Origin: Patescibacteria group bacterium
GTDB taxonomy: Bacteria > Patescibacteriota > Patescibacteriia > UBA9934 > GWF2-40-263
Direction of reading: 5' to 3'
Assembly (NCBI GenBank): GCA_004297215.1
Contig: SCUM01000001.1
Span: forward strand, 219,642 to 283,641
DNA: 64,000 bases
The position numbers and the translations under genes were made by a program. Shown here one piece after another: positions 1 through 64,000 of this stretch (within the stretch, counting starts at the first letter, position 1; each line of letters starts with the position of its first letter). A model generated the notes under the pieces. That model was given only the letters and a program-made list of their open reading frames with translations. It did no database searches and was not told the origin of the DNA.

Positions 1-29
1 TCGATGATGCCATCCGGGCTTCCCTTCCG

Positions 30-581
30 ATGGATGATGGTCGTTGGCAGGATCGCATCGCTTTTTATCACTCCGTGGGACTGCTGAAAGACATCGCGGG
101 AAGGACCGACGCGGAATCGGCGAAAAAACTGCAAGAGGCATTTGCGTACGAGTGGAGCGACATTGCGGAACCGTATGACGAGATCTTCATGCTCGGCCTG
201 GATGCGGATCACGTCCTCGTGACCGACCCGGAAGCCGACGTCCTCGATGGGAATGAGATGTACGTCGAGACCTTGGACCAGCTGGCAAAGCTGTCTGACA
301 GCGCGTTTGCCCCAAAGGACATCGAGGAGCGCTGGGCCGGAGAGGAGGGTCCGGTCACCGTGTCGTTCAAGGTAGCCGGAACGTCGCATACGTTCTCCCC
401 TGCCTATCTCGACGACTGGCTGGACCTTGGCGCCACGCTCGACGCGGCGAACGCGACCCTGCCGGCCGACGGATCTCGGTTCTGGATGTTCGTCGACGGG
501 AACACCGCCATCATCGCTTTCCTCACCGCGGCCCAACATGAAGCCATCAGGACGAAGCGCGGCATCGAGTTCGTAAGATAA
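30..581 (+). CDS. hypothetical protein (reading frame is open to window start; may be 5'-partial)
   Basis: 183-aa ORF with genome-typical composition, followed by a hairpin terminator. No recognisable motif. Confidence 0.45.
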   Translation: MDDGRWQDRIAFYHSVGLLKDIAGRTDAESAKKLQEAFAYEWSDIAEPYDEIFMLGLDADHVLVTDPEADVLDGNEMYVETLDQLAKLSDSAFAPKDIEERWAGEEGPVTVSFKVAGTSHTFSPAYLDDWLDLGATLDAANATLPADGSRFWMFVDGNTAIIAFLTAAQHEAIRTKRGIEFVR

Positions 582-605
582 AAAAGCCCCGAGCGGAGTC
601 GGGGC
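581..605. terminator. bidirectional intrinsic terminator hairpin (GCCCCGA-GCGGA-GTCGGGGC flanked by A5 / T-tract on the opposite strand)
   Basis: Perfect 7-8 bp GC stem seen directly. It lies between the convergent ORFs 30..581 and 642..839. Confidence 0.5.
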
Positions 606-641
606 ATGCGTGGGCGGACTCTCGTGCGAATCCGCAGCGCG

Positions 642-839
642 TCAGCGCTTGTTCGCGCGGATGCGCTCGAGCGGGCCCATCCAGAGCGAACGGGGCCGTG
701 GCCGGTCAACGGCCGGATCGGGCGCCTCGGCCTCGTCGGCGTCATCGTCTGACGGGACCGGGGGAGGGCCGGCCGTGGAGGAAGGGGCCGGCGGTTGTTC
801 TTCGCGTCGTGGCGGCTTCTTGAATCCTTTGAAAGACAT
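642..839 (-). CDS. small Pro/Asp/Glu-rich hypothetical protein (65 aa from Met with a GGAGG SD 4 nt upstream; the ORF track extends to 905)
   Basis: ORF 642..905(-). The internal ATG at 837-839 is preceded by GGAGG. Low-complexity sequence, so it may be spurious. Confidence 0.25.
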   Translation of the reverse strand: MSFKGFKKPPRREEQPPAPSSTAGPPPVPSDDDADEAEAPDPAVDRPRPRSLWMGPLERIRANKR

Positions 840-1160
840 CGGTCCTCCGTCTGTATCGTCTCGGCACACGGTGAGCTGGAAGCCCATAAACGGTACGCCT
901 GGCATTTGCAGCCGTCAAACGTAAAACCCGCCATGAGGCGGAATGAATTGTGTTATCCACAGCCCTAGCCTTGAAGCACTGAACGAGTCATGCTAGTCTT
1001 CAAAATAGGCCGTTTTGGCCGTCATAAGTCTTTATTGGCAAGTGCTATGAAGGACTTTTTGATCGCTCCCACCTCGGAGAAGGATGAAATCCGGTAGCCG
1101 CGTGAATTCCAGTTCACAAAGCTGCTAGACAGAGGCCCGAACCTTTCGTTTGGGAGCAAC

Positions 1161-1331
1161 ATGGCACAAAGCGTCGGATGCTTGCGTGATGAAAGCAATA
1201 GCGTCTGGAAAACGCGCGGCGATGGATATGCACTGGAAATGCTGGGCCATCGCGTATATCACGACCCTGAGGAACGCAGAGTGAATATTGGCGGGGCTTC
1301 CAACCCCGTCTTTATTTTTGTCAACAAATAA
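1161..1331 (+). CDS. small hypothetical ORF (56 aa) in island, possible gene remnant
   Basis: ATG with a GGGAGC SD 5 nt upstream. It ends in the GGGGCTTCCAACCCC + T-run terminator (~1290-1320). Not in the ORF track because it is under 60 aa. Confidence 0.2.
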   Translation: MAQSVGCLRDESNSVWKTRGDGYALEMLGHRVYHDPEERRVNIGGASNPVFIFVNK

Positions 1332-2042
1332 TTACTTTGTTGAAACATTACGAACAAGCGAGACGACGCCCTTATAAAGGCAGTACACGACTACCACGTC
1401 TCCGAAGATCGCCGCGCCAGTACCAATGATATCTGCTGTCGCGTTGCCAGTATTACTTAACGCATATCCAAGCAATGCAATACACAGACCAATGACGAAA
1501 ATAACCCATATCGATATTCCACGCTTCTGCTTTCCCTTTTCTGCTTTCCCTATTTGATTGCCAAGGATGATGTAGAGTGTCGCCTGCCTGATACCAAGAA
1601 ATACAACTATAACAATGAGAAGAGCTAGCAATCCGATACCGACGGCTTCACCGCTACCATCTTCCTGTTGATTGATGCTGTTCGGTACGCAAGATTCAGT
1701 CGCGGCCACGTCATTCCAGTAGACCGGATAATAACTAAGAAAGGCACACCCGAATTCAGCATTCGTTATCCATGGATTTGAAACTTCTTTAGCAAAATCT
1801 TCGCCGAGAAATTTTTGCATCTCGGCATTATCTGCGTATGCCTCCCCAACCTTTAAACCGAACTCATCAAGTGACAGTTCACCGGTTCCCAAACACCCGA
1901 CACAGCTTGGTGTATTTTGATCCTCAGTGGCGACTGCTAGTGTCACACCCAGAACGACTATGACCGCTAGCGAAAAAACAAGCCCATACACGACTTGCAC
2001 CAAACGCCACCACGACGTTTTATTTAGCTGTTCGTACGTCAT
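1332..2042 (-). CDS. hypothetical membrane protein (N-terminal TM, ~100-aa Cys-containing extracytoplasmic domain, 2-3 C-terminal TMs)
   Basis: 236-aa ORF in the low-GC island. Hydrophobic segments are read from the translation. No family recognised. Confidence 0.55.
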   Translation of the reverse strand: MTYEQLNKTSWWRLVQVVYGLVFSLAVIVVLGVTLAVATEDQNTPSCVGCLGTGELSLDEFGLKVGEAYADNAEMQKFLGEDFAKEVSNPWITNAEFGCAFLSYYPVYWNDVAATESCVPNSINQQEDGSGEAVGIGLLALLIVIVVFLGIRQATLYIILGNQIGKAEKGKQKRGISIWVIFVIGLCIALLGYALSNTGNATADIIGTGAAIFGDVVVVYCLYKGVVSLVRNVSTK

Positions 2043-2103
2043 AGGTAAGCATCATTAATCGTTTGCAGTATAACACAACACCTGTCTTTCGGCGGGTATT
2101 TAC

Positions 2104-2769
2104 TTATTTCAGTGTCGTGACCTTGTTCGACCACCGTTCATGGAGTGCTATATGCGGGATCTGGAAAGACTCAGCCAATCTTACTACATCAGCCATCCAT
2201 ATTTCGGGAATTGCCCCGATCTGTGTAATGATTAGGTTGACCCGACAGTTCGTCTTCTTCATCAGGGCGAGCTCAATTTGTCGAAATGGATTTGTTATTG
2301 AACTAGCAGGCAGACTAACAACTATAAGCCCTAAATTGTTCTCCTCGCATCGCCTGATCCACTCAGCATCTGATAAATCCAACTGTTTATTCAGAATTTT
2401 CTTAAGTTCCTGGATCGCTCGACCTTCATCCCTGTGTCCCTTAGGAAGTTTTTTTAGAATTAGCGAGAGTCCTGCCGCTCGTTCTGTTGCTATGGGTAAA
2501 AATACCTTACCCAACCCTTCCGACTTACGTTGATAGATAACATTATTCGGGTCGCCGCCAGCCAAGGTGTGCTGGAAATATGCTTCCAGGCCATTAGCGT
2601 CTATAACCTTAAAGTCAGATTCGGGTGACTGTCCCAATCGCATAAACTCTATAACTGCTGCCCCATACACTGACTCATACCAACGATCGAAGGAATTTCG
2701 AAAAAGTCGAATTTCATCCTCAGTCCACTGTTCAAAGGCGTTGATTGAAATTACTTCTCTAACATTCAT
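2104..2769 (-). CDS. hypothetical cytosolic protein, first gene of the island two-gene module
   Basis: 221-aa ORF at ~44% GC. No recognisable motif. Confidence 0.55.
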   Translation of the reverse strand: MNVREVISINAFEQWTEDEIRLFRNSFDRWYESVYGAAVIEFMRLGQSPESDFKVIDANGLEAYFQHTLAGGDPNNVIYQRKSEGLGKVFLPIATERAAGLSLILKKLPKGHRDEGRAIQELKKILNKQLDLSDAEWIRRCEENNLGLIVVSLPASSITNPFRQIELALMKKTNCRVNLIITQIGAIPEIWMADVVRLAESFQIPHIALHERWSNKVTTLK

Positions 2770-2778
2770 AACCTAGAC

Positions 2779-2802
2779 AAAACCCGCCGTGAGGCGGGTT
2801 TT
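2779..2802. terminator. intrinsic terminator hairpin CCCGCC-GTGA-GGCGGG flanked by A4/T4 (bidirectional)
   Basis: Seen in sequence immediately downstream of rpsI. Confidence 0.6.
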
Positions 2803-2810
2803 CGGTTCGC

Positions 2811-3215
2811 TTAACGCTTGGCCCACTGCGGGGAGCGGCGGGCGCCTTTCTTGCCGTATTTCTTGCGCTCGCGCTTGCGCGCGTCGCGGGTGAGGAAACG
2901 GTTCTTCTTGAGCACCGCGCGGTATTCCGGATTGAAGACGAGCAGGGCGCGGGAGATGCCCAGGCGGATGGCGTCGGCCTGGCCGGTGATGCCGCCGCCT
3001 TCGGTGGCGGCGGTCACGTCGAATTTCCCTTCCATCCCGATCGCGGTGAACGGACGGACCACGTTCTGGCGCAGGATGTCGGTGCCGAAGTACTGGCCCA
3101 GGTCCTTGCCGTTGATGGTGACCTTGCCGGTTCCCCCCGCGATGAGGTGCACGCGCGCCGTGCTGGTCTTGCGGCGGCCGAGGCCGTAGTACTGGTTGTC
3201 TTTCGTTTCTGCCAT
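2811..3215 (-). CDS. rpsI: 30S ribosomal protein S9
   Basis: 134 aa with the typical basic C-terminus ...RKRERKKYGKKGARRSPQWAKR and the GLGRRK N-terminal motif. Confidence 0.95.
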   Translation of the reverse strand: MAETKDNQYYGLGRRKTSTARVHLIAGGTGKVTINGKDLGQYFGTDILRQNVVRPFTAIGMEGKFDVTAATEGGGITGQADAIRLGISRALLVFNPEYRAVLKKNRFLTRDARKRERKKYGKKGARRSPQWAKR

Positions 3216-3219
3216 ACGT

Positions 3220-3579
3220 TTAAGCCTTCACGGTGAGCCGCTTGAGTCGCGGGGTGCGGTGGCTGTTTTTCGGGAGCATGCGCGAGACCGCGCGGGTGAT
3301 CACCTGCGTCGGGTCCTCTTCCATGGCGGTCTTCATCGCCTTGGTGCGTAGGCCGCCTGGGGCGCCGGTGTGGTGGTAGTAGGCCTTCTGCTCAAGCTTG
3401 CGGCCCGTGACCTTCACCTTGGCGGCGTTCACCACCTCCACGATGTCCCCGGCGTCGACGTTGGGGAAGAAATCCACCTTATGCTTGCCGATGAGCAGGT
3501 GCGCGATGCGCGAAGCGAGCCGGCCCGGGGCCTGGCCTTCGGCGTCGATCACGTGCGTGGCGCGGGAAATCTTTGCCAT
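3220..3579 (-). CDS. rplM: 50S ribosomal protein L13
   Basis: 119 aa with GRLASRIAHLLIGKHK, typical of L13. Confidence 0.93.
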   Translation of the reverse strand: MAKISRATHVIDAEGQAPGRLASRIAHLLIGKHKVDFFPNVDAGDIVEVVNAAKVKVTGRKLEQKAYYHHTGAPGGLRTKAMKTAMEEDPTQVITRAVSRMLPKNSHRTPRLKRLTVKA

Positions 3580-3580
3580 A

Positions 3581-3931
3581 TCAGACGAGTTCGATTTGCA
3601 CCATGTCGGCCGCGTCGTTGGCGCGATGGCCGAGCTTCACGATGCGCGTGTAGCCGCCCGGACGGGTGGCATAGCGCGGGGACACCACCTCGAGGATCTT
3701 CTTGACCGCGTTCTCGGTATAGAAGAACGACAGGAGCGCGCGGCGGGCCGCGAGGGTGTTGCGCTTGCCGGTGGTGATCATCTTCTCCACGATCGGCTTT
3801 ACCGCCTTGGCCTTGGCCTCGGTGGTCTTCACCTTTTCGTACAGGATGACGGAAGCCGCAAGATTGCGAAGCATGGCTTCGCGCGGAGCCTTTTCTCGAC
3901 CGAGGATTGCGCCTTTCTTACGGTGTCGCAT
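3581..3931 (-). CDS. rplQ: 50S ribosomal protein L17
   Basis: 116 aa with an MRHRKKG.. N-terminus. Position after rpoA is conserved. Confidence 0.93.
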   Translation of the reverse strand: MRHRKKGAILGREKAPREAMLRNLAASVILYEKVKTTEAKAKAVKPIVEKMITTGKRNTLAARRALLSFFYTENAVKKILEVVSPRYATRPGGYTRIVKLGHRANDAADMVQIELV

Positions 3932-3940
3932 ATGAGGAAA

Positions 3941-4675
3941 TTACTCCTTGGCCGGTTCCTCCACCGGCATTTCTCCGCCTTCGGCGGGAGGATTTTGGAG
4001 CAGGATGGAAAAATGGTCGATGAGGGTGTTGGCGGCGCTCTTCACGGCCTCTTCGGGCGTGATGGTGCCGTCGGTCTCGATGGTCATCGTGAGCTTGTCG
4101 TAGTTGGTGATCTCGCCCACGCGCGTGTTTTCCACCTTGTATCCCACGCTGCGGACCGGGGAGAACAGGGCGTCCACCGCGATGGTGCCGAGCTCGGCGG
4201 CCCCGGAGGGGCGCTCCTCGGTCGGGCTGTAGCCCCGGCCGCGGCCCACGGTGATTTCCATGTCGAGGACCGCCTTGTCATCGGTGAGCGTGGCGATCGT
4301 CAGGCTCGGGTTCGCGATCTCGACGTCCGCGTTCTTCTCGATGTCCTTGGCCGTGACGACCTTCGCGCCCTTCACCTTGAGCGAGAGCTTGACCGGCTCC
4401 TCGCTGTGGGACTTGAGGCGCAGCCCCTTGAGGTTGAGGATCATCTCAAGCACGTCCTCCTTGACCCCGTCAATGGCCTGGAACTCATGCGTGGCGCCCT
4501 TGATGCGGATGGCGGTGACCGCCGCTCCGGTAAGGGACGAGAGCATGACGCGGCGCAGGGCGTTGCCGAGCGTCGTGCCGTATCCGTGGTAACACGGTTC
4601 CACCACGACGACGCCCTCGTTGGGGCGCTCGCCGGCTTCGAAGCGGATGGCGGAGGGGAGAAGGATGTTCTCCAT
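3941..4675 (-). CDS. rpoA: DNA-directed RNA polymerase alpha subunit, N-terminal (assembly) domain only; no alpha-CTD
   Basis: 244 aa that align to alpha-NTD. The ORF ends in an acidic tail, with no linker or CTD. Confidence 0.9.
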   Translation of the reverse strand: MENILLPSAIRFEAGERPNEGVVVVEPCYHGYGTTLGNALRRVMLSSLTGAAVTAIRIKGATHEFQAIDGVKEDVLEMILNLKGLRLKSHSEEPVKLSLKVKGAKVVTAKDIEKNADVEIANPSLTIATLTDDKAVLDMEITVGRGRGYSPTEERPSGAAELGTIAVDALFSPVRSVGYKVENTRVGEITNYDKLTMTIETDGTITPEEAVKSAANTLIDHFSILLQNPPAEGGEMPVEEPAKE

Positions 4676-4705
4676 AGATGGGCGTGGGGGTTTATCCCGC
4701 CGAAG

Positions 4706-5326
4706 TTAGCGGGAATAGAATTCGACGATCATGGTGGGATCGAACACCGAGCGGAGGTCTTCCCCGTCGGGCACGGCCGTGACCTTGCCCGAGAGCGTCC
4801 CGATGTCCAAGGCGAGCCACTTGGGCGGCTCGAGCTTGGCGATGCGCTCGGCAAGCCCCTGCAGGAGCCCCTTGCCTTTCTTATTCTCCTTGAACGAAAC
4901 CGTGTCGCCCACGCGCAGGCGGTACGAGGGGATGTTCACCGGCTTGCCGTTCACCAGGAAGAACCCATGGCTCGCCATCTGGCGCGCCTGGCGGCGGGTC
5001 TTGGCGAAGCCGAGGCGGTAGGCCGCGTTATCGAGGCGCAGCTCGAGCATCTGCACGAGGCGCGTGGCCGTGTTGCCTTTCTGGCGGGAGGCCTCCTCGA
5101 AATAGTTGCGGAACTGCGTCTCAAGCACCAGGTACAGGCGCTTTGCCTTTTGCTTCTCGCGCAACTGGGTGCCGTACGAGGACAGGCGCGGCCGGCGCAA
5201 GCTTTGCGCGGGGCCGTGCACGCCCGGCGGGAACGCGCGGCGCTTGACCGCGCATTTCTCGCGCCCGCACAGGGACACCCCTTCGCGGCGGCACATCTTG
5301 CAGGTGGTTTTCAGCGTCTTGCCCAT
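4706..5326 (-). CDS. rpsD: 30S ribosomal protein S4 (with N-terminal Cys4 zinc ribbon)
   Basis: 206 aa with CKMCRREG..C..EKC plus the S4 domain. Confidence 0.93.
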   Translation of the reverse strand: MGKTLKTTCKMCRREGVSLCGREKCAVKRRAFPPGVHGPAQSLRRPRLSSYGTQLREKQKAKRLYLVLETQFRNYFEEASRQKGNTATRLVQMLELRLDNAAYRLGFAKTRRQARQMASHGFFLVNGKPVNIPSYRLRVGDTVSFKENKKGKGLLQGLAERIAKLEPPKWLALDIGTLSGKVTAVPDGEDLRSVFDPTMIVEFYSR

Positions 5327-5332
5327 ATCAGG

Positions 5333-5767
5333 TTACACGCGGCGGGCGCGGCGAGGCCGGCAGCCGTTATGCGGAAGCGGGGTGAGGTCCTTGATGGAAA
5401 GCACGTTGAACAGGTTGGCGTTGAGCGCGCGCACCGCGCTGTCGCGGCCGCTTCCCACCCCTTTCAAGAACACGCTCAGGTCGCGCATGCCATAATCCTT
5501 GATCTTGTCCGCGACGGCCTTGACGATGACGCCGGCCGCGTACGGGGTGGCCTTCTTCGGGCCGCGGAACCCGCATCCACCCGAACTTGCCCAGGCAAGC
5601 GTGTTGCCGTTGAGGTCCGTGATCGTGATGATGGTGTTGTTGAACGTGGCCTGAACGTACGCGCATCCGTGCGGCACGGAGCGGACGGCCTTCGCCTTCT
5701 TCTTGGGCTTCCCGACCGGCTTGGCGCCTTCCTCCGCCACGGCCGTGCCTTTCATCTGTTCGGACAT
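5333..5767 (-). CDS. rpsK: 30S ribosomal protein S11
   Basis: 144 aa with a conserved S11 core. Confidence 0.93.
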   Translation of the reverse strand: MSEQMKGTAVAEEGAKPVGKPKKKAKAVRSVPHGCAYVQATFNNTIITITDLNGNTLAWASSGGCGFRGPKKATPYAAGVIVKAVADKIKDYGMRDLSVFLKGVGSGRDSAVRALNANLFNVLSIKDLTPLPHNGCRPRRARRV

Positions 5768-5774
5768 AGGGAGG

Positions 5775-6161
5775 TTAGGTCTTGGTGAGGATGCGCTTGC
5801 CGCTGCCCGTGGTCTTGCGCACGTTGCCGCGCACGGAGCGGGAGTTGGTGCGGGTGCGCTGGCCGCGCGCCGGCAGGCGCTTGGTGTGGCGCGTGCCGCG
5901 GTAGGAACCGATGTCCTTGAGACGCTTGATGTTGCCGAGCACGTCGCGGCGCAGGTCGCCTTCGAGCTTATAGGTCTTTTCGAGCAGCGTGCGCAGCGCG
6001 TTCACGTCGGCCTCGCTCAAGTCCTTCACGCGGACGTTGCCATCCACCTTGGTCTGCGCAAGCACGTTCTTGGCCGTGGTGTTACCCACCCCGTAGATAT
6101 AGGTGAGGGCGATGACCGTGCGCTTGTTGTTCGGGAGAGTGACTCCGGCGATACGTGCCAT
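5775..6161 (-). CDS. rpsM: 30S ribosomal protein S13
   Basis: 128 aa with an MARIAGV.LP N-terminus. Confidence 0.93.
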
Positions 6162-6170
6162 AGGAAAAGG

Positions 6171-6284
6171 TTAGCCCTGACGCTGCTTATGGCGCGGGTT
6201 CTTGCAGATGACAACGACCCGGCCTTTGCGGCGGGTGGTCTTGCAATCGCGGCAGATCGCCTTGACGGATGCGCGGACCTTCAT
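6171..6284 (-). CDS. rpmJ: 50S ribosomal protein L36
   Basis: Hand-translated as [37 protein letters not shown] (37 aa, C..C..C..H zinc ribbon). Not in the ORF track. Confidence 0.9.
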
Positions 6285-6338
6285 AGAGAGGGGTAACGAG
6301 AAACGCCGTCAGGCGGCTGCCTGATGGCGTTGGGGACT

Positions 6339-6563
6339 CTAGAAACGGTAGACGATGCGTCCCTTCGTAAGGTCGTAAGGGCTCATTTCGACTTTCACCT
6401 CGTCGCCTGGGAGGATGCGGATGCGGTTCATGCGCATTTTCCCGGAGAGGTGGCCAAGGATCTCCTGGCCGTTCTCGAGACGGATTTTGAAATTCGCCGC
6501 CGGCATCAGCTCAAGGACCGAACCGCGCATCTCGATGAACTGCTTCGAACCGTTGTCGGCCAT
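6339..6563 (-). CDS. infA: translation initiation factor IF-1
   Basis: The 74-aa core [16 protein letters not shown]... matches IF-1. The ORF track's 5' extension is not used. Confidence 0.9.
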
Positions 6564-6699
6564 AGTCGACCGAAATGCTATCAGTTGAGCGCAATTCTGG
6601 CAAGCGAGCTGTGGATACGACGAGTGGCCATATGGTACTTGCGCTCCCAGCACATGTCAAGCATCCGTGCCAGAGCCGCCTGTGGATGGATTTTTCCGC

Positions 6700-8535
6700 T
6701 TATTTCAGCGATTCATTAGCTGATACGGTCGCCTTGATGCGCCGGACTCCGGAAGCCACTGCCTCCTCCTTTTGGATGGTAAAGGCCTTGAGCTCGCCCG
6801 TATGCTCGACATGGGGGCCGCCGCAAACTTCCGCGCTCGCTACACCCCCTTGCGCTTGGTCCCCGACGAAATACACCTTGATCTTCCCGCCGAGCTCTGC
6901 GTACTTGTCCTCGAACAGGCCGATGGCGCCTCGGCGCTTGGCCTCCTCGATGTCCAGGATCTCATAGCGCACGGGGAGGTCACGTCGGATGGCGTCGTTC
7001 ACGATCTCCTCGACGCGCCTCACCTGCTCCGTTGTCATCTTCTCGGGGTGCGAGAAATCGAACCGCAGCCGCTCGCGCGTGATGTTGCTCCCCTTCTGCG
7101 CGACGTGCGGTCCGAGCACCTCGCGCAACGCCTGATGAAGGAGATGCGTGGCCGTGTGAAGGCGCGCGCACTCCGCGCTGCTGTCCGCGAGCCCGCCGGT
7201 GAATTTCTGTTCGGCGCCGGCGCGCGAGAGGTCCTGATGCTTCCTAAACTCCGCCTCGAACGCGGCACGGTCTACGTTCTGGCCCTTGTCCTTGGCGAGC
7301 TCCTCGGTAAGCTCGAGCGGAAACCCGTAGGTGGAATACAGGACGAACGCGTCGTCGCCCGTGACCTTCCCTTCCCTGGCAAACAGCTTCTCGAACTCCC
7401 GGAGCCCCTTTTCGAGCGTGCGCCCGAACTTCTCCTCCTCCTTGGTGAGCTCGTCGACCAGGCGCGCCTTCTGATCGAAAAGCGCCGGATAGGCCCCGTC
7501 GAAGGTTTCGACGATCACGTCGTACAGCTTGCCGAGGAACGCGCCGTGCAGGCTGAGCGACAGGCCATGGCGCACGCTCCGACGTATCAACCGTCGGAGC
7601 ACGTATCCCTGGTCCTTGTTGGATGGGATGATGCCGTCGGCGATCATGAACATGGCCGTGCGCGCATGGTCGGCCACGATGCGCATGGAACGCCCGGCAT
7701 CGCTCGCATACGCCTTGCCGGACATCTCCTCGAGCGCCTTGGCGATGGGCGCGAACAGGTCGGTCTCGAACACGTTGTCAAAGCCGTTCAGCACCGCGGT
7801 GATGCGCTCAAGGCCCATGCCGGTATCCACGTTGCGCTGGCGCAGCGGCACGAATTTCCCGTCGGCCGTCTTCTCGTACTGCATGAACACGTCGTTCCAG
7901 ATCTCGATGAACCGGCCGCAATCGCAGGCAGGATGGCAGGTGGCACCAAAGGTCGGATCGTGCATTCGGCCCGTGTCATAGTACATCTCGGTGTCCGGGC
8001 CGCACGGGCCGGTGATGCCGGCCGGTCCCCACCAGTTCTGCTTCTTCGGGTACGAAAAGATCCGTTCGCCGAGTTTCGCGTCGATGCCGGCCGTCTTGAA
8101 CGCCGCCTGCCAAAAGCCGATGGACTCGTCGTCGCGCGGCGCGTCCTGGTCGCCTTCGAATACCGAAACGTACAGGCGCTTGGGATCGAGCCCGAGCCAT
8201 TCCTTTCCCGTGAGGAACTCGAAGCTCCAGGCGATCGCTTCTTGCTTGAAGTAGTCGCCCAGCGACCAGTTGCCGAGCATCTCGAAGAAGGTGAGGTGCC
8301 GGTTGTCTCCCACGTCGTCTATGTCGCCAGTGCGCACGCACTTCTGCACGTCTGCAAGTCGCTTTCCCCCTGGATGCGCCTCGCCCAACAGGTACGGCAC
8401 GAGCGGATGCATCCCGGCCGTAGTGAACAGCACCGTGGGATCATTTTCCGGAACGAGCGAAGCCGACGGGATCACGGTGTGGCCCTTGGAACGGAAGAAC
8501 TCGAGGAATTTAGACCGGATCTGGGCAGAGGTCAT
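6700..8535 (-). CDS. alaS: alanine--tRNA ligase (catalytic + tRNA-binding + editing domains; no C-Ala domain)
   Basis: N-terminus MTSAQIRSKFLEFFRSKGH. HxxxH and CxxxH editing motifs are present. 611 aa when started from the internal Met. Confidence 0.9.
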   Translation of the reverse strand: MTSAQIRSKFLEFFRSKGHTVIPSASLVPENDPTVLFTTAGMHPLVPYLLGEAHPGGKRLADVQKCVRTGDIDDVGDNRHLTFFEMLGNWSLGDYFKQEAIAWSFEFLTGKEWLGLDPKRLYVSVFEGDQDAPRDDESIGFWQAAFKTAGIDAKLGERIFSYPKKQNWWGPAGITGPCGPDTEMYYDTGRMHDPTFGATCHPACDCGRFIEIWNDVFMQYEKTADGKFVPLRQRNVDTGMGLERITAVLNGFDNVFETDLFAPIAKALEEMSGKAYASDAGRSMRIVADHARTAMFMIADGIIPSNKDQGYVLRRLIRRSVRHGLSLSLHGAFLGKLYDVIVETFDGAYPALFDQKARLVDELTKEEEKFGRTLEKGLREFEKLFAREGKVTGDDAFVLYSTYGFPLELTEELAKDKGQNVDRAAFEAEFRKHQDLSRAGAEQKFTGGLADSSAECARLHTATHLLHQALREVLGPHVAQKGSNITRERLRFDFSHPEKMTTEQVRRVEEIVNDAIRRDLPVRYEILDIEEAKRRGAIGLFEDKYAELGGKIKVYFVGDQAQGGVASAEVCGGPHVEHTGELKAFTIQKEEAVASGVRRIKATVSANESLK

Positions 8536-8575
8536 ATCGACGGCATCATGCAGGATTCGCGGTCCGGAATCAACT

Positions 8576-10195
8576 TCACGCCGTCCCTTCGGCGGGCGGG
8601 ATGGCCTCCTCGGGGGCGGCCTTGCGCAATACCTTACGACGCATCCCTTCCATGAGGTCGTGAAGCTCGCGCGTGCGCAGGAGCCGACAGATCGCCACGT
8701 ACGCCGCGAGCCCGAGTCCGCCGGCGATGAATCCCTGGCCGAACACGCCGAAGAAGGTGTCAATCGAGAACAGGGAGAGCACGAGCGGCTTGGTGGCCTG
8801 CATCACGGCGGAGGCGACCATGGACGCGAGCGCGATACGGACGAGCGAGGGGAACATGCTCGCCTCGCCCAGCGTCCCCACGCGCCCGCGCAGCGTGGCC
8901 CACAGGAGCGCCGCGTTCGCGAATGACGCGAGCGAGAACGCCATGGCGAGCCCCGTGACCCCGAAGGGGCCGGTGAGCCAGAAGGCGGTCACGATTCCCA
9001 GGATGCCGGACATGATGCCGGCGACAAGCGGAGTCGCCGTGTCGTGCAGGGCGAAGAACGCGCGTGAAAGGAGATACACGAGCGATTGCGGGACGAAAGA
9101 CAACGCGAAGAACGCGAGCGTATCCGCCGTGACGATGGTCGCGGGCCAATCGAACGCCCCGGCGCCTACCACGACGCGCACCACCTGGGCGCGCACGACC
9201 AGGAACAGCGCGGTGAGCGGGACGATGAAGAACAGCATCTGGCGCACGGACGTCGCGAACGTCTCCACGAACCGATCGTCCTCCTTCCTGGCCGCGTGCT
9301 CGGCAAGCGATGGGAACGCGGCGATGGCGAAGGACACGCCCACGATCCCCACCGGGAAGAACTGGATGTTGTAGGCGAACTGGAACACGGTCACCGATCC
9401 TTCGCTGAGCGTGGACGCGATTCCCGCGAGCGCCACGAACGTGAGCTGCGCGACGGCGATCCCGATCATGCGCGGAGCGGTGAGGCGGAACACCTCGCGC
9501 GCGTCCCTGTCCAGGATCGGCCGCTTGAACGCGGGCCGCCATCCGGCGTTCCATACCCCGATCCCCTGCACGAGTGCGTGCAGCAGGGCCCCCAGCACCA
9601 CGCCCCACGCAAGCCCGATGGGCCCGATGGAGCGCGCGAGCGTCACGGCGCCGACGATGATTCCCAGGTTATAGAGCACGGGCGCGCTCGCGTAGAGCAC
9701 GAACCGCTTCATCCCCTGCAAGGCGCTCCCGAACACGATCGAAAACGAAAGGATGGCCTGCGCGAGCAACATCACGCGCATGTGTCCGGCGACCATCAGC
9801 TGCTTCTGCGGCGCGAATCCAGGCGCGACGAGCGCGGCGAGCGGGTTCGCGAGCGCGGCGGCCACGAGCGCGACCAGTCCCATCCCGACCACGACCACGG
9901 CAAGCACGTGCGAGGTGAGCCGCCACGCGCGCTCATGCGCGAGAGGATTCCCCCAGTACGAGGTGAACAACGGGATGAATCCGGCGGACAAGGACCCCAC
10001 CACGATCAGGGCGAACAGGAGGTCCGGCACCTTGAACGCCGCGTAGTACGCGTCGAGCGTGTCCCCGGCGCCGAATTCGCCGGCAAGGACGCGGTCTCGG
10101 ATGAGACCGAGGAAGCGGCTCGCGAACGAAAGGACGCCGACCACGGTGGCGGCGCCCACGATCGATTTTGACTCGGCGTTCAGGAACTTGAGCAC
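8576..10195 (-). CDS. murJ: lipid II flippase MurJ/MviN
   Basis: Polytopic membrane protein with a MurJ-like N-terminus. A GTG start is inferred at 10193-10195, abutting the upstream stop. Confidence 0.75.
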   Translation of the reverse strand: MLKFLNAESKSIVGAATVVGVLSFASRFLGLIRDRVLAGEFGAGDTLDAYYAAFKVPDLLFALIVVGSLSAGFIPLFTSYWGNPLAHERAWRLTSHVLAVVVVGMGLVALVAAALANPLAALVAPGFAPQKQLMVAGHMRVMLLAQAILSFSIVFGSALQGMKRFVLYASAPVLYNLGIIVGAVTLARSIGPIGLAWGVVLGALLHALVQGIGVWNAGWRPAFKRPILDRDAREVFRLTAPRMIGIAVAQLTFVALAGIASTLSEGSVTVFQFAYNIQFFPVGIVGVSFAIAAFPSLAEHAARKEDDRFVETFATSVRQMLFFIVPLTALFLVVRAQVVRVVVGAGAFDWPATIVTADTLAFFALSFVPQSLVYLLSRAFFALHDTATPLVAGIMSGILGIVTAFWLTGPFGVTGLAMAFSLASFANAALLWATLRGRVGTLGEASMFPSLVRIALASMVASAVMQATKPLVLSLFSIDTFFGVFGQGFIAGGLGLAAYVAICRLLRTRELHDLMEGMRRKVLRKAAPEEAIPPAEGTA

Positions 10196-10196
10196 A

Positions 10197-11465
10197 TCAA
10201 TCCTCGCGGCGGACGGAGAGCCTCTTTCCCTTTCCCGTCTCCCCCCGTGGCGCTTCTGGGACCTCCTTCGGACGGATCGCCTCGGGCAGGTCGATCGCCA
10301 GCTCGTAATCCCGTTCCTTATGCACCGCGAAGGTGGTGCGCACGAGGGTGAACAGCCCGCACAGAAGCAGCACGCAGAGCAAGGCCACGGCCCCTTGCAT
10401 GATCGGATTCCCCAGGCTGAAGAACGGCACCTGGACCTGCGTCTCATCCTTGGTCTCCCGACCGTCAGGATCGGTCACGCTAAGGCGGATGCGGTAGCTG
10501 CCGGAGGCGGCGTACGCATGTTCGAGGGCGTATTGGTTTGACGTGACCCCGTCGCCGAAATCCCACTGAAACCGATAGCCGGGCAGGTCGGGAGTGAGCG
10601 CCTTCACGGCGAAACGGTTCCAATCCAGGCGATCCGTGCTGAACACGGCGGAAATCATCCCGACGTCTCCATCGGGCCGTCCTGTGTCCTCTGCCGTCGG
10701 TTCGACGGGGGGTTCCGGCGGCGGCGTTTCTGAAGTGACGGCCGCCTCGACAGGCGCCGGAGCGGATGCGACGGGGGCCGGTTTTGCCGGCGCGGGGGCC
10801 GGGGCGGGCGCGGGGGCTGGAGGCGGCTCCTTCGTCCTGGTCGGATCGGTCGGGAACACGTCGTCCTTGTCGGACACGCCGTCGCCATCGGTATCCTTCT
10901 TGAGCGGGCTGGTGCCGATTTCCCTTTCCACGTCGTCGGAAAGGCCGTCATCGTCGTCGTCCTCGTCGCAGGCGTCCCCCTGCCCGTCCTTATCCGTGTC
11001 CTTCTGGTCCGCGTTCTTCTTGGAAACGCAATTGTCCTTCTCGTCCACGACCGCGTCGTGGTCCTGGTCCGCGATCGGGGTGAACAGCCCGGTGATGGCG
11101 ACGTCATTGCCGGCGTTCGTATCCTGCGGATCGGTCCCCTTGATCTCGGCGCGGATGTTGAACGACCCCGCCGGGACGGTGAAGTCCACGAACACGTCCT
11201 CGGGCACGCCGTCGGCCCGCACCGATATCACCTGGCTGTCGCCGACCGGGATGGACCCCTGGAAGAACGACACGTATCCGCTCATGTCCTCCGTCCCCAC
11301 GTTGCGGACCTGCGCATACAACCGGATGCGATCCCCGGCCACCAGCGTCTTCACGGAGAAGGAAATGTCGCTCGATCGGATGCTCAAATCGTTCGTCGCA
11401 CAGAGGGCGGCGACGGGGGCGAGGGTCAGCGCGAGGATGATGAGGAAACGGCGGAACATAGCCAC
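10197..11465 (-). CDS. cell-surface protein: signal peptide, CARDB-like N-domain, thrombospondin type-3 Ca-binding Asp repeats, PA-rich linker, PKD domain, C-terminal TM anchor
   Basis: DxDxDGxxD repeats, a PAPAPAPAPA stretch and the WDFGDG...Y.I.L.V.D PKD signature in a 422-aa ORF. Confidence 0.7.
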   Translation of the reverse strand: MAMFRRFLIILALTLAPVAALCATNDLSIRSSDISFSVKTLVAGDRIRLYAQVRNVGTEDMSGYVSFFQGSIPVGDSQVISVRADGVPEDVFVDFTVPAGSFNIRAEIKGTDPQDTNAGNDVAITGLFTPIADQDHDAVVDEKDNCVSKKNADQKDTDKDGQGDACDEDDDDDGLSDDVEREIGTSPLKKDTDGDGVSDKDDVFPTDPTRTKEPPPAPAPAPAPAPAKPAPVASAPAPVEAAVTSETPPPEPPVEPTAEDTGRPDGDVGMISAVFSTDRLDWNRFAVKALTPDLPGYRFQWDFGDGVTSNQYALEHAYAASGSYRIRLSVTDPDGRETKDETQVQVPFFSLGNPIMQGAVALLCVLLLCGLFTLVRTTFAVHKERDYELAIDLPEAIRPKEVPEAPRGETGKGKRLSVRRED

Positions 11466-11474
11466 ATGATACCA

Positions 11475-12035
11475 CTATCCGACCTTGCGGACGGAGGCCC
11501 GGTCACCCGCGGTTACCCACAGTTCGGCCGCCTCGTCGGGAGAGAGGTGGCATTCGAGGGCAAAACTTGGATGCACGCGCACCAGGACATGCTCGACGTG
11601 CGCCCCCGTCTTGTAGAGTTCGAGCGTGACCACGTCTCCGTCCTTCACCCCCAGCCGTGTGGCGTCCGCGCCGTTCGCATGCAGGTGCCGGATGGGGATG
11701 ATGGCGCATTTGCGCCGGACCTGGCCGTGCGGCCCGCGGAGCGTGACCGTGGCGGCGCCCGAAAGCTCGCCGCTCGCGCGCACCGGCGCATCCACCCCGA
11801 GCGCCGCGGCCTCCACGGGCGACAGCTCGAGCTGCGTGGACTCGCGCGCCGGGCCCAGCACGCGCACATGCTCGAGGATCCCCTGCTCGCCGATCACCGC
11901 GACCGTCTCCTTGAACACGTGCTGTCCCTTATGGCCGAGCTCGGCGATCGGCGCGAGCTTCGAGCCGAACAACGCGTCCATGTCCTTTTGCGACAGGTGG
12001 ACGTGCCGATGATGGACGATGATCGGGATTTTCAT
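11475..12035 (-). CDS. pduL: phosphate propanoyl/acetyl-transferase PduL-type
   Basis: Two PduL repeats: IPIIVHHRHVHLSQKDMDALFG and IIPIRHLHANGADATRLGV, plus VRVLGPARESTQLELS. Start taken at the internal Met (12033-35). Confidence 0.8.
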   Translation of the reverse strand: MKIPIIVHHRHVHLSQKDMDALFGSKLAPIAELGHKGQHVFKETVAVIGEQGILEHVRVLGPARESTQLELSPVEAAALGVDAPVRASGELSGAATVTLRGPHGQVRRKCAIIPIRHLHANGADATRLGVKDGDVVTLELYKTGAHVEHVLVRVHPSFALECHLSPDEAAELWVTAGDRASVRKVG

Positions 12036-12067
12036 ACGTCTCGATGCCTCAGGAATCCCTGAAGCCT

Positions 12068-12796
12068 TCACGCCTGCGGCCTTCCCGCCTTTCCATGCCC
12101 GAACGAATAGTTGAACAGGTCGTGCTTGATCGGCCCGAGCGTGGCCAGGTGCAGCTCGGCCAGCATGAACTTGAGCGCGATGTTCACGCGTCCGTCGCGG
12201 TCGAGCCGGCGCACGGACACCGGCACCTTGAACGGCAGGAACCCGAACGAGCCCGCGCGCGCGCCACGGCGCGCGTAGTCGTGGTCTTCGCAGAACGTGA
12301 CGCTCTCGTCGAACCCGCCGATCGCGTCATGGAGCGACCTGCGTACGAGCAGGCAGAACCCGGGCGCATGCGGGAACGCCTTGCCGAGGGCGCGGACGTA
12401 GCGGTTATAGGCGCCGTGCATCACATGGTCGAGTGGGGCGTCGGAAAGGGGGAACACGTCGCATGTGGCGAGGTCGAGCTTGCGGTCTCGCATGCACGCG
12501 ACGGCCTGCTCGAGGAACGTCGGGTCATCAAGCTCCACGTCGGCGTCGAGGAACAGGATGAGCTCGGTGGATGCATGCGCGGCGCCGCGATTGCGTCCGG
12601 GACCTGGCATGCCGCCATCCACCACGCGCGCGCCAAACGAAACCGCGACCTCTCGCGTTCGATCGGTCGAAAACGCGTCCGCCACGATGATTTCGGCAGG
12701 CTGAAGCGTCTGGCGACGGATGGACGCGAGAAGGCGCGGCAGGTAAGTCTCTTCGTCTTTGGCGGGGATGACGATGGTCAGCACACTACCACCCAT
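12068..12796 (-). CDS. family 2 glycosyltransferase
   Basis: GT2 core ...ADA.S.D.T and a DAD motif. Start at the Met abutting the upstream TAG. The C-terminal 7 aa are encoded by a REP copy. Confidence 0.65.
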   Translation of the reverse strand: MGGSVLTIVIPAKDEETYLPRLLASIRRQTLQPAEIIVADAFSTDRTREVAVSFGARVVDGGMPGPGRNRGAAHASTELILFLDADVELDDPTFLEQAVACMRDRKLDLATCDVFPLSDAPLDHVMHGAYNRYVRALGKAFPHAPGFCLLVRRSLHDAIGGFDESVTFCEDHDYARRGARAGSFGFLPFKVPVSVRRLDRDGRVNIALKFMLAELHLATLGPIKHDLFNYSFGHGKAGRPQA

Positions 12797-12797
12797 C

Positions 12798-13277
12798 CTA
12801 GCCGATTTTGCGTCCAAGGACAAACAACGCGACCCCTGTCGCCACGGCCACGTTGAGCGACCGTTTGGCGCCAGGAAGCGGGATTTCCACGGTCGCATCG
12901 CAAGCCGCAACGACTTCTTTGGGGACGCCTTCCACCTCGCTGCCCAGGATCAGGGCGAGACCGGGAGATTGCTTCGTCCCCTTCGACAAGCTCAGGGTCC
13001 TCGCAAAGACAGATAGGTCAACTGCCCCTTCGCGATTGTCGAGCGCGACGACCGTCATCCCCTTTCCCTTCAATTCCACGATGAGCGCCAGCACGTCTTC
13101 CCGCTTTTCCCACGGCATACGGTCCTGACTTCCCAAAGCCGTCTTCGCGATCTCATTCCTTGGCGGAGTCCCGGTGTATCCGGTAAGGTACAATTTCTCC
13201 ACGCCAAAGGCATCGGCGCTCCGAAAGATGGAACCGACGTTATGGAGGCTGCGGATGTCGTGGGCGATGAGGAACAT
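12798..13277 (-). CDS. SPOUT (SpoU/TrmH-family) RNA 2'-O-methyltransferase, TrmL-like
   Basis: 159 aa with SpoU motifs (..LILGSE..GV.., E.PLPGA..SLNVA.A). Confidence 0.65.
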   Translation of the reverse strand: MFLIAHDIRSLHNVGSIFRSADAFGVEKLYLTGYTGTPPRNEIAKTALGSQDRMPWEKREDVLALIVELKGKGMTVVALDNREGAVDLSVFARTLSLSKGTKQSPGLALILGSEVEGVPKEVVAACDATVEIPLPGAKRSLNVAVATGVALFVLGRKIG

Positions 13278-13330
13278 GGGGAAAGGTTTGAAGGGTTGTA
13301 AGGGTTGTAAAGGTGTAGGATGTCTTTTTT

Positions 13331-14695
13331 GTGAAATTATATCAACCGATAAGCGGCAAGATCGAACGTCTCGCGCATGACGGCAGCGGGGAGATTTCGC
13401 GTGCCGAAGGAAAGCCGTATTTCATCTACAACACGATTCCTGGCGAGACGATCACGGCGCTCCCGTTCAAGCGGGCGAAGGAAGGCGTGCGCGCGGAACT
13501 TCAGTCCGTGGCCGAAGCGTCGCTGGATCGCGTCAAACCGACCTGCCCGTATGCCGGCACCTGCGGCGGATGCAAATGGCAGCACATGGGCTACGAGCGC
13601 CAGCTCGCCGAAAAGCTTGCTGGCATCCGTGACGCCTTCGAGAAGGCCGGCCTTACATGTCCCGTCTCTTCCGTGATGCCCTGCCCGGACCCGCTGTACT
13701 ACCGCAATCGGATGGATTACGTGTTCGGTCGCAACGGGGAGCTCGGGCTCAAGCAGCCCAACAAGTGGTGGGCCACGCTCGATCTGGAAACCTGTTATCT
13801 CCTTTCTGAAGAGTCCGTCGAGGTGACGAGACGCGTCCGTGAATGGACACGAAAGACGGGTCTGCCCTTCTGGGACGCGAAGACACAAACGGGATTCTTC
13901 CGCTACCTCGTCATACGCGAGGGAAAGAACACGGGCGAGCGCATGGTAATGATCGTCACCGCTCGACCTGAAGCTCCCCAAGCTCATCAAGCTCTTCAAG
14001 AACTCCCCGCTCTTCTCGACAATCTGGCGACGTCCGTCATCTGGGGCATCAACCCGCATCTGACGGACCTTTCGATCGCCCACGAGATCATCCCGCTCAA
14101 AGGCAACCCGTGGATCCACGAACGGGTGAACGGCGTCTCCTACAAGATCACGCCCAACGCCTTTTTCCAGACCAACACGGTGATGGCCGCGAAGCTGCAA
14201 GACACGGTCCGTGATTTCTGCGGCGACCTGTCGGGCAAGACGCTGCTTGATCTGTACTGCGGGTCAGGATTCTTCTCGCTGGCGCTGGCGCGCGACCCCC
14301 TCATGCTCCCCCTTTCCAAGGGGGAGGTAGCGCGAGTGATCGGCATCGAGCTGTCGGCTGAGGCTATTGAGTGTGCGAAGGAGAATGCGGTCGCGAACGG
14401 GATAACTGCCGAATATTTCGCCTCATCCGCCGAAGCGTTCGACTGGAAAGGCTACGCGCCGGACGTGGTGATCCTCGACCCACCGCGCGCCGGGATGCAC
14501 CCGAAGGTAATCGAAACGATCCTTGAGGCCGCGCCTCCAGTCCTTGTGTACGTATCCTGCAGTTATACGCGTTTTATCCAGGAATTCACGAAGCTCGGCG
14601 ATAAGTACGTCCTCGACTCCGCCACCGCCCTCGACCTATTCCCGCAGACGCCGCACGTGGAGTGCGTGTTCAAACTCGTCCGTCGTCAATCATAA
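13331..14695 (+). CDS. rlmD: 23S rRNA (uracil-5-)-methyltransferase RlmD/RumA (TRAM + 4Fe-4S + SAM MTase)
   Basis: CPYAGTCGGCKWQ cluster, DPPRAG, and the C-terminal DLFPQTPHVE motif. Confidence 0.88.
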   Translation: MKLYQPISGKIERLAHDGSGEISRAEGKPYFIYNTIPGETITALPFKRAKEGVRAELQSVAEASLDRVKPTCPYAGTCGGCKWQHMGYERQLAEKLAGIRDAFEKAGLTCPVSSVMPCPDPLYYRNRMDYVFGRNGELGLKQPNKWWATLDLETCYLLSEESVEVTRRVREWTRKTGLPFWDAKTQTGFFRYLVIREGKNTGERMVMIVTARPEAPQAHQALQELPALLDNLATSVIWGINPHLTDLSIAHEIIPLKGNPWIHERVNGVSYKITPNAFFQTNTVMAAKLQDTVRDFCGDLSGKTLLDLYCGSGFFSLALARDPLMLPLSKGEVARVIGIELSAEAIECAKENAVANGITAEYFASSAEAFDWKGYAPDVVILDPPRAGMHPKVIETILEAAPPVLVYVSCSYTRFIQEFTKLGDKYVLDSATALDLFPQTPHVECVFKLVRRQS

Positions 14696-14943
14696 ATGGA
14701 ATGGTCGCCGATCGAATGGAAAAGTGCATGATGCCGGTCGATGAGCCGAAAGATGATCCGATAACGAAAATTAATCGAGAACGACCAATATTCCTGGAGT
14801 CTGCCGGTCAATTTATGCGTCTTGAGTGTAGGCTCGAACGGGTCAACCAAGAAACGCTCGACGCGGTCTTTCACGATGGAACGAAGCGATGCCGGCAGCT
14901 TCTTCGCTTCGCGCGCGAACCTGGAGGTATAGCTGACTTCCAC
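14686..14943 (-). CDS. type II toxin, RelE/ParE superfamily
   Basis: C-terminal ..YRIIFRLIDRHHALFHSIGDHSIYD is typical of RelE/ParE. A GTG start is inferred 5 nt after the antitoxin stop. Confidence 0.7.
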   Translation of the reverse strand: MEVSYTSRFAREAKKLPASLRSIVKDRVERFLVDPFEPTLKTHKLTGRLQEYWSFSINFRYRIIFRLIDRHHALFHSIGDHSIYD

Positions 14944-14948
14944 AGTCC

Positions 14949-15167
14949 CTAGGCCCAAAGTTCATCGATCTTTTTCAGCTTCTTCGCCTTGCCTGCCGTG
15001 AATTCCTTCTCGCCTTCCTGCAGGTCAACCAGCAACCGTCCGGCCATCCAATCACGGAGCAGGTGCCTGAAAAACTCGCTTTTCGAAGCATAGTGCTTCC
15101 CCTTCACCTCCCGGTCCACGACCGCGTTCAGTTCCGCGGGCAAAGAGATGTTCACGACGTTGCGCAT
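14949..15167 (-). CDS. type II antitoxin, ribbon-helix-helix (ParD/CopG-like)
   Basis: VNISLPAELNAVVD...ASKSEFFRHLLRDW RHH signature. Lies upstream of and adjacent to the toxin. Confidence 0.7.
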   Translation of the reverse strand: MRNVVNISLPAELNAVVDREVKGKHYASKSEFFRHLLRDWMAGRLLVDLQEGEKEFTAGKAKKLKKIDELWA

Positions 15168-15175
15168 ATCCAAGG

Positions 15176-15196
15176 CTGTAATAATATGTATTACAG
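15176..15196. promoter_or_regulatory. perfect 21-bp palindrome CTGTAATAATATGTATTACAG just upstream of the antitoxin start; candidate TA autoregulatory operator / -10 region
   Basis: Inverted repeat seen directly. Confidence 0.45.
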
Positions 15197-15197
15197 T

Positions 15198-15293
15198 ATG
15201 TCATCGGGCAGGCTCCGTCAAATCGCCGCCACCCTCGACCTGTTCCCGAACACGCCGCATGTAGAGGGCGCGTTCAAGCTGGTGAGGAAATAA
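15198..15293 (+). pseudogene. degenerate duplicate of the rlmD 3' end (encodes ..IAATLDLFPNTPHVEGAFKLVRK*)
   Basis: About 80% nucleotide identity to 14618-14695, and protein-level identity to the RlmD C-terminus. Confidence 0.6.
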
Positions 15294-15336
15294 AAAAACA
15301 GCTCCCGAGTCGGGAAGCCGTTGAGACAGTCGGACG

Positions 15337-16161
15337 TCAAAGAGGTGATTCAACCCCATCGCGAACCCGAATTACTTTGCCACCAGGCAAATGGCAGAAG
15401 GCAGGGTAGACGTCGAAGGACCAATGTATTTGGCCGTTCTCCTCGTCATGCTCGAATTCCACTGTCGGAAACGTGTCTCCTACGTCCCCATAAGGACCGT
15501 AAATCTTTCCATCAGCCACTATAGTCACGTGAATGCCTTCTCTCAAAAAGATAAAGGTGTGACCGGCAAATGTCCGTACCGATTTAATGTGATTGTCCGG
15601 ATGGAACGGCCCAATCCTCCAGCCGTCTCCGATAAGGAATAATTCATTCGGCTCGAGGATCGCAGCGATGATGCCGTATTCTTGATACAACGTGATCGAA
15701 TCGCGTCTGAACGGTTCGCTCAATGTCCCGTTCGTGATGAGGAACGATTGTCCGCCGCGTTGCACAATGAATCCGTTGCCCCACCAACCGTCTGGCAGGA
15801 CTTTCTCGACATCGAACGGCACGCCATTCACTTCCCCCGTCACCACCGTGGCGACGGCCCCATCGGGATACGCCTTCAGGAAGCGGTCTCCGTCGGCAAG
15901 CAGCAGATATTCGTCATTCTCCTTTTTGGACGGCCTGCCACGTGATTTCGCAAGGATGCCGAGCATCTCATCAGGCATCTCGAGGAGCGCCTGAATATGC
16001 GCCGGCGTGATTCGGCCAGCGTTGAACTGCTGGAGCAGTTCGATGATCTGGTTTGGAATGGACGCTTTCGCCACGATGCACCTCTTTACCGTTCGGAAGC
16101 GCGCAGGTGTTCCCACGTTCGCTTCTCCGGGCATGGCATGACCACACGACGGATGTCGCAC
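15337..16161 (-). CDS. hypothetical protein (start uncertain), lower-GC (~50%) gene adjacent to TA cassette
   Basis: 274-aa ORF with no recognisable family. Confidence 0.5.
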   Translation of the reverse strand: MRHPSCGHAMPGEANVGTPARFRTVKRCIVAKASIPNQIIELLQQFNAGRITPAHIQALLEMPDEMLGILAKSRGRPSKKENDEYLLLADGDRFLKAYPDGAVATVVTGEVNGVPFDVEKVLPDGWWGNGFIVQRGGQSFLITNGTLSEPFRRDSITLYQEYGIIAAILEPNELFLIGDGWRIGPFHPDNHIKSVRTFAGHTFIFLREGIHVTIVADGKIYGPYGDVGDTFPTVEFEHDEENGQIHWSFDVYPAFCHLPGGKVIRVRDGVESPL

Positions 16162-16235
16162 GGGTCCAGTTGGACACGCGTAAAATAGCTCAATCTTGCC
16201 AAAATGTCAATCCTCTGCTAGCCTACGCGTAATTT

Positions 16236-17105
16236 ATGGCTGAAACGCAGAAGAAATCCGGGTTCGCCGTGATGGTGGGGCGCTCCAACGTGGGGAAATC
16301 CACGATCTTGAACGAACTCGTTGGCTCCAAGGTGGCCATCACCACGCCAAAGCCGCAAACCACCCGCCTGCCCGTTCAGGGCATCGTTTCGCGTCCGGAA
16401 GGACAGGTGGTGTTCGTGGACACGCCGGGGATCATCCAGAAGTCCCGCGATTCCCTCACCCAGCGGATGACCAAGTCGGCAAAGGACTCGCTGCGCGACA
16501 TCGACGTGGTGCTGTATGTCGTGGACCCCACCCGTCACATCGGGGACGAGGAAAAGGCCGTGATGCGCATGCTCGAGGACGTGACGAAACCCAAGTTCCT
16601 CGTGATCAACAAGATGGACCTGCCCGAGGGCGAACGGGAATTCCAGGACTATTACGACGACCTTCAGGGGCTCTACGACGGGACGTTCGAGGTATCCGGC
16701 AAGACCGGCAAGGGCCTTGATGCGCTGCTCGCGGCGGTGTTCGAGAAGCTGCCGGAGGGCGAACCGTATTATCCGGAAGGCCAGCTCACCAACATGCCGA
16801 GCGAGCGCTGGGTGGCCGAGCTCATCCGCGAGAAGCTGTTCCTGCGCCTACGCGAGGAAGTGCCTTACTCCACGCACGTGGAGGTGGAAGAGCTGGAGCG
16901 CCGCGAGGACGGGACGATGTACGTCAAGGCGACCGTCTACACCACGGAGGAGCGCTACAAGCGCATGATCATCGGCGCGCGCGGCCAGGGCATCAAGGAG
17001 ATCGGAAGCAGCACGCGGCATGAGCTGGAGGCCGTGATGCAGACGAAAGTGTTCCTGGACCTGAACGTGGACACGGACCCGCATTGGGTGGACAGGATGG
17101 AGTGA
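16236..17105 (+). CDS. era: GTPase Era
   Basis: GRSNVGKSTILN G1 motif, DTPG, NKMD, and a KH domain at the C-terminus. Confidence 0.92.
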   Translation: MAETQKKSGFAVMVGRSNVGKSTILNELVGSKVAITTPKPQTTRLPVQGIVSRPEGQVVFVDTPGIIQKSRDSLTQRMTKSAKDSLRDIDVVLYVVDPTRHIGDEEKAVMRMLEDVTKPKFLVINKMDLPEGEREFQDYYDDLQGLYDGTFEVSGKTGKGLDALLAAVFEKLPEGEPYYPEGQLTNMPSERWVAELIREKLFLRLREEVPYSTHVEVEELERREDGTMYVKATVYTTEERYKRMIIGARGQGIKEIGSSTRHELEAVMQTKVFLDLNVDTDPHWVDRME

Positions 17106-17222
17106 GCGAAAACTTGAAACGTGAAAACTTGAAATCTTGAAAGGAAACGTGAAAACTTTTGAAAAGGCGAAACGGATAAACCGCTTCGTCTTTTTTCATC
17201 GTTTCAAAGTTTCAAGTTTTTC
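17106..17222. terminator. AT-rich intergenic palindromic repeat structure (GAAAACTTGAAA x3 direct + inverted copy) between convergent era and pilD; probable bidirectional terminator
   Basis: Direct and inverted repeats seen in sequence. Confidence 0.5.
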
Positions 17223-18012
17223 ACCCAAAAAACCCCATGTACCACGTGAGGATCGGTCGTCCGAACAGCAGCATCACGAGCGTTGCCAGGGTAAGGAACG
17301 TGCCGAACGGGACCTGCGTCTGCCAGGCCGCCTTCTCGCGCTGGATGAGGAAGAGCCCCACGACGGCACCCAGGGCATAGGCGATGAACAGGGCGCCCAG
17401 CGCGTCCTTCCAGCCGAGCATGAATCCCATGAGCACGCCCAGGCGGATGTCCCCGCCGCCGATCCAGCGGCCTTTGGAGAACAGGTATTGGGCCAGGAAG
17501 AATCCGCCCAGGATCAGCCCTCCCGACAGGAGATCGTACGGATGGAAGGTGCCAACCCACACGTTGAAGGCGAACGCGATCGCCATGGCCGGGACCGTGA
17601 ACCGATCCAGGATGAGGTAATACTTGAGGTCGTAGACGAACAGGAGCATCAGGGAGGTGACGAACGCCAGGTCGCGCAGGAAGAACGCCACCGACTGCAT
17701 CGGGGAAAGCTCCGGCGGCAAGCCGAATCCGTACATGAACCGGAGGTAAAAGACGAAAAACAGCAGCCCGGTGCCGAATTCCACCAGCGGGTACTGCCAG
17801 GAGATGCGCTCGCCGCAGCTTCGGCACTTGCCGCGCAGCGCGATGAAGCTCAAGACCGGGATCAGGTCCTTTGGGGCGATTTGCGCCTGGCAGGACAGGC
17901 AACGCGAACGCCCGCCAAAAGAACTCCCGGCGTTCGTGCGCAGGATGACCACGTTGAGGAAGCTCCCGACCGAGAGCCCGATGACGAAGGCCAAGAGCGC
18001 GCCCATCATCAT
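17221..18012 (-). CDS. pilD: type IV prepilin peptidase (A24 family)
   Basis: MMMGALLAFVIGLSVGSFLNVVILR, a Cys pair and polytopic TMs. Internal start abuts the upstream stop. Confidence 0.8.
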   Translation of the reverse strand: MMMGALLAFVIGLSVGSFLNVVILRTNAGSSFGGRSRCLSCQAQIAPKDLIPVLSFIALRGKCRSCGERISWQYPLVEFGTGLLFFVFYLRFMYGFGLPPELSPMQSVAFFLRDLAFVTSLMLLFVYDLKYYLILDRFTVPAMAIAFAFNVWVGTFHPYDLLSGGLILGGFFLAQYLFSKGRWIGGGDIRLGVLMGFMLGWKDALGALFIAYALGAVVGLFLIQREKAAWQTQVPFGTFLTLATLVMLLFGRPILTWYMGFFG

Positions 18013-18014
18013 AG

Positions 18015-18506
18015 CTAGAGGCGGCAGGCGCCGGCCGAGAGCCCGTCCGGACTCGCGCAGTTGAGGCCCTTCGCGAGGCCGGCCTCGGGCCAATTCCCTT
18101 CGAGCTCGAATTGGATGCGGTACGTGGAATCTTCCCGGATGGAGAGGTAGCACAACGCATCCGCCTCGCCGGCGCAGGAGGCCAGGCCATCGAGCCCCTT
18201 GACGACCGTGGCCGGGACCCTGCGCAGGAACGTGGCGCCGGCGCAGGAGGCGGCGAACCCCTCTTCGCCCAAACATCCGGTCTCAAGCACGCCCAGCGCG
18301 ATCCCTTCCCCTCCCGGCGGGTAGGCGTTCTTCTGGTTGAAGTAATTCTCCATGGCCGCCTGGACCTGGCGAACGTTAGAAAGACGCACGGCGTCCCGCG
18401 CCTGCGCGCGAGCCGCGTTCACCTCGACCGCGGCGAACGCGCCGATGAGGCCGATCGCCAGCAGGCCGGCCAGGATCTGGATGATCTTGCGCTGTCGTTC
18501 CTCCAT
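18015..18506 (-). CDS. pilin-like protein with non-canonical N-terminus (no G/FxxxE prepilin motif) and C-terminal Cys pairs
   Basis: Hydrophobic N-helix followed by ARDAVRLSNVRQVQAAMENYF...YP, a pilin-like signature. Start at the internal Met. Confidence 0.45.
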   Translation of the reverse strand: MEERQRKIIQILAGLLAIGLIGAFAAVEVNAARAQARDAVRLSNVRQVQAAMENYFNQKNAYPPGGEGIALGVLETGCLGEEGFAASCAGATFLRRVPATVVKGLDGLASCAGEADALCYLSIREDSTYRIQFELEGNWPEAGLAKGLNCASPDGLSAGACRL

Positions 18507-18527
18507 AGGGTCTGGATGAAGAATGTG

Positions 18528-18581
18528 GGATGAAGGATGTAGGATTTCTTTGCGTATCCTACATCCTACATCCTTCATCCT
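18528..18581. promoter_or_regulatory. 19-bp perfect inverted repeat GGGATGAAGGATGTAGGAT / ATCCTACATCCTTCATCC(C) with heptamer duplications, between response-regulator stop and pilin start
   Basis: Seen directly. It overlaps the last codons of the response regulator. Confidence 0.45.
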
Positions 18582-18969
18582 ACATTCTAACCCGTTCCTT
18601 TACGAGCCGCTCCACGTGCGCGCGCGTTTCCGTCGGCGTGACATGGCCCTTGAGCAGGTATCCGTCCGTGCCGCAGGCAAGCGTCTCGCGCACATGCTCG
18701 CGGTCCCCGCGCGCCGTGAGCGCGACCACGACGATGCCGGAGCTGGTCGGGTCTTCCTTGAGCGCGCGGACGAGCGCGAACGCCTCCGGCACCGTATCGG
18801 CGTCGAGGAGCATCGCGTCCGGAGCCTTCTTCGCGACGAGCTTGCGCGCCTCCTTCGCGTCCGGCGCGAGGCGCGCGACCCACCGGGCCGCCTCGAACCG
18901 CCGCGCGTAGATGCCGGCGAACGTCGCGTCCGGATCAACGATGAGCAGCTGGCGCTTGCGGGCAGGCAC
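18580..18969 (-). CDS. stand-alone response regulator receiver (CheY-like) protein
   Basis: 129 aa with LLIVDPD, MLLDAD, VVALTARGD and the GTDGYLLKG receiver motifs. Confidence 0.7.
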   Translation of the reverse strand: MPARKRQLLIVDPDATFAGIYARRFEAARWVARLAPDAKEARKLVAKKAPDAMLLDADTVPEAFALVRALKEDPTSSGIVVVALTARGDREHVRETLACGTDGYLLKGHVTPTETRAHVERLVKERVRM

Positions 18970-18970
18970 A

Positions 18971-20083
18971 CTACTCGATGTCGCGCATCGCGAGCCCGAT
19001 CGACACGGCCATGCGCGGTCCGATCTCGTCGAGCACCGGACGCAGGTCCGCCGGGTAGGACACCCGCGCCCACGGGTCGCCGCGATAGACGTTCAGGTTG
19101 AGCGAGGCGGAGAGGAACTCGGGCACGCCCGGGAGATGCGCGCTGCCGCCGGTCACCACCACCTTTTCCACCTTCTTGAACTCCGTGAGCTCCATGCGCG
19201 CGTACAGCTGGAGCGCGTACTGGATCTCGTGGAGGATGGGTCCCATCGCAGCCTCCACCGCGGGCGGGAGCTTGCCTCCGGGCATGGCCGGCTGGTTCCC
19301 CAGGTCGGTCTTGATCTGTTCGGCCTCCGATTCGGGCACCGACATCTGCTCCATGATCTTCTTCGTGACGGACGATCCTCCCACGTTGATGGACCTGGTG
19401 AGGAACGGGATGCCTTTCTCGACCACGGTGATGTTCGTGCGCCCGAACCCGATGTCGAGGATGAGCACCGCGCTCTTGTCCTTGCCGATCAGGCTGCGGA
19501 TGAGGGCGAAGGACTCGGTATCGATCGCCTGGAGCTCGAGCTTGGCCGTGCGGAAGATCTCGATGTACTTCTGCACGAGCGTCTTGGCCGCGCCCGTGAC
19601 GAGCACGCGCACGTAGTCGGACGGCTTGCCAGCCGGAACCGTTTGTTCTTTTCCTGCGGCCTTCGTGCCTGAGGCCTTCCCCGCCTGCAGAGGATCGATG
19701 AACGTCGAATAGGTGATCATCTCCGAGATGGGAAGCGGGGTGAGCTTGGCCACCTGCGCGTCGATGAGCGGTTTCATCTCCTTCTCGTCCTTGCGCCGCG
19801 GCACCGCCACGATCGTCGAAAAGATCGAGGACAGCGGGAGCGCCGCCATGGCCTTGTTCGTCTTCACCCCGGCGCGCTTGCACAGTTCGGCAAGCGTCTC
19901 CCCGGCGCCCTTGACGTCCTCGAACGGCGAAACCACGGCCTCTCCCGGCTTGCGCTCGGAATAGCCGTAGGTCAGCAGCGTGGCGCGGCCCTTCTCGTTG
20001 GAAAGCTCCACCACCTTGACCCCCCCGGCGCCGACGTCCACGCCGAGGAAACTTTGCTTTTTCGGAGCGCCGAACAGGGCCAT
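18971..20083 (-). CDS. pilM: type IV pilus assembly protein PilM (actin-like ATPase)
   Basis: SFLGVDVGAGGVKVVELS N-terminus and the actin fold ~350 aa. Confidence 0.75.
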   Translation of the reverse strand: MALFGAPKKQSFLGVDVGAGGVKVVELSNEKGRATLLTYGYSERKPGEAVVSPFEDVKGAGETLAELCKRAGVKTNKAMAALPLSSIFSTIVAVPRRKDEKEMKPLIDAQVAKLTPLPISEMITYSTFIDPLQAGKASGTKAAGKEQTVPAGKPSDYVRVLVTGAAKTLVQKYIEIFRTAKLELQAIDTESFALIRSLIGKDKSAVLILDIGFGRTNITVVEKGIPFLTRSINVGGSSVTKKIMEQMSVPESEAEQIKTDLGNQPAMPGGKLPPAVEAAMGPILHEIQYALQLYARMELTEFKKVEKVVVTGGSAHLPGVPEFLSASLNLNVYRGDPWARVSYPADLRPVLDEIGPRMAVSIGLAMRDIE

Positions 20084-20107
20084 AACCGGCTCAGTATACC
20101 ACAACGG

Positions 20108-20509
20108 TCAGGTGTGCGCGTCCAGACACGCATTCACCGCCGCATCCGCCTCCGTGTTCTGCTCGCGTCGCACGTGCTTGAACGTGACGCGCTTGAAGCC
20201 GAGGGCGAGGTTGTGCACCTGCATGAACAGCTTCGCGAGGTCCGGATTCTTCACCTTATACTCGCCCTTGAGCTGCTTCACCGCCAGTTCCGAATCCATG
20301 CGCATCTCCACTTCCGTCGCCCCATGCCGCTTGGCCGCTTCGAGCGCGATGACGATGCCGGTGTACTCCGCCACGTTGTTGGTGGCGCGACCCAGGAACC
20401 GCGAGAGCGTCTCGAGCACTTCGCCGTCCGCGGTCTTCACGACCGCGCCGCCGCACGCCGGCCCCGGGTTGCCGCGCGATCCTCCGTCGGAATAGGTGAT
20501 GAGTTTCAT
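20108..20509 (-). CDS. rnhA: ribonuclease HI
   Basis: MKLITYSDGGSRGNPG, with DEDD catalytic residues in the pattern. Confidence 0.85.
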   Translation of the reverse strand: MKLITYSDGGSRGNPGPACGGAVVKTADGEVLETLSRFLGRATNNVAEYTGIVIALEAAKRHGATEVEMRMDSELAVKQLKGEYKVKNPDLAKLFMQVHNLALGFKRVTFKHVRREQNTEADAAVNACLDAHT

Positions 20510-20523
20510 ACGGATAGGCAGGA

Positions 20524-20588
20524 AGGCCTCAGACGTGAAGGCGTTAAGGGTAATCCCTGAGGCCTTGTCCGCCTAAGGCCTTCACGCC
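20524..20588. repeat. full-length copy of dispersed palindromic REP/MITE-like element (L-arm units ..GTGAAGGCGTTAAGG / centre / R-arm CCTGAGGCCTTGTCCGCCTAAGGCCTTCACGCC)
   Basis: Shares the core GGCCTTGTCCGCCTGAGGCC with at least 12 other loci. It supplies the recJ stop codon. Confidence 0.8.
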
Positions 20589-22396
20589 TTCAAGTCAACG
20601 ATCCTCAACTGCAATTCCCGGTTCCCCTTCCACTCGTTCACGCCTAATTCGAAGGCGACGTCCAATGCCTGCCCCGGTTTCAGTCGCTTCACCCATTCCC
20701 CGAACCGGAACCCGATGAACTTGGCTATTCTCCCACCCTTGCCGCGCGCCGACAACCGGAGATGCTTCCCGTCCGCGCCGACCGTGTCAAAGGCGACGAC
20801 GGTCGCGCGCGAGGCGAACAATGGACGCGGGTTCTTCTCGCCGAACGGTTCGAGTTTCTGCACGGCCTCGAGCAACGCCCAATCCACGTCCTCGAGGTCG
20901 AGGTCGGCGTCCACGCGCAGGATCGGACGCAAGTCATCCGGCTTGATGTGCGCGTCGGCGTGCTTATGGAGCGATTCGACGAGGAACGCGAACCGTTCTT
21001 CCCCGCTCACCGAAAACCCGCACGCCTGCGGATGCCCGCCGAACCGATCGAGGTGTTCCTTGCACGCGTGAAGCGCCGCGGTCACGTCGAACCCGCCGAA
21101 GCTACGGCCGGAGCCGACATAACGCTCGCCATCTTTTCCGACCGCATACACCGGACGACAAAAATCGTTCACCAACTTGCCCGCGACGAGCCCGACGAGT
21201 CCCGGCGACCAGCCGGCGCTTGAGACGATGACGCACTTCGTGTCACCGGGATCGCCGACGAGACGCTTCGCCTCCTGATACATCGCCTCGGACGCCTTCT
21301 GACGATCTGCGTTCACTTCGTTGAGACGCATGGCAAGCTCGGCCGCTCGCGTCGGGTCTTCTTCGAGCAACAACTCGACCGCGCCACGTGCGTGCTCCAT
21401 GCGTCCAGCTGCATTCAGCCGCGGTCCGATCTGAAAACCTATGGTCACGGTGTCGAGCTCCCCGCCCTTGTTACCAGCCGCCTCGAGGAGTTTTTGGATG
21501 CCCACGCGCCGCGTCTTGTTGAGCACTTTGAGCCCATACGTCTCGAGCACGCGGTTCTCCCCCATGAGCGGCATCACGTCCGTGACGGTCGCGATGGCGA
21601 CGAGGTCGAGCAGCCATTTCTCATACCCTTCCGCGAAGCTCGCACCACGTTTAGATGCCTCATGGATAAGCGCGCTCGCCAACTTAAAGGCGACTCCTGT
21701 CCCGCACAGCGTCTTGTTCGGATACGTCTCCCCTGGCACTTGCGGGTGCAGCAGGATGGCCGCGTCCGGGAGCGCGTCGGGCACGGCATGGTGATCGCAC
21801 ACGATGGTGTCCACGCCCAGCTCGCGGCCCCGGTCGATCGCGTCCTTGTTGGAAATGCCGCAGTCCACGGTGATGACCAGCTTTGTCCCTTCGGCCGCAA
21901 GCTTTTCCATGGTCGCGACGGACAGGCCGTAGCCTTCCTTCTCGCGGTGAGGGATATAGGAGGAGAGCTGAAAGGCGGTAGAGGCCCGCAGGCCCGCAGG
22001 GTTTTCCCTGAAAGCCTTGTCCGCCTGGGGGCCTTGTCCGCCTAACGATCGACAGATGTCGCACAGCGTGGACATGAGCACGGTCGTGCCGCACACGCCG
22101 TCCGCGTCGTAGTCGCCGTGGACCGTGATGCGCTCGCCGGCCTCAAGCGCCGCGAAGACGCGCTCAACGGCCGCTTGCATGTTGCGAAACATCGAGGGCG
22201 AGTGCGCATCACGACTCCAATCCGGCCCCAGGAACACGTCCATTTCGGCTTGGGTCCTCACTCCCCTGTTCCACAGCAACCGTAATGCCACCGGATGCAC
22301 GTCCGGGAATGCCGCCCGAGCCTCGTCGGGCACGGCCGGATCGGTTATCCACACGCGCTCTTTCATGGCACGAGGATAGCACAAACGGACCCGCAC
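20582..22396 (-). CDS. recJ: single-stranded-DNA-specific exonuclease RecJ
   Basis: DHH motifs (HGDYDADG) and DHHA1. Contains a ~26-codon in-frame REP insertion (..GGQGPQADKAFRENPAGLRAS..). Confidence 0.88.
   Translation of the reverse strand: MRVRLCYPRAMKERVWITDPAVPDEARAAFPDVHPVALRLLWNRGVRTQAEMDVFLGPDWSRDAHSPSMFRNMQAAVERVFAALEAGERITVHGDYDADGVCGTTVLMSTLCDICRSLGGQGPQADKAFRENPAGLRASTAFQLSSYIPHREKEGYGLSVATMEKLAAEGTKLVITVDCGISNKDAIDRGRELGVDTIVCDHHAVPDALPDAAILLHPQVPGETYPNKTLCGTGVAFKLASALIHEASKRGASFAEGYEKWLLDLVAIATVTDVMPLMGENRVLETYGLKVLNKTRRVGIQKLLEAAGNKGGELDTVTIGFQIGPRLNAAGRMEHARGAVELLLEEDPTRAAELAMRLNEVNADRQKASEAMYQEAKRLVGDPGDTKCVIVSSAGWSPGLVGLVAGKLVNDFCRPVYAVGKDGERYVGSGRSFGGFDVTAALHACKEHLDRFGGHPQACGFSVSGEERFAFLVESLHKHADAHIKPDDLRPILRVDADLDLEDVDWALLEAVQKLEPFGEKNPRPLFASRATVVAFDTVGADGKHLRLSARGKGGRIAKFIGFRFGEWVKRLKPGQALDVAFELGVNEWKGNRELQLRIVDLKA
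21966..22043. repeat. REP-like element inserted in-frame inside recJ CDS
   Basis: GCCTTGTCCGCCTGGGGGCCTTGTCCGCCT plus an AGGCCCGCAGGCCCGCAGG arm. It interrupts the conserved DHH region. Confidence 0.75.
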
Positions 22397-22408
22397 GGGT
22401 CCGTTTGC

Positions 22409-24202
22409 CTACCCCCGTTTCAGCACGCTCATGTACGCCTCGCTCGGGATGTCGACGGAGCCGCGGCCGAACTCGGCCATCTTGGCCTTGCCCTTCTTCT
22501 GCTTCTCGAGGAGCTTGCGCTTGCGCGTGACGTCGCCGCCGTAGAGCTTGGCCGTGACGTCCTTGCGCATGGCGCTGATGCGCTCGCTTGCCACGATCTT
22601 GCCGCCCACCGCGGCCTGCAGCTTGATCACGAAGTTCTGCGCCGGGATGCTTTCCTTGAGGCTCTCGAGCATGCGGCGGCCCACGCGGTCGGCCTCGTCG
22701 CGATAGACGAGCGACGCGAACGCTTCGACCGGTTCTTCCGCGACCAGGATGTCCAATTTCACGACGTCCGCGACGCGAAAATCCATCAGCTCGTAGTTGA
22801 GGCTGGCGTACCCGCTGGTGACCGACTTGAGCTTGTCGTAGAAATCCACGATCACCATGGCGAGCGGGATCTCGTAGTGGAGGATGACCCGGTTCTCGGA
22901 CAGGTATTCGGTGTCCTTGTAGATGCCCCGGCGATCCGTGACCAGCTGCATCACGCCGCCGATGTGGTCGCTGGGCGTGACGATGTCGGCCTTCACCCAC
23001 GGCTCCTCGATCTCCTTGATGTGCGACATGTCGGGAAGCTCCGAGGGGGACTTCACGACGAGCGTCTCCCCGGACATCTTGAGCACCTTGTACGCCACGC
23101 TCGGCACGGTCACCACGAGCTCGATGTCGAACTCGCGCGACAGGCGCTCCTTCACGATCTCCATGTGCAGCATGCCCAGCAACCCGCAGCGGAACCCGTA
23201 GCCGAGCGCGGGCGAATGCTCGGGCTCGTAGGTGAGCGAGGCGTCGTTGAGCTTGAGCCGCTCCATCCCCTCGCGCAATCGCGCGAAGTCGAACCCTTCC
23301 TTGGGGAACAGCCCGGCGAACACCATGGGCCGCACCTCGCGGTACCCGGAGAGCGCCTCGGTGGCCGGCACCTTGAGGCTCGTGACCGTGTCGCCCACGC
23401 GGCAGGCCGCGATGTCCTTGAACCCGGTCACGACGTAGCCGATCTGCCCGCATTCGAGCTCGGGCATGGCGTCGAAGCGGCCCGGGCGCAGCGCGCCCAC
23501 GTCGAGCAGCTCGCCGTCGCTGCGGCTGGCCATCATCAGGATCCTGTCGCCCTTCTTGAACGCGCCGTCCACCACGCGCACGTACGCCACCACGCCCTTG
23601 TAGTCGTCGTAGGCCGAGTCGAACACGAGCGCGCGGGCGCTCGCCGCGGGGTTCCCTTCCGGCGCAGGCACGCGCTCCACGATGGCGTCGAGAAGTTCAG
23701 GAACGCCCTGCCCCGTCTTTCCGCTCACCAGCAGCACGTCTTCCTCCTTGCATCCGATGAGCTGCACCAGCTCGGCCATGCGCCGTGGCACGTCGGCGGC
23801 GGGCATGTCGATCTTGTTGAGCGCCGGGATGATCACGAGGTCTTCGGCGAGCGCGAGGTACAGGTTGCCGATGGTCTGCGCCTGCACGCCCTGCGTGGCG
23901 TCCACGAGCAGCACCGCGCCTTCCACGGCCGCGAGCGAGCGCGACACCTCGTAGTTGAAATCGACGTGGCCAGGGGTGTCGATCAGGTTGAGGATATGGC
24001 CCTTGTGGGTCATGCGCGCCGGAGCGAGCTTGATGGTGATCCCGCGTTCGCGCTCGAGGTCCATGGAGTCGAGCATCTGGTCCTTCATCTGACGCTTGTC
24101 GACCGTCCCGGTGACCTCAAGCAGCCGGTCGGAAAGCGTGGACTTCCCGTGGTCGATGTGCGCGATGATGCAGAAGTTGCGGATCTTGGACTGGGGAACC
24201 AT
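22409..24202 (-). CDS. lepA: elongation factor 4 (LepA)
   Basis: IRNFCIIAHIDHGKST G-domain and the LepA C-terminal domain. Confidence 0.92.
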   Translation of the reverse strand: MVPQSKIRNFCIIAHIDHGKSTLSDRLLEVTGTVDKRQMKDQMLDSMDLERERGITIKLAPARMTHKGHILNLIDTPGHVDFNYEVSRSLAAVEGAVLLVDATQGVQAQTIGNLYLALAEDLVIIPALNKIDMPAADVPRRMAELVQLIGCKEEDVLLVSGKTGQGVPELLDAIVERVPAPEGNPAASARALVFDSAYDDYKGVVAYVRVVDGAFKKGDRILMMASRSDGELLDVGALRPGRFDAMPELECGQIGYVVTGFKDIAACRVGDTVTSLKVPATEALSGYREVRPMVFAGLFPKEGFDFARLREGMERLKLNDASLTYEPEHSPALGYGFRCGLLGMLHMEIVKERLSREFDIELVVTVPSVAYKVLKMSGETLVVKSPSELPDMSHIKEIEEPWVKADIVTPSDHIGGVMQLVTDRRGIYKDTEYLSENRVILHYEIPLAMVIVDFYDKLKSVTSGYASLNYELMDFRVADVVKLDILVAEEPVEAFASLVYRDEADRVGRRMLESLKESIPAQNFVIKLQAAVGGKIVASERISAMRKDVTAKLYGGDVTRKRKLLEKQKKGKAKMAEFGRGSVDIPSEAYMSVLKRG

Positions 24203-24221
24203 ACGTGCGCGCATCCTAATA

Positions 24222-24246
24222 GAAAAAGCCCTGGAAATCCAGGGCG
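24222..24246 (-). terminator. intrinsic terminator (GCCCTGGA-AAT-CCAGGGC + T-run on minus strand)
   Basis: Seen directly, downstream of the 147-aa gene. Confidence 0.55.
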
Positions 24247-24277
24247 CGAAGGCGCGGGGACGGGCCGAAGCGGCGGG

Positions 24278-24721
24278 TCAATCCTCTTCGATGAGGCGTA
24301 CGGCGCGCTCGAGATCGGCACGCGAGTCCGAATCGAGCTGTTCGCGGGCGAGGACGAAGCCCGCATCCGCGCTGTTCGCGAGCGTCTTGTCCACGTCCGA
24401 GCGCACGGCATGACGCACTTCGGCGTAGCACAGCGCGCGCTGGTAGGCGCTTTCCATCCTCGACGCGAGGGCGAGCGCTTGGGCGTACTGCCCGAGCCCG
24501 ACGTGCGCGTCCACGACGAAACCGCGGGCCGCGTCGCGCAGCCACGGGTCGCGGATGCGCGCGATCTCCTCCAGCGCGGCGACGAACACCGCCTCGGCCT
24601 GGCCCGGCTCGACCTGCGTGGCGAGCTTGGCGAGGCGCGCGGCGCGGCGGATGGGATCTCGCAGGGCACGGGTGCTCTCGACGAGCGAGAGGATTTTGGA
24701 AGGTCCGTGGTTCTTCGACAT
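24278..24721 (-). CDS. hypothetical protein (147 aa, alpha-helical)
   Basis: C-terminal portion of ORF 24278..25282 starting at the internal Met. Followed by a terminator. Confidence 0.45.
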   Translation of the reverse strand: MSKNHGPSKILSLVESTRALRDPIRRAARLAKLATQVEPGQAEAVFVAALEEIARIRDPWLRDAARGFVVDAHVGLGQYAQALALASRMESAYQRALCYAEVRHAVRSDVDKTLANSADAGFVLAREQLDSDSRADLERAVRLIEED

Positions 24722-24837
24722 GCTTCCTCCTTGGGTTGAAGCCCCACGAAGATACCCGCTTCGGACGCGAGCGTCAATCCGCGGAAAAAGAAAACACCCT
24801 GGGACCCAGGATGCGAGCGTCGTGGTGGCGCGCGGCA

Positions 24838-25275
24838 TCAGGCCATGGAGCCGCGTGGCACGATCGAGGACTTGGTCGGGACGCGCACGTCCATCATCAC
24901 CACCTGCGCGCGACGCCTGGGATCCCTGATGTACGGCACCAGGTCGTTGGCCGCGTCGACCGCCCCGATGCGCACGAAGAGCTCGAGCGCCTTCTCGATC
25001 CTCGCCTCGAGCGCGTTCGCGTCGAGCCGTTCGAGGCAGTACGACGCCCGGTTGGCGAGATTCCTCGCCTGCGACCTCTTGTCCATCCTCTCGGCGAAGC
25101 GCACCACGAGCAGCATGGCGTCCGCCTTGCGCCGCGGTTCGACGGCGCGCAACGCCTGCTGCTCGGCCTTCCACAACGGCACGTCGAGGTGGGCCCACCC
25201 GTCGCCGGTCTCGACGTAGCGCTCCACTTCCTTGAAAAAAGGATCTAACGCGAACACGGACATCGTTTCCTCCAT
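24838..25275 (-). CDS. hypothetical protein (145 aa)
   Basis: ORF with plausible composition. Competing plus-strand ORFs look like GC artefacts. Confidence 0.35.
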   Translation of the reverse strand: MEETMSVFALDPFFKEVERYVETGDGWAHLDVPLWKAEQQALRAVEPRRKADAMLLVVRFAERMDKRSQARNLANRASYCLERLDANALEARIEKALELFVRIGAVDAANDLVPYIRDPRRRAQVVMMDVRVPTKSSIVPRGSMA

Positions 25276-25319
25276 TTGGCAACGCGGATGGTACGCCCGC
25301 GTGAGACGGGCGTCAACCG

Positions 25320-26687
25320 TCAGACCTCGACCGTCTCCCCGAAGCTCGGGGCGTGGACCTCGGTCTTCAGCTCGTGGCGCAGATGCGTCTCGAACACGTC
25401 CTGCGCCTCGGGGTCGCCGTGCACGAGGAAGATCTTCTTGGGCACCCCGCCCTCCTCGGGCATGAGCCAGCGCGTGAGCTTGTTCATGTCGCCGTGCGCG
25501 GAAAACGAACCGATGGCGGACACTTTGCAGCGCACCGTCACCTCCTCACGGAACACCTTCACGCGCTTGGCCCCCTCGTAGATCTTGCGGCCGAGCGTGC
25601 CGGCCGCCTGGTAGCCGATGATGAGCAGCGTCGATTTCGGGTCAGGCAGGTGGCGGATGAGGTGGTGCAGGATGCGCCCGCCGCTCATCATGCCGCTCCC
25701 GGCGATGAGCACGTACGGCGGCTTCACGTCGAAGATCGCTTTCGACTCGGGAACCGTGAGCGTCTCGCGCAAATTGGGGAAGCTGAAGAAGTCCCGATCC
25801 GGCTCGGACAGGATGGAGCGGTCGAACAGGAGGTACTCCTTGAACTGCCGGTAGATCTCGGTGGCGCGGATGGCCATCGGCGAATCGAGGAACATCGGGA
25901 TGTCCGTCCGAAGGTCCTTGAGCAGGTTATTGATGGCATACAGGAGCTCCTGCGTGCGCTCGATGGAGAAGCTCGGGATCATGAGCACCCCGCGGTCGCG
26001 GATGACCTGCTCGATGGCCGCGCGCAGCTTCTCCCCGCGCTCCTTCATGGGCTCATGCACGCGGTGGCCGTAGGTGGATTCGCACACCACGGCGTCGGCG
26101 CGCGAGAGGCGCTCGGTGGGCGGAAGGATCGGGACGTTGTCGTTCCCGATGTCGCCCGAAAAGACGACGCGCTTCCCTTCGGCCTCGATCGAGACGAACG
26201 AGCTGCCGAGGACGTGGCCGGCGTCGTGGAACATCACGGTGATGCCCGGGGCGATCTCGACCTGCTCGTGGTAGCCCACCCCCTCGCAGCGGGAAATGAG
26301 CGCATCCAGGTCTTCGGGCGCATACAAGACCGGATCGCCGCAGCGCTTGGCGTTCTCCTCCATGATGTGCGCCGCGTCCAGGAGTACGATGCGGGTGAGC
26401 GCGCAGCACGGGCGCGTCATGATCACGCGGCCGGCGAACCCTTCCTTGAGGAGCTTGGGCAGGCGCCCGGTGTGGTCGGCGTGCGGATGCGTGACGAACA
26501 CGGCCTCCACGGACTCCGGGTCGAACCCGAACGGCAGCATGTTCTTGCTCCCGCACAGGCGCTCCTCGCCCTGGAACATCCCGCAGTCCACGAGGAACCG
26601 GTGCGCCTGTCCGGCGCTGTCCGCCGCTTCGACGAGGTAGCAAGAGCCCGTGACCTCGCGCGCGGCGCCGTAAAAGGAGATCTTCAC
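25320..26687 (-). CDS. MBL-fold beta-CASP RNA-metabolising hydrolase (RNase J / CPSF-like)
   Basis: HxHxDH (VTHPHADH) and a beta-CASP C-terminal region. 455 aa. Confidence 0.8.
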   Translation of the reverse strand: MKISFYGAAREVTGSCYLVEAADSAGQAHRFLVDCGMFQGEERLCGSKNMLPFGFDPESVEAVFVTHPHADHTGRLPKLLKEGFAGRVIMTRPCCALTRIVLLDAAHIMEENAKRCGDPVLYAPEDLDALISRCEGVGYHEQVEIAPGITVMFHDAGHVLGSSFVSIEAEGKRVVFSGDIGNDNVPILPPTERLSRADAVVCESTYGHRVHEPMKERGEKLRAAIEQVIRDRGVLMIPSFSIERTQELLYAINNLLKDLRTDIPMFLDSPMAIRATEIYRQFKEYLLFDRSILSEPDRDFFSFPNLRETLTVPESKAIFDVKPPYVLIAGSGMMSGGRILHHLIRHLPDPKSTLLIIGYQAAGTLGRKIYEGAKRVKVFREEVTVRCKVSAIGSFSAHGDMNKLTRWLMPEEGGVPKKIFLVHGDPEAQDVFETHLRHELKTEVHAPSFGETVEV

Positions 26688-26929
26688 AGCTGCGGCTGCT
26701 CCGTGTCCAAGCCGATCGCGGCCTGATACTCCGCGAACCGTCCGCGAAGCGCTTCGGCCATGCCCACGGTCGACGAGTCGTCATGCATTTCGCCGAATCC
26801 GCGATGCCGTTCGATCACTTCGTCCACGAGGTCGACGTATTGCTCCTTCGTGTTGATGCCCTCGGCGCGGCCGAGCTCGACGATCTCCAGGAAGATTTCG
26901 GACGGGTCGACGTTGAGGAATTCGATCAT
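26684..26929 (-). CDS. small hypothetical protein (81 aa), 4-nt overlap with downstream MBL gene
   Basis: ORF; operon position only. Confidence 0.4.
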   Translation of the reverse strand: MIEFLNVDPSEIFLEIVELGRAEGINTKEQYVDLVDEVIERHRGFGEMHDDSSTVGMAEALRGRFAEYQAAIGLDTEQPQL

Positions 26930-26935
26930 ATGAGG

Positions 26936-27012
26936 ATAGGCGTTAAGGCTTCAGGCGTGAAGGCGTTAAGGGATTTCCTGAGGCCTTATCGCCTGAGGCC
27001 TTCATGCCTGAG
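26936..27012. repeat. full-length REP-like element (inverted arrays of ~15-bp units around GGATTTCC centre)
   Basis: GCGTTAAGGCTTCAGGCGTGAAGGCGTTAAGGGATTTCCTGAGGCCTTATCGCCTGAGGCCTTCATGCC. It encodes the last 7 aa and stop of the VKOR gene. Confidence 0.8.
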
Positions 27013-27432
27013 AAGAATGACGCAAAGGATGAGGATCGTCAGAATGGAGACTTGCGACGTCACGCACAGCAGGCACCAGCTCTTGAGCACGAACGCCTCG
27101 ATGCCCGAAAGGTAAAGCGCGAAGGCCGTCCCGCCGGCGGCGGCGGCGAGCAGGATGCGCGTGAGGTTCTTGTCCTGCATGTCGCGGCGCTTGAGCGCCG
27201 CGGCGGCGAGCAGGAACAGGTATCCGAGTACGCCGATGCCTGCCACGGGGATGCCGAACAGCACCGAATACGGCCCCTTGTTGACCACGTCGCAATTGAA
27301 CGTGTCGCCGATGGTGCAGAACGACCCCGACGAGAACCCGCGATTATGAAGGAAGGCGTAGGTCGATATCGAAAGGCCGATGGCGGAGAGGAGCATCACG
27401 AGGTGCAGGACGTGCTTGTCTTTCCCTTCCAT
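26986..27432 (-). CDS. vitamin K epoxide reductase (VKOR) family membrane protein
   Basis: Loop Cys pair (CTIGDTFNCD) and a CLLC active site in the TM helix. Confidence 0.75.
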   Translation of the reverse strand: MEGKDKHVLHLVMLLSAIGLSISTYAFLHNRGFSSGSFCTIGDTFNCDVVNKGPYSVLFGIPVAGIGVLGYLFLLAAAALKRRDMQDKNLTRILLAAAAGGTAFALYLSGIEAFVLKSWCLLCVTSQVSILTILILCVILLRHEGLRR

Positions 27433-27439
27433 ATCCTGC

Positions 27440-27835
27440 CTATCGGGCCGTCTCCGCCGGAAGTTCGCACCCGACCTTGGCGCCCAGCGCTTCGAACGAC
27501 TGCTCGCCGGAAAGGCGCGTGCCGTCGGGGAACGTCCAGGTGGGATATCCTTCGACCCCGTCGTCCTTGCACTTTTGCGACATGGCCTTGGTGCCGCCCG
27601 GGGAACATTCGACGTAGTCCACCTTGGAGAAGGCGTTACCGAACAGCGCCTTCTGCTTGGTGCAGTGCGGACACCACCAGGCGCCGTACATCTTCGCCCC
27701 TTTCTCGGTGAGGCACTGCGCGAAGGCGGTCGCGGGAGACGGGACCTGCCCGTTCTTCACCACGAAGCCGATGAGACCGATGGCGACCACGGCCGCGACG
27801 AGCATGAGGATCTGGGAGGACGTGACCTTCGCCAT
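27440..27835 (-). CDS. membrane-anchored thioredoxin-like thiol-disulfide oxidoreductase (VKOR partner, DsbA-like role)
   Basis: N-terminal TM and the WCPHC motif. Confidence 0.75.
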   Translation of the reverse strand: MAKVTSSQILMLVAAVVAIGLIGFVVKNGQVPSPATAFAQCLTEKGAKMYGAWWCPHCTKQKALFGNAFSKVDYVECSPGGTKAMSQKCKDDGVEGYPTWTFPDGTRLSGEQSFEALGAKVGCELPAETAR

Positions 27836-27910
27836 ACGGGGATTGACCCGGCAGCTGCCAGGGTTGAGGAATCAGGGAGTTTCGGCTAGTATACGCGGAT
27901 TCCGAAACGT

Positions 27911-28921
27911 ATGGCAACGCTCGACTGGAACAGCCTGCCCCGCCCGATCGTGGCGCTCTCGCCCATGGCCGACATGACCGACTCGGCGTTTTGCCGCATC
28001 GTGAAGTCCATGGCGTCGCCCGTCGTGTTCCGCGAGATGGTCTCCTCCGAGGCGGTCGTGCGCGGCAACGACAAGACGCTCGGAATGACCGGCATCCATC
28101 CGGCCGAGCGCCCGCTCGTACAGCAGCTGTTCGGCTCGGACCCGGCCGTGATGGCCGAGGCGGCGCGCGTCATCTACGAGTCTCACGGGCCCGAGGCGTT
28201 CGACGTCAACATGGGCTGCCCGGTGTACAAGATCGTGCACAATTTCAACGGCGCGGCGCTCATGAAGGAGCCGGCGCGCGCCGCCGCGATCGTGAAGGCG
28301 ATCCGCGAGGCCGTGCCCGTCCCTGTTTCCGTGAAGATCCGCACCGGCTGGAGCGACCCCGCGGACTGCCTCGCCTTCGCGCCTGTGCTCGAACAGGCCG
28401 GCGCGGCGCTCATCACCATCCACGGCCGCACCAAGGCGCAGGGCTACGCCGGCGTTTCCGACTGGGCGCGCATCGCCGAGGTGAAGAGGCTGGTCTCGAT
28501 CCCCGTGCTCGCCAACGGCGATGCGCACACCGCGCCGAGGGTCGTTGAGATGCTCGAGGCCACCGGAGCCGACGGCGCCATGGTGGCGCGCGGCGCGCTC
28601 GGCAACCCGTGGATCTTCGCGCAGGCGGACGACCTGCTCGCCGGACGTCCTCCGAGAGAGGTCACGACGGAGGAGCGGATTCGCGTCGTGAAGGCTCACG
28701 CCAGGCTTCACGTCGAACAGTACGGGGACCCTTCGACTTCACTCAGGGTCGGGCTGAGCCAGTCGAAGCCCGAACGAGGAGTCCACACCTTCCGCAAACA
28801 CCTCTCGTGGTACTTCAAGGGCCAACGCGGGGCGAAGCTTTTCCGCGAAAAGCTCATGCGGGTTTCCACGCTTGCAGAGCTTGATGCGGCGCTGGATGCC
28901 GTTTCCGCATCGGCGCCCTGA
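27911..28921 (+). CDS. dusB: tRNA-dihydrouridine synthase
   Basis: TIM-barrel Dus motifs (LSPMADMTD, NMGCP, KIR.G). Confidence 0.85.
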   Translation: MATLDWNSLPRPIVALSPMADMTDSAFCRIVKSMASPVVFREMVSSEAVVRGNDKTLGMTGIHPAERPLVQQLFGSDPAVMAEAARVIYESHGPEAFDVNMGCPVYKIVHNFNGAALMKEPARAAAIVKAIREAVPVPVSVKIRTGWSDPADCLAFAPVLEQAGAALITIHGRTKAQGYAGVSDWARIAEVKRLVSIPVLANGDAHTAPRVVEMLEATGADGAMVARGALGNPWIFAQADDLLAGRPPREVTTEERIRVVKAHARLHVEQYGDPSTSLRVGLSQSKPERGVHTFRKHLSWYFKGQRGAKLFREKLMRVSTLAELDAALDAVSASAP

Positions 28922-29142
28922 AAAGCAAAATGCCCGGCCCCCACGACCAGGCATCCTGCGAAGAGCGCCGGAACGGATCAGCCGATGCGGGCGGCGGAGA
29001 GCCGTCCTCATCACGCGTCCATTTCAGCGCTGCCATTGTACCGAAGGGCCTGAAAACGGGCAAGAAGGGATATCCACGGCGCGGATTGACAGGGCCGCAT
29101 GCCTTGTCAGGACGACGATCCCTTGGTACTCTTTCGCCGTTC

Positions 29143-29216
29143 TCCGGGATCGTCTAATGGCAGGACAACAGACTCTGAATCTGTTTATCTTGGTTCGAAT
29201 CCAAGTCCCGGAACCA
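29143..29216 (+). tRNA. tRNA-Gln (anticodon CUG)
   Basis: Hand-folded cloverleaf. 7-bp acceptor with U1:A72, a perfect anticodon stem ACAGA/TCTGT, loop CTCTGAA, a GGTTCGAATCC T-arm, and encoded CCA. Confidence 0.8.
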
Positions 29217-29218
29217 AT

Positions 29219-29253
29219 ATTCCTCCATACGCGATGATGGAGGAATTTTTTTC
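29219..29253 (+). terminator. intrinsic terminator (ATTCCTCCAT-loop-ATGGAGGAAT + T8)
   Basis: 10-bp perfect stem followed by TTTTTTTT, directly after the tRNA. Confidence 0.8.
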
Positions 29254-29311
29254 TCGGGACGGGTTCGAGTCGCCTGTAGATAAGTGCCCGAACCCCAATG
29301 AACCGGGGACG

Positions 29312-29339
29312 TTGACCGTGCTTTTCATTCGTCTATAAT
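29312..29339 (+). promoter_or_regulatory. sigma70-like promoter TTGACC-16nt-TATAAT for nrdDG
   Basis: Consensus hexamers seen. Followed by a ~160-nt leader. Confidence 0.5.
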
Positions 29340-29499
29340 CAGGAAGCGATGTGTGTCACTTGTGCTCCCCGAATTCGGATGTCTTTTCTGCTCTACGCTC
29401 CTGTCGAAGGACGTGGTGGGAGAGGCGGGAATCGAGGCCGCATGCAAGGGACGCGTAGCTCGTGAAGCTCGCGGTTCAGCGGGCGTATTCCCCCACCGT

Positions 29500-31296
29500 A
29501 TGCCATCTCCATCCACCATCGACGTGACCGGCACGGTCGAAGAGTACCTCGGACGCGAGGACTGGCGCGTGAACGCGAACGCCAACCAGGGCTACTCCCT
29601 GGGCGGCATGATCCTGAACATGGCCGGAAAGGTGACGGCGAAGTACTGGCTGCACAACGTCTATCCGGAGGCGATCCGGGACGCCCACATCGACGGGGAC
29701 TTCCATATCCATGACCTTGACATGTTTTCCGGCTACTGCGCCGGATGGAGCCTTCGCCAACTCCTCGAGGAAGGGTTCAACGGGGTGGCGAACAAGGTGG
29801 AATCCGCCCCGCCCAAGCATTTCGACACCGCCCTCGGGCAGATGGTGAACTTTCTCGGCACCTTGCAGAACGAATGGGCCGGCGCCCAGGCGTTCTCCTC
29901 GTTCGATACCTACCTCGCCCCCTACGTCAAGGCCGACGGCCTCACCTACGACCAGGTGCGGCAAGGGGTCCAGACCTTCGTGTTCAACCTCAACGTCCCG
30001 TCGCGCTGGGGGATGCAGACCCCGTTCACGAACATCACCCTGGACTGGACCTGCCCGGAAGACATGCGCGAGAAGCAGCCCATGATCGGGGGAGTCGTGC
30101 AGCCCTTCACGTATGCCGATTGCCAGCCGGAGATGGACATCATCAACCGCGCGTACATCGACGTGATGAGCGCCGGTGACAATAAGGGGCGCATCTTCAC
30201 CTTCCCCATCCCCACCTACAACGTCACGAAGGATTTCGACTGGGACCATCCCAACGCCCAAGGGCTGTTCGAGATGACGGCCAAGTACGGCATCCCCTAT
30301 TTCCAAAACTTCCTCAACTCCTCCCTCAACCCGAGCGACGTGCGCAGCATGTGCTGCCGCCTCCAGCTGGACCTGCGGGCGCTCAAGGCGCGCGGGGGCG
30401 GCCTGTTCGGCTCGGCGGAAATGACCGGGAGCGTGGGCGTGGTCACGATCAACCTGCCGCGCATCGGCTACCTCTCGCGCACGAAAGAGGAGTTCTTCAC
30501 GCGCCTGGGGACGCTCATGGACCTCGCGCAGACCTCGCTCGAGCTCAAGCGCAAGGTGGTGCAGGAAAACATGGATCGCGGCCTGCTCCCGTACACCAAG
30601 CGCTACCTGTACTCGCTGCGCAACCATTTCTCCACCATCGGGCTCAACGGGATGAACGAGGCGTGCCTCAACTTCCGCGGATGCGACATCGCCTCGCAAG
30701 ACGGCAAGGCGTTCGCGGAGGAGGTGCTGGTCTTCATGCGCGACCGGCTCGTGGAATACCAGGAGCATACCGGCCACCTGTACAACCTCGAGGCCACGCC
30801 GGCCGAAGGGACGACCTATCGGTTCGCGCGCAAGGACCGCAAGCGGTTCCCGGACATCGTCCAGGCCGGCACGCCGGACGCCCCGTACTACACCAACTCC
30901 TCCCACCTCCCCGTCGGGTACTCGGACAACCCGTTCGACGCGCTCCGGCACCAGGACGACCTGCAGACGAAATACACCGGCGGCACCGTGCTCCATCTCT
31001 TCCTCGGGGAGCGGGTGGAGGACTGGAAGGCGTGCCGCGCGTTCGTCCGCAAGGCCCTGGAAAACTTCCGCCTCCCCTACATCACCGTCACGCCGACGTT
31101 CAGCATCTGCCCGACGCACGGATACCTGCGCGGCGAGCTCCCGACCTGCCCGACCTGCGCGGCGGAATGCGAGGTGTGGTCGCGGATCGTGGGGTATTTC
31201 CGGCCGGTCAGCCAGTGGAACAAGGGAAAGAAGTCGGAGTTCGCCGAACGGGTCGAGTACCGCACGGAAGCTTCCCTTGAACCGGTGTGCGCCTAG
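29500..31296 (+). CDS. nrdD: anaerobic ribonucleoside-triphosphate reductase (class III)
   Basis: C-terminal CPTCAAEC zinc ribbon and the glycyl-radical motif SRIVGYFRP. Confidence 0.88.
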   Translation: MPSPSTIDVTGTVEEYLGREDWRVNANANQGYSLGGMILNMAGKVTAKYWLHNVYPEAIRDAHIDGDFHIHDLDMFSGYCAGWSLRQLLEEGFNGVANKVESAPPKHFDTALGQMVNFLGTLQNEWAGAQAFSSFDTYLAPYVKADGLTYDQVRQGVQTFVFNLNVPSRWGMQTPFTNITLDWTCPEDMREKQPMIGGVVQPFTYADCQPEMDIINRAYIDVMSAGDNKGRIFTFPIPTYNVTKDFDWDHPNAQGLFEMTAKYGIPYFQNFLNSSLNPSDVRSMCCRLQLDLRALKARGGGLFGSAEMTGSVGVVTINLPRIGYLSRTKEEFFTRLGTLMDLAQTSLELKRKVVQENMDRGLLPYTKRYLYSLRNHFSTIGLNGMNEACLNFRGCDIASQDGKAFAEEVLVFMRDRLVEYQEHTGHLYNLEATPAEGTTYRFARKDRKRFPDIVQAGTPDAPYYTNSSHLPVGYSDNPFDALRHQDDLQTKYTGGTVLHLFLGERVEDWKACRAFVRKALENFRLPYITVTPTFSICPTHGYLRGELPTCPTCAAECEVWSRIVGYFRPVSQWNKGKKSEFAERVEYRTEASLEPVCA

Positions 31297-31982
31297 GGGG
31301 ATTCATCCCCGTAAGCCTGCTGGATTATCCGGGCAAGGTGGCCGCGGTCGTGTTCACGCAAGGGTGCCCGTTCCGCTGCGTCTATTGCCACAATCCCGAA
31401 CTGATCCCGTCCGACCGGCCCGGAGCGATCGACGAGGAAGAGGTCATCTCGCGGCTCGCCGTCGACCGCGCCCTGCTCGACGGGGTGTGCGTCACCGGCG
31501 GCGAACCGACGTCCCAGCCGGACCTCCCCGCGTTCCTCGCCCGCATCAAGGCGCTCGGCCTCGCGGTAAAGCTCGACACCAACGGGATGCACCCGCGCAT
31601 GGTGGCGTCCTGCCTTGAGGCCGGCCTCGTGGATTGCCTCGCCATGGACCTCAAGCACCGGTGGGAGCGGTATGCGGACGTGATCGGCGAGCAGGCCGCG
31701 GCGGCCGTCTCGCGATGCCGCGAGACGTTCGCCCTCATCCAGCGCTCCGGCATCGACCATGAGTTCCGCACGACGACGTATCCCCGACTCCATACGGCCG
31801 AGGACCTGCACGAGATCGCCTCCCACCTGAGGCCGGGGGAGCGGTATTTCATACAGCCGATCCGTTACGGCAAGACGTTCGTGCCGGATCTTGAGCGGGT
31901 GCCCATGGACTACGCCGAAACGGTGGCATCCCTTCAGCGGGCCTATCCTCTCCTGGAGATCGCCGTGCGCGGCCAGGCCTGA
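31287..31982 (+). CDS. nrdG: anaerobic RNR activating protein (radical SAM)
   Basis: CPFRCVYCHN CxxxCxxC motif. GTG start overlapping the nrdD stop. Confidence 0.85.
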   Translation: MRLGGFIPVSLLDYPGKVAAVVFTQGCPFRCVYCHNPELIPSDRPGAIDEEEVISRLAVDRALLDGVCVTGGEPTSQPDLPAFLARIKALGLAVKLDTNGMHPRMVASCLEAGLVDCLAMDLKHRWERYADVIGEQAAAAVSRCRETFALIQRSGIDHEFRTTTYPRLHTAEDLHEIASHLRPGERYFIQPIRYGKTFVPDLERVPMDYAETVASLQRAYPLLEIAVRGQA

Positions 31983-32083
31983 ACCGCTCGCTTAGAGCCC
32001 GGTCTCGCGATTTATCCACCGTTGACAACCATGCCGGATTCAGGCATCATTTCGGTTCCATCGAACATTTTCGCGGAGGCTAG

Positions 32084-32284
32084 ATGGACATGAAGTGCCC
32101 TACGTGCGCCCGTCCCCTTCCTGACCTTCCCTCTTCCTCCCCTCCAGGCGTGTGCGCCCAGTGCCAGGAGGGGTTCAAGGCTCTCGACCGCGCGCTCCAG
32201 AAAGACCGCGCGAGGCTCCGACGCCGCAAGCCGCTCGCCGACGTCCTTTCCCGCCATCTGCGCCAGGGCAAACGACCGCCCTGA
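32084..32284 (+). CDS. small zinc-ribbon protein (66 aa)
   Basis: CPTC...CAQC. A GGAGG SD 5 nt upstream. Followed by two hairpins. Confidence 0.4.
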   Translation: MDMKCPTCARPLPDLPSSSPPGVCAQCQEGFKALDRALQKDRARLRRRKPLADVLSRHLRQGKRPP

Positions 32285-32292
32285 GTTCCTTC

Positions 32293-32365
32293 GCCTGCCT
32301 GCCGGTAGGCAGGTCGCAGAGACTCCTCATGATGACCCTCCCCTCTGCGGGAAGGGTCTTTTTTC
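32293..32365 (+). terminator. tandem hairpins (CCTGCCT-GCCGGT-AGGCAGG; GACCCTCC-loop-GGAAGGGTC + T6)
   Basis: Seen directly. Confidence 0.5.
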
Positions 32366-33986
32366 ATGCCGCGCTGCCGCCGAACTCCTCGAGAAGGAGG
32401 TCCACGGCCTCGTCCGGATCCGTCGCTCGCGCATACGTGCCGTGCAGGTGCAGGCGCGCGCCGTACACGCGCTCGAGCACGGGATCGAGGATGAGGCGGT
32501 TGCGGACGGTATTGAGCGTGTCGGCGTGGAGCGAATAGGCGAAGCTGATCTCGATGCGGTCGCCATCCACCCTGGAGATCTCTCCGGTCCGCAGCACGAC
32601 GGGCAGCGACGCGTTTGCGGCCTTCACCAGCTGGAACACGTCCGGCCATTTGGCCTTGACCTGGTCGATGGAGAGGACGGGGACGGTGCCGAGAGCAGTG
32701 GGGGGAGAAGGCGGTAAGGCATCAGGCGTTGAAGGCCTCAGGACGGGCGAATCGGAGACCGAAATAGTCTGAACTTCTACGTTCCCTTCGGCCTTGTCGC
32801 CTACGGCCTTCACGCCTCCCTCTAGCCTCACCGAACCAACCCTCGTCCTCCTAAAATCCGCGCTTCCCTGCGGGCCTTGTCCGCCTGAGGCCTTGTCCGC
32901 CTCGCCGACGCACGACTCCACGATCGCGATCTCTAACGGGAGCGATGGAATGGATTCGCCTTTGGACTGACGCCGCGCCTTTTCAAAACGATCGATGAGC
33001 ACGGCGATCGCACGCGGATTCGTCTGCCCAAGCAATGCGGTAAGTCGTCCTGCGCTGTCATGGTCGAGGCGCGAGGGGAGCGCTTGCGCGTCGCCAAGGC
33101 TCGCGTGGAGCAGGGCGCGCAAGGCGTCCACCACGTCGGCGGCGAAATGCGGGAGATCGACCCCCTGCTCCGCCACCTTCCCGACGAGGGCCACGGCCGA
33201 GGCCGCGTCGCGCTTCACCACGTGTTCGACGAGTTCGGCGGCCGCCAGCGCGTTGGTCGCGGGCAAGACGAGCGAGGCCTCTTCCATCCCCACCTTCTTG
33301 CCGCCGATGGCGAACAGCTGGCCAAGAAGCGACTCGGCATCGCGCAATCCTCCTTCGGCATGACGCGCCACGGCCGCGAGCACGGCTTCCTCGACCTCCA
33401 CCCCTTCCTTCTTGGCGATGCCACGGAGCGTCTCGACGAGTTCCGCGACGGGGATGCGTCGGAAATCGAACCGTTCGCAGCGGCTGATCACCGTCGCGGG
33501 GACCTTGTGGATCTCGGTGGTGGCCAGGATGAACACGGCGTGCGCGGGCGGCTCCTCGAGCGTCTTTAAGAGCGCGTTGAACGAACCGGCGGAGAGCATG
33601 TGCACCTCGTCGATCACGTACACGCGGCGCTTGAGGCGGTTGGGCGCGAAACGCACGGCCTCGATCACCGTCTCGCGGATGTTGTCGACGCCCGTGTGCG
33701 TGGCCGCGTCGATCTCGAGCACGTCCATGGCCGAACCGGCGGCGACGGACTGGCAGGACTCGCACGCGTTACACGGCTCGCCCCCCTTCGACGCGAGACA
33801 ATTCACGGCCTTGGCCAGGATGCGGGCGATGGTGGTCTTCCCCACCCCGCGCGGACCCGTGAACAGATACGCATGCGCGACCTTGCCCGAAACAACCTCG
33901 TTTCTGAGCGTGGTCTTCACGTGGTCCTGGCCGACCACTTCGTCGAAGCAGGTCGGACGGTAGGTTCGATACAAGGCTTCGGACAT
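32364..33986 (-). CDS. dnaX: DNA polymerase III subunit gamma/tau
   Basis: GPRGVGKTT Walker A, a Cys4 Zn module and sensor motifs. Carries 3 in-frame REP-derived segments in the linker. Confidence 0.9.
   Translation of the reverse strand: MSEALYRTYRPTCFDEVVGQDHVKTTLRNEVVSGKVAHAYLFTGPRGVGKTTIARILAKAVNCLASKGGEPCNACESCQSVAAGSAMDVLEIDAATHTGVDNIRETVIEAVRFAPNRLKRRVYVIDEVHMLSAGSFNALLKTLEEPPAHAVFILATTEIHKVPATVISRCERFDFRRIPVAELVETLRGIAKKEGVEVEEAVLAAVARHAEGGLRDAESLLGQLFAIGGKKVGMEEASLVLPATNALAAAELVEHVVKRDAASAVALVGKVAEQGVDLPHFAADVVDALRALLHASLGDAQALPSRLDHDSAGRLTALLGQTNPRAIAVLIDRFEKARRQSKGESIPSLPLEIAIVESCVGEADKASGGQGPQGSADFRRTRVGSVRLEGGVKAVGDKAEGNVEVQTISVSDSPVLRPSTPDALPPSPPTALGTVPVLSIDQVKAKWPDVFQLVKAANASLPVVLRTGEISRVDGDRIEISFAYSLHADTLNTVRNRLILDPVLERVYGARLHLHGTYARATDPDEAVDLLLEEFGGSAA
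32708..32902. repeat. cluster of three REP-like arm copies inside dnaX CDS (32708-32742, 32789-32816, 32868-32902), all in-frame
   Basis: AGGCGTTGAAGGCCTCAGG; GGCCTTGTCGCCTACGGCCTTCACGCC; GGGCCTTGTCCGCCTGAGGCCTTGTCCGCC. Confidence 0.75.
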
Positions 33987-33987
33987 G

Positions 33988-34605
33988 TCAGCTCTTCATC
34001 ACGTTCTCCATCGCCGCCCACACGGATTTCGCCCCTTTCGGGACCAGCACCGCCGCCTCGTCGCCGGGCTCGGCGCGATAGAAGGTGATGCTCGCGGTAA
34101 GTACCTTGTACACCGCCCCGGGCGTGCTCACAAGGTAGGAATCCGTGCTGGGGTCGAACGCCACTTTTCCCGTGACGCGCCGGCGCTCGACCGGGCTGAT
34201 CTGCTTGAAAAGGTGCGCGCCGTCCGCGCGGATGCACAGCTTCAGCACGTCCCCTTCCACCAGGCGGGATTTGGACGCGTAATTGGGCGGCACCCGATAG
34301 CTGCGGCCGTCGTTGCCCACCATGGCGCACCCGTCGAACACCCCTTCCACGACCTGTCCGCCGCCTTGGAGCGCCTCTGCGGCCTGCCGCTTCCCCGCGA
34401 CAAGCGAGGCGATGTGCCGGTGCGCCAGTGCCCCGTCGCCGCCCTCAAGCAGGGCGAGCGCGTTGCCGATCGCCTCGTGCGCCTGATGGAGGATCCGCGC
34501 CGCCAGTTCCGTCCGGCCTTGCGCACAGAGCGCCGGCGCCGACGGATCGCCCGCCTCGTCGGGTTCGGGCTCGAAAGACGTGAAATCAGGCTGGTCGGTT
34601 GGCAT
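33988..34605 (-). CDS. hypothetical protein (205 aa) between dnaX and the TM ATPase
   Basis: ORF tightly packed in the operon (2-nt and 18-nt gaps). Confidence 0.55.
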   Translation of the reverse strand: MPTDQPDFTSFEPEPDEAGDPSAPALCAQGRTELAARILHQAHEAIGNALALLEGGDGALAHRHIASLVAGKRQAAEALQGGGQVVEGVFDGCAMVGNDGRSYRVPPNYASKSRLVEGDVLKLCIRADGAHLFKQISPVERRRVTGKVAFDPSTDSYLVSTPGAVYKVLTASITFYRAEPGDEAAVLVPKGAKSVWAAMENVMKS

Positions 34606-34623
34606 ATTGGTGTTTGTCTGGAT

Positions 34624-37176
34624 TTATTTCCCTCCCACGTCCGACTGGATGGGCGCGGCGGCGGCGATAGACGTGCGTTCCAGGATTTCCGCCTCCACGA
34701 GACGCTTGTCGCGGCCGTACTTGAGGCGTGAGAGCTCCTTGATCGCCTCGGCAAGCTCGACGTTTCCCTTGGGCGCGGGGGTGAAGCCCATCGTGAACGG
34801 CTTCACCGAAGCGTTATCCACGATCATCTTGGTATACCAGGTGAACTTGTCGCTGTTCTGCATGTCGTACCCGGAAAAGTCCGGCGCGTAGATCTTCTCG
34901 AAGATCTCCACGTCCTCGGGACCGATGCGGCCCACCATCATGGTGCCGGCGTTGCCGAACACGGCGTCCTTGATCTTCGTGTCGTTGTCCTTCACCAGCT
35001 GTCCGACATATTGGTGGGCGATGATGAGGTCGAGCCGGTACTTGCGCGCCTCCGACAGGATGGTGGCGATCGAATCCGTGATGAAATTCTGGAACTCGTC
35101 GATGTAGAGGTAGAAATCGCGACGTTCGCTCTCCGGCATGTCGGCGCGGGCGAGCGCGGCCATCTGGAGCTTGGACACGATGATGAGGCCCAAGAGCTCC
35201 GCGTTGACGTCGCCAGTCTTCCCCTTCGACAGGTTCACGAGCAGGATCTTCCCCTCATCCATCACCTCGCGGAAATCGAAGCTCGACTCCTGCTGGCCGA
35301 TGATGTTGCGCATCATCTCGTTCTCCACGAACCGGCCCACCTTGGAAATGAGGTATCCGAGCATCTCGGACTTGTGGAAGTCGCTCGTCTTGTCCACCTC
35401 GTTCACCCAGTAGGACATCACCACCGGGTCCGTGATCTTCGCCCGCCACTTGTTCTGGAAATCCACGTCCGAGAACATGCGCGGAATCTCGATGATGCTC
35501 CCCGCCTGCTCCGGATCGGACATGAGGGTGAGCATCGCGTTGCGCATGTGGTGCTCGAACATGGGCCCGATCATCTCCGGCGGGAACAGCTTGTAGAAGA
35601 TGGCGATCATCTCCTGCACGGCCATGTCCTTCTGGCTCGGATCCTTGCATTCGAGCATGTTGAGCCCCATGGGCCGGTCCGTGTCCGACGGGCAGAAATG
35701 CACGACGTCGTCCACGCGCTCCTTGGGGATGTTCGCGAGGAGATGCTCGATGAGGTCGCCGTGCGGGTCCACCACGGCCACGCCGCGGCCGGCCTTGATG
35801 TCCTGGACGGCGAGCGAGGCGATCAGCTGGGTCTTTCCCGCGCCGGACTTGCCCATGACGTACATGTGGCGCTGGCGGTCGGCCTCCTTGATCCACACCG
35901 GGGTCTTCACCCCGCGGTACACGTTATATCCCATCTCGAGCACGCCGCCGTCCTGCGGACCGGTGGGCACGTTGCTTGGCACGGCGCCGGCGCGCGCCCC
36001 GAGCCACTGGATGTTGGGGGTCTCGGTCCAGGGCGTGGGCATGTGCCAGAGCGTGGCCATCTCCTCGGCGTTGAGCACGATCCTCGCCTTCTCGTCGAAC
36101 GCGCGCGCGATGAACTGGCGCACGATCTTCGTCTTCGACCGGGGCACGCGCTTCTCGAAGGAATTGCCGTACTCGTAGATGTTGAACGGCGAAAAGGCGT
36201 TCAACATGTTGGACAGCGTCGACTGCGCGCTCTGCGCGTCCGGTCCGCTTACCATGAGGCGGATGTTGGCCTCCATCCCGGCCTTGCTCGCCTTTTCCTC
36301 GAGCCCCTTCACCAATTGCTCTTCCTGCGGCGACAGCTTGTGCTCCCTGGGCGGCTCCTGCCCTTCCTTCGCGGACGCGAATCCGGAGAGCTGCGCGACG
36401 CTGCTCCCTTCGCCCTTGCGCTTGCCCTTGATCGCCTCCTCAAGCGTCATCCCCTGCTGCATGTTCTTCGCGATGCGCACGCCGGCCCTGCGCCAGCCGC
36501 CCGGGGCGGAGCGGACGACGAACTGGAACGCGGCCCCGCTCCCCTCGGGGATCTTGGCGATCGCGTTGGTGATGGCGGAGAGCGGATCCTTGTCCTGGCC
36601 GCGGTACGTCTTGATCGGGAACACGCTGTCGCGGCGCAGCGCGAGGTGCGCGCCAAGGATGACGCCGGTAGGCGCGAAGATGTTATAGTCCTCGACTTCT
36701 TCCACGTGCGCGTCGTGATAGCTGGCGGAAAAGGTCTGCTCGACGAACGCCTGCAGGTGGCGGGGAGCGGCCACATAGAACCGGATGAGCTTCTCATGGC
36801 TCACGATCTCGAAGGACATCTCCTCATGGTTCCCTTTGAGCCAGGTGAAGAACCCGTGACGGGGCTTGAGCCCGCCGATCGCGGAGAACATCGTTTCCGC
36901 CGCGGCCACGGCCTCGATGAGCTGCTCCTTGGTGCCCGTGCGCGTGCTCTCCTCCTCGTGCCGGAACTTCGGGAGGCTCACGGACAGCACCACGTGGTCG
37001 AACCCGCCGCGGCGGGCGCGGATCCGACGGCGGATGAGCAGGAGGACGAGCCCGGCGAACGACAGGATGCCGACGCCAACCGCCGCCACCCACCCGTACT
37101 GGGCGATGGCGTCGTTTGCCGCCGACGTGTCGACGAAGGACGGGGGAACGTCCGTTTCGAGGCCGAACTGGAACAT
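34624..37176 (-). CDS. membrane-anchored P-loop ATPase, type IV coupling protein-like (TraD/TraG/VirD4, AAA_10-type)
   Basis: N-terminal TM. Walker A VMGKSGAGKTQ followed by VAVVDPHGDL (T4CP-like), and Walker B LYIDEFQNF. 850 aa. Confidence 0.5.
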   Translation of the reverse strand: MFQFGLETDVPPSFVDTSAANDAIAQYGWVAAVGVGILSFAGLVLLLIRRRIRARRGGFDHVVLSVSLPKFRHEEESTRTGTKEQLIEAVAAAETMFSAIGGLKPRHGFFTWLKGNHEEMSFEIVSHEKLIRFYVAAPRHLQAFVEQTFSASYHDAHVEEVEDYNIFAPTGVILGAHLALRRDSVFPIKTYRGQDKDPLSAITNAIAKIPEGSGAAFQFVVRSAPGGWRRAGVRIAKNMQQGMTLEEAIKGKRKGEGSSVAQLSGFASAKEGQEPPREHKLSPQEEQLVKGLEEKASKAGMEANIRLMVSGPDAQSAQSTLSNMLNAFSPFNIYEYGNSFEKRVPRSKTKIVRQFIARAFDEKARIVLNAEEMATLWHMPTPWTETPNIQWLGARAGAVPSNVPTGPQDGGVLEMGYNVYRGVKTPVWIKEADRQRHMYVMGKSGAGKTQLIASLAVQDIKAGRGVAVVDPHGDLIEHLLANIPKERVDDVVHFCPSDTDRPMGLNMLECKDPSQKDMAVQEMIAIFYKLFPPEMIGPMFEHHMRNAMLTLMSDPEQAGSIIEIPRMFSDVDFQNKWRAKITDPVVMSYWVNEVDKTSDFHKSEMLGYLISKVGRFVENEMMRNIIGQQESSFDFREVMDEGKILLVNLSKGKTGDVNAELLGLIIVSKLQMAALARADMPESERRDFYLYIDEFQNFITDSIATILSEARKYRLDLIIAHQYVGQLVKDNDTKIKDAVFGNAGTMMVGRIGPEDVEIFEKIYAPDFSGYDMQNSDKFTWYTKMIVDNASVKPFTMGFTPAPKGNVELAEAIKELSRLKYGRDKRLVEAEILERTSIAAAAPIQSDVGGK

Positions 37177-37178
37177 GG

Positions 37179-37709
37179 TTAGACGGCGTTGCCGCGCTCA
37201 CGCTTCTCCGCTTCCGCGAGCAAGAGGAGCTTGTCGGTCTTGATCTTGGCTTCCTGCTCCAAGTAGAACCTGTTCGCCCGGTCGGAGAGGAGCTTCAGCC
37301 AGTCGCGGATGGCGTCGAACACCTTCTTCACGTTCACCTTGGTCTGCATGAGCAGCTCCCGCACCGAACGCGCGGTCTCTTCGCCCTGCTTCTTGAAATG
37401 CGCGCGCTCCTTGGGAGAAAGCTGCTTGTAGATTTCTTCAAGCCCTTCGGAAAGGACCGCTTCGACCTCCGCCGTCATCCGGTCCTTGGGGGCCTGGATG
37501 ACCCGTTGCACCATCTGCACGGGGGTCGGTGCCGCGACAGGTTCGGTCGCAGCCTGCTCTGTCGTTGGCTCCTCAAGCTCTTCAAACTCCTCTTTCCCTT
37601 CCGGCGCAGCTTCAACCCGCCTGCCCGCCGTAGCTTCAGCGGAGGCGGGTTCAACTCGAATCTCCCCGCCGACCGGGGCAAGACCTTTCTTTTCGGGCTC
37701 CAAGGCCAT
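37179..37709 (-). CDS. hypothetical protein (176 aa; acidic N-half, helical C-half)
   Basis: C-terminal portion of ORF 37179..38105, from the internal Met that follows the cysS stop and a REP copy. Confidence 0.45.
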   Translation of the reverse strand: MALEPEKKGLAPVGGEIRVEPASAEATAGRRVEAAPEGKEEFEELEEPTTEQAATEPVAAPTPVQMVQRVIQAPKDRMTAEVEAVLSEGLEEIYKQLSPKERAHFKKQGEETARSVRELLMQTKVNVKKVFDAIRDWLKLLSDRANRFYLEQEAKIKTDKLLLLAEAEKRERGNAV

Positions 37710-37731
37710 AGATGGGGCTATTGTAGCACAA

Positions 37732-37767
37732 AAGGCGGACAAGGCCTCAGGCGTTGAAGGCCTTAGG
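37732..37767. repeat. REP-like L-arm copy (AAGGCGGACAAGGCCTCAGGCGTTGAAGGCCTTAGG); contains cysS stop codon
   Basis: Family core in reverse orientation. Confidence 0.75.
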
Positions 37768-39139
37768 AAGTCTTGATGACGGGTCCGTTCGCGCCGTCTT
37801 CGACGGCAAACCCTCGAACGGCGATCTCGTCGCGCAGCCGGTCGGATTCCTTCCAATCCTTTGCCTTCCGCGCCGCTTCGCGGGCCTGCACCAGCATATG
37901 GACGTCGTCCGGGACTTCGATCGCCTTTCCGACGAGATCGACGAGTCCCAACCCGAATACCGAGTCGAACACGGCGAGCGACTTGGCCTTCGCCGCGCTC
38001 GGGAGCGACGCGTCCTCGACCATGTTCCACAGGGCTGCCAGCGCTTCCGGCGTGTTCAGGTCGTCTTCGATCGCCTTCCAGAACGCACGCTCGTGATCGG
38101 CACATCCGACCGTGCCAGGCTCATCCCAACCTCGGACCGTGTCGCGCAGGCGCTTGAGCGCATTCTGCGCCGCCGTGAGCGCTTCCCAGGTGAAATTCAG
38201 CTTCGTCCGGTAATGGGCGCCCAGGCAGAAATAGCGGAAGGCGAGCGGATCGAATCCGCGGGTGACCAATTCCTCGAGCGTGAACAGGTTGCCGAGCGAC
38301 TTGCTCATCTTGCCGCCGTCGACCGTGAGGAACTCGCCGTGCATCCAGACGTTGGCCTCGAGGACGCCGTCGGCCCCTTGCGTCTGCGCGAGCTCGTTCT
38401 CGTGGTGCACCGGCACATGGTCGATGCCGCCGGTGTGGATGTCGAACGGGACGCCGAGAAACTTCTTGGACATCGCGGAGCACTCGATGTGCCAGCCCGG
38501 GAACCCTTTTCCCCAGGGAGATTCCCACTCCATTTCGCGTTTCCCGTCCGTCGGCGAGAACTTCCACAGGGCGAAGTCCGTCGAATTCCGCTTTTCGCCC
38601 ATGTCCACGCGCGCGCCCGCCTTCTTGTCTTCCGCTTTCTGACCGGACAGCCGGCCGTAATCCGGGAGCTTCGACGTTTCGAAATACACGCCGTCGGACG
38701 TGACGTACGCGTACCCGTTCTTCTCCAGTCGACGGATCATGTCGATCTGCTCCGGAATGTTGTCGGTGGCCCGCGGATACGCATCCGCCGGCAGGACGTT
38801 CAACCGCGCCAGGTCCTTCATGAACGCCGCCTCGTAGAACCGGGCGATGTCGTAGGCGGTCTTCCCCTCGCGACGCATCGCGAGCAGCATCTTGTCCTCG
38901 CCCAGGTCGGCGTCATCCGTGAGATGGCCCACGTCGGTGACGTTCATGACGAGCTTCGTCTTCAGGCCGGCCATCGACAGGGCACGTCGCAGCACGTCCA
39001 CGAACACGTATGTGCGCAAATTTCCCACATGCGCGAACCAATACACGGTGGGGCCGCAGGCATAGATGCCGACATTCCCTTCCTGGATGGGCTTGAATTC
39101 CTCGACCTTGCGTGTGAGCGTGTTGTAGAGCCGGATCAT
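37763..39139 (-). CDS. cysS: cysteine--tRNA ligase
   Basis: MIRLYNTLTRK..YACGPTVY, HVGN (HIGH) and KMSKS motifs. Start at the internal Met. Confidence 0.9.
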   Translation of the reverse strand: MIRLYNTLTRKVEEFKPIQEGNVGIYACGPTVYWFAHVGNLRTYVFVDVLRRALSMAGLKTKLVMNVTDVGHLTDDADLGEDKMLLAMRREGKTAYDIARFYEAAFMKDLARLNVLPADAYPRATDNIPEQIDMIRRLEKNGYAYVTSDGVYFETSKLPDYGRLSGQKAEDKKAGARVDMGEKRNSTDFALWKFSPTDGKREMEWESPWGKGFPGWHIECSAMSKKFLGVPFDIHTGGIDHVPVHHENELAQTQGADGVLEANVWMHGEFLTVDGGKMSKSLGNLFTLEELVTRGFDPLAFRYFCLGAHYRTKLNFTWEALTAAQNALKRLRDTVRGWDEPGTVGCADHERAFWKAIEDDLNTPEALAALWNMVEDASLPSAAKAKSLAVFDSVFGLGLVDLVGKAIEVPDDVHMLVQAREAARKAKDWKESDRLRDEIAVRGFAVEDGANGPVIKTS

Positions 39140-39175
39140 AGTCGCACGCAGTATATCGGGAGCGACCCTAAACGC

Positions 39176-39201
39176 AAACCCCGCCTGGACGGCGGGGTTT
39201 T
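39176..39201. terminator. intrinsic terminator AAACCCCGCC-TGGAC-GGCGGGGTTTT (bidirectional)
   Basis: Seen directly. Confidence 0.6.
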
Positions 39202-39206
39202 GCTGC

Positions 39207-40670
39207 TTAGTCCTCGTCTTCGTCCTCGCTGTCATCATCCTCGTCTTCGTCACTCTCGTCGGTATCCTCATCATCATCCTCGTCTTCGTCCTCATCCGCA
39301 TCCTCCTCCTCGGCATCTTCCGGCTCCTGCTCGCGCACAATATCCTCGGCGTGGCGCTTTCCGTGGGCGGTCTCGATGCGCTCCTTCACGATCTCCTTGA
39401 GCGGCCGCTCGCGCTTGAGCGGGTGGAAATCGGCCGACGTGGCGTGGATGAAGGAGGCGGCGACCGTGTGCAGGGTGGCGTTGGCGACCCCTTCCACGCG
39501 GACGATGTCCCCGACCTTGAGGTCGGCCTCCGTGGCTTCCTTGCCATTCTTCTTGATCTTCGTGTCGTCCGTGTACGTCACCTTCCACGTGACGCTCGTG
39601 TCGATCCGGGAAACCCCTTCGTTCTGGGCATGGATGGACCCCTTGAGCTCCTTGCGCAGGGCGAGCTCGACCGTCAATTCGTTCTTGGCCGTGTCGATCG
39701 CCTTGATCTTGCCCAGATGGCGGGCCACGCCGCGCTTGAAGATGGATTCGTCCTTGATGAGCCGAGCCGTGATGGTGCCGTCGTCGTCCACGCGGCCGAC
39801 CACGAACAGCGTGTCGCCGACCGTGAGCTCGTCGAGCGACGCCTCTCCCTTGTACTTTCGTACGAACTTGGTGTGCTCATCCACCTTGACGGTGACCAGC
39901 TCTCCCGGGACGCCCACCAGGTTGTTCACGTCGTCGGCGCGCAGGCGCTTGTCAGCCGCGAGCTCCACCGTGAGCGTCTTCGCGGACTCGTCGATCGCCT
40001 TGAGCGTGCCCGTGAACGGGCGCGTGCGGGCCTTCAGGAAGATGTCGTCCCCGCGGCGAAGCGCCACGATGATGCTCGCCTCGTTCGTGGCCGTCCCTTC
40101 GACCAGGCGGGCGCGGACGCGGTCTCCGACCTTGAAATCGGCAAGGACGGCCGGGTTCTTGGGCGGGACCACGAGATGCGTCTTGCCCGTCACCTTGAGC
40201 ACGGTGTCCTTTTCCTTCCACGTGACCGTCATCGTCGATGCGGCCGTATCGATCGCCTTCACCCAGCCGTTCACCCCTTCGCGGCCGGAAAGGCTCAAGG
40301 AAAGGTCCTTGACCTCGCGCGCCGTCACGACGAGGGTGTTGTCGTTGAGCGTCCCTTCCACCTTGAGGGAATCCCCGGTGATCCAGGTGGACATGGCCGG
40401 TTTCACCTCGGCGCCGACGGGCACCTCCACCGTGTAATCCTTGAACGCGCCGGTCGGGTTCACGCGCACGACGATGGTCGTGGGCAGGTCGGTGGAGGAC
40501 AGCTCGATGAGCTGGCCCTTGAGCTCGATCTTGGTCGTCGTCTCCTCCGTCGCTTCCGCCTCGGCGGAATCCTGGGCGGCCGCGGGCAATACCGGCAGCA
40601 CGACGAGGGCGGCGGCGAGCGCGAGGCACGCGGCGATCCACGATCGCTTGAGGACGATGGTCATCGTCAT
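39207..40670 (-). CDS. secreted repeat protein with poly-acidic (D/E) C-terminal tail
   Basis: Signal peptide. About 4 internal repeats (...KAIDTA..TLTVEL...). The last ~45 aa are almost all D/E. Confidence 0.6.
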   Translation of the reverse strand: MTMTIVLKRSWIAACLALAAALVVLPVLPAAAQDSAEAEATEETTTKIELKGQLIELSSTDLPTTIVVRVNPTGAFKDYTVEVPVGAEVKPAMSTWITGDSLKVEGTLNDNTLVVTAREVKDLSLSLSGREGVNGWVKAIDTAASTMTVTWKEKDTVLKVTGKTHLVVPPKNPAVLADFKVGDRVRARLVEGTATNEASIIVALRRGDDIFLKARTRPFTGTLKAIDESAKTLTVELAADKRLRADDVNNLVGVPGELVTVKVDEHTKFVRKYKGEASLDELTVGDTLFVVGRVDDDGTITARLIKDESIFKRGVARHLGKIKAIDTAKNELTVELALRKELKGSIHAQNEGVSRIDTSVTWKVTYTDDTKIKKNGKEATEADLKVGDIVRVEGVANATLHTVAASFIHATSADFHPLKRERPLKEIVKERIETAHGKRHAEDIVREQEPEDAEEEDADEDEDEDDDEDTDESDEDEDDDSEDEDED

Positions 40671-40680
40671 AAGAGAAGGG

Positions 40681-41307
40681 TTAATTTTCGTAAGATGGAT
40701 GATCTTCGTCCCGGTCGCGTCCGTCCATGCCGCCGCGACGGTGCGAGTCGATGAGCTTCTTCGCCTCTTCCTTGAAACGCTTGCGCTTTTCCTCGCGGGT
40801 GCCGTCGCCGTCGCGGACGCGCTTCACGAGGTCGCGGACCTCCGGGCCGAGCCGGGACTTGGACTCCTCACGCAACTTTACACGCTCGCGCACGGATTCG
40901 TAACGCTCCCGTTCGTCCGCCGCCCGCTCGATGAGGCGCTCCTGCCGCCCGTTTGCGATCCGCTCCGCTTCCTTGAGGCGTTTTTCCAGCATCTTCGCGT
41001 AAAACGCTGCGGCGCGTTCGGGGCTCGTCTTCGCGATCGCCGCCTCGGCCGTCTCGATCCCCTGCTTCATCGCGAACAACGGGTGCCCTTCCACCACGTC
41101 CGGGCTCTCATAGGCGAACGCGCCGGTGCCGGAGACGAGCAACGCGAACGCGCACAGCCCCACCGCCACCGGACGAAGGCGCATCGCGGGACGCGCCACG
41201 AACCCGCCCTCGGCGGCGAGCCGCGCATACAACGCGACACGAAACGCTCGGCGCGGGGAAAGGCGCCGGCGCATCCGGTTGAGGTTGAAACGTGTCAGCC
41301 AATCCAT
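40681..41307 (-). CDS. putative anti-sigma factor (single-pass membrane protein downstream of ECF sigma)
   Basis: Gene order sigma then anti-sigma. TM segment, then a charged helical C-terminus. Confidence 0.45.
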   Translation of the reverse strand: MDWLTRFNLNRMRRRLSPRRAFRVALYARLAAEGGFVARPAMRLRPVAVGLCAFALLVSGTGAFAYESPDVVEGHPLFAMKQGIETAEAAIAKTSPERAAAFYAKMLEKRLKEAERIANGRQERLIERAADERERYESVRERVKLREESKSRLGPEVRDLVKRVRDGDGTREEKRKRFKEEAKKLIDSHRRGGMDGRDRDEDHPSYEN

Positions 41308-41311
41308 ACGA

Positions 41312-41791
41312 TCACAGCAATCCGCGGAGTTTCTTGATCACGCGATGCGTGGCCATCTTGAGCGACGTCGCGGGCCGGCCGAGCAATTCGGCCATGTCCG
41401 CGTATCCATACCCCTCAAGGTACTTGAGCGTAACAAGGCGTCGTTCCTCGGGTTCCAGCGCCGAAAAGGCCCTGGCCACCAGCCGCTGGTCGTCGGTCCG
41501 CTGCTCCAGGCCGCGACCGTCCTGTCCCACGAGCAGGTCGCAGACGTCATCGAGGTCCACATGCATGCGCCGGTCGCGGTACCAGTTGGCGAGGTGGTTA
41601 TGCGCGATGCGGTAGATCCAGGCCGAGCGGGACACGGCCTCGTCGTAGCGGTCGAACGCCGCGAGCGCCTTCAGGAAGATCTCGCTCGTCAGGTCCTCGG
41701 CGGTCGGCTCGTCCGGGACGCGCAAACGGACGTATCGGTAGATACGATCGATGTTCGCGCAATAGAAGCGGTCAAATGCCCTGCGATCCAT
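41312..41791 (-). CDS. ECF-type RNA polymerase sigma factor
   Basis: Sigma70 region 2 (..YRIAHNHLANWYR) and region 4 (LKYLEGYGYADMAELLG). Confidence 0.8.
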   Translation of the reverse strand: MDRRAFDRFYCANIDRIYRYVRLRVPDEPTAEDLTSEIFLKALAAFDRYDEAVSRSAWIYRIAHNHLANWYRDRRMHVDLDDVCDLLVGQDGRGLEQRTDDQRLVARAFSALEPEERRLVTLKYLEGYGYADMAELLGRPATSLKMATHRVIKKLRGLL

Positions 41792-41796
41792 GGATG

Positions 41797-41882
41797 AGGC
41801 GATAAGGCCTCAGGCAAGAAGGCCACAGATTGACGAATCCTTCAAATCCCTGAAGCCTTGTCCGCCTGAGGCCTTCACGCCT
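41797..41882. repeat. full-length REP-like element between sigma factor start and upstream gene stop
   Basis: GGCGATAAGGCCTCAGGCAAGAAGG..centre..CCTGAAGCCTTGTCCGCCTGAGGCCTTCACGCC. Confidence 0.8.
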
Positions 41883-42432
41883 CCCTACGCCGGATCGCGC
41901 CGAATGCCACCATCGCGACGATGGGGAGCAGGGCCCACACGCTCTTGCCCCCGTCGCTCGTGAAGACGGTGCGCGTGAGCGGCGACAGCCAGGGCGACGT
42001 GTCGGCCGGGAAGAAGGACAGGGTGACGCTGATGAGCAGGCCCGCGTGCAGGACGGAAAACGCGGCAACTTGCATGAAGCTCCCCTGCTCGGCCGACGCG
42101 CCGAACGCCTTGAGGAGCGCGGACTGCGACAGGAGGAAGAACAGCAGGATGAACGCGCCCAGGAACACGCTCACCTTGAGCGCGAAGGTGTCGTTCACGG
42201 AGATGCTCGCCTGGAACTCGCTGATGAACGGCACGTACTTCACCACGGCGAGCGCCATGTAGATCGCCACCATCATCACGAGGATGCGGTCGCGGCCGAG
42301 GCTGATGCCGTAGAGCAGCGAGGAAACGAGGAAGAACAGGATGATGAACACATCCCACGACGGCTGCAGCCAGTTGATGCTCGACAGGTACTGGGCGGCC
42401 TGGTGCGTGTCGATGACGACGGTCTGTAGCAT
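41875..42432 (-). CDS. hypothetical polytopic membrane protein
   Basis: 185-aa ORF with 5-6 hydrophobic helices. Confidence 0.5.
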   Translation of the reverse strand: MLQTVVIDTHQAAQYLSSINWLQPSWDVFIILFFLVSSLLYGISLGRDRILVMMVAIYMALAVVKYVPFISEFQASISVNDTFALKVSVFLGAFILLFFLLSQSALLKAFGASAEQGSFMQVAAFSVLHAGLLISVTLSFFPADTSPWLSPLTRTVFTSDGGKSVWALLPIVAMVAFGAIRRREA

Positions 42433-42488
42433 GGATCCCCCTTATGGGCTGAAGTATAACACAAAATGGCCTCTCGGCCATTTCGGGA

Positions 42489-42857
42489 TCATCGGGCGAG
42501 CGCCACGCTCGGGCGTCCCGCCTCCACGTAGGCCGGCGCGTCCGCTCGCACGAGCCCCATCATCTTCACGGATTGTTCCAAACGGACCAGCGACTGCGCC
42601 TTGCGCGCCGCCACCTCCAGCTTCTCGTTCTCGAGCGCGAGCGCGTCCACGCGCACCTCAAGGTCGCGCAGCGCATACCCGGCCGCCACGGACCCGTTGA
42701 TCTGCGCGATGTACGCCGAAACCCCGCACAGCACCGCGACGAAGCCGAGCACGTTGAACGCCACCACGTGGCGTCCGAAAAACTCGGACGCGGCGCGGAT
42801 CGCATGCTTCGGCGCTCCCGAAGGAGGCGTTTGCGTCGTGGGGGGGACGTTGTTCAC
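42489..42857 (-). CDS. FtsL-like cell-division protein (TM + coiled coil)
   Basis: Position after rsmH. Single TM and a leucine-rich coiled coil. GTG start inferred. Confidence 0.4.
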   Translation of the reverse strand: MNNVPPTTQTPPSGAPKHAIRAASEFFGRHVVAFNVLGFVAVLCGVSAYIAQINGSVAAGYALRDLEVRVDALALENEKLEVAARKAQSLVRLEQSVKMMGLVRADAPAYVEAGRPSVALAR

Positions 42858-42865
42858 AAAATGAT

Positions 42866-43750
42866 TCAGGTCTTTTCCGCGACGCGCAGCTTGGCGCTGC
42901 GGGCGCGCGGGTTTCTTCGTGCTTCCTCGTCGGAAGCGGGGATGGGCCGTTTGGTGATGAGACGGAGGCCCTTCCCGTCCTGTGCCTTGAAAAACCGTTT
43001 CACGATGCGATCCTCGAGCGAGTGGAACGAAATGACCGCGATGCGGCCGCCGGGGGGCAATAATCCTACGAGCTCCGGCAATGCGCGCGCGAGCCCGCCC
43101 AACTCGTCGTTCACTGCGATGCGCAACGCCTGGAACGTGCGCGTGGCCGGATGGATCCGCCCCGTGCGCCGCACGACCGTTCCCACGATCTCGGCCAGGC
43201 GGCCGGTCGTGAGGATCCGCTCTTCCCGTCTTGCCGCGACGATCGCCTTCGCGATCCGTCGCGCGTTCGGCTCTTCTCCGTAAAGCCGGAGCATCTCGGC
43301 AAGTTCCTCCTCTCTCCATCCGTTCACCACCGCCGCGGCGGTGAGCTCAGCCCCCGGGTCGTAACGCATGTCGAGCGGCCCGTCGTGGATGAACGAGAAT
43401 CCGCGCGACGCATCCTCGATGTGCGCAGACGAAAACCCAAGATCCAGAAGGATCCCGGAAAATCTCCCAACCATTGCATGCGCACGGGCCACCTCGGCCG
43501 CGTCCGCGTAATTCCCTTGCACGGCGATCACCCGGTTCCCGAACGGCTTGAGCCGTTCCTTGGCAACCTCCAGGTTGCGCGGGTCCCGATCGATCGCGAG
43601 CACCCTTCCCAGGGGTGCGGTTCTCTGAAGGATGGCAACGCTATGGCCACCCTGCCCCACGGTTCCATCAAGGAAGTCCTCGCCTGGTTTCGGATCTAAG
43701 GCTTGGAGGACTTCGGTCAACATCACTGGAACATGCACGATTTCGCTCAT
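42866..43750 (-). CDS. rsmH: 16S rRNA (cytosine1402-N4)-methyltransferase
   Basis: GGHS..., DLG.SS MraW motifs. Lies downstream of mraZ. Confidence 0.88.
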   Translation of the reverse strand: MSEIVHVPVMLTEVLQALDPKPGEDFLDGTVGQGGHSVAILQRTAPLGRVLAIDRDPRNLEVAKERLKPFGNRVIAVQGNYADAAEVARAHAMVGRFSGILLDLGFSSAHIEDASRGFSFIHDGPLDMRYDPGAELTAAAVVNGWREEELAEMLRLYGEEPNARRIAKAIVAARREERILTTGRLAEIVGTVVRRTGRIHPATRTFQALRIAVNDELGGLARALPELVGLLPPGGRIAVISFHSLEDRIVKRFFKAQDGKGLRLITKRPIPASDEEARRNPRARSAKLRVAEKT

Positions 43751-43925
43751 ACGGGACGCGCTCGAGTGGCGCGGTACCGGTACGGATGCGGGAAAAGGTT
43801 CAGTAAACCCGCATCCATGCCGGAGCCGCGCCACTCAAGTCCTGGGCTGACCCTCCTTCGCTCCTGATCCACCTTCGTCCTGCTGGACTTCGGTGGACGG
43901 GTGGAGCTTCGGAAGGGCTGACAAG

Positions 43926-44357
43926 CTACACGCCCAGCTCCCCGAGCTTCTCTGCGATGTTCCCTGCTTCCGCTTCGGTCTGGACCTTGTAGGCCTCCCA
44001 GCGCTCCGTATCCCAGAGCTCCAGGCGGTTATAGAGGCCCGCGACCACCACGTTCTTGGCTATTCCGGCGTACTTCCGAAGATATTCCGGAACCACGAGC
44101 CGTCCCTGCTTGTCCACGTCCACGTCCATTGCCCCCGCAAGCATGAGCCGGGCGAATGCGCGCGAATTGGACTGCCCCAGGGGCAAACCTGCCAGCTTTT
44201 CGGCAAGCTTGTCCCACTCCTCCTTGGGGAACAGGAACAGCGAAGCGTCAAGACCTCGCGTAACCACAGCCCCTCTCGCGAGGTCTTGGCGAAACTTCAC
44301 CGGGATCGCCAGGCGTCCCTTCTCGTCGATGGTGTGTTTGTACTCACCAATGAACAT
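43926..44357 (-). CDS. mraZ: transcriptional regulator MraZ
   Basis: Duplicated DxxxR / KGR.. motifs. 143 aa. Confidence 0.88.
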   Translation of the reverse strand: MFIGEYKHTIDEKGRLAIPVKFRQDLARGAVVTRGLDASLFLFPKEEWDKLAEKLAGLPLGQSNSRAFARLMLAGAMDVDVDKQGRLVVPEYLRKYAGIAKNVVVAGLYNRLELWDTERWEAYKVQTEAEAGNIAEKLGELGV

Positions 44358-44519
44358 GGGACTGTGGGTGGGGTAGAACTGCTTAAGAAAAAGCGAGCAC
44401 TGAACCGAAGTTCAATCCCCACTTCGTTCCACCTGCAACCACTATATGCCACTGCGTGACACGGGTCAACACGTTCCACCATCGCTGAATCTTGGCTAAT
44501 CCTGTATCATTTATAAAAA

Positions 44520-44540
44520 TTATCCATGTTCTGTGGATAA
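44520..44540. promoter_or_regulatory. inverted pair of DnaA-box-like 9-mers (TTATCCATG ... TGTGGATAA) in mraZ/doxX divergent region
   Basis: TGTGGATAA is a perfect match to the E. coli DnaA R-box. Seen directly. Confidence 0.35.
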
Positions 44541-44556
44541 CTAATCATTCCCCACT

Positions 44557-44952
44557 ATGATGTACGGATACTTCATGGCCGGCGGCCTGGGCATGCTCGC
44601 CTTGCGCCTTGCCCTTGCCGCGATCTTCATCGTCCACGGCCTCCCCAAGATCCAAAAGCCCGAGGGCATGGCAACGGCGATGAAATGGTCGAAAACGCAG
44701 GTGCAGGTGCTGGGCATCGCGGAGCTCGTGGGCGGATTGGCCGTTGGCACGGGGATTGCCATGAGCCTTGGCGCGCTCGTGCTCGCGGCGGTCATGGTGG
44801 GCGCGATCTACTACAAGACCCAGGTGTGGAAGACGCCGTTCACGGCGCACGACAAGATGGGCTGGGAGTTCGACCTCATCCTGCTCGCCGCGGCGCTCGC
44901 GGTGTGGTCCTCTTCCGGTTGGGGCTGGGGGATGATGGGCCGCTGGTACTAG
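44557..44952 (+). CDS. DoxX-family membrane protein
   Basis: 131 aa with a 4-TM DoxX pattern. Confidence 0.6.
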   Translation: MMYGYFMAGGLGMLALRLALAAIFIVHGLPKIQKPEGMATAMKWSKTQVQVLGIAELVGGLAVGTGIAMSLGALVLAAVMVGAIYYKTQVWKTPFTAHDKMGWEFDLILLAAALAVWSSSGWGWGMMGRWY

Positions 44953-44957
44953 GCAAC

Positions 44958-44988
44958 CAAAACGCCCGGCGCGTGCCGGGCGTTTTTA
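44958..44988 (+). terminator. intrinsic terminator ACGCCCGGC-GCGTG-CCGGGCGT + T5
   Basis: Seen directly. Confidence 0.8.
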
Positions 44989-44998
44989 TGTCGCCTTA

Positions 44999-45232
44999 CT
45001 ACGATTTCCGCAATCCCACCATTCCGCCGAGAATAGCGCCGAGGACCGAGCCGCCGATCATCGCGATTTGTACCGGAAGACCCTCGACGCCTGGTTCACC
45101 GCCTGGCAGGACGCTCGCGAGACCAATGATGAGATAGAGGAACAGGATGCCGCACACCATTCCGATCAGCCCCCCAAGGACAGCATGGATGGTGGTGACC
45201 GTAAGCGGATCGCGCTTGAGATCGTAGGACAT
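44999..45232 (-). CDS. small Gly-zipper membrane protein (77 aa)
   Basis: ORF with two hydrophobic helices. Confidence 0.4.
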   Translation of the reverse strand: MSYDLKRDPLTVTTIHAVLGGLIGMVCGILFLYLIIGLASVLPGGEPGVEGLPVQIAMIGGSVLGAILGGMVGLRKS

Positions 45233-45241
45233 ACGTTCGAA

Positions 45242-46591
45242 TTACCTTTTTCCTAAAGACTTTTTCCCTCGCACGTTGCGATGGTACTTTACCGCGAACC
45301 GGTGCGCCTCGTCACGGACGGCCTGGAACAGCTCTTTGCCGCGATGGATGACCTTCACGAGCTCGGCATCGTCCTTGTCATACACCAGTCGATCCTGACG
45401 ACGATCGAACCCCTTCGCGATTCCCAGCACATGAAGCTCCTCAAGCTCCCCAAGCTCCTCGATTACTCCCTCGACGGTGTTCACCTGCCCCTCTCCCCCG
45501 TCGATCACCATCACCTGCGGCAGCTCCCATCCCTTCTCGCCGCGGATGCCGCGCACGAGGCGACGGCGCACCACCTCGGCCATGGACGCGAAATCGTTGG
45601 CGCCCTCGACCGTCTTTACCCTGAACGTGCGGTACAGCGTCTTGTCCGGACGGCCTTCCACGAACACGGTCATGGACGCCACGTTCGACGTGCCGGAGAT
45701 GTTGCTGATGTCGAACGCCTCGATGCGGCCGTCCAGGTCGATTCCCCCGTCCGTTTCGGGCTTCGAGAACGGGAGCTCCACGTCCTCGCGCGTGATGAGC
45801 GCCACGTCGCGGATGTGCTCGAGCGCATAAATCCCGTTACGCAACTTTGCCGCCTCCTCAAACTGATTCGCTTTCGCCGCCGCTTTCATGTCGCGTTCCA
45901 TCTGACTGACAAGGAGCGCCTTCCTCCCCTCAAAGAACAGCACGAACCGACGTATGATCTTCCTGTAGTCTGCGGACGAGATCGCTCCCGTACACACGCC
46001 CGGACAGCGGCCGAGGTGGACGTCGAAGCAGGGGCGGGAGTTGGTATGTGGGAGTTGGGAGTTGGTATGCGCAGGCGGGATGCAGGTACTCCACGGAATC
46101 ACCTTGCGGATGAGGTCGAGCGCGCGCTTCAGGGACAGGCCGCTCGTGTACGGGCCGAAGACGCGAAGGAACTTCTTTTTCGCGGCGCCGGAGAGCGCGG
46201 CGTCGAACGGGTTCACGCCCAGCTTCTCGAGCTCGTGGCCGCGCATGATGAGCGGGCGCGGGAATCTCTCGTTGGTGACGACGAGATAATTGAACGTCTT
46301 GTCGTCCGTCATCAGCACGTTGTAGTACGGCTTGAGCGCCTTGATCTTATTCGCTTCAAGCACGAGCGCCTCGATCACCGTGGGCGTCTCCACGTAGTCG
46401 ATGCGGGCGATCCGACCGACCATTTCCGCGAGACGGGCGTTGTGCGCCTTGGTGAAATACGACGCGACGCGTTTCTTGAGCGAGGTGGCCTTGCCGACGT
46501 ACAGCAACGCGTCGGCCGCGTCGTAATAGAAATACACCCCGGGAGAATCGGGGAGCGAACCGTCCTTGATGGTTATGGATGCCGGGAGCAT
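45242..46591 (-). CDS. uvrC: excinuclease ABC subunit C, lacking C-terminal (HhH)2 domain
   Basis: GIY-YIG N-terminus (PGVYFYYD..LYVGKA), a UvrBC domain and an RNase H-like domain. Starts at the internal Met. Carries a small in-frame tandem duplication. Confidence 0.85.
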   Translation of the reverse strand: MLPASITIKDGSLPDSPGVYFYYDAADALLYVGKATSLKKRVASYFTKAHNARLAEMVGRIARIDYVETPTVIEALVLEANKIKALKPYYNVLMTDDKTFNYLVVTNERFPRPLIMRGHELEKLGVNPFDAALSGAAKKKFLRVFGPYTSGLSLKRALDLIRKVIPWSTCIPPAHTNSQLPHTNSRPCFDVHLGRCPGVCTGAISSADYRKIIRRFVLFFEGRKALLVSQMERDMKAAAKANQFEEAAKLRNGIYALEHIRDVALITREDVELPFSKPETDGGIDLDGRIEAFDISNISGTSNVASMTVFVEGRPDKTLYRTFRVKTVEGANDFASMAEVVRRRLVRGIRGEKGWELPQVMVIDGGEGQVNTVEGVIEELGELEELHVLGIAKGFDRRQDRLVYDKDDAELVKVIHRGKELFQAVRDEAHRFAVKYHRNVRGKKSLGKR

Positions 46592-46625
46592 AATTGCTTC
46601 AATTGATACTAGCCTCAAACTCGCT

Positions 46626-47030
46626 ATGAAGAAAGCGCTCCTCGTCCTGTCCGCCCTCGCGCTCGCCGGCGCCGGATGCTCATCGGCCGCCCCCGCCACG
46701 ACCGAAACGGCCCCGACGCCGTCCATCGCGGTTGGCGAACCGAACCCGTCGGCTCCGGACGGGGACGTCCTCAAGGTGGACATGGAGGTCGGCAATTTCT
46801 TCTTCTCTCCGACGACCATCACGGCCAAGGCCGGGCAAAAGGTGGACATCACGTTCACCAAGAACGAGGGGTTCCACACCTTCGTGATCGACGGGGTCGC
46901 CAAGCTCCCGATCGCGGTGGGAACGACAAAGTCGTTCACGGTGCCGACCGCGCCGGGCTCTTACGAATTCTGGTGCGACGTGGGGAGCCACAAGGCCAAG
47001 GGCATGGTCGGCACCTTGATCGTGGAATAG
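46626..47030 (+). CDS. cupredoxin (type-1 blue copper) lipoprotein
   Basis: Lipobox LAGAGC. Copper ligands H..C...H...M (FWCDVGSHKAKGM). Confidence 0.75.
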   Translation: MKKALLVLSALALAGAGCSSAAPATTETAPTPSIAVGEPNPSAPDGDVLKVDMEVGNFFFSPTTITAKAGQKVDITFTKNEGFHTFVIDGVAKLPIAVGTTKSFTVPTAPGSYEFWCDVGSHKAKGMVGTLIVE

Positions 47031-47031
47031 T

Positions 47032-47445
47032 GTGACCGCTTTCGCCATCCTCTTCACCATGGCCGCGATCGGCATTGCCGAGACGAGCTACCTCATCCGC
47101 GCCCGCAAGGCGGCCGAACGGCCGGTGTGCGTGCTCGTGAACGGGTGTTCCAAGGTGCTTGAGAGCCGGTACAATTCCCTCTTCGGTGTGCACAACGACC
47201 TGCTGGGCCTCGCGTTCTACCTCGCGATGAGCGCCCTTACCGCGCTGCTGGTGATAGGCGCCGGTCCGGTGCCGTGGTGGGAACTGGGCGCCAAGCTCCT
47301 GGTGGGCGGCGGCCTGGTCATGTCTGCGGCGCTCACCTTCATCCAATGGCGCGTCCTCAAGGCCTGGTGCTTCTGGTGCCTCATGTCAGCCGGCACGGTG
47401 CTCGTCATGGCCCTTGTCCTCTTGCCTGCGGCCTTGTCCGCCTGA
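47032..47445 (+). CDS. VKOR-family membrane protein (second copy)
   Basis: Loop Cys pair VNGC and a CFWC active site. The last 7 aa plus stop come from a REP copy. Confidence 0.7.
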   Translation: MTAFAILFTMAAIGIAETSYLIRARKAAERPVCVLVNGCSKVLESRYNSLFGVHNDLLGLAFYLAMSALTALLVIGAGPVPWWELGAKLLVGGGLVMSAALTFIQWRVLKAWCFWCLMSAGTVLVMALVLLPAALSA

Positions 47446-47458
47446 GGCCTTCAATGCC
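47426..47458. repeat. REP-like R-arm copy (CTGCGGCCTTGTCCGCCTGAGGCCTTCAATGCC)
   Basis: Family core. It provides the VKOR stop codon. Confidence 0.75.
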
Positions 47459-47849
47459 TATCCCTATGTCAAAACCTTCCGCCTACCACATCATGCGCGT
47501 CGCAATGGGGATCACCTTCGCCTGGATCGGCATCCTCATCTTCAAAGAGCCGGAATCTTGGGGCGGGTTCATCCAGCCTTGGGCCGCGAACCTCCTCCCC
47601 GTCCCGCTCGAACTCGCCATGATCGGCACGGCCGTGCTCGACCTCGCTATCGGCTTGCTCCTGCTCGTGGACGCGTTCGTCTGGATCGCCGCGACCGTGG
47701 CCGTTGCGCATCTCGCCATCGTCCTTACCGTGTCCGGCATCGATTCCGTCACCGTGCGCGACATCGGGCTTCTCGGCGCCGCCATCATGCTGTTCTGGGA
47801 AGACGCGCCCGAGACGCTCAAGGCGAAATTCCGCCGATTCCAGCACTAG
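47454..47849 (+). CDS. DoxX-family membrane protein
   Basis: 131 aa with multiple TMs. Start at the internal Met immediately after the REP copy. Confidence 0.5.
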   Translation: MPIPMSKPSAYHIMRVAMGITFAWIGILIFKEPESWGGFIQPWAANLLPVPLELAMIGTAVLDLAIGLLLLVDAFVWIAATVAVAHLAIVLTVSGIDSVTVRDIGLLGAAIMLFWEDAPETLKAKFRRFQH

Positions 47850-47940
47850 GCGACCGAAACCGTTTCGTCCACCGCTCGTCGGGGTTGACCCGCGGGCGGT
47901 TTTCGTCTATCATTGCGATTCCACGTATGGAGGCACGTGC

Positions 47941-48294
47941 ATGAAGCAAGATGACGCCGGAGGCGATCGCCCTGACAACCGGATCGACAGCTACGACGCG
48001 CTCGTGGAAGAAGCCGCGAAACGCCGGATCCGCAGTGCCGAAGGGTACGACCGGGCGGCGCGCGAAGACCCGCAGTTCCCGGCGCAGCCGTACTACGCGT
48101 TCCGCGAAGAATGGAAGCTCCACGGCGACTGGCCGGGGTTCCTCAAGAGGGTCGACGCGCACATGAAGCTCGGCGCCAGGAAATCGTCCAAGCGCATCCC
48201 GCCGCCGAGGATTCCGCCGCACGCGGTGCGCGCCAAGGATCCGGCGATCCGCGGACGTCTCGTGCGCGTCGCGGGCGCGGACATCGAGGACTGA
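47941..48294 (+). CDS. hypothetical protein (117 aa), paralog of next gene
   Basis: Shares a Y..DP..P..P..Y..F...KGGW..FLG-like core with 48415..48969. Confidence 0.45.
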   Translation: MKQDDAGGDRPDNRIDSYDALVEEAAKRRIRSAEGYDRAAREDPQFPAQPYYAFREEWKLHGDWPGFLKRVDAHMKLGARKSSKRIPPPRIPPHAVRAKDPAIRGRLVRVAGADIED

Positions 48295-48414
48295 CTTCCT
48301 CCTCGCCCGTCGGACCGCCGCCTCCACGCAAGGGGCGGCTTTTTCTTCATCATCCCATTGACACGGACGCGAGGTTCCGATAGAACGGACGGAGCCCCCT
48401 TGAAAGGAGGCCGC

Positions 48415-48969
48415 ATGGACGACCGAGCAAGGCGCGATACGCCGCCGTATGAGACGTTCGAGGAGGCCTCCGCGGAGGCGCGCGCCCTTGGGACGCGGAA
48501 CCGGTTGGAATACGACTACTTCGTCGAGCTCCGGCTCGACCCGCGGCTTCCGGAACATCCGGCCGCCCAGTATCTGGACTTCCACGAAAAGGGCGGATGG
48601 GACGCGTTCCTCGGCAAGACGCCGATCGTCCGGCCGAAGCCGCAACCGCCTCGCCCCGCGTCCCAGACGCCCGAGCCGGAACCGCCGGCCCCGACTCCGG
48701 CGCCTGCACCGCCAATGGCACGACCGGAACCGGAAGCGGTCGTGATGCCCAGCGGCGCCAAGGCGTCGGTGCGCACCGGACGGCCGAAACGGCTCAAGCC
48801 GCCGCCGGCCGTGGAGGCGCACGAGGAACCGCTTCCGGTCGCGAAAAAGCCTCCGCCGGAACCCAAGAAGCCGTCCGTGCCGCGGATGCGCCGCAACGAC
48901 CTCAAGAGCGAAGAAGCCAAACGCGTGTTCGATATGTTCTCCTGCATCACGGGAGACTGGGACGACTGA
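48415..48969 (+). CDS. hypothetical protein (184 aa) with Pro-rich basic C-terminal extension
   Basis: AGGAGG SD 5 nt upstream of the ATG. Paralogous N-domain. Confidence 0.55.
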   Translation: MDDRARRDTPPYETFEEASAEARALGTRNRLEYDYFVELRLDPRLPEHPAAQYLDFHEKGGWDAFLGKTPIVRPKPQPPRPASQTPEPEPPAPTPAPAPPMARPEPEAVVMPSGAKASVRTGRPKRLKPPPAVEAHEEPLPVAKKPPPEPKKPSVPRMRRNDLKSEEAKRVFDMFSCITGDWDD

Positions 48970-49032
48970 ACGAGGTCCTTCGCCGCTGACGCGTCTCTGG
49001 ATGACCGGATCCTCTGCGGATCCGGTCATTTT

Positions 49033-51591
49033 TCATTTCAGCAACCGCTTGAGGTAATGGCCGGTGGCGCTCCTCGCGTTGCGCGCGATGTCCTCGGGCG
49101 TGCCCGTGGCCACGACCTCCCCGCCCTTGTCGCCGCCCTCGGGGCCGAGGTCGATGATCCAGTCCGCGGTCTTGATCACGTCGAGGTTGTGCTCGATGAC
49201 GACCACGGTGTTCCCCTTCTTGACCAGCGTATGGAGGACCTCCAGCAGCTTCCGCACGTCCGCGAAGTGCAGTCCTGTCGTCGGCTCGTCGAGCAAGTAC
49301 AGCGTGCGGGTGGTCGAGCGCTTGCACAATTCGCTCGACAGCTTCACGCGCTGCGCTTCCCCGCCCGACAAGGTCGTCGCGCTTTGGCCGATCTTGAGGT
49401 AGCCGAGGCCGACTTCGACCAGGGTGTCGAACTTGTCCGCGATGGGCGAGATGTCCTTGAAGAACTCCGCGCCTTCCTCGACCGTCATCTCGAGGACATC
49501 CCAGATGTTCTTCTCCTTGAATTGCACCTCGAGCGTCTCGCGGTCGAACCGCTTGCCGCGGCACACCTCGCACGCCACGTGCACCGTGGGGAGGAAATGC
49601 ATCTCGATCGCGATCGTGCCGTGGCCCTCGCAGTTCTCGCACCGGCCGCCCGGCGTGTTGAAGCTGAAGCGCCCCGGCTTGTACCCGCGGAAGCGCGCCT
49701 CCTCGGTGGCCGCGTACAGGTCGCGGATGGGGCCCCAGGCTCCGGTGTAGGTGGCCGGGTTGCTGCGCGGCGTGCGGCCAATCGGCCCCTGGTCGATGAG
49801 GATCGCCTTGTCGATGTATTCGATGCCGAGTACGGCCTTGTGCTTGCCGGGCGTATGCGCCGTGCCGTAGAGGCGCCGCGCGATCTCCTTGTACATCGTC
49901 TCGTACGCGAGCGTGGATTTGCCCGAGCCGGATACCCCCGTGATGCACACGAAGCGACGCAACGGCAGGTCCACGTCCACGTTCTTCAAGTTGTTCTCTG
50001 AGGCCCCGCGTATCTTGATGACGTCCTTGGCCGGGCTGCGGCGCTCCTCGGGGACCGGCACCATCTCGTCGCCGCGCAGATAGGCGGCCGTGAGCGACTT
50101 CTTGTCCTCGAAGATCTTGGGCGTGGGCCCGGCGGCCACCACTTCCCCGCCGTGCACGCCCGCTCCCGGCCCGATCTCGATCATGTAGTCGCTGGCGCGG
50201 ATCGTGTCCTCGTCATGTTCGACGACAAGCACGGTGTTGCCCGCGTCGCGCAGTTGCAGCAGCGTCTCGATGAGGCGGTCGTTGTCGCGCTGGTGAAGTC
50301 CGATCGTGGGCTCGTCGAGCACGTACAAGGCGCCCACGAGGCGCGAACCGACCTGGCTCGCGAGACGGATGCGCTGCGCCTCGCCGCCCGAGAGCGTTCC
50401 GGCCATGCGGTTCAGCGTAAGGTAATGCAGCCCCACGTCGAGCATGAAGGTGAGGCGCGAAAGCACCTCCTTCATGGCCGCGCCCGAGATCTCCTTCTCG
50501 CGCTCCGACAGCAGAAGCGTCGACAGGTACGAATGCGCTTGGTCGATCGAGAGCTTCGTGAGGTCGACAATCGACATCCCTGCGGCCTTCCTGCCTGGGG
50601 CCTTGTCCGCCTTGCCCCCCGGCAGCCAGACGTGCAGCGCCTCCTTTCTCAGTCGGTCGCCCGTGCACAACCCGCACAGCTCCTCGCTGAACAGCTCGGC
50701 CGTGCCCAGGCCGTGGCACTCGGGGCAGGCGCCGTAGGGCGAGTTGAACGAGAACAGGCGCGGCTCGATTTCGGGGAACGAGAACCCGTCGTCCGGGCAG
50801 GAGAACTTGGCGGAAAGCAATTGTTCGCGCCCGTCCGGGAAGATCGCCGTCACCACGTCCTCGCCGCGCTCCACGGCCTGTACCAGCGCGTCAGCCAGGC
50901 GTTGGCGCGCGGCCTTCTCGTCCTTGGCGAACAGCGAGAGCGCGATCGTGTCCACCACCACTTCGATCGTGTGCTGCTGGTAGCGCGACAGCTTGATCTG
51001 CTTGCTCAAGTCGTATTCCTTGCCGTCGATGCGCACCTTGGCGAACCCGGAGTTGTAGAGGTCGTACAGCAGCTGGTAGTACTCCCCCTTGCGCCCGCGG
51101 ACCATCGGGGCCAGAATCTTAATCGATCCCTTCCCCCCTTCGGTCCCTTCGGCCACTCCGGCCCCTTTCAGCACCACGTCCACCATCTCTTCATTGGTCA
51201 GCTTCCGGATCTCCTTCTTGCAGGTGACGCAATGCGGCACGCCGATGCGCGCGTACAGCACGCGCAGGTAGTCGTAGATTTCCGTGATCGTGGCCACGGT
51301 CGATCGCGGGTTGCTGGAGTGCGCCTTCTGGTCGATGGAAATGGCCGGCGACAGCCCTTCGATCTCGTCCACGTCCGGCTTTTCCATCTGCCCCAGGAAC
51401 TGCCGGGCGTACGCGGACAGGGACTCGACGTACCGGCGCTGCCCCTCGGCGAAGATGGTGTCGAACGCGAGCGAAGACTTCCCCGAGCCCGAAAGCCCCG
51501 TGATGGTCACGAGCTTGTTGCGCGGGATGTCGAGCGAGATGTTCTTGAGGTTATGCTCGCGCGCGCCCTTGATGCGGATGGAATCGTTCAT
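49033..51591 (-). CDS. uvrA: excinuclease ABC subunit A
   Basis: Two ABC modules (GLSGSGKSS / GVSGSGKST) and zinc fingers. Contains an in-frame REP segment (..[14 protein letters not shown]..). Confidence 0.92.
50578..50614. repeat. REP-like R-arm copy inserted in-frame in uvrA
   Basis: CTGCGGCCTTCCTGCCTGGGGCCTTGTCCGCCTT. Confidence 0.75.
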
Positions 51592-51597
51592 ACGGAT

Positions 51598-51668
51598 AGG
51601 CGGTAAGGCTTCAGGCGTGAAGGCCTTAGGATTTCCTGAGGCCTTGTCCGCCTGAGGCCTTCTTGCCT
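51598..51668. repeat. full-length REP-like element in uvrA-uvrB junction; encodes the last ~12 aa of UvrB
   Basis: AGGCGGTAAGGCTTCAGGCGTGAAGGCCTTAGGATTTCCTGAGGCCTTGTCCGCCTGAGGCCTTCTTGCC. Confidence 0.8.
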
Positions 51669-53692
51669 TTCAGTTCTCTCATCAGATACACGATTTCGTC
51701 GCGCAGGATGGCGGCGGTCTCGAAGTCGAGCTCCTTGGCCGCGACCTTCATTTGTTTCTCTTTCTCCTTGATGACGGCCTCGATCTCATGCGGCTCGGCT
51801 ACCATCTCGATGTCGAGGATCTTCTCGACCGTCGCATCCGGATCGGCGCCGAGCATGGCGCGGATGTCCTTGATCTTCTTTTGAATCGTCTTGGGGGTGA
51901 TGCCGTGCTCCGCGTTGTGCGCGAGCTGGATCTTGCGGCGGCGGTCGGTCTCGCGGATGGCGCTCTTGAGCGAGCCGGTCATCTGGTCGGCGTAGAGGAT
52001 CACCTTGCCGTCCACGTTGCGCGCCGCGCGGCCGATCGTTTGGATGAGCGACGTCTCGGAGCGCAGGAACCCTTCCTTGTCCGCGTCGAGGATGGCGACG
52101 AGCGTGACTTCCGGCAGGTCGAGCCCTTCGCGCAGCAGGTTCACGCCCACCAGCACGTCGTAGGTGCCCTTGCGGAAATCCGTAAGGACCGTGATGCGGT
52201 CGAGCGTGCTCACGTCGGAGTGGAGGTATTGCACCTTGATGTCCTTCTCCTTCAGGAACTCCGTGAGGTCCTCGGCCATCTTCTTGGTGAGCGTGGTGAC
52301 CAGCGTGCGCTCGTTCTTGGCCGCCCGCGCGACGATCTCGCCTATCAGGTCTTCGACCTGCCCCTTTCCGCCCTTTCCGTCTTTTCCACCCTTTCCGGAA
52401 ACCGGCCGCACTTCCACGGCCGGGTCAACCAGCCCGGTCGGACGGATGATCTGTTCGACCGTCTGCGCCGACACCTTGTGCTCGAACAGGCCCGGCGTGG
52501 CCGAGACGAACACGGCCTGGCCGATCTTCTTTTCGAATTCCTGCCATTTGAGCGGGCGGTTGTCGCGCGCGCTCGGGAGGCGGAACCCGTGGTCGATGAG
52601 CGTGTTCTTGCGCGCCTGGTCGCCGTTATACATCCCGCCCACTTGCGGGACCGTGACATGCGACTCGTCCACGAATAGCAGGAAATCTTCCGGGAAGTAA
52701 TCGAGCAGGGTGTACGGCGGCTCCCCGGCCTTGCGTCCGTCGAAATGGCGCGAATAGTTCTCGATGCCGTTGCAGTACCCCACGTTCTGGATCATCTCGA
52801 TGTCATAGCGCGTGCGGCGCTTGAGGCGTTCGGCCTCAAGCGGCTTCCCTTCGGCCTCCAGTTCCTTGAGCCGTTCGTCGAGCTCGCGGCGCATGTCCGT
52901 AAGCGCGCGTTCCTTGGTCCGTTCCGGGACCACGTAGTGCTTGGCCGGGAATAGCCATTCGTCCTGGCGCGACGCCTTGTGCGAACGCGTCACCGGGTCG
53001 AGCTCGTCGATGCGCGAAGCCGTGTCGCCCTCGAAGGAGATGCGGTAGATGATCTCCTCGTTCATGGGCATCACCTCCATCACGTCGCCGCGCACGCGGT
53101 AGCTGCCGCGCTTCAAGTCCGCCGTGGTGCGCTCGAACTGCATGTCCACGAGCCGGCTCATCGTCTCTTCGCGATTCGATCCCTGCCCTGAGCCTGTCGA
53201 AGGGTCGCCGACCTTGAGATGCAGCACCTCCTTCTTGTACTCGGTGGGCGAGCCGAGGCCGTAGATGCAGGAGACGGACGCCACGATGATCGTGTCTCGT
53301 CGGGAAAGGATGGCCGACGTTGCCGCGTGGCGCAGGCGGTCGATCTCGTCGTTGATCATCGCCTCCTTTTCGATGTACGTGTCGGTGCGCGGCAGATACG
53401 CCTCCGGCTGGTAGTAGTCGTAGTACGACACGAAATACTCCACCGCGTTCTCCGGGAAGAACTCCCGGAACTCGTTGCACAGCTGCGCCGCCAGCGTCTT
53501 GTTATGCGCGAGCACGAGCGCCGGCCGCTGCGTCTGTTGGATGACGTTGGCCATCGTGAACGTCTTTCCCGAGCCGGTGACGCCAAGCAGCGTCTGGAAG
53601 CGGTCCTTGGACTTCAAGCCTGCGACCAACTGTTCGATGGCTTTCGGCTGGTCGCCAGCAGGTATATACGGAGCCTTCAGTTTGAATTTCAT
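51626..53692 (-). CDS. uvrB: excinuclease ABC subunit B
   Basis: Helicase motifs ([12 protein letters not shown]), a beta-hairpin and a UVR domain. Contains an in-frame GK-rich tandem-repeat insertion. Confidence 0.92.
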
Positions 53693-53832
53693 AAAAATTA
53701 TCCTTCCCTACCACCTACCCACTACCCCCTAACTTATGCGCAAACGCCCCGAGAGCCAGGGCTCTAGGGGGTATGTGAACGGATTGTGGGGACAGGCTAT
53801 CGGGAATCAGGCGAGTTGTCCACAATCTGATG

Positions 53833-53861
53833 TTGACGGAAAACACTTTTTAGCATATGCT
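53833..53861 (+). promoter_or_regulatory. sigma70-like promoter TTGACG-17nt-TATGCT
   Basis: Hexamers seen upstream of the tRNA region. Confidence 0.4.
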
Positions 53862-53912
53862 GTTCTCATCCAGGTGAGGTTCATGGTTGAATCCTCTCGG
53901 TGTCACATAAAA

Positions 53913-53942
53913 CGACCCTCTGAAATGAGGGGCGTTTTTTGT
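53913..53942 (+). terminator. hairpin + T6 between promoter and tRNA (attenuator or end of a short transcript)
   Basis: CGACCCTC-TGAAAT-GAGGGGCG followed by TTTTTT. Confidence 0.45.
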
Positions 53943-53962
53943 TCGTACCCTGGGCAGATCGT

Positions 53963-54038
53963 GGGCCCATGGAAGTAGTGGCAACTTCACCTGGATTGAC
54001 ACCGGGAGTCGCGGGTTCGATTCCCGCTGGGTCCACCA
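53963..54038 (+). tRNA. tRNA with atypical anticodon loop ATTGACA (nominal anticodon UGA, Ser-reading) but class-I architecture and alanine-like acceptor identity (G3:U70, A73)
   Basis: Hand-folded. Acceptor GGGCCCA/TGGGTCC, D-stem GAAG/CTTC, anticodon stem CCTGG/CCGGG, T-arm GCGGG-TTCGATT-CCCGC, and CCA. Followed by a terminator. Confidence 0.6.
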
Positions 54039-54046
54039 GCCCGGGA

Positions 54047-54086
54047 CCAACCGCCCCGCCCATTTGGGCGGGGTTGGAACCCTTTT
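54047..54086 (+). terminator. GC-rich hairpin (CCAACCGCCCCGCCC-ATTT-GGGCGGGGTTGG) + T-run
   Basis: Seen directly after the tRNA. Confidence 0.6.
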
Positions 54087-54301
54087 CCATCAAAAGTCGA
54101 GGATCTCTCTTCCGAGAAGGCCGTCTCGGTGTTCCTATCCTTCATTTCAAAAAGATTGTCTCCATCGGATCCAAAATCTGCGTTCAAATCACTCAAACGG
54201 CTTCTGGCGCTCAATACGAAAAAGAACTACAAGGATTTCGAACTTGCGCAACGAAAGATCGTGTTCTTGAATGTCACGTAAACTGCCGCGCGCTCCCACA
54301 C

Positions 54302-54814
54302 CTATTTCTCCCCGTACTCGATCACGATCACGTCGTGGTCGCGCATCACGAGATTCTCGAACTTCGTCGACGGCTTGCCGTTGACCGTCATCGTGACCGC
54401 ATGCGAGTCATCCGCCACCTTGTCGAGAATCTGCGTGGCGGAGAACGGCTTGCCCCATACGGCGAAGAAGTCGCCGAGGGTGAAAGGCTGCTCGGTGGGA
54501 TACTCTATGTGAATCTTGCCGGTGGCGTCGTGCGTGTGCAATGCGCGCATGCATGAGGCATCGACCCCGATGTCGGCGGGAAGCTCCACGCGCTCTCCGT
54601 CCACGAGGATGGCGAGCTCGGGATGCACGTGATAGCTGATCGCGGACCCGTGCGTGACGCAGGCCATGGCCAGCTCGCGGGTCGACGACTCGGGTTCGGA
54701 GATTTCCAGAGCAGGTTCGGGCACGGAGGGTTCCGGCGCTTCCGACTTCAAGGCGAAGACGAGCAGGGTGACGACCGCGAGGACGGGGATGCCGTACGTG
54801 AGGATCGGTTTCAT
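54302..54814 (-). CDS. hypothetical secreted/membrane-anchored protein (HTHD motif)
   Basis: 170 aa with a signal anchor, next to the copper cluster. Confidence 0.5.
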   Translation of the reverse strand: MKPILTYGIPVLAVVTLLVFALKSEAPEPSVPEPALEISEPESSTRELAMACVTHGSAISYHVHPELAILVDGERVELPADIGVDASCMRALHTHDATGKIHIEYPTEQPFTLGDFFAVWGKPFSATQILDKVADDSHAVTMTVNGKPSTKFENLVMRDHDVIVIEYGEK

Positions 54815-54816
54815 GT

Positions 54817-55305
54817 TCAGGTATTACAAGCTGTCTCGCAGGTGCCGTTCACCTTCTTGGCGGTGGCATGCATGGCGAACAGGGTGATGCCGATGGCGGC
54901 GGCGGAAAACCACCAGCGGTTGGTGACGATGAACGCGGTGCCGCCCACCCCGAACACGGCGAGCACCGACGAATAGCAGGCTGCGCACGCGAGCGTGGAG
55001 AGCACCGACGCGCCGGCGATGCCAAGCAGCGTGGTCGCTTCCTTCGTGCTCGGGCGCCTCTTCTCGTTCCGCTTCGCATGGCGGTACATGACGAACAGCA
55101 GGCCGTTCAGGACGGAAAGCAGTCCCATGAGCACGATCACTTCCCAGGGCGTGATGTGCAGCTGGAACAGGATGTCGTTCCCGGGCGTGGTGTACACCGG
55201 GACGAGGATGAGGAGGGCGAACACGGCGAGCGCCGCGGCCGCGGCTTCGAGGCCGGCGCGCGGGGAGTCGATGGACGTCTTGATGGCTTTCAGGGCGGAT
55301 TTCAT
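54817..55305 (-). CDS. hypothetical membrane protein with C-terminal CETAC motif
   Basis: Start at the internal Met. 4 TMs. Immediately downstream of copA. Confidence 0.45.
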   Translation of the reverse strand: MKSALKAIKTSIDSPRAGLEAAAAALAVFALLILVPVYTTPGNDILFQLHITPWEVIVLMGLLSVLNGLLFVMYRHAKRNEKRRPSTKEATTLLGIAGASVLSTLACAACYSSVLAVFGVGGTAFIVTNRWWFSAAAIGITLFAMHATAKKVNGTCETACNT

Positions 55306-55397
55306 ACGCCTGTCTTTGCGAGGAGCGTGCCGTCCAGGCGACGAAGCAATCTCCCGGGAGGTTGCTTCGTCGACCTGCGGGTCTCCTCGCAAAGACG

Positions 55398-57671
55398 TTA
55401 TAATTTCGCTTTCCGAATTCGCAACGAGTTTAGCACCACCGAGACCGATGAGAAAGCCATGGCGGCGGAGGCGATGATGGGGTTGAGCAGTCCGAGGGCC
55501 GCGAGCGGAATGGCCGCCACGTTGTAGAAGAACGCCCAGAACAGGTTCTGCCGGATGCCGGCGTAGGTGCGCCGCGACAGGCGGATGGCGTCAACGACCT
55601 TTTCCGGTCCGCCTCCGACCAGGACGATCTGTCCGGCCTCGATCGCCACGTCCGTGCCGCTCCCCACCGCGATGCCGAGGTCAGCCTGGGTGAGCGCGGG
55701 CGCGTCGTTGATCCCGTCGCCCACGAACGCCACCTTCTTGCCCGCGGCCTGCGCCTCCTTCACGATCTCGAGCTTGCGCGCCGGGAGCACTTCCGCCTCG
55801 ATGCGGTCGATCCCGAGCTCCCTCCCGACCGCTTCGGCCGTGGCGCGATGGTCGCCGGTGATCATGACGACCTCGACGCCCATGGTCCGCAACTCCTTCA
55901 CGGCTTCCGCTGCCGTCGCTTTCGCCTTGTCCGCGACCGAGATCGCGGCAACGGCCTTCTTGTCGCGCGCGAGCACCATCACGGTCTGCGCCTTCGCCTG
56001 CATCGCGACGACGGCCTCGCGCACGGCGGACACGTCCACGCCCTCTTCTTCCATCAGCCGGAGATTGCCGAGCAGGACCGGTCCCCCGTCGACGGAACCC
56101 GACACGCCGCGTCCGGCCACGGCCGAGAACCCGGACACCTTGGCCGGCGCGACGCCCTTCTCCTTCGCGTACGCGACGATCGCCTTGGCAAGCGGATGCT
56201 CGGAGTTCGCCTCCAAACCCGCCGCGATCGCAAGAACCTCAGGCTCCTCAAGCTCCTTCGTCACCTCGATACCCGTCACCACCGGCCTCCCTTCCGTGAG
56301 CGTCCCGGTCTTGTCGAACATCACGACATGGAACGCCTTGCTGCGCTCGAGCGCCTCCCCGCTCTTGATGAGGATACCCATGCCCGCGCCGCGACCCGTC
56401 CCGACCATGATGGCGGTCGGCGTCGCGAGCCCGAGCGCGCACGGGCAGGCGATGATGAGCACGGCGACGGCCGGCACGAACGAGGCCGTGACGTCGCCCG
56501 TCGCGACGAACCAGGCGACGAAGGTGACGGCGGCCGCGCCGATGACGACCGGCACGAACACGCCGGAGATGCGGTCCACCAGCTTCTGGATCGGCGCCTT
56601 CTTCATCTGCGCGTCAGCCACGAGCCGCACGATCTGCGCGAGCACGGTGTCCCCCGCGGCCTTCTTCACCTCGACGGTCAAGGCTCCCTGCTGGTTCACG
56701 GTCGCGCCGAACACGAGGTCGCCGGCCTTCTTCGACACGGGCAGCGATTCGCCCGTAAGCATGGACTCGTCGAGCGACGAGGCGCCCTCGAGGATGACCC
56801 CGTCCACCGGCACTTTCTCGCCAGGCTTCACGAGCACGACGTCGCCCACTCGCAATCCGTCGACTGCGACTTCTTCCGTTTCCATCCCTGAGGCCTTGTC
56901 CGCCTGAGGCCTTCCCGCCTTAAACCGATGCGCCGTCTTCGCCCCAAGCTCCACCAGCTTCGCGATCGCCGCGCTCGCGCGCCCCTTGCTCTTGGCCTCG
57001 AAGTAGCGGCCGAGCAGGATGAAGGCGGTGATGATCGCCGCGACCTCGAAATAGAGGTGACCGTCGACGAACAGCTGCCACCAGCTGAATAGGAGCGCCG
57101 TAAGCGTTCCCATGGAAATGAGCGCATCCATGCCGAACGAGAGCCGGATCGCCTGCTTTACGGCCACGCGGTGGAACTCCATGCCCGGCCCAAGCACCAC
57201 GATCGTCGCGAGGATCGCCTGCACCCACACCGACGGGCTGATGCCCACGACGTCGCCCGGGATCTCGAGCCCCGACATGACGAGCACGAGCGGGATCGCG
57301 GCGAGCCCGAGTGCGAGCGCCGCCTTTCGTCCGGCCTTCCTCATGTCCGCGCCGTGCGCCATATGCCCGCCCGCCGAAGCCTCGGCGGAGGCGGGGTCTT
57401 CCCCGCTCATCACGGTGCCGTCCGGCATGACATGGCTGCCCGCCGACGCCTTGGCAGAGGCGGAACCGGCGACCGAATACCCTTGGTCCGTGACGGCCTT
57501 ATGCAGCGTCGTCTCGTCCGTTTTCTCGGGATCGTATTCGACCGCCGCCTTCTCAAGCGCGTAATTGACGCTCGCCGAAGATACGCCGGGCGTCTTCGCC
57601 AGGCTGCTCTCGATCTTCACCGCGCAGCTCGCGCAATGCATCCCCCTGATGCCGAAAGAGGTCTTTTCCAT
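55398..57671 (-). CDS. copA: copper-translocating P1B-type ATPase with N-terminal HMA domain
   Basis: GMHCASC, CPC, DKTGTLT and GDGINDAP motifs. Contains an in-frame REP segment ([12 protein letters not shown]). Confidence 0.92.
56887..56922. repeat. REP-like R-arm copy inserted in-frame in copA
   Basis: CCTGAGGCCTTGTCCGCCTGAGGCCTTCCCGCCTT. Confidence 0.75.
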
Positions 57672-57672
57672 A

Positions 57673-58758
57673 TCAGGTGTTCGGTTCGACCACCATCGTC
57701 CCACGGAACATCCCCATCGAACAGGTGAACGGGTATCGGCCGGGGCGCTGCGGGGTGAAGGAGAAGACGTTCTCGCCAGGCTTCAGTTGCGCCCGGATCC
57801 CTCCTTCCTTGAACAGGAGGGTGCCGCCGCATCCCACTTCGTTGCCGCGTTCCACCTCCCAACGCACCGGGACGCCGGCTCGCACCGTGAGCACGTCCGG
57901 CTCGTACGTCCCGTACCGCGTGACTTCCATCTGGATGAGCTGTTCGCCGTTCGCGAGAGAGCTTGAGGAGATTGAGGGGCTTGAGGAGCTTGAGGCTGCC
58001 ACCGGGGCGATCCCAAGAAGCGCTAGCCCATTCTGCGCGTTGAAGATGCCAAGCGTCGCGATGAGGATGCCGGCCGCCGTGGAAAAATGCTTTGAGCGCT
58101 TCTTTCCGGAAGAGGCGGCCATGCCCACGGCGATGAGCGGCGGCGCGGACCCGAGCGCGAACAGCGCCATCACGAGGGCGCCTTGCGTGGGACTTCCCGC
58201 GGTAGCGGCGTACAGCTGCATGGACTGGGTGAATCCGCACGGGAGGAAGAACGTGGCGCCGCCAAGCAACAACGGGTCGCTCGAGAGCTTCGCGACGAAT
58301 GCCGGCGTCTTGAACGAGAGCAGGCGCCCCGGGACGAGTCCGAGCATCTTGAGGCCGTAGGCGAGCATCAGGGCGGCCACGACGAGCACCAACGCGCCCG
58401 ACATGGCCGGAGAGAGTGATAGGGATCCGCCGATCCATCCGAGCGCGGCGCCCAGCGTGGCGAACGTGAGGATGCGTCCGGCATGGAACTGCAGGTGAAA
58501 GGACAGGGGTTTGGCCGAGGCGGCGACGAGCGCCGTGACGAGCGCCCCGCACGAGGAGAGCGTGGACGCAAGCCCGATGACGAGCACGGATCCCAGGCCC
58601 ACGGCCGCGCCGACTTGCGGCGAGAAGCGCGCGAGGCCGGTGCGGTCGAGAATCAGGTACGTGCCGAGGATGGCGAGCGCGAACGCGCCGACGCGTTTCC
58701 AGTCGGTCGTGCGCGGCGCGTCCGGCGTGCAGCAGTCGGGTAGCTGATGTTCAGACAT
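57673..58758 (-). CDS. DsbD_2-like (two conserved Cys) polytopic membrane domain fused to C-terminal cupredoxin-like domain
   Basis: TM Cys residues (SCGALV, LPCGF). The C-terminal ~100 aa have a beta-sandwich pattern with FTCSMGMF. Start overlaps the copA region. Confidence 0.5.
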
Positions 58759-58802
58759 AGGAAGAAATCAAAAACGAAGAAACGAGACGCCGTCCCTTCG
58801 CT

Positions 58803-59108
58803 TCATTCCCGCCGTTGCGACAACCTTCTCCGTCTCCATCGGTCGGAGTCCTGCGCCGTCTGCGCCTCGAAACGCGACGTGAGGTCCGGGGTCGCGAACA
58901 GCCAGGCAAACGCGCTGATGGCGACCGTCGCCGCCAGGGCGAGCGAAGCCGCCGGAGCCGCATCCTGCATCGCCTGGTCGATGCAGGATGAAAGGCAGCC
59001 CAGGTCCATCTCCGGCATCATCGAGAGCTGCGTGGACGCCTGCGCGACGGCAAAGAAGCCGCACAGGGCGGCCGCGGCGATCGTCAGGATGGTCAGTCTT
59101 CGATTCAT
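58803..59108 (-). CDS. small secreted hypothetical protein (101 aa)
   Basis: Signal peptide MNRRLTILTIAAAALCGFFAVAQA. ATGA overlap with the upstream gene. Confidence 0.45.
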   Translation of the reverse strand: MNRRLTILTIAAAALCGFFAVAQASTQLSMMPEMDLGCLSSCIDQAMQDAAPAASLALAATVAISAFAWLFATPDLTSRFEAQTAQDSDRWRRRRLSQRRE

Positions 59109-59791
59109 GCCTTCGTTCTTGCCATGAGCATCGAGAGCCAGACGTAGATAAGGATCGCCTGGGTCCAGAACATCACCACATTTATGCCATGAGTGCCCGG
59201 ACCTGTCCAGCCGGCCGCCAGATAGAAGTTGGCGTTCATGAGCATCCCGCCGAACAAGGCGATGGCGGAAACGGCTAAGGCGTTGTGTCGGGATTCCGCG
59301 TCCTTCAGGAAGACGTAGGCGGCCCCGGCGGCGGCGAGCGTCAGGCCGATGGCGACCTGGCTCCACTGCACCGCTTGCGCAAACACTGTCGCGTTCTCGC
59401 TCGCGAACCCGAGGAGGAAATCCTTATACCACGGGAACGGGTTCTCGCTCGCGAAACGCGCGAGCGTGCCGCCGATGCCCTGGACGAATCCGGGGCTCGA
59501 CACCTTTTCCCATCCCGCGGACCACCACTCGTACGCGAGCACCATCTGCGTCCCGACCACGCCTATGAGCAGCAAGGCCTTCTCGTCGAGGCGATCCTTC
59601 ACGCCCTTCGCCCCCAGATGCGCGGCAAGCGGACAGGCGGCGGACAGGCCTTCCGCGAGCGCGAAAAGTCCGCCGACGAATGCCAGGATCCTGGCAACCG
59701 GATGTTGATAGAGCACGACCGCGGCGAAGAGGAGGATCGCGGCGAGCGCGATGCGGACGAGGCGATCGAACGGGGCGAGATTCCGTCTCAT
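59105..59791 (-). CDS. membrane protein, YgaP/DUF2892-like N-terminus + DoxX-like domain
   Basis: 228 aa with a CP motif in the first helix and multiple TMs. Confidence 0.5.
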   Translation of the reverse strand: MRRNLAPFDRLVRIALAAILLFAAVVLYQHPVARILAFVGGLFALAEGLSAACPLAAHLGAKGVKDRLDEKALLLIGVVGTQMVLAYEWWSAGWEKVSSPGFVQGIGGTLARFASENPFPWYKDFLLGFASENATVFAQAVQWSQVAIGLTLAAAGAAYVFLKDAESRHNALAVSAIALFGGMLMNANFYLAAGWTGPGTHGINVVMFWTQAILIYVWLSMLMARTKA

Positions 59792-59993
59792 ATCCTTACT
59801 TCGAATGTTTCTTGATCAGCACCCACAGGAGCCAACCGACGAGGACCGAGTTCACCGTCCAGGTGAGTATCCAGACGAATCCGAACAGGGACATGACACC
59901 GAATCCGGCTCCCATCATCCCCCAACCGTCGTAGAAACCCATCATACTGTCGATGATACTGAATGATTACGCTATACTATACAGGATTGACCT

Positions 59994-61694
59994 ATGGCCG
60001 TCATGCGCCGTCCGCATCTGAAACGCGTCCGCGAAGTGGTCGGCGTCTTTTACGACCTCGGGTTCGGCGCGTGGATCAGCCGGATGAAGCTGCAGTTCGT
60101 CGTCCCGATCCACAAGCGATGGATGAGGCGAACAGGCGGACCTGCGGACCTTCCTTGTCCGATCGAAGAAGAAGCGATGACGGAACTCTCGGATGTTCCT
60201 AAAAAACTCCGTCTGGCCTTCGAGCGTCTGGGCGGCACGTACGTGAAGCTCGGACAGATGTTGAGTCTGCGCGCCGATCTGGTGACGCAGCCGGTCGCCG
60301 ACGAGCTCCGTAAGCTGCAAGACAGGGTCCCGCCGTTCCCGTTCGAGCAGGTCAAGGCCTCGATCGAGAAGGAACTCGGGAAGCCGCTAACGAAGCTGTT
60401 CAGGTCTTTCGACAAGAAACCCGTCGGCGCCGCGTCGCTCGCCCAAGTCCACCGCGCCGTGTTGCCGAACGGAAAAACCGTCGCGGTAAAGGTTTTGCGT
60501 CCGAATATCGAGGCGCTTGCCCGGGAGGACATCGCCTTGCTGCGATGGCTCGCAAGGCTTCTGGAGGACCATGTCCCTGCAACCCGTCCGTATCAGCCTC
60601 GCCGGGTGATTGACGAATTTCGGGAATGGACGCTCCGCGAGCTCAACCTGGTGAACGAGGGAGTCAACATCGAGCATTTCCGAACGCTTTACAAAGACGA
60701 CGAACAGGTCTTTATCCCAGGCGTCCACTGGACACACACGAACCCGCGCATCCTGACGACCGACTTCAGCCATGGAATCCACATGGACGATTTCGCGTCG
60801 TATAGGAAAATTCGTTGTTCGCGGAAGGTCGTGGCCGAAATCGGCGCCAGGCTCGTCTACAGCCAGTTCTTTGAACACGGGTTTTTTCATGGCGATCCTC
60901 ATCCGGGAAACTTCTTCGTCCTGCCGAACAACGTCGTATGCCTGCATGATTTCGGCATCGTCGGGCACATCGACGACAAGACGCGGCGCGAACTGATCGG
61001 CTGCTTCGTCGACTTCCTGGAGAAGAACGCTAACGGGGCCGTCAACCACATGCTCCATATGGCGCGCACGGACAACCGGTCGGACGTGGACGGGTTCCGG
61101 CGGGACGTCACGGTCATCCTGGAGCGTTGGTTCTATTCCCCGACGGCCGGAGAACGCCTGTCCATGGCGTTTTATCGCACGGTCGTGAGCGGCGCGTCGC
61201 ACGGGGTGACATTCCCCTCAAGCGTCGTCCTGCTCGCGAAAGCCATCGTCACTATGGAGGGCATGGCGCTCCTGCTCGATCCGAAATTCGACGTCGCGGA
61301 AAAGCTACGGCCGTACCTCCAGCGGATCATGACCCTGGACCTCACGCCGGAGCGTATCGCGAAACGCGGCCGTGACGTGCTGCTCGACGCCGCGAACCTC
61401 CTCGAAGACATTCCCGAGGCAGCGCGTAAGCTCATGAAGCTCGTGCAAAGCGAAGAAATCGGGATCAAGGTCGACGCGACGGATTTCGACGCGATCAAGG
61501 AGGAGATCGACCGTCAGGCCGACATCAAGTTCCTCACGCTTTTTCTTGTGGCCGACCTGCTCGCGACCGCCGTCCTGCTCCATCTGGAAGGGGTGGAACG
61601 CATCGCCGGCATCCCATTCGGGGCTGCCGGCGTGGTGATCGGAACCGTGCTTGGCCTGCTCGTCCTGTCGAAAATCAGGCAAAAACCCTCCTGA
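59994..61694 (+). CDS. ubiB: ABC1/UbiB-family atypical protein kinase
   Basis: AASLAQVH, a kinase core with HGDPHPGN and DFG, and C-terminal TMs. Confidence 0.85.
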   Translation: MAVMRRPHLKRVREVVGVFYDLGFGAWISRMKLQFVVPIHKRWMRRTGGPADLPCPIEEEAMTELSDVPKKLRLAFERLGGTYVKLGQMLSLRADLVTQPVADELRKLQDRVPPFPFEQVKASIEKELGKPLTKLFRSFDKKPVGAASLAQVHRAVLPNGKTVAVKVLRPNIEALAREDIALLRWLARLLEDHVPATRPYQPRRVIDEFREWTLRELNLVNEGVNIEHFRTLYKDDEQVFIPGVHWTHTNPRILTTDFSHGIHMDDFASYRKIRCSRKVVAEIGARLVYSQFFEHGFFHGDPHPGNFFVLPNNVVCLHDFGIVGHIDDKTRRELIGCFVDFLEKNANGAVNHMLHMARTDNRSDVDGFRRDVTVILERWFYSPTAGERLSMAFYRTVVSGASHGVTFPSSVVLLAKAIVTMEGMALLLDPKFDVAEKLRPYLQRIMTLDLTPERIAKRGRDVLLDAANLLEDIPEAARKLMKLVQSEEIGIKVDATDFDAIKEEIDRQADIKFLTLFLVADLLATAVLLHLEGVERIAGIPFGAAGVVIGTVLGLLVLSKIRQKPS

Positions 61695-61994
61695 TCAGCT
61701 CCGCTTCTTCTTTTTTCCCGCGACCCGGCGCTTCAGCGCCTCGAATTCCGACCGCGTCGGGATGTCGAGCGTCTTGAGCGTCTCCCGGACGGCCTTCCCA
61801 TACCCGGTCGACATCGCCCGATATTCCGTTTTCCCCCGGGCGGCCAGGTCCTTGCGCATCCTGGCTTGGTCCTTGGCGGCCAGCTTCCCTTCCTTCAGGA
61901 GGTAATCAAGGAAGTCCGCCGCGCGCTCTTTGGCGAGCGATGCGACTCCCAACCCCAGCATCAACGGCTCCTCGAGCTTCAGCTTTTTTGCCAT
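61695..61994 (-). CDS. small helical protein, phasin-like (uncertain)
   Basis: 99 aa, Lys-rich coiled-coil. Confidence 0.4.
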   Translation of the reverse strand: MAKKLKLEEPLMLGLGVASLAKERAADFLDYLLKEGKLAAKDQARMRKDLAARGKTEYRAMSTGYGKAVRETLKTLDIPTRSEFEALKRRVAGKKKKRS

Positions 61995-62011
61995 ATGCCG
62001 GCTTCTGTAGG

Positions 62012-62278
62012 TTATTTCTTAGGCGCGCAGCCGTTCTCGTGGAAGGCATGGAAGACGAGCGAACCCGCGAACCCATACGCGAAACTCCAGAGGGCGCCCA
62101 CGATGATGCTCGGCAAGGCGAACCCCGTGAACCCCGGGAACAGGAACTTGAGCGAGGTGAGATGGAACTCCTGGACCGCCGGGTCCGTGCTCCACATCTG
62201 CCAGATGAGGCAAAGCGCGTACAGGATGACGAAGAACCCGGCAACGCGCAGAGCGTGTGACGACTGGGCTTTTTGCAT
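62012..62278 (-). CDS. small membrane protein (88 aa)
   Basis: Start at an internal Met with AAGGAG upstream. Two or three TMs. Confidence 0.45.
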   Translation of the reverse strand: MQKAQSSHALRVAGFFVILYALCLIWQMWSTDPAVQEFHLTSLKFLFPGFTGFALPSIIVGALWSFAYGFAGSLVFHAFHENGCAPKK

Positions 62279-62307
62279 ACTCCTTAAGGAGTTAAGGATA
62301 AGTTGGA

Positions 62308-62817
62308 TTATTTCCCTTTCACCCGTTCCACCCCGTTGAGCGCCGAGATGGTGGCCGCGACCTCTTCCGGCACCTTCGCCTTCCAGTCGCCCCCTGCTTT
62401 CATCATCGCGCGTACGTCCGTCGCGCTGATGCCCGGCACCTCCTTGATGTCCTTCACCTCCTTGCCGAGCGCGACGAATGGCGCCTTGGTGGCCGGGTTG
62501 CCGGTCCACACCTGGTGCACCTCGCCTGCCTTTTCCAACACGGCCTTGGCCCACGCCTCATCAGAAGCCATGTCCGGGACCATGACGAACTCCACGTCGA
62601 AGTTTGGGATGATGTCCTCGCCCTGCAGCGCGCGCTGGATCATGTCGCGGCGCTCCTCGGCCGTGAACGGGTTTTCGTTCGTGCCGCTCTTGTCGGAGGA
62701 ACCGATCGCCACTACCAGCTTGCCGCATAGCTTGGCCATTCCCTTCACGACCAGCATGTGGCCGTTGTGGAACGGCTGGAAACGGCCTGGGAACAGGCAG
62801 GTGAATTTGGTAGGCAT
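62308..62817 (-). CDS. nadM: nicotinamide-nucleotide adenylyltransferase (archaeal-type, cytidylyltransferase fold)
   Basis: GRFQPFHNGH HxGH motif. 169 aa. Confidence 0.8.
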   Translation of the reverse strand: MPTKFTCLFPGRFQPFHNGHMLVVKGMAKLCGKLVVAIGSSDKSGTNENPFTAEERRDMIQRALQGEDIIPNFDVEFVMVPDMASDEAWAKAVLEKAGEVHQVWTGNPATKAPFVALGKEVKDIKEVPGISATDVRAMMKAGGDWKAKVPEEVAATISALNGVERVKGK

Positions 62818-62826
62818 ATGATGAGA

Positions 62827-62931
62827 GGCGATAAGGCCGCAGGCGATAAGGCCGCAGGCGATAAGGCCGCAGGCGATAAGGCCGCAGGCGATAAGGCCGC
62901 AGGCGATAAGGCCGCAGGCGATAAGGCCTAA
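62827..62931. repeat. 7 contiguous 15-bp tandem units GGCGATAAGGCCGCA (last unit variant) abutting nadM start codon
   Basis: Counted directly: 6 perfect units plus 1 variant. The unit equals the REP L-arm subunit. Confidence 0.9.
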
Positions 62932-62969
62932 GCGCTGAAGCCTTGTCCGCCTGAGGCCTAAGGCCTGAC
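62932..62969. repeat. REP-like R-arm copy (GCGCTGAAGCCTTGTCCGCCTGAGGCCTAAGGCC); supplies stop codon of DUF362 gene
   Basis: Family core. Confidence 0.8.
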
Positions 62970-63839
62970 AAAAAATTTTATGGACCTCTTCCAGTCCGTC
63001 TCGCCGACCACGTCGATCCGCGTTTCATCCAACACACCGTACCCCCGCTGCGACGCCAGGGCAAGATAGCGGATGCCCGAGGGATCGATGCCCATGAGCC
63101 GGCAACCGATCGAATCGACCGCGACCGCGTCCGTGCCGGCGAGGGCGAGCTTCATCTCGACCGGGTCGCCATGCGTGGGTCCGTCCCCTTCCATGGCGAG
63201 GAAGGCGTCCACGACGCACAGGTCGGGCTTGGTCTGGCGCAGGAGCTCCGCGATCGTCTCGTGGTGGGCGTCGTTCCCCTGCGCGTGCAGGTACGGAGCG
63301 CGCGCCCAGATCCGGCCCGAAAGCCCGATGCTGGAAGCCGCCACCCACGTGCCGATGGTCCAATTCTTCACGCACAAGGAGACGCCGACGTCGCGATGGG
63401 TCTTCATGACCGTCAGGTCGACCGTAAAATCGGATTCCGCGACCGTTTTCGCGATTCCCATGGGCCCGAGCGATCCGTCGCGCTTCACGTACGTGCCCGG
63501 CACGGTCGCGTCGTCGTTCAGGTCAAACAGCCGGACGTCCGGGTATTCGCCAGGCAGGTTCTCGTACCCGAAATGGCGGAACGCGGCCTTGGTGCCGTGA
63601 TACGAGGCGTCGGCGATGACGACGGGCGCGGCCGTCTTCGAACGGACGACGTCGAGCACGGCCCGTACCGCGTCCGCATGCGTCGAGGCGAGCTGGTTCA
63701 AGTGGTGCACCAGGTTTGGCTTGATGAGTACCGAACGGGCCGACACGAGCCCCGCGAGGACATCGGGAGGCAACGCCTCGATGGCTCGTCGGACGTTTTC
63801 CCTGCGGTTTTCCCCACGGATGACAGATACCTGTACCAT
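62958..63839 (-). CDS. DUF362-domain protein
   Basis: VLIKPNLV motif. Start at the internal Met. Confidence 0.5.
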
Positions 63840-63860
63840 AGTGTCGAAAGTATATCCCAT

Positions 63861-64000
63861 ATGCTGGGCATATTCGACTCCGGATTCGGCGGGCTCACGG
63901 TGCTCAAGGACATCCACCGCCGCCTTCCTTCCCTCTCCACCGTCTACCTCGGCGACAACGCCCGGGCGCCGTACGGGACCAGGCCCCAGGACGAGATCTT
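63861..64000 (+). CDS. murI: glutamate racemase (5' part; continues beyond window)
   Basis: [18 protein letters not shown]...[12 protein letters not shown]-terminal signature. Confidence 0.8.

Follow-up and report, generated by a model that had tools for sequence, protein, structure and literature searches.

A full copy of a short palindromic repeat lies at the uvrB/uvrA junction of a Patescibacteria (Uhrbacteria-like) genome of 842 kb, and the same repeat family occupies 14 loci in the window, the whole 64-kb stretch of DNA that was analyzed. All 14 loci overlap coding sequence; eight hold the stop codon of a gene and six are wholly intragenic. We consider it likely (a probability of roughly 80%) that these are lineage-specific, short, non-autonomous palindromic repeats that were inserted as blocks and survive at former overlap junctions between genes and in permissive gene segments. 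The original prediction had described them as REP elements inserted at gene 3′ ends, a placement that holds for the eight loci with a stop codon and fails for the other six, which lie in frame inside genes.

The segment 51598-51668 is exactly one full element, composed of a left arm (51598-51630, AGGCGGTAAGGCTTCAGGCGTGAAGGCCTTAGG), the loop ATTT (51631-34), and a right arm (51635-51668, CCTGAGGCCTTGTCCGCCTGAGGCCTTCTTGCCT). The family is built from a unit of 15-16 nt that comprises AAGGCCTCAGGCG and a spacer of 2-4 nt and has the palindromic core GCCTNAGGC. Two units as direct repeats make an arm of ~33-34 nt; two inverted arms with a 4-19-nt loop between them, followed by a short ATCC tail, make a full element of ~75 nt. 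Repeat finding, together with a regex scan and an nhmmer profile of 17 arms, gave 25 arm matches at the 14 loci, which total 847 nt, or about one locus per 4.6 kb. Allowing at most one mismatch, AAGGCCTNAGG has 41 matches in the window versus 2.6 ± 1.6 expected, all 41 of them within these loci, and the core occurs 12 times versus 1.15 expected. Units of the main family are never single; they are always grouped by two or more, spaced 15-16 nt apart. Half of the loci (7/14) are inverted doublets folding into hairpins, and six of the seven single arms share one orientation on the plus strand. The copies differ among themselves, and their flanks are unique and syntenic. The loci are as follows.

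12043-12094: GT2/PduL-like junction, with a short second arm; stop TGA at 12068-70, next ATG at 12035.
19653-19686, minus strand: single arm in frame inside pilM, encoding QAGKASGTKAAG.
20516-20589: full hairpin at the recJ/rnhA junction; RecJ stop TGA at 20582-84, rnhA ATG at 20509.
22004-22043, minus strand: two-unit arm, degenerate, within the recJ reading frame, encoding LGGQGPQADKAFRE.
26938-27009: full hairpin at the junction of a VKOR gene and an 81-aa gene; VKOR stop TAA at 26986-88, next ATG at 26929.
32708-32817, minus strand: complete hairpin, loop of 40 nt, through which the DnaX linker frame stays open.
32868-32902, minus strand: single arm, the second copy in the DnaX linker and again in frame, encoding ADKASGGQGPQ.
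37733-37767, minus strand: single arm directly 3′ of cysS; CysS stop TAA at 37763-65 in CCTAAGG; a TGnTACAAT box and then the next ATG (37709) follow downstream.
41797-41882: full hairpin at the junction of a 185-aa gene and a sigma-70 gene; stop TGA at 41875-77, sigma ATG at 41791.
47425-47459, plus strand: single arm over the 3′ end of the second VKOR gene; stop TGA at 47443-45, next ATG at 47466.
50579-50612, minus strand: single arm in frame inside uvrA.
51598-51668: full hairpin at the uvrB/uvrA junction, holding the UvrB tail and stop TAA (51626-51628, minus strand); uvrA ATG at 51591, 6 nt past the element arm.
56887-56920, minus strand: single arm in frame inside a copper P-type ATPase gene (CopA).
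62826-62960: DUF362/NMNAT junction, with seven tandem 15-mers as the promoter-distal arm; DUF362 stop TAG at 62958-60, NMNAT ATG at 62817.

At the last of these loci, one arm (62826-62930) has grown to seven identical tandem 15-mers (AGGCGATAAGGCCGC). A reading of this array as CRISPR-like or TIGR was rejected, as its units are identical and no spacers are present.

All seven gene ends that had been quoted as lying in elements (UvrB, RecJ, CysS, two VKORs, GT2, and DUF362) do so, with gene identities confirmed by Pfam and C-termini by translation; the 185-aa protein, ending in ..REA at 41875 with an 8-nt overlap, is an eighth. UvrB (51626-53692, minus strand) has its last 43 nt within the element. 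Overlaps of 27, 24, and 21 nt are seen for GT2 (C-terminus ..HGKAGRPQA, element-encoded tail GKAGRPQA), the first VKOR (26986-27432, minus strand; C-terminus ..RHEGLRR, tail RHEGLRR element-encoded), and the second VKOR (47032-47445, plus strand; C-terminus ..LPAALSA, PAALSA element-encoded), respectively. The stop of the first VKOR is at 26986-26988, rather than at 27001 as initially reported. RecJ (..LKA) overlaps its element by 8 nt and CysS by 5 nt, and the 3-nt overlap of DUF362 is the stop codon TAG itself.

The window UvrB, NrdD, and RecJ have 100% identity to proteins encoded on an 842,311-bp contig of a Patescibacteria MAG, and the nearest named relatives belong to Candidatus Uhrbacteria. 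The best relative for comparison, an ENA scaffold (L012), is collinear with the window over 41.3-64 kb at 82-92% amino-acid identity. Two further loci, L018 (RecJ 78% identical) and L019 (67%), cover recJ to pilM, and L019 also covers the VKOR gene; the closest contigs found with NrdD as synteny anchor (L015-L017) were not syntenic. Elements are absent at nine orthologous sites in L012, L018, and L019, including five of the six loci that face the 22 kb of L012. In the relatives that have no element there, the uvrB/uvrA, recJ/rnhA, DUF362/NMNAT, and VKOR/next-gene junctions are 4-nt ATGA overlaps, and at these former overlaps the window has an element of ~38-150 nt and a new stop codon. None of these four empty sites is matched by a target-site duplication in the window.

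The junctions differ in what the element did to the upstream protein. At uvrB/uvrA, L012 reads AAGAAG-ACCGTACCGGAAAAGAAAAAGCAG-GTATGA and the window reads AAGAAG, a 72-nt element, and GTATGA, such that 24 nt encoding TVPEKKKQ were replaced, not merely interrupted. The UvrB tail of L012 is ..KKTVPEKKKQV, and because a KTVPEKKK-type tail is common to many more distant UvrB proteins, the window tail is the derived state. At recJ/rnhA, L018 has TTGAAGG-TATGA, and the window carries a clean ~77-nt insertion between those bases relative to the GTATGA overlap of L018 and L019; the RecJ end changes in one residue, from ..LKV to ..LKA. The second VKOR junction reads CTCGT-CCTATGA in L012 and is ~38 nt longer in the window, where the protein is extended by five residues, with the tail PAALSA. 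At DUF362/NMNAT, where L012 has CCATGA, the window is ~150 nt longer and the C-terminus ..FVRP is unchanged, so that here the element donates the stop codon only.

For the remaining ends, the comparison draws on other material. The more distant GT2 homologues end in FGH plus 4-8 unrelated residues, and GKAGRPQA would therefore be a replacement of the GT2 tail and not an extension. The first VKOR looks like a tail replacement as well, L019, a distant relative, having a 1-nt spacer and a different tail at this place; judged against these more distant homologues, both proteins appear to fit tail replacement. The Pfam C-terminal domain of CysS reaches nearly to the protein end, so at most its last codon and the stop are involved. 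The proposal that insertion remodeled the termini is upheld in substance by the empty orthologous sites, the replaced UvrB tail, the extended VKOR, and the V-to-A change in RecJ, and fails for DUF362, whose ..FVRP end is identical. The donation of C-terminal residues is seen as new tails in four or five genes and was overstated for DUF362, RecJ, and CysS.

The six intragenic loci lie in frame in UvrA, CopA, RecJ, PilM, and DnaX, and reading frames are intact across every copy. UvrA is 11 residues longer than its L012 counterpart at the arm; the loop with this insertion has variable length and is short in the solved T. maritima and B. stearothermophilus UvrA. CopA is 10 residues longer than in L012 at its arm, an insertion absent from A. 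fulgidus CopA 3J08, which has a short turn there. RecJ has seven residues more than L018 at its internal arm. For PilM the insertion counts as eight residues, within a stretch where L018 and L019 fall short of the window protein by 8-14.

The reading frames of the arms differ with their place in the element. The first arm met by the ribosome, in its GGAC-spacer form, is open in all three frames and gives a peptide rich in Gly, Ala, Lys, Ser, Arg, Pro, and Gln. In the second arm, two of the three frames contain TGA, and there are spacer variants with TGA or TAA; a gene that enters a junction copy therefore picks up a small number of residues and ends at a new stop. None of the five single arms within genes has a stop in any frame, and 12 of the 13 junction arms have a stop in at least one.

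As RNA, the uvrB/uvrA element has a folding energy of -46.2 kcal/mol (z = -7.8). The gene-strand RNA of the five full copies (uvrB, recJ, VKOR, 185-aa, and DnaX) ranges from -37 to -56.5 kcal/mol, with z between -6 and -8 for four of them and z = -3.3 for the DnaX copy. Two atypical copies are less distinct from shuffles: the GT2 element with its short arm, at -24.0 kcal/mol (z = -2.8), and the DUF362 element with its expanded arm, at -62.7 kcal/mol (z = -2.5). No element was called as an intrinsic terminator (a G+C-rich hairpin plus a U-tract) on the gene strand, and genuine T-tract hairpin terminators are present elsewhere in the window; on the gene strand, the elements are not terminator-like. 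An Rfam scan of the window returned two tRNAs only. A promoter or Shine-Dalgarno (SD) sequence in the right arm was also considered and rejected, there being no usable spacing and SD motifs being generally lacking in the genome.

The elements resemble REP, BIME, and REPIN sequences in being high-copy palindromic repeats that occur as inverted doublets and form hairpins in operon transcripts (PMC3733652), although each arm here consists of 15-16-nt units in direct repeat and is not a single imperfect palindrome. A GTAG or CGTC tetranucleotide head sorts most REPs (PMC3733652); neither GTAG/CTAC nor CGTC/GACG is found at either arm end in any of the 17 aligned arms. In contrast to REP/REPIN elements, no locus is extragenic (0/14), and neither a Y1 transposase/RAYT nor another mobilizing gene is present among the 20 window ORFs scanned with Pfam. 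With no head of either type and coding sequence overlapped at all 14 loci, the REP label is not supported.

Among the features of MITEs, the full elements are inverted end to end and single-arm copies have no terminal inverted repeats, and presence/absence differences between related genomes are found; with no target duplication at the four junction sites compared, the elements fall outside that class. In-frame fusions with host genes have been reported for ERIC, BOX, and other MITEs, and ERIC, Correia/NEMIS, and BOX-type MITEs, like our elements, can carry open frames and produce such fusions on insertion (PMC10969869). Unlike the elements here, ERIC, Correia, and BOX elements have defined terminal inverted repeats and target duplications, and they are usually intergenic. 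The target duplication of Correia elements is TA.

By analogy, the closest counterparts would be the Rickettsia palindromic elements (RPEs) and the Coxiella QMITEs. In-frame palindromic elements are classic for Rickettsia (Ogata et al. 2000, summarized in the review PMC10969869). RPEs are likewise short palindromic repeats of a small genome that sit in frame in unrelated housekeeping genes, as is seen here for UvrA, CopA, RecJ, PilM, and DnaX; they add a hydrophilic peptide at tolerated places, have no obvious transposase, and also occur between genes. The likeness is one of description, the host phylum being unrelated. RPEs measure about 100-150 bp, in contrast to the 34-nt arms and 75-nt hairpins of this family, which also differs in having a 15-16-nt sub-repeat able to expand in tandem and in having more than half of its loci on stop/start junctions, where they supply stop codons. 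In Coxiella burnetii, QMITE1 and QMITE2 overlap functional gene 3′ ends by 1-50 bp, and the last 33 residues of enhC are QMITE-supplied, with the stop codon immediately downstream (PMC5896051). QMITEs share the overlap with 3′ gene ends and the stable stems, but they are larger and have terminal inverted repeats and direct repeats, whereas the present elements have a periodic internal structure and no target duplication at the four empty sites. No description of MITE- or REP-like elements in Patescibacteria was found in the literature searched, and this is apparently a new family of a known element kind, undescribed in Patescibacteria.

A mechanism may be sketched on this basis. The copies were added in blocks of 30-150 nt and are left in the window only at operon-internal junctions that were 4-nt stop/start overlaps or in permissive loops and linkers within genes. 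Selection would filter the insertions such that the copies remaining keep both neighboring genes intact, and the reading frames of the element could explain which positions pass. The spread would be selfish, or at least not needed by the host. Short homology might, rather tentatively, guide insertion: at six sites the junction sequence of the relative is already element-like (AAGAAG-ACC, TGAAGG-, AGACCA, AAGGTTTCGG, TCGGACAAATCC, and GTCCT). Where a stable hairpin sits flush against a start codon, translation of the downstream gene probably depends on ribosomes of the upstream gene opening the stem. Several observations fit insertion and filtering less well. No mobilizing gene was found among the window ORFs scanned, and the four junction empty sites have no target duplication. 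The replacement of 24 nt at uvrB requires two events or a recombinational mechanism. Moreover, all eight copies at gene junctions are closely followed by the start codon of a gene read in the same direction, and no copy is found in the divergent or convergent spacers of the window; such placement could be targeting or functional selection and not passive filtering.

If selection for a function applied, the junction copies might be cis-acting modules, serving structure-gated coupling in place of coupling by stop/start overlap, or acting as an RNase/processing site or an mRNA stabilizer. Their right end is constant (GCCT-ATCC, 0-5 nt, ATG), in six of eight cases no more than about 10 nt separate the right arm from the next ATG, the hairpins are very stable, and start regions in this genome have almost no SD motifs; a third hairpin type at 18508-18593 and an unrelated periodic hairpin family at like positions in a relative (L025) point the same way. 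Against this, the same operons lack the element in L012, L018, and L019, no such role applies to the six intragenic loci, and placement of all eight junction copies between co-directional genes is not significant (about 0.1 by a rough estimate, with ~45 co-directional versus 14 other junctions). We regard selected modules as unlikely. A broader idea, which we rate as doubtful and offer as speculation, is that the family may be one case of clade-wide periodic palindromic junction elements in Uhrbacteria-like CPR that would home to stop/start overlaps, perhaps by a microhomology-based or translation/transcription-coupled route, and rewire translational coupling in genomes without Shine-Dalgarno sites, with unrelated families (e.g., GTAAAARCGTAAA in L025) converging on this architecture and position.

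Alternatively, these could be true REP/REPIN elements mobilized by a RAYT (Y1 transposase) whose gene lies in another part of the genome. The inverted doublet architecture is similar, the lack of target duplications is as expected of IS200/IS605-type insertion, and the shared orientation of six of seven single arms agrees with it; this strand bias would arise just as well if minus-strand genes accept only arms with open frames, however, and with the head motif absent, coding sequence overlapped at every locus, arms built as direct repeats, and no Y1 transposase among the window ORFs scanned, we find this origin improbable. Reading the 13-nt unit as a DNA-uptake-type (USS/DUS) or protein-binding signal, not an inserted element, is very hard to sustain. 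The density of about 0.64 units per kb is similar to USS/DUS densities, inverted pairs and units in coding frames occur, and the type IV pilus gene pilM is in the window, but the units are found only in blocks of two or more, one locus has seven identical tandem units, and the differences from relatives are block insertions of 30-150 nt and not point-mutational gains. Least credible of all is an artefact, either convergence of low-complexity Lys/Ala/Gly-rich coding sequence or metagenome mis-assembly. The source is a metagenome-assembled genome and the encoded peptides are of low complexity; nevertheless, the DNA sequence itself is conserved, whichever of the three frames or two strands is read and also where it is non-coding, and the differing copies, unique syntenic flanks, and intact reading frames across all copies are at odds with such an origin. 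Block insertion of lineage-specific repeats accordingly remains our preferred reading.

The family has a narrow distribution. The arm profile gave no match in L012-L020, CPR loci with relatives of the window among them, and L012 contains no dispersed repeat family at all. Only at the 185-aa/sigma-70 junction does L012 have a counterpart, a diverged one, in the orthologous place; from this one shared copy, it follows that the family predates the split and expanded in the window lineage. When exact two-unit patterns were run against 185,579 species genomes, all matches were unrelated, either single or in tandem. Among 241 million metagenome records, the 27-mer had no match and the degenerate pattern had four, all unrelated, and the two-unit pattern had no match in viral contigs. 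These negatives imply that the source genome and any element-bearing relatives are not in those collections. Several unrelated MAGs (Massilia, a deltaproteobacterium, and others) contain 15-16-nt tandem arrays of nearly the same unit, e.g., AAGGCCTCAGGCGAAC, at about 5400-5546 in L002, 1-430 in L003, 2757-3033 in L004, and about 5900-5980 in L024. The likeness is striking, though probably a consequence of the search pattern.

Patescibacteria genomes are among the smallest and most streamlined, and selfish-looking repeats still make up ~1.3% of this window. The proteins edited by these repeats serve repair, replication, the pilus, and metal transport; this lineage, like Rickettsia, therefore undergoes protein change driven by repeats. 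In the annotation of such genomes, a C-terminal tail, a short insertion, or a stop codon can derive from an element and can differ between close relatives. The junctions are also natural experiments on the exchange of a 4-nt stop/start overlap for a hairpin of about -46 kcal/mol.

Other repeats were observed in and around the window. A second palindromic family (CCCGCCTCCGCCGAGGCTTCGGCGGGCGGG) occurs in frame in the N-terminal linker of the copper ATPase (57366-57395), where it is absent from L012, with weaker copies at 57434-57467 and 37619-37652; a copy related to this family is in frame in the gene after cysS (PASAEATAGR). The hairpin at 18508-18593, between a response-regulator gene and the next gene, is different again, with 8-nt sub-repeats (ATGTAGG/ATGAAGG); it contains the response-regulator stop (C-terminus ..RVRM), and L018 has a plain 15-nt spacer there. 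At the mraZ/rsmH junction (43761-43839), an inverted repeat with 32-nt arms, 84% complementary, and a 15-nt loop is unrelated to the main family. In L025, a relative with 42% GC whose UvrB is 72% identical, there is a separate and unrelated family of periodic palindromes of the form (GTAAAARCGTAAA)n-loop-(TTTACGNTTTTAC)n. Its copies at 4688-4785, 12065-12155, and 13267-13315 lie between genes just upstream of the next ATG, and one copy contains the uvrB stop and is followed by a stranded uvrA 5′ fragment.

Some 20 window start codons have almost no Shine-Dalgarno motifs upstream, and in several genes a TATACT or TACAAT box precedes the ATG by 10-20 nt. Boxes this close to the ATG suggest very short or absent leaders. 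Within UvrB, a window-specific eight-residue insertion, PSTGSGQG (CCTTCGACAGGCTCAGGGCAGGGA, 53180-53203), has DNA that resembles the diverged element copy of L012. Odd repetitive tails, e.g., KGLKGQKGAKGLKR and ..IASAKTASQ, are found in the Uhrbacteria-like UvrB homologues P0016, P0053, P0100, P0021, and P0005, and these tails may also be repeat-derived.

Follow-up and report, generated by a model that had tools for sequence, protein, structure and literature searches.

In the window, by which we mean the whole 64-kb stretch of DNA analysed here, a 76-nt gene specifies an RNA with the outline of a tRNA and the heptamer AUUGACA at the place of the anticodon loop (Table 1). As read from the sequence, its acceptor stem is GGGCCCA/UGGGUCC, with A73 at 54035 followed by an encoded CCA at 54036–54038; the D-arm consists of a 4-bp stem (GAAG/CUUC) and a 9-nt loop, a 5-bp anticodon-type stem (CCUGG/CCGGG) closes the AUUGACA loop, the variable loop comprises four nucleotides (AGUC), and the T-stem is GCGGG/CCCGC. 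This cloverleaf is both the MFE fold and the centroid of the RNA. An earlier sequence-only reading of the locus had described a cloverleaf with perfect D- and T-stems and an encoded CCA, and the sequence, ARAGORN, Rfam and the MFE fold all agree with that description.

ARAGORN calls a tRNA (anticodon tga) at exactly the limits and on the strand listed in Table 1, and the Rfam tRNA model RF00005 matches 53963–54035 with 41.7 bits (gathering 29), whereas an ordinary tRNA-Gln encoded in the window scores well above this, at 64.4 bits. Comparison with RF00005 shows where the RNA keeps to the tRNA core and where it departs from it: U8, G9, G18–G19, U33 and a standard T-loop are all present, and positions 14, 32 and 37 are non-canonical. 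The sequence-only reading had indexed the loop correctly, with non-canonical A32 and C37 and the nominal anticodon UGA; it had not listed the oddity at position 14, where A is near-universal in tRNAs and the window RNA carries U. Both programs accept the RNA as a tRNA.

With bacterial tRNA-Ala, the window RNA shares G3:U70, A73, G1:C72, G2:C71, the class-I size and a similar T-arm. It differs in that its anticodon is not NGC, its loop is AUUGACA rather than UUUGCAC/A and lacks the canonical Y32 and R37, its D-arm is unlike the usual one, position 14 is U, and the 4:69 pair is C:G. The usual tRNA-Ala D-arm (GCUCAGCUGGGAGAGC) is missing on inspection of the sequence, which speaks against the proposed derivation from tRNA-Ala. 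With tRNA-Ser(UGA), the identity implied by the ARAGORN anticodon, only the nominal anticodon is shared; A73, G3:U70 and the 4-nt variable loop set the window RNA apart, and its class-I shape had rightly been contrasted with that of class II tRNA-Ser. The long variable arm is the main recognition element of SerRS, and recognition of such an RNA by SerRS would be unexpected. The role of G3:U70 in recognition by alanyl-tRNA synthetase (AlaRS) is established; since G3:U70 and A73 suffice for AlaRS, which disregards the anticodon, we infer that the AlaRS encoded in the window would charge the RNA with alanine. The identity set itself, already pointed out in the earlier reading, is read directly from the sequence and is kept in a sister species (see below).

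Table 1. Coordinates of the RNA gene, its flanking elements and the AlaRS gene in the window
Feature	Position	Strand	Basis
tRNA-like RNA gene, 76 nt, encoded CCA, alanine identity set, AUUGACA loop	53963..54038	+	ARAGORN, Rfam, MFE, sister-species copy, model R2
G3, paired with U70 (54032)	53965	+	Sequence; wobble pair is the major AlaRS determinant
Loop A32 U33 U34 G35 A36 C37 A38, nominal anticodon UGA at 53997–53999; family signature	53995..54001	+	Sequence, L001/L044
Leader strand CCTGGGC of precursor helix, pairs with trailer GCCCGGG	53949..53955	+	Helix retained in L001
Trailer strand GCCCGGG of precursor helix, directly 3' of CCA	54039..54045	+	Pairing with 53949–53955
GC-rich hairpin CCAACCGCCCCGCCC / GGGCGGGGTTGG, then TTTT; probable terminator	54047..54086	+	Sequence, conservation in L001
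A-tract, hairpin (CCCTC..GAGGG) and T6, between promoter-like site and RNA	53910..53940	.	Scores as terminator on both strands
Sigma-70-like promoter match TTGACG-17-TATGCT	53833..53861	+	9/12 consensus match
Leader segment ATCCAGGTG, complement of the arm's 5' strand plus A32 and U33	53868..53876	+	p about 0.003
Leader segment CGGTGTCA, complement of TGACACCG (3' part of loop and 3' strand of arm)	53898..53905	+	Complementarity search
Alanyl-tRNA synthetase gene, 687 aa	6700..8763	-	Pfam tRNA-synt_2c 2.4e-140 and tRNA_SAD

The gene is embedded in short elements that can be compared with its copy in a sister species (L001). Its leader and trailer form a precursor helix of 7 bp in the window and 8 bp in L001, where pairing survives a U:G pair becoming C:G and a G:C pair becoming G:U; similar 7–8-bp helices surround three of the RNAs from other bacteria described below (L077, L007 and L062), and in all five cases the helix begins 0–2 nt past the CCA. 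The own promoter, hairpin with T6 and strong terminator reported earlier for this gene fared unevenly. The upstream hairpin with its T6 is real, and its stem covaries (CCCTC/GAGGG in the window, CCCC/GGGG in L001), but its layout is symmetric (A-tract, hairpin, T-tract) and it scores on both strands; it is a bidirectional terminator-like element and possibly an attenuator. The downstream hairpin (54047–54077) is strong and carries a compensatory C to T/G to A change in L001; the terminator scan did not report it because only four T follow. The promoter-like site is a weak candidate, with a scan returning one such match against 0.6 expected by chance and only partial conservation in L001. As for the leader segments complementary to the RNA, ATCCAGGTG lies within a leader/RNA pairing of about 14 bp in the MFE fold but is degraded in L001, so that the significance of its complementarity is doubtful, and CGGTGTCA, part of the conserved block TCTCGGTGTCAC, is retained in L001 (p about 0.03). 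A leader peptide was considered and rejected, the in-frame ATG at 53883 not being conserved in L001.

The AlaRS encoded in the window is the partner expected to charge a G3:U70/A73 RNA, and its gene is not linked to the RNA gene. Searches of the 64-kb window returned no tmRNA match at the Rfam gathering threshold and no SmpB gene. Next to the window copy of the RNA lies an extra gene that is absent from the sister species. No conserved protein partner adjoins the RNA gene across its occurrences, the neighbours being variously Lon, SecY, Ddl-Ddl, toxin-antitoxin genes, SLH proteins and UvrB/Cu-ATPase.

The sister Uhrbacteria species was retrieved through UvrB homology and not through the loop, and is represented by independently assembled sequences from three ENA samples (L001, L002 and L003) and a Uhrbacteria MAG (L044). 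The AUUGACA loop is identical in all four assemblies, which rules out a sequencing error at 53999–54000, one of the possibilities raised earlier. The two RNAs are 93.4% identical, compared with 68.3% at four-fold degenerate sites (n=1374; P about 1e-7), and their five differences, comprising a compensatory D-stem pair, a C:G pair turned into U:G, and a single base in each of the D-loop and the variable loop, are all structure-neutral; G1:C72, G2:C71 and G3:U70 are common to both Uhrbacteria copies. The excess of identity over four-fold sites and the structure-neutral differences argue that this is not a decaying gene, contrary to the suggestion of a decaying paralogue, and indicate that the RNA is genuine, selectively maintained and under strong purifying selection. 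The comparison of orthologous loci called for in the sequence-only reading also revealed the limits of its distribution: the gene is absent from the syntenic site in more distant relatives of the window lineage, as it is from that in relatives of the L077 lineage, and it is thus a lineage-specific insertion in both lineages tested.

The same loop recurs in cloverleaf RNAs of 65–73 nt in other CPR bacteria, namely in Peregrinibacteria (L007), Patescibacteria (L030) and metagenomic sequences (L062, L077, L078 and L130). This recurrence, in distant CPR lineages and in much smaller RNAs resembling the tRNA-like domain of tmRNA, leaves the idea of a tRNA-Ala loop with two bases transposed unsupported. 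The compact RNAs have a 3–9-bp arm under the loop, a 7-bp acceptor stem, G3:U70, A73 and CCA, and AUUGACA caps the arm as a 7-nt loop in L007, L030, L062, L077 and L078. In a structural alignment made with Infernal, G1:C72, G2:C71 and G3:U70 are invariant (7/7 compact members), 96.6% of cells are paired, and compensatory changes occur at 16 of the 22 pairs (0/500 shuffles as high), with covariation in all four helices. Apart from the sister species, every member came from searches with patterns requiring the loop, so that its apparent invariance is inflated by ascertainment. In architecture, the compact members have a mini D hairpin of 3–4 bp with a 4-nt loop and neither linker nor variable nucleotides, whereas U8 and G9 are present in the window RNA, its D-stem of 4 bp carries a 9-nt loop, and its variable loop has four nucleotides; ARAGORN calls the window RNA and none of the compact members. 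By Rfam models, L007, L030, L048, L062, L077, L078 and L134 are closer to tmRNA than to tRNA, and the compact members match positions 1–374 of the tmRNA model (RF00023) end to end, with the interior collapsed, at 29–49 bits, L077 reaching 49 bits against a gathering threshold of 47.

To place the window RNA relative to these sequences, we used a covariance model (R2) built without the window lineage. The window RNA ranks first of 74 hits, with 57.4 bits (E about 4e-11), and the tRNA-Gln of the window scores 15.3 bits; those tRNA-Val(GAC) genes in which ATTGACA occurs in a shifted register reach 35–51.5 bits, so that the margin supporting membership of the window RNA in the AUUGACA-loop family is modest, at only about 6 bits. 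A register shift towards tRNA-Val(GAC) was rejected, given that the shifted stem cannot pair in the window RNA, and numerous metagenome matches to ATTGACA proved to be true tRNA-Val with the loop UUGACAU. The family appears rare and patchy: the GAUUGACAC form was found in only three species representatives in a GTDB scan. Viral contigs and annotated phages yielded no compact member, only tmRNA and tRNA 3'-end fragments, and a loop-agnostic pattern had no match on viral contigs; a phage origin was rejected on these grounds. Our literature search found nothing on an AUUGACA motif or on tRNA-like RNAs in Patescibacteria.

Among known RNAs, tmRNA (RF00023) shares with the window RNA the 7-bp acceptor stem, G3:U70, the T-arm and the encoded CCA, and the T-stem GCGGG/CCCGC is presumably the same as that of E. 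coli tmRNA; the window RNA differs in having no mRNA-like domain, tag frame or pseudoknots and in its length (about 76 versus about 360 nt). A resemblance of another kind is that of L077 to mascRNA (RF01684; 37.7 bits, below the gathering threshold of 42.5), which likewise folds into a compact, linker-free cloverleaf whose D hairpin has 3 bp; mascRNA is a eukaryotic RNA that arises by processing of MALAT1, and the match concerns shape only, without the G3:U70/CCA logic. Closer parallels are the tag-less tmRNA-like genes of about 65 bp described from plastids and from phage DS6A; the DS6A form reportedly inhibits the endogenous tmRNA of E. coli (PMC11915505). Tag-less forms are also represented by mitochondrial tmRNA and by three 'Standard NoCDS' tmRNAs in Patescibacteria, of which the database entry '9FT-COMBO-53-11 sp001772805' is named (PMC11915505; Mao et al. 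2009, as cited in PMC11915505). We located the gene of mycobacteriophage DS6A, which is 83 nt long, has G3:U70 and scores 43.2 bits with the Rfam tmRNA model, against 29–49 bits for the compact CPR RNAs, and 39.5 bits with R2. Like these RNAs it is tRNA-sized, with a 7-bp acceptor stem, G3:U70, a T-arm of the tmRNA/tRNA-Ala type and a CCA-type 3' end, and it has no message part, a loop-closed arm replacing helix 2 of tmRNA; it differs by its longer, branched arm and by not having the AUUGACA loop. The window RNA falls into the same size class (about 65–85 nt), with a tRNA-like domain, a closed arm and no tag frame, but is nearer to tRNA than the mini-tmRNAs are, its best Rfam clan match being tRNA and not tmRNA.

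As the nominal anticodon would read UCA, we analyzed how this codon is used. In the Cu-ATPase encoded in the window, codon 752 is TCA and specifies the first serine of MAFSS (an MxxSS segment), opposite which 8q73 has MAASS and 3j09 has MAMSS in the alignment. TCA aligns with the serine codon TCG at four sites between the window and the sister species, invariant serine positions of UvrB are encoded by TCG and TCC, and TCA makes up 5–8.5% of TCN codons, compared with 0–3% for ACA, CCA and GCA in the same genes. TCA is thus not avoided relative to other A-ending codons in either of the two species that carry the gene. These patterns indicate that UCA is still a serine codon in the window organism, and a Ser-inserting U34 decoder must therefore exist. 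Reassignment of UCA to alanine was rejected, as TCA occupies a conserved Cu-ATPase serine and alternates with TCG, and its lack of avoidance gives no sign of efficient Ser-to-Ala misreading either; the mistranslation proposed in the sequence-only reading is thus unsupported, and low-level misreading may occur.

Several explanations of the RNA have to be weighed against this background. It could be charged by AlaRS, delivered by EF-Tu to the A site and pair through UGA with UCA and UCG, giving regulated or low-level Ser-to-Ala substitution, and to this end it has a full cloverleaf with U33, G18–G19 and a standard T-loop, acceptance as a tRNA by ARAGORN and Rfam, the alanine identity set and an AlaRS encoded in the window. 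Deliberate mistranslators are also known in bacteria, such as Streptomyces tRNAProX. We nevertheless regard this as rather unlikely: A32, C37 and U14 are poor for decoding, position 37 of tRNAs being a purine, usually modified, that is needed to stabilise A36:U1; the heptamer is common to RNAs of 65–73 nt with 3-bp D-stems, no linkers and 7–9-bp arms, which are unlikely elongators; UCA should be common and its misreading costly in hosts of 34–46% G+C, the range of some family hosts; and TCA is not avoided in the carrier species and sits at a conserved functional serine. Rather unlikely, too, is a dedicated role of the RNA as donor of alanine to a non-ribosomal reaction that depends on aminoacyl-tRNA, with the loop keeping it out of translation. 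Candidate reactions would be Fem/MurM cell-wall branching, alanyl-phosphatidylglycerol synthesis or RqcH-type tailing on split 50S subunits, modelled on the non-proteinogenic cell-wall tRNA-Gly of staphylococci. The combination of an alanine identity set with a loop unfit for decoding is what such a donor calls for, enzymes of this kind mostly read the acceptor end, and cell-envelope genes adjoin some members (a Ddl-Ddl fusion at L062, SLH and lytic transglycosylase genes at L030 and L078), a weak indication; but Fem, MprF and RqcH genes were not found in the window or beside any member, no neighbour at all is conserved, and seven fixed loop bases would go unexplained unless a partner reads the loop. 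Both tRNAProX and the cell-wall tRNA-Gly resemble the window RNA as extra, lineage-restricted tRNA-like genes whose identity and anticodon loop are mismatched with a standard role in the code; tRNAProX, however, retains a functional anticodon loop and the tRNA-Gly its cognate anticodon, whereas the window loop is a fixed non-canonical heptamer that is also found in much smaller RNAs.

Alternatively, the loop might be bound by a protein or RNA with aminoacylation being irrelevant, the RNA drawing off an anticodon nuclease or a toxin as a decoy, or acting as a feedback ligand of its own leader. The invariant heptamer loop would suit such a role, as would the two arm-complementary leader segments, which lie shortly before a terminator-like hairpin and of which one is also kept in the sister species, a 14–15-nt arm complement in the trailer of L048/L049, and the position of L048 amid toxin-antitoxin genes (Gp49/HTH, PIN-TRAM). 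We still consider it unlikely: arm complements are absent from most members, and of the two in the window the longer has degenerated in the sister species, L048/L049 may be chance matches of a different tmRNA-like type, and the strict conservation of G3:U70, A73 and CCA points to charging rather than to binding alone. An improbable explanation is that ATTGACA acts as DNA, either as an integrase crossover core in the anticodon-type stem-loop or as an outward -35 box, and that the gene is cargo or relic of a mobile element or an integration site, tRNA and tmRNA genes being classic integration targets (PMC11915505). Lineage-specific insertion in two independent syntenic contexts, partial 5'-half copies that end exactly at ATTGAC(A) and adjoin L077 and L078 (p about 0), degenerate second copies downstream of L007 and L030, and the extra gene beside the window copy are in line with mobility; neither integrase nor transposase was found beside any copy, no members were found on viral contigs, and the four-helix covariation and invariant charging determinants imply selection on the RNA itself. 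Mobility would in any case cover the distribution and not the conservation of the RNA, and thereby complements the other explanations. Finally, a decaying tRNA paralogue or an ordinary tRNA distorted by sequencing or assembly error would account for the low Rfam tRNA score and the several non-canonical positions, but the four independent assemblies, a conservation that greatly exceeds the neutral level and changes that all preserve the structure, and the same loop in distant lineages already refute this, and we assign it a negligible chance.

Taken together, the results are best fitted by the third option that the sequence-only reading had offered, a tRNA-like RNA with a non-decoding role. We propose, with a probability of about 0.45, that the window gene specifies a tRNA-like RNA that accepts alanine, does not decode and is of a kind with the tag-less tmRNAs; it would probably be a helper RNA that carries alanine and not one that reads serine codons. 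A32, C37 and U14 would make it a poor decoder, the loop would be a binding handle for a partner and not an anticodon, and the alanylated RNA would work in a codon-independent, alanine-dependent step, most likely at stalled ribosomes. There it may function like a tag-less tmRNA, or it may vie with tmRNA for AlaRS, EF-Tu, SmpB or the ribosome in the way reported for the DS6A mini-tmRNA. We rejected, on geometrical reasoning, a variant in which UGA in the loop is the stop codon of a one-residue tag, as a 5–9-bp arm cannot put the loop in the A-site decoding centre while the P site is occupied by the acceptor end of the same RNA.

Some features weaken the reading as an alanine-accepting relative of tag-less tmRNAs. 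With its normal-size D-arm, 5-bp arm and variable loop, the window RNA should adopt an ordinary tRNA L-shape, one into which SmpB, the protein that on tmRNA takes the position of the anticodon arm, would not obviously fit. The rarity of the family and its absence at syntenic sites of relatives are more in keeping with an accessory or mobile gene than with a core rescue factor, and an ordinary tmRNA is found in most Patescibacteria (0.78 per genome; PMC11915505). A more specific and rather speculative version, which we hold to be unlikely in its entirety, would see in these RNAs of CPR bacteria a hitherto uncharacterised class, of tRNA size and either descended from tmRNA or analogous to it, with an invariant AUUGACA loop docking a dedicated protein, charged by AlaRS and adding alanine template-free on stalled ribosomes, be it as tag-less rescue or as tailing on 70S or split 50S particles; the Uhrbacteria form would have re-acquired a tRNA shape, and the genes would move between intergenic sites as small cassettes.

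Annotation pipelines will label this gene tRNA-Ser(UGA), almost certainly wrongly, and such a label would mislead the inference of tRNA sets, codon capacity and code changes in CPR genomes. Tag-less relatives of tmRNA have so far been rare curiosities, encountered in mitochondria, two plastids, one phage and three Patescibacteria database entries. If it is true that the family acts on stalled ribosomes, it would be a small system in which the capacities of tmRNA's tRNA-like half by itself can be tested, and should the RNA instead misread UCA, it would be a natural Ser-to-Ala mistranslator. The fixed heptamer and the alanine identity set span structures from 65-nt mini-cloverleafs to a full tRNA shape, which suggests a model in which bacteria with minimal genomes employ an alanine-carrying RNA for purposes other than normal decoding.

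The tRNA-like RNA of the window was called by ARAGORN as tRNA-Ser(tga) with exact coordinates and scored 41.7 bits on the Rfam tRNA model (gathering score 29), as compared to 64.4 bits for the window's ordinary tRNA-Gln, and the cloverleaf is both its minimum-energy and its centroid fold. G3:U70, A73, the encoded CCA, perfect D- and T-stems and the 4-nt variable loop, all listed in the sequence-only reading, are present. These results indicate that the loop had been indexed correctly as A32-U33-U34-G35-A36-C37-A38, and neither ARAGORN nor Rfam assigns a normal loop. Position 14, where A is near-universal in tRNAs, is U. The gene occupies part of the 609 bp that separate uvrB from a Cu-ATPase operon; uvrB and the operon are on the minus strand, with uvrB divergent from the RNA and 270 bp upstream. 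By protein homology the UvrB relatives are Candidatus Uhrbacteria, and the window has a G+C content of ~63-65%.

Coordinates of the features discussed in the window and at the compared loci
Feature	Location	Strand	Description
tRNA-like RNA gene	window 53963-54038	+	GGGCCCA UG GAAG UAGUGGCAA CUUC A CCUGG AUUGACA CCGGG AGUC GCGGG UUCGAUU CCCGC UGGGUCC A CCA
Alanyl-tRNA synthetase (AlaRS)	window 6700-8763	-	687 aa; catalytic and tRNA-recognition domains, SAD motif
T4SS coupling-protein-like gene	window 34624-37176		
Conserved hairpin	window 53754-53780		CCCCGAGAGCC..GGCTCTAGGGG
Imperfect inverted repeat	window 53785-53832		TTGTGGGGAC ... GTCCACAA, then ATCTGATGTTG
End of homology to sister species	window 54080-54816		directly past the RNA's terminator
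Extra 170-aa gene	window 54302-54814	-	GC3 0.85, hydrophobic N-terminus; no Pfam match
DsbD/cupredoxin protein	window 57673-58758	-	Ser-rich linker at codons 256-265
Low-GC3 ORFs	window 1332-2769, 17204-19883, 41885-42481, 62561-62971		GC3 0.42-0.52 (real genes 0.8-0.9); no Pfam matches
Second, shorter element	L030 6228-6260; L007 199-240		acceptor/T-arm-like, ending CCACCAGG
Partial copy of RNA gene	L077 ~1270-1296		113 nt upstream of RNA
Arm-complementary trailer	L048 1720-1790		
tRNA cluster	L138 3372-4239		Ser-gct, Pro-tgg, Met-cat
tRNA-like element with ATTGACA	L138 4097-4162		66 nt; no ARAGORN call
DS6A mini-tmRNA	JN698994 28478-28560		83 nt, G3:U70

Loci of a sister species (L001-L003) were fetched via UvrB homologues, independently of the RNA; UvrB is 83% identical, the gene order is the same, and L044, from Candidatus Uhrbacteria RIFCSPHIGHO2_01_FULL_63_20, has the same sequence as L001-L003. 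The 76-nt gene is present in the sister species with no change in its loop, and identity between the two RNAs (93.4%) exceeds that at four-fold degenerate sites of the flanking orthologues (68.3% over 1374 sites; P about 1e-7) and that of the intergenic DNA upstream (52-66%). All five differences are structure-neutral, namely a D-stem pair exchanged from A:U to G:C (compensatory), a C:G pair turned into U:G within the anticodon-type stem and loop (hereafter the arm), and one base each in the D-loop and variable loop; 21 of 21 pairs are kept in both species, a two-sequence comparison that on its own has no shuffle-based power. This conservation, together with the structure-neutral differences, excludes both a sequencing error in the loop and the decaying paralogue that had been proposed. 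The window encodes a genuine tRNA-like RNA that is under constraint and bears the alanine identity set. More distant relatives (L004-L006, UvrB ~72% identical) keep the synteny with just ~110 bp upstream of uvrB and yielded no tRNA or tRNA-like match, indicating a cassette specific to the window and sister lineage. Directly past the RNA's terminator, homology to the sister species ends and the window alone carries an extra 170-aa gene; an insertion or deletion therefore directly abuts the tRNA-like gene. Elsewhere in the window, four low-GC3 ORFs represent either frames called in error or DNA acquired recently.

Of the signals earlier proposed around the RNA, the promoter amounts to a consensus match. 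The hairpin with T6, positioned between this match and the RNA, is a conserved A-tract/hairpin/T6 element with a covarying stem and a terminator score in either orientation; its role may be to shield uvrB from the minus-strand operon upstream, to attenuate transcription of the RNA itself, or both. The downstream hairpin, previously read as a strong terminator, is conserved in the sister species with a compensatory change. The leader holds two arm complements, CGGTGTCA, which the sister species has kept, and ATCCAGGTG, restricted to the window, making a leader-RNA pairing suggestive, at a conservation too low to rely on. Upstream of uvrB, conservation between the two species is highest in an imperfect inverted repeat, which may be an operator for uvrB regulation, perhaps of SOS type; a conserved hairpin lies beside it.

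We then searched one genome per GTDB species with a pattern of arm plus T-loop. The majority of the 40 places returned were tmRNA 3' ends or coding DNA, and two other CPR genomes, Patescibacteria H32-bin004 (L030) and a member of the Peregrinibacteria (L007), carry compact RNAs of 72-73 nt with a 7-bp acceptor, G3:U70, A73, CCA, a tiny D hairpin and an AUUGACA-capped arm. A metagenome scan (at least 120 loci) added L062, L077, L078 and L130 and, less certainly, L048/L049 and L134/L136; among the matches listed were many ordinary tmRNA ends and at least 22 distinct ordinary tRNA-Val(GAC) genes, whose UUGACAU loop holds the searched string by chance. ARAGORN called none of the compact RNAs. The Rfam tmRNA model spans each of them (positions 1-374) with its ~320-nt interior reduced to 13-29 nt, at 29-49 bits, L077 exceeding the gathering score of 47.

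An Infernal structural alignment of seven members, with the window's lineage left out, has 96.6% of cells paired and compensatory changes in 16 of 22 pairs, and none of 500 shuffles and no slid register came close; G1:C72, G2:C71 and G3:U70 are invariant. With a family model built from this alignment, the window RNA scored 57.4 bits (E about 4e-11), the best of 74 matches in 438 kb; the sister-species RNA scored 55.0 bits and the window's tRNA-Gln 15.3 bits. The margin over tRNA-Val genes selected for ATTGACA and CCACCA (35-51.5 bits) is modest. Unlike the compact members, the window RNA has a normal D-arm, linkers and variable loop. A 7-8-bp leader/trailer helix starts 0-2 nt past CCA in the window, L001, L077, L007 and L062. 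The fixed non-canonical loop is common to the window RNA and these tag-less tmRNA-like cloverleafs.

Several further elements were observed at these loci. In L030 and L007, a second element that looks like a degenerate minihelix copy without arm lies ~40 nt downstream of the compact RNA, and the intervening conserved hairpin AAAAGAGACTC..GAGTCTCT and flanking GGCAATTT motif are common to these two distant CPR lineages. Partial direct copies of the gene's 5' half, from D hairpin to loop, occur in L077 and in L078, where the copy begins 51 nt past the RNA; they end exactly at ATTGAC(A), with exact cores of 14 and 13 nt, respectively (p about 0 by shuffling), and may mark past recombination or duplication at the loop. 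The trailers of L048 and L049 (44 nt past the RNA in L049) contain a 14-15-nt perfect arm complement, TTGTCAATGCTTGCC, followed by a small hairpin, a 9-nt complement of the arm's 3' side and a terminator; the arm of this member may pair with the trailer and not with itself. L048 is neighboured by Gp49/HTH and PIN-TRAM toxin-antitoxin genes. The ATTGACA-containing element in the L138 tRNA cluster scored 35.6 bits on the family model with a poor acceptor stem. Standard tmRNAs, too, can carry the heptamer in the corresponding region: in those of Nitrospinaceae and of an abundant marine group, all full-length (L011, L018, L022, L035, L041 and at least ~45 metagenome loci, e.g. L047, L050-L052; tag ANDYDVAVAA), it lies ~10 nt ahead of the GGAC preceding the T-arm; we take this as chance or a lineage-specific helix-2 sequence.

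The AUUGACA-loop family is rare and patchy, the GAUUGACAC form being found in only three species representatives of the GTDB scan. The L077 Lon protease groups among Gracilibacteria, Peregrinibacteria and Patescibacteria. Its relatives (Lon 79-82% identical) have 10-52 nt between lon and a convergent cation-efflux gene and no compact RNA there; in L077, a ~230-nt insertion at this site carries the RNA. Given the absences in these relatives and in L004-L006, the gene is a lineage-specific insertion in both lineages tested. Neighbouring genes differ from member to member and are unrelated, and neither viral contigs nor annotated phages yielded a member of the family.

Relatives of tmRNA that have the size of a tRNA and no tag are already known, though barely studied, in view of the precedents compiled in the 2025 tmRNA database paper (PMC11915505): mitochondrial tmRNA, apparently without tag reading frame, two CDS-less plastid tmRNA genes of ~65 bp each, and a similar form in phage DS6A that is reported to inhibit endogenous tmRNA in E. 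coli. For Patescibacteria, its table gives 5252 standard tmRNAs in 6765 genomes and three 'Standard NoCDS' (PMC11915505). We located the DS6A gene; it reaches 43.2 bits with the Rfam tmRNA model and 39.5 bits with the family model and, in contrast to the family, has no AUUGACA loop. A search of the available literature for the AUUGACA motif or tRNA-like RNAs in Patescibacteria returned nothing; as far as can be told, the conserved loop, the cloverleaf family and the fully tRNA-shaped Uhrbacteria version have not been described.

UCA is read as serine in the window organism. Codon 752 of the Cu-ATPase, a TCA, encodes the first serine of MAFSS, aligned with MAASS in rice HMA4 (8q73) and MAMSS in A. 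fulgidus CopA (3j09); in syntenic genes, TCA of the window is matched by TCG (Ser) in the sister species at four positions and by TCA at another four. In UvrB, invariant serines carry TCG and TCC, and both TCA codons of the gene are located in variable regions. A Ser-inserting U34 tRNA must therefore be present, and the window RNA is unlikely to be that decoder, since bacterial SerRS requires a long variable arm. TCA accounts for 8.5% and 5.1% of the TCN codons of the two RNA-carrying species, above the A-ending share of the Thr, Pro and Ala boxes in the same genes (0-3%), and their codon usage bears no signature of selection against UCA. Four serines of the DsbD/cupredoxin linker are TCA in both species, an unusual local concentration of a rare codon. 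A low-level Ser-to-Ala mistranslator, raised by the sequence-only reading, ranks third among the rival explanations, behind a dedicated alanine donor for a non-ribosomal reaction and, foremost, a regulatory or decoy RNA; a relic of a mobile element or att site ranks last, accounting for the distribution more than for the function of the RNA.

The window's AlaRS is much shorter than its 875-aa E. coli counterpart and seems to have no C-terminal C-Ala domain. We infer that the window RNA is charged with alanine and is a poor decoder, and that it would act in an alanine-dependent step that needs no codon; stalled ribosomes or competition with tmRNA would be the most plausible settings, and the AUUGACA loop would provide a handle for a partner.

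Follow-up and report, generated by a model that had tools for sequence, protein, structure and literature searches.

A tandem array between DUF362 and nadM in a Patescibacteria genome is probably the expanded arm of a dispersed palindromic element

Selfish repeats that are small and palindromic and insert into genes in frame are classically known from Rickettsia. The BOX element of Streptococcus pneumoniae, with the modular structure boxA-(boxB)n-boxC, is dispersed, hairpin-forming and often located near gene starts, and the copy number of mycobacterial interspersed repetitive units (MIRU) differs between strains. Rickettsia palindromic elements (RPEs) are characterised by their in-frame spread into unrelated housekeeping genes, according to a review that also mentions BOX elements (PMC10969869). 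For Patescibacteria (CPR), no description of such elements was found in our literature searches. Here we describe an RPE/BOX-like modular palindromic element in a 64,000-nt stretch of a Patescibacteria genome (hereafter the window; G+C 63%). The element is newly recognised, and the kind of selfish repeat to which it belongs is already known.

By far the strongest tandem array in the window, detected by Tandem Repeats Finder (TRF) at 62826-62928 (period 15, 6.9 copies, 100% matches, score 206), is located between a DUF362 gene and a nadM-like gene. The features of this locus are listed below.

62308..62817, minus strand: nadM-like gene for a nicotinamide-nucleotide adenylyltransferase, 169 aa, ATG at 62815-62817
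62818..62826, minus strand: 9-nt spacer from the array to the nadM ATG, CUCUCAUCA-U in mRNA sense, without a Shine-Dalgarno (SD) motif
62827..62916: six 15-bp units without mismatches (plus strand GGCGATAAGGCCGCA, mRNA sense UGCGGCCUUAUCGCC; TRF, exact matches)
62917..62931: seventh, variant unit GGCGATAAGGCCTAA with 2 mismatches, adjoining the loop (pattern search)
62932..62935: short loop GCGC (sequence, predicted fold)
62936..62951: 16-nt unit TGAAGCCTTGTCCGCC in the opposite orientation (core-motif search, predicted pairing)
62952..62966: partial second unit in the opposite orientation, TGAGGCCTAAGGCCT, with the DUF362 stop and the last two DUF362 codons
62958..63839, minus strand: gene for a DUF362 protein of 293 aa, located upstream of nadM (Pfam DUF362, E = 3.7e-38)
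63849..63854, minus strand: TATACT, a -10-like hexamer 9 nt before the DUF362 ATG, in the same layout as at other starts

Pattern search found exact GGCGATAAGGCCGCA units at six positions (starts 62827, 62842, 62857, 62872, 62887 and 62902). TRF and pattern search therefore agree with the six perfect units and one variant at 62827-62931 that the initial annotation of this DNA had reported, and the count of seven is based on one assembly. The spacing between array and ATG had been given as 10 nt, whereas it is actually 9 nt (62818-62826). The arm after the array was correctly said to carry the DUF362 stop codon, which is located at 62958-62960 within TGAGGCCTAAGGCCT (CTA on the plus strand, i.e. 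TAG). The segment 62827..62916 is the expanded ATG-proximal arm of a palindromic element, and the unit TGAAGCCTTGTCCGCC at 62936-62951 is predicted to be able to pair with any unit of the array. In our view the array probably arose when slippage lengthened one arm of a dispersed palindromic element that inserted at the DUF362-nadM junction, and it is probably neutral or nearly so.

The element and the beginning of the array are confirmed by an independent assembly. Logan contig L047 (run SRR8426588) is 100% identical to positions 62900-64000 of the window over 1101 nt, and it ends about two units into the array. The stop of this contig inside the array shows that short k-mers cannot count the units, and it illustrates how such elements can break short-read assemblies. 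There is a small chance that the count of seven is an assembly artefact, that is, that the element and some tandem units are real while their number was mis-estimated from short reads. The k-mer-based assembly of SRR8426588, identical up to the array and terminated about two units into it, would fit such an error, as would the array length of 105 bp, which is near short-read length. However, the source contig is continuous over 842 kb, unique sequence is found at the junctions on either side, and one end of the array is marked by the variant unit. The 7-unit array would also be a convenient strain marker.

The array unit belongs to a family that is dispersed over the window. With at most 3 mismatches, 25 matches to the unit were found, while 3.26 ± 1.82 were expected and none of 100 shuffled sequences reached 25. 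A looser core motif yielded 73 matches (about 12 in shuffled sequences), which are clustered at 13 loci. Altogether the family comprises 44 units of 15 or 16 nt at 13 loci in 64 kb, with the consensus GGCG-(GAC/NN)-AAGGC-CTC-A, the middle part being either GAC or two variable nucleotides. The array unit is one mismatch away from the units at 26979 and 41798. At the nadM locus seven units are adjacent and in the same orientation, while the tandem number is 1-2 at the other 12 loci. The initial annotation had called the array unit a REP subunit. It is indeed a unit of a dispersed, REP-like palindromic family (44 units), but REP in the strict sense does not apply, since there is no GTAG head and several copies are intragenic.

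Four copies have what we call the canonical form:

20517..20588: between recJ (stop 20582) and an RNase H-like gene (ATG 20509)
26939..27008: between two minus-strand genes, hairpin of -38.2 kcal/mol
41798..41881: hairpin of -58.6 kcal/mol, first unit GGCGATAAGGCCTCA, 1 base off the array unit
51599..51667: between two minus-strand genes, hairpin of -46.2 kcal/mol (z = -6.7)

Canonical copies span 69-84 nt, with a pair of units on one side of a short loop and an inverted pair on the other. With the RNA of the transcribed strand folded, the four hairpins range from -38.2 to -58.6 kcal/mol (z from -5.0 to -6.7); the invariant conserved blocks make up the paired stems, with the variable 2-3 nt in internal loops. 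Each of the four copies is located between consecutive minus-strand genes, with the stop codon of the upstream gene inside the element and the downstream ATG 6-9 nt past the last unit. For example, the gene upstream of the copy at 51599..51667 ends inside it at 51626, and the uvrA ATG (51591) is 7 nt beyond the element. The nadM copy shares the canonical layout and differs by its ATG-proximal arm, which has seven units instead of two.

Past the pyrimidine-rich end of the element, the sequence GCC-TATCC-(N2-4)-ATG recurs in 4 of 6 cases and on either gene strand (junction sites 20498-20516, 26918-26938, 51580-51598 and 47459-47468). This junction could reflect a target preference, a start context borne by the element, or selection. 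No convincing target-site duplication was seen at the nadM and uvrA insertions, and no mobilising enzyme, transposase or other, was identified. In particular, no RAYT (IS200/IS605-like Y1) transposase occurs among the 15 window proteins scanned with Pfam, in this 64 kb of the 842-kb genome. Two other unit-built hairpin elements are present in the window. The one at 18508-18593 has GGATGWA units and 38-nt arms (-47 kcal/mol) and lies directly upstream of a minus-strand ATG, and the one at 17108-17220 consists of GAAAACTTGAAAC units beside a terminator-like hairpin that separates convergent genes.

Besides the intergenic copies, members of the family are located inside genes and keep the reading frame:

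12060-12089: copy at the C-terminus of the glycosyltransferase-like ORF 12068..12910, in frame
19655-19685: copy in a pilM-like ORF, in frame, with a gappy PilM alignment
21974..22042, minus strand: three-unit hairpin copy in recJ, in frame, 23 codons
32710-32901: copy in the dnaX linker, in frame
50581..50611, minus strand: two-unit copy in uvrA, in frame, encoding an 11-letter peptide
56887..56919, minus strand: two-unit copy in a copA-type P-type ATPase gene, in frame, encoding a 12-letter peptide

The intragenic copies encode short peptides rich in G/K/A/P/Q/D. The site of the UvrA copy corresponds to a 12-residue gap against the solved Geobacillus UvrA (PDB 2r6f), RecJ has about 26 extra residues at its copy compared with a solved RecJ (PDB 8y30), and CopA has 10 extra residues at its copy compared with A. 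fulgidus CopA (PDB 3j08). The UvrA stretch is missing as well in the closest orthologue (P0226, 90% identical) and in four others. The copies at 50585 and 56893 were also considered as gene boundaries, with a new ATG after the element, and this was rejected because the UvrA and CopA structure alignments show in-frame insertions.

Further observations concern UvrA and another part of the window. Three Uhrbacteria UvrA homologues (P0228, P0230 and P0233) have other G/K/A/R-rich inserts of 6-13 residues, e.g. APGGKAGRREGPHG, at residues 327-338 of the window UvrA, which may derive from related elements that entered this loop earlier or independently. The window UvrA (49033-51591) has 852 aa, and its Uhrbacteria homologues have 835-930 aa. 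It aligns with Geobacillus UvrA in two blocks, with roughly residues 330-417 of the solved protein skipped, and from these alignments an internal domain of UvrA appears to be partly missing across the lineage. At 1332-2772 of the window, two neighbouring ORFs on the minus strand (236 and 221 aa) have no Pfam match, and their third-position G+C of 0.43-0.45 is much below that of the remaining sequence; this DNA may be of foreign origin.

The product of the gene downstream of the array matches Pfam CTP_transf_like (E = 4.6e-16), i.e. it has a cytidylyltransferase fold. Its best NCBIfam match is NF002243, with 125.9 bits at a cut-off of 127, and its homologues are named nicotinamide-nucleotide adenylyltransferase in several sources. 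Homologues start 3-5 residues ahead of the conserved FTCLFPGRF motif. Among the collections searched, TAK03811.1 matches the protein at 100% identity and the next NadM in rank at 91%; Candidatus Uhrbacteria are the nearest relatives with a name. The DUF362 orthologue in GCA_001791045.1 (L001) likewise has 293 aa.

The gene order DUF362-nadM is conserved in Uhrbacteria, and many homologues occur together on a contig. The two genes are separated as follows:

GCA_001791045.1 (L001, NadM 91% identical): 2 nt, junction GTAAGACCATGAttATG
L048/L049: 1 nt
L050/L051: 11 nt
P0124 contig: 1 nt
This window: 140 nt

Both sides of the gap are conserved, namely the DUF362 C-terminal FVRP and the N-terminus of NadM. 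As the gap is 1-11 nt in four relatives and 140 nt here, the element and its array are a lineage-specific insertion. The sequence had been annotated as a nadM 5' leader; with the genes of four relatives 1-11 nt apart, it is rather an intercistronic spacer that results from the insertion of the element.

The family itself is also restricted in distribution. No family cluster was found in L001 (20.5 kb) or L052 (12 kb), both with 91% NadM identity, while the window has 13 in 64 kb. Among 185,579 species genomes (one genome per species, the source genome not being among the matches), no Patescibacteria contained an array of at least 3 units. The 37 matches to at least 3 consecutive units in this search were unrelated chance matches in other GC-rich phyla. 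In JGI metagenomes, there were no matches to two exact units. The absence of clusters from L001 and L052, and of the array from the species genomes and JGI metagenomes, indicates that the family proliferated recently in this lineage. A scan of JGI data with the common inverted-unit motif gave two matches, one of them by chance. The second is a two-unit stretch, GGCACGAAGGCCTCAGGCGGACAAGGCC, at 2680-2715 of L046 (Ga0155146_14), in frame in a RadA-like ORF of a contig with 66% G+C; judging from this match, the family may be present in at least one other organism.

Other repeats were seen in relatives at the corresponding site directly ahead of nadM, with unrelated ACATCCT/ACATGTT units in L003 (214-282) and unrelated TTAGTAG/CTACTAA arms in L005/L006 (about 4920-4990). 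From these palindromes or tandem repeats, start-proximal junctions seem to be a recurrent home of such sequences in Uhrbacteria. DUF362 is missing altogether from one relative with 91% NadM identity, L052. Elsewhere the pair is conserved and usually 1-11 nt apart, which hints at a functional link between the DUF362 protein and NAD metabolism.

The comparison with relatives also bears on whether the array is translated. Two ORFs run through it, one with a YRLRP repeat on the minus strand (62561..62971) and one with seven GDKAA repeats on the plus strand (62758..62931). Both are open, and GDKAA resembles peptides of the intragenic copies such as ADKASG and ADKAPG. Nevertheless, both overlap the well-supported nadM, out of frame or antisense, and the 1-2-nt junction in relatives leaves no room for such a gene, so that a coding function of the array is scarcely credible. 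The frame of the YRLRP ORF differs from those of both real genes, and its earlier dismissal as an artefact is upheld.

The likely transcription of the pair would make the element intercistronic. In a scan of 61600-64000, which gave one unrelated site only, the spacer had no sigma-70-like promoter and no intrinsic terminator. Since the genes abut in relatives and no recognisable promoter is present in the spacer, we infer that DUF362 and nadM are co-transcribed, with the element between the two cistrons. The TATACT hexamer at 63849..63854 is the likely candidate for the promoter of this transcript. When the window was searched with Rfam, two tRNAs alone passed the gathering thresholds; a match to isrG in the nadM region (14 bits, threshold 100) is meaningless.

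As the initial annotation had stated, nadM has no SD motif: CUCUCAUCAU upstream of its AUG contains no purine-rich stretch. This is the norm in the window and not a peculiarity of nadM, as SD-like motifs are missing at most predicted starts. Many starts have a TATACT-, TATCAT- or TATCCT-like -10 box 6-10 nt from the ATG. Examples with such a box and no SD are the starts at 20083, 11459, 22366, 63839 and 59994. The position of these boxes and the small number of SDs suggest that leaderless or near-leaderless mRNAs are widespread. The nadM genes of relatives lack an SD as well, and in L052 the upstream sequence of nadM reads TTGAAA-N17-TAGTCT-N8-ATG.

These -10-like boxes raise the question of whether the element brings a promoter, or iterons to which a protein binds. 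Each unit contains TTATCGCC, the last TATCGC is 10 nt before the ATG, and this resembles the TATCGT-N9-ATG arrangement of L002 and L004, in which TATCGT precedes the nadM ATG by 9 nt; many genes of the window in addition have a -10-like box 6-10 nt ahead of the ATG. However, the hexamer is without the conserved final T, there is neither a -35 box nor a TG extension, and the promoter scan was empty here. Canonical copies read TACCGC, TAACGC or TCCTGC at this position, so it is not a property of the family, and with a spacing of 15 bp, successive sites do not face the same side of the helix. Taken together, such a role is highly improbable.

The structure of the nadM copy was predicted at the RNA level. 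The 196-nt RNA folds with -70.9 kcal/mol (z = -3.1). In the predicted minimum free energy (MFE) structure the AUG region is unpaired, and the purine-rich unit after the DUF362 stop is predicted to pair with array units. The frequency of the MFE structure in the ensemble is 0.008, and with only 0.8% of the ensemble in this structure, many pairing registers compete. To describe start-codon access, the transcript was rebuilt with 1-13 units, and the cost was taken as the free energy of keeping positions -18..+12 around the AUG unpaired:

1 unit: 9.3 kcal/mol
2 units: 10.6 kcal/mol
3 units: 5.6 kcal/mol
4 units: 7.7 kcal/mol
5 or more units: plateau at about 5 kcal/mol
6 / 7 / 8 units: 5.4 / 5.5 / 4.9 kcal/mol

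In its native context, the nadM start costs 5.1 kcal/mol to open, compared with 11.4 ± 4.2 kcal/mol for 32 other starts in the window, and is the second lowest among the 33 starts examined there. The starts downstream of the canonical copies (n = 4) require 9.2-27.2 kcal/mol. According to this model, the expansion would free the nadM start codon relative to the 2-unit form, while one-unit steps around the present length would have no effect.

The initial annotation had proposed phase or rheostat-like variation by 15-bp steps. In a contingency locus of this kind, gain or loss of 15-nt units would alter how long the nadM leader is and how it folds, and so switch or tune NadM synthesis within the population. 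Perfectly identical units, which suggest that slippage is recent and probably ongoing, agree with this proposal, and so do the position of the array 9 nt from the ATG and the drop in opening cost, which is 9.3-10.6 kcal/mol at 1-2 units and about 5 kcal/mol at five or more. However, the model predicts saturation at the current number of units. The modelled cost is 5.4, 5.5 and 4.9 kcal/mol at 6, 7 and 8 units and shifts only below about 5 units, and this flat cost argues against a working rheostat, although the expansion may have brought a one-off compensatory benefit. Furthermore, NadM is a core housekeeping enzyme of NAD synthesis and has no role at the surface, in host interaction or in restriction, the mutation rate of 15-nt units is far below that of the 1-7-nt tracts in contingency loci, the array is wholly absent from relatives, and only 1 of the 13 family copies is expanded. 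We therefore regard this explanation as very doubtful; the array as a regulatory switch is unproven, and phase variation finds no support here and runs counter to the modelled series around seven units.

A compensatory benefit would have arisen if the insertion set a strong hairpin at the nadM start and broke the translational coupling to DUF362, and the expansion of the proximal arm was then selected for displacing the hairpin and exposing the start codon. In line with this, the model predicts that canonical copies block the start that follows them (9.2-27.2 against 5.1 kcal/mol at nadM), and the cost falls between 2 and 5 units in the series. On the other hand, four other genes including uvrA retain the 2-unit form and are presumably functional, the basis of this explanation is thermodynamic prediction alone, and with a single expanded locus selection is indistinguishable from chance. 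On balance we think it unlikely. The unusually open nadM start (5.1 vs 11.4 ± 4.2 kcal/mol in the model) could nevertheless mean that the expansion was selected and is not neutral. A wider reading, which we consider tentative and still unlikely, is that, in an organism with few SD sites, the array is a hypervariable VNTR that sets the distance between a strong hairpin and the nadM start, whereby the synthesis of NAD cofactor would be tuned, or rescued once the selfish element had inserted, and that Uhrbacteria carry lineage-specific, unit-built palindromic elements which target start-proximal junctions and protein loops; the unrelated unit-built palindromes ahead of nadM in relatives are in keeping with the latter.

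Expansion of an inserted arm with little or no effect on fitness remains the explanation that we prefer. An element has spread through an Uhrbacteria-like Patescibacteria genome, and its nadM copy landed in the 1-2-nt junction of the conserved, probably co-transcribed DUF362-nadM pair, where it supplies the DUF362 stop codon and ends 9 nt short of the nadM ATG. The 15-nt subunit of one arm would then have expanded locally from the usual 2 units to 7, most likely by replication slippage or unequal recombination. As six units are identical, the expansion is presumably recent, with the caveat that six identical units are also expected of a selectively maintained or rapidly varying locus. On the bicistronic mRNA, the purine-rich unit past the DUF362 stop would pair with one of the seven pyrimidine-rich units, in many possible registers, and the start region of nadM would stay single-stranded. 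The main consequence would be that nadM is now 140 nt from DUF362 and that the hairpin has moved off the start codon, probably without any regulatory use.

The family itself is more interesting than the array: with 13 loci in 64 kb it is dense, it is specific to the lineage, and its copies are tolerated in frame by DNA-repair and transport proteins of a minimal genome. It means that a host-dependent minimal Patescibacteria genome of roughly 0.84 Mb is still colonised by such elements, which reshape operon junctions and probably also loops at the surface of proteins for repair and transport (UvrA, RecJ and CopA). The nadM locus provides a test case for translation starts downstream of a strong hairpin where SD sites are few.

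Among known systems, RPEs are similar in that small hairpin-forming palindromes are scattered through a reduced genome, both in intergenic regions and in frame inside housekeeping genes, and in that the insertions add short peptide segments, keep the reading frame and are missing in orthologues, as for UvrA. Unlike RPEs, which are roughly 100-150 bp, the elements described here are built of 15-16-nt units with canonical copies of 69-84 nt, their host is a Patescibacterium, and one arm can expand in tandem. The likeness rests on behaviour, and a sequence relationship is not expected, given that host phylum and unit architecture differ.

REP/BIME of enterobacteria and pseudomonads are likewise high-copy short palindromes in transcribed operon gaps, with stable RNA hairpins beside stop codons. 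However, the 44-unit consensus has no GT[AG]G head (GTAG), the units are not self-palindromic, and the family is not strictly extragenic, with copies inside uvrA, recJ and copA. Contingency loci of Haemophilus, Neisseria and Campylobacter also place perfect tandem repeats right in front of a start codon, but here the unit is 15 nt instead of 1-7 nt, the gene is a housekeeping gene, and the predicted effect is saturated at the current length. MIRU-VNTR share the position of tandem repeats in intercistronic operon gaps, touching the upstream stop and the downstream start. In contrast, MIRU units are 40-100 bp, not palindromic, and carry small coupling ORFs; in the ORF listing of the region, no small coupling ORF bridges DUF362 and nadM. 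Finally, as in BOX, the element is modular and the tandem number of one subunit varies between loci, whereas boxB is about 45 nt and accompanied by distinct boxA and boxC modules, and here a single kind of unit makes up both arms, with 1 of 13 loci expanded.
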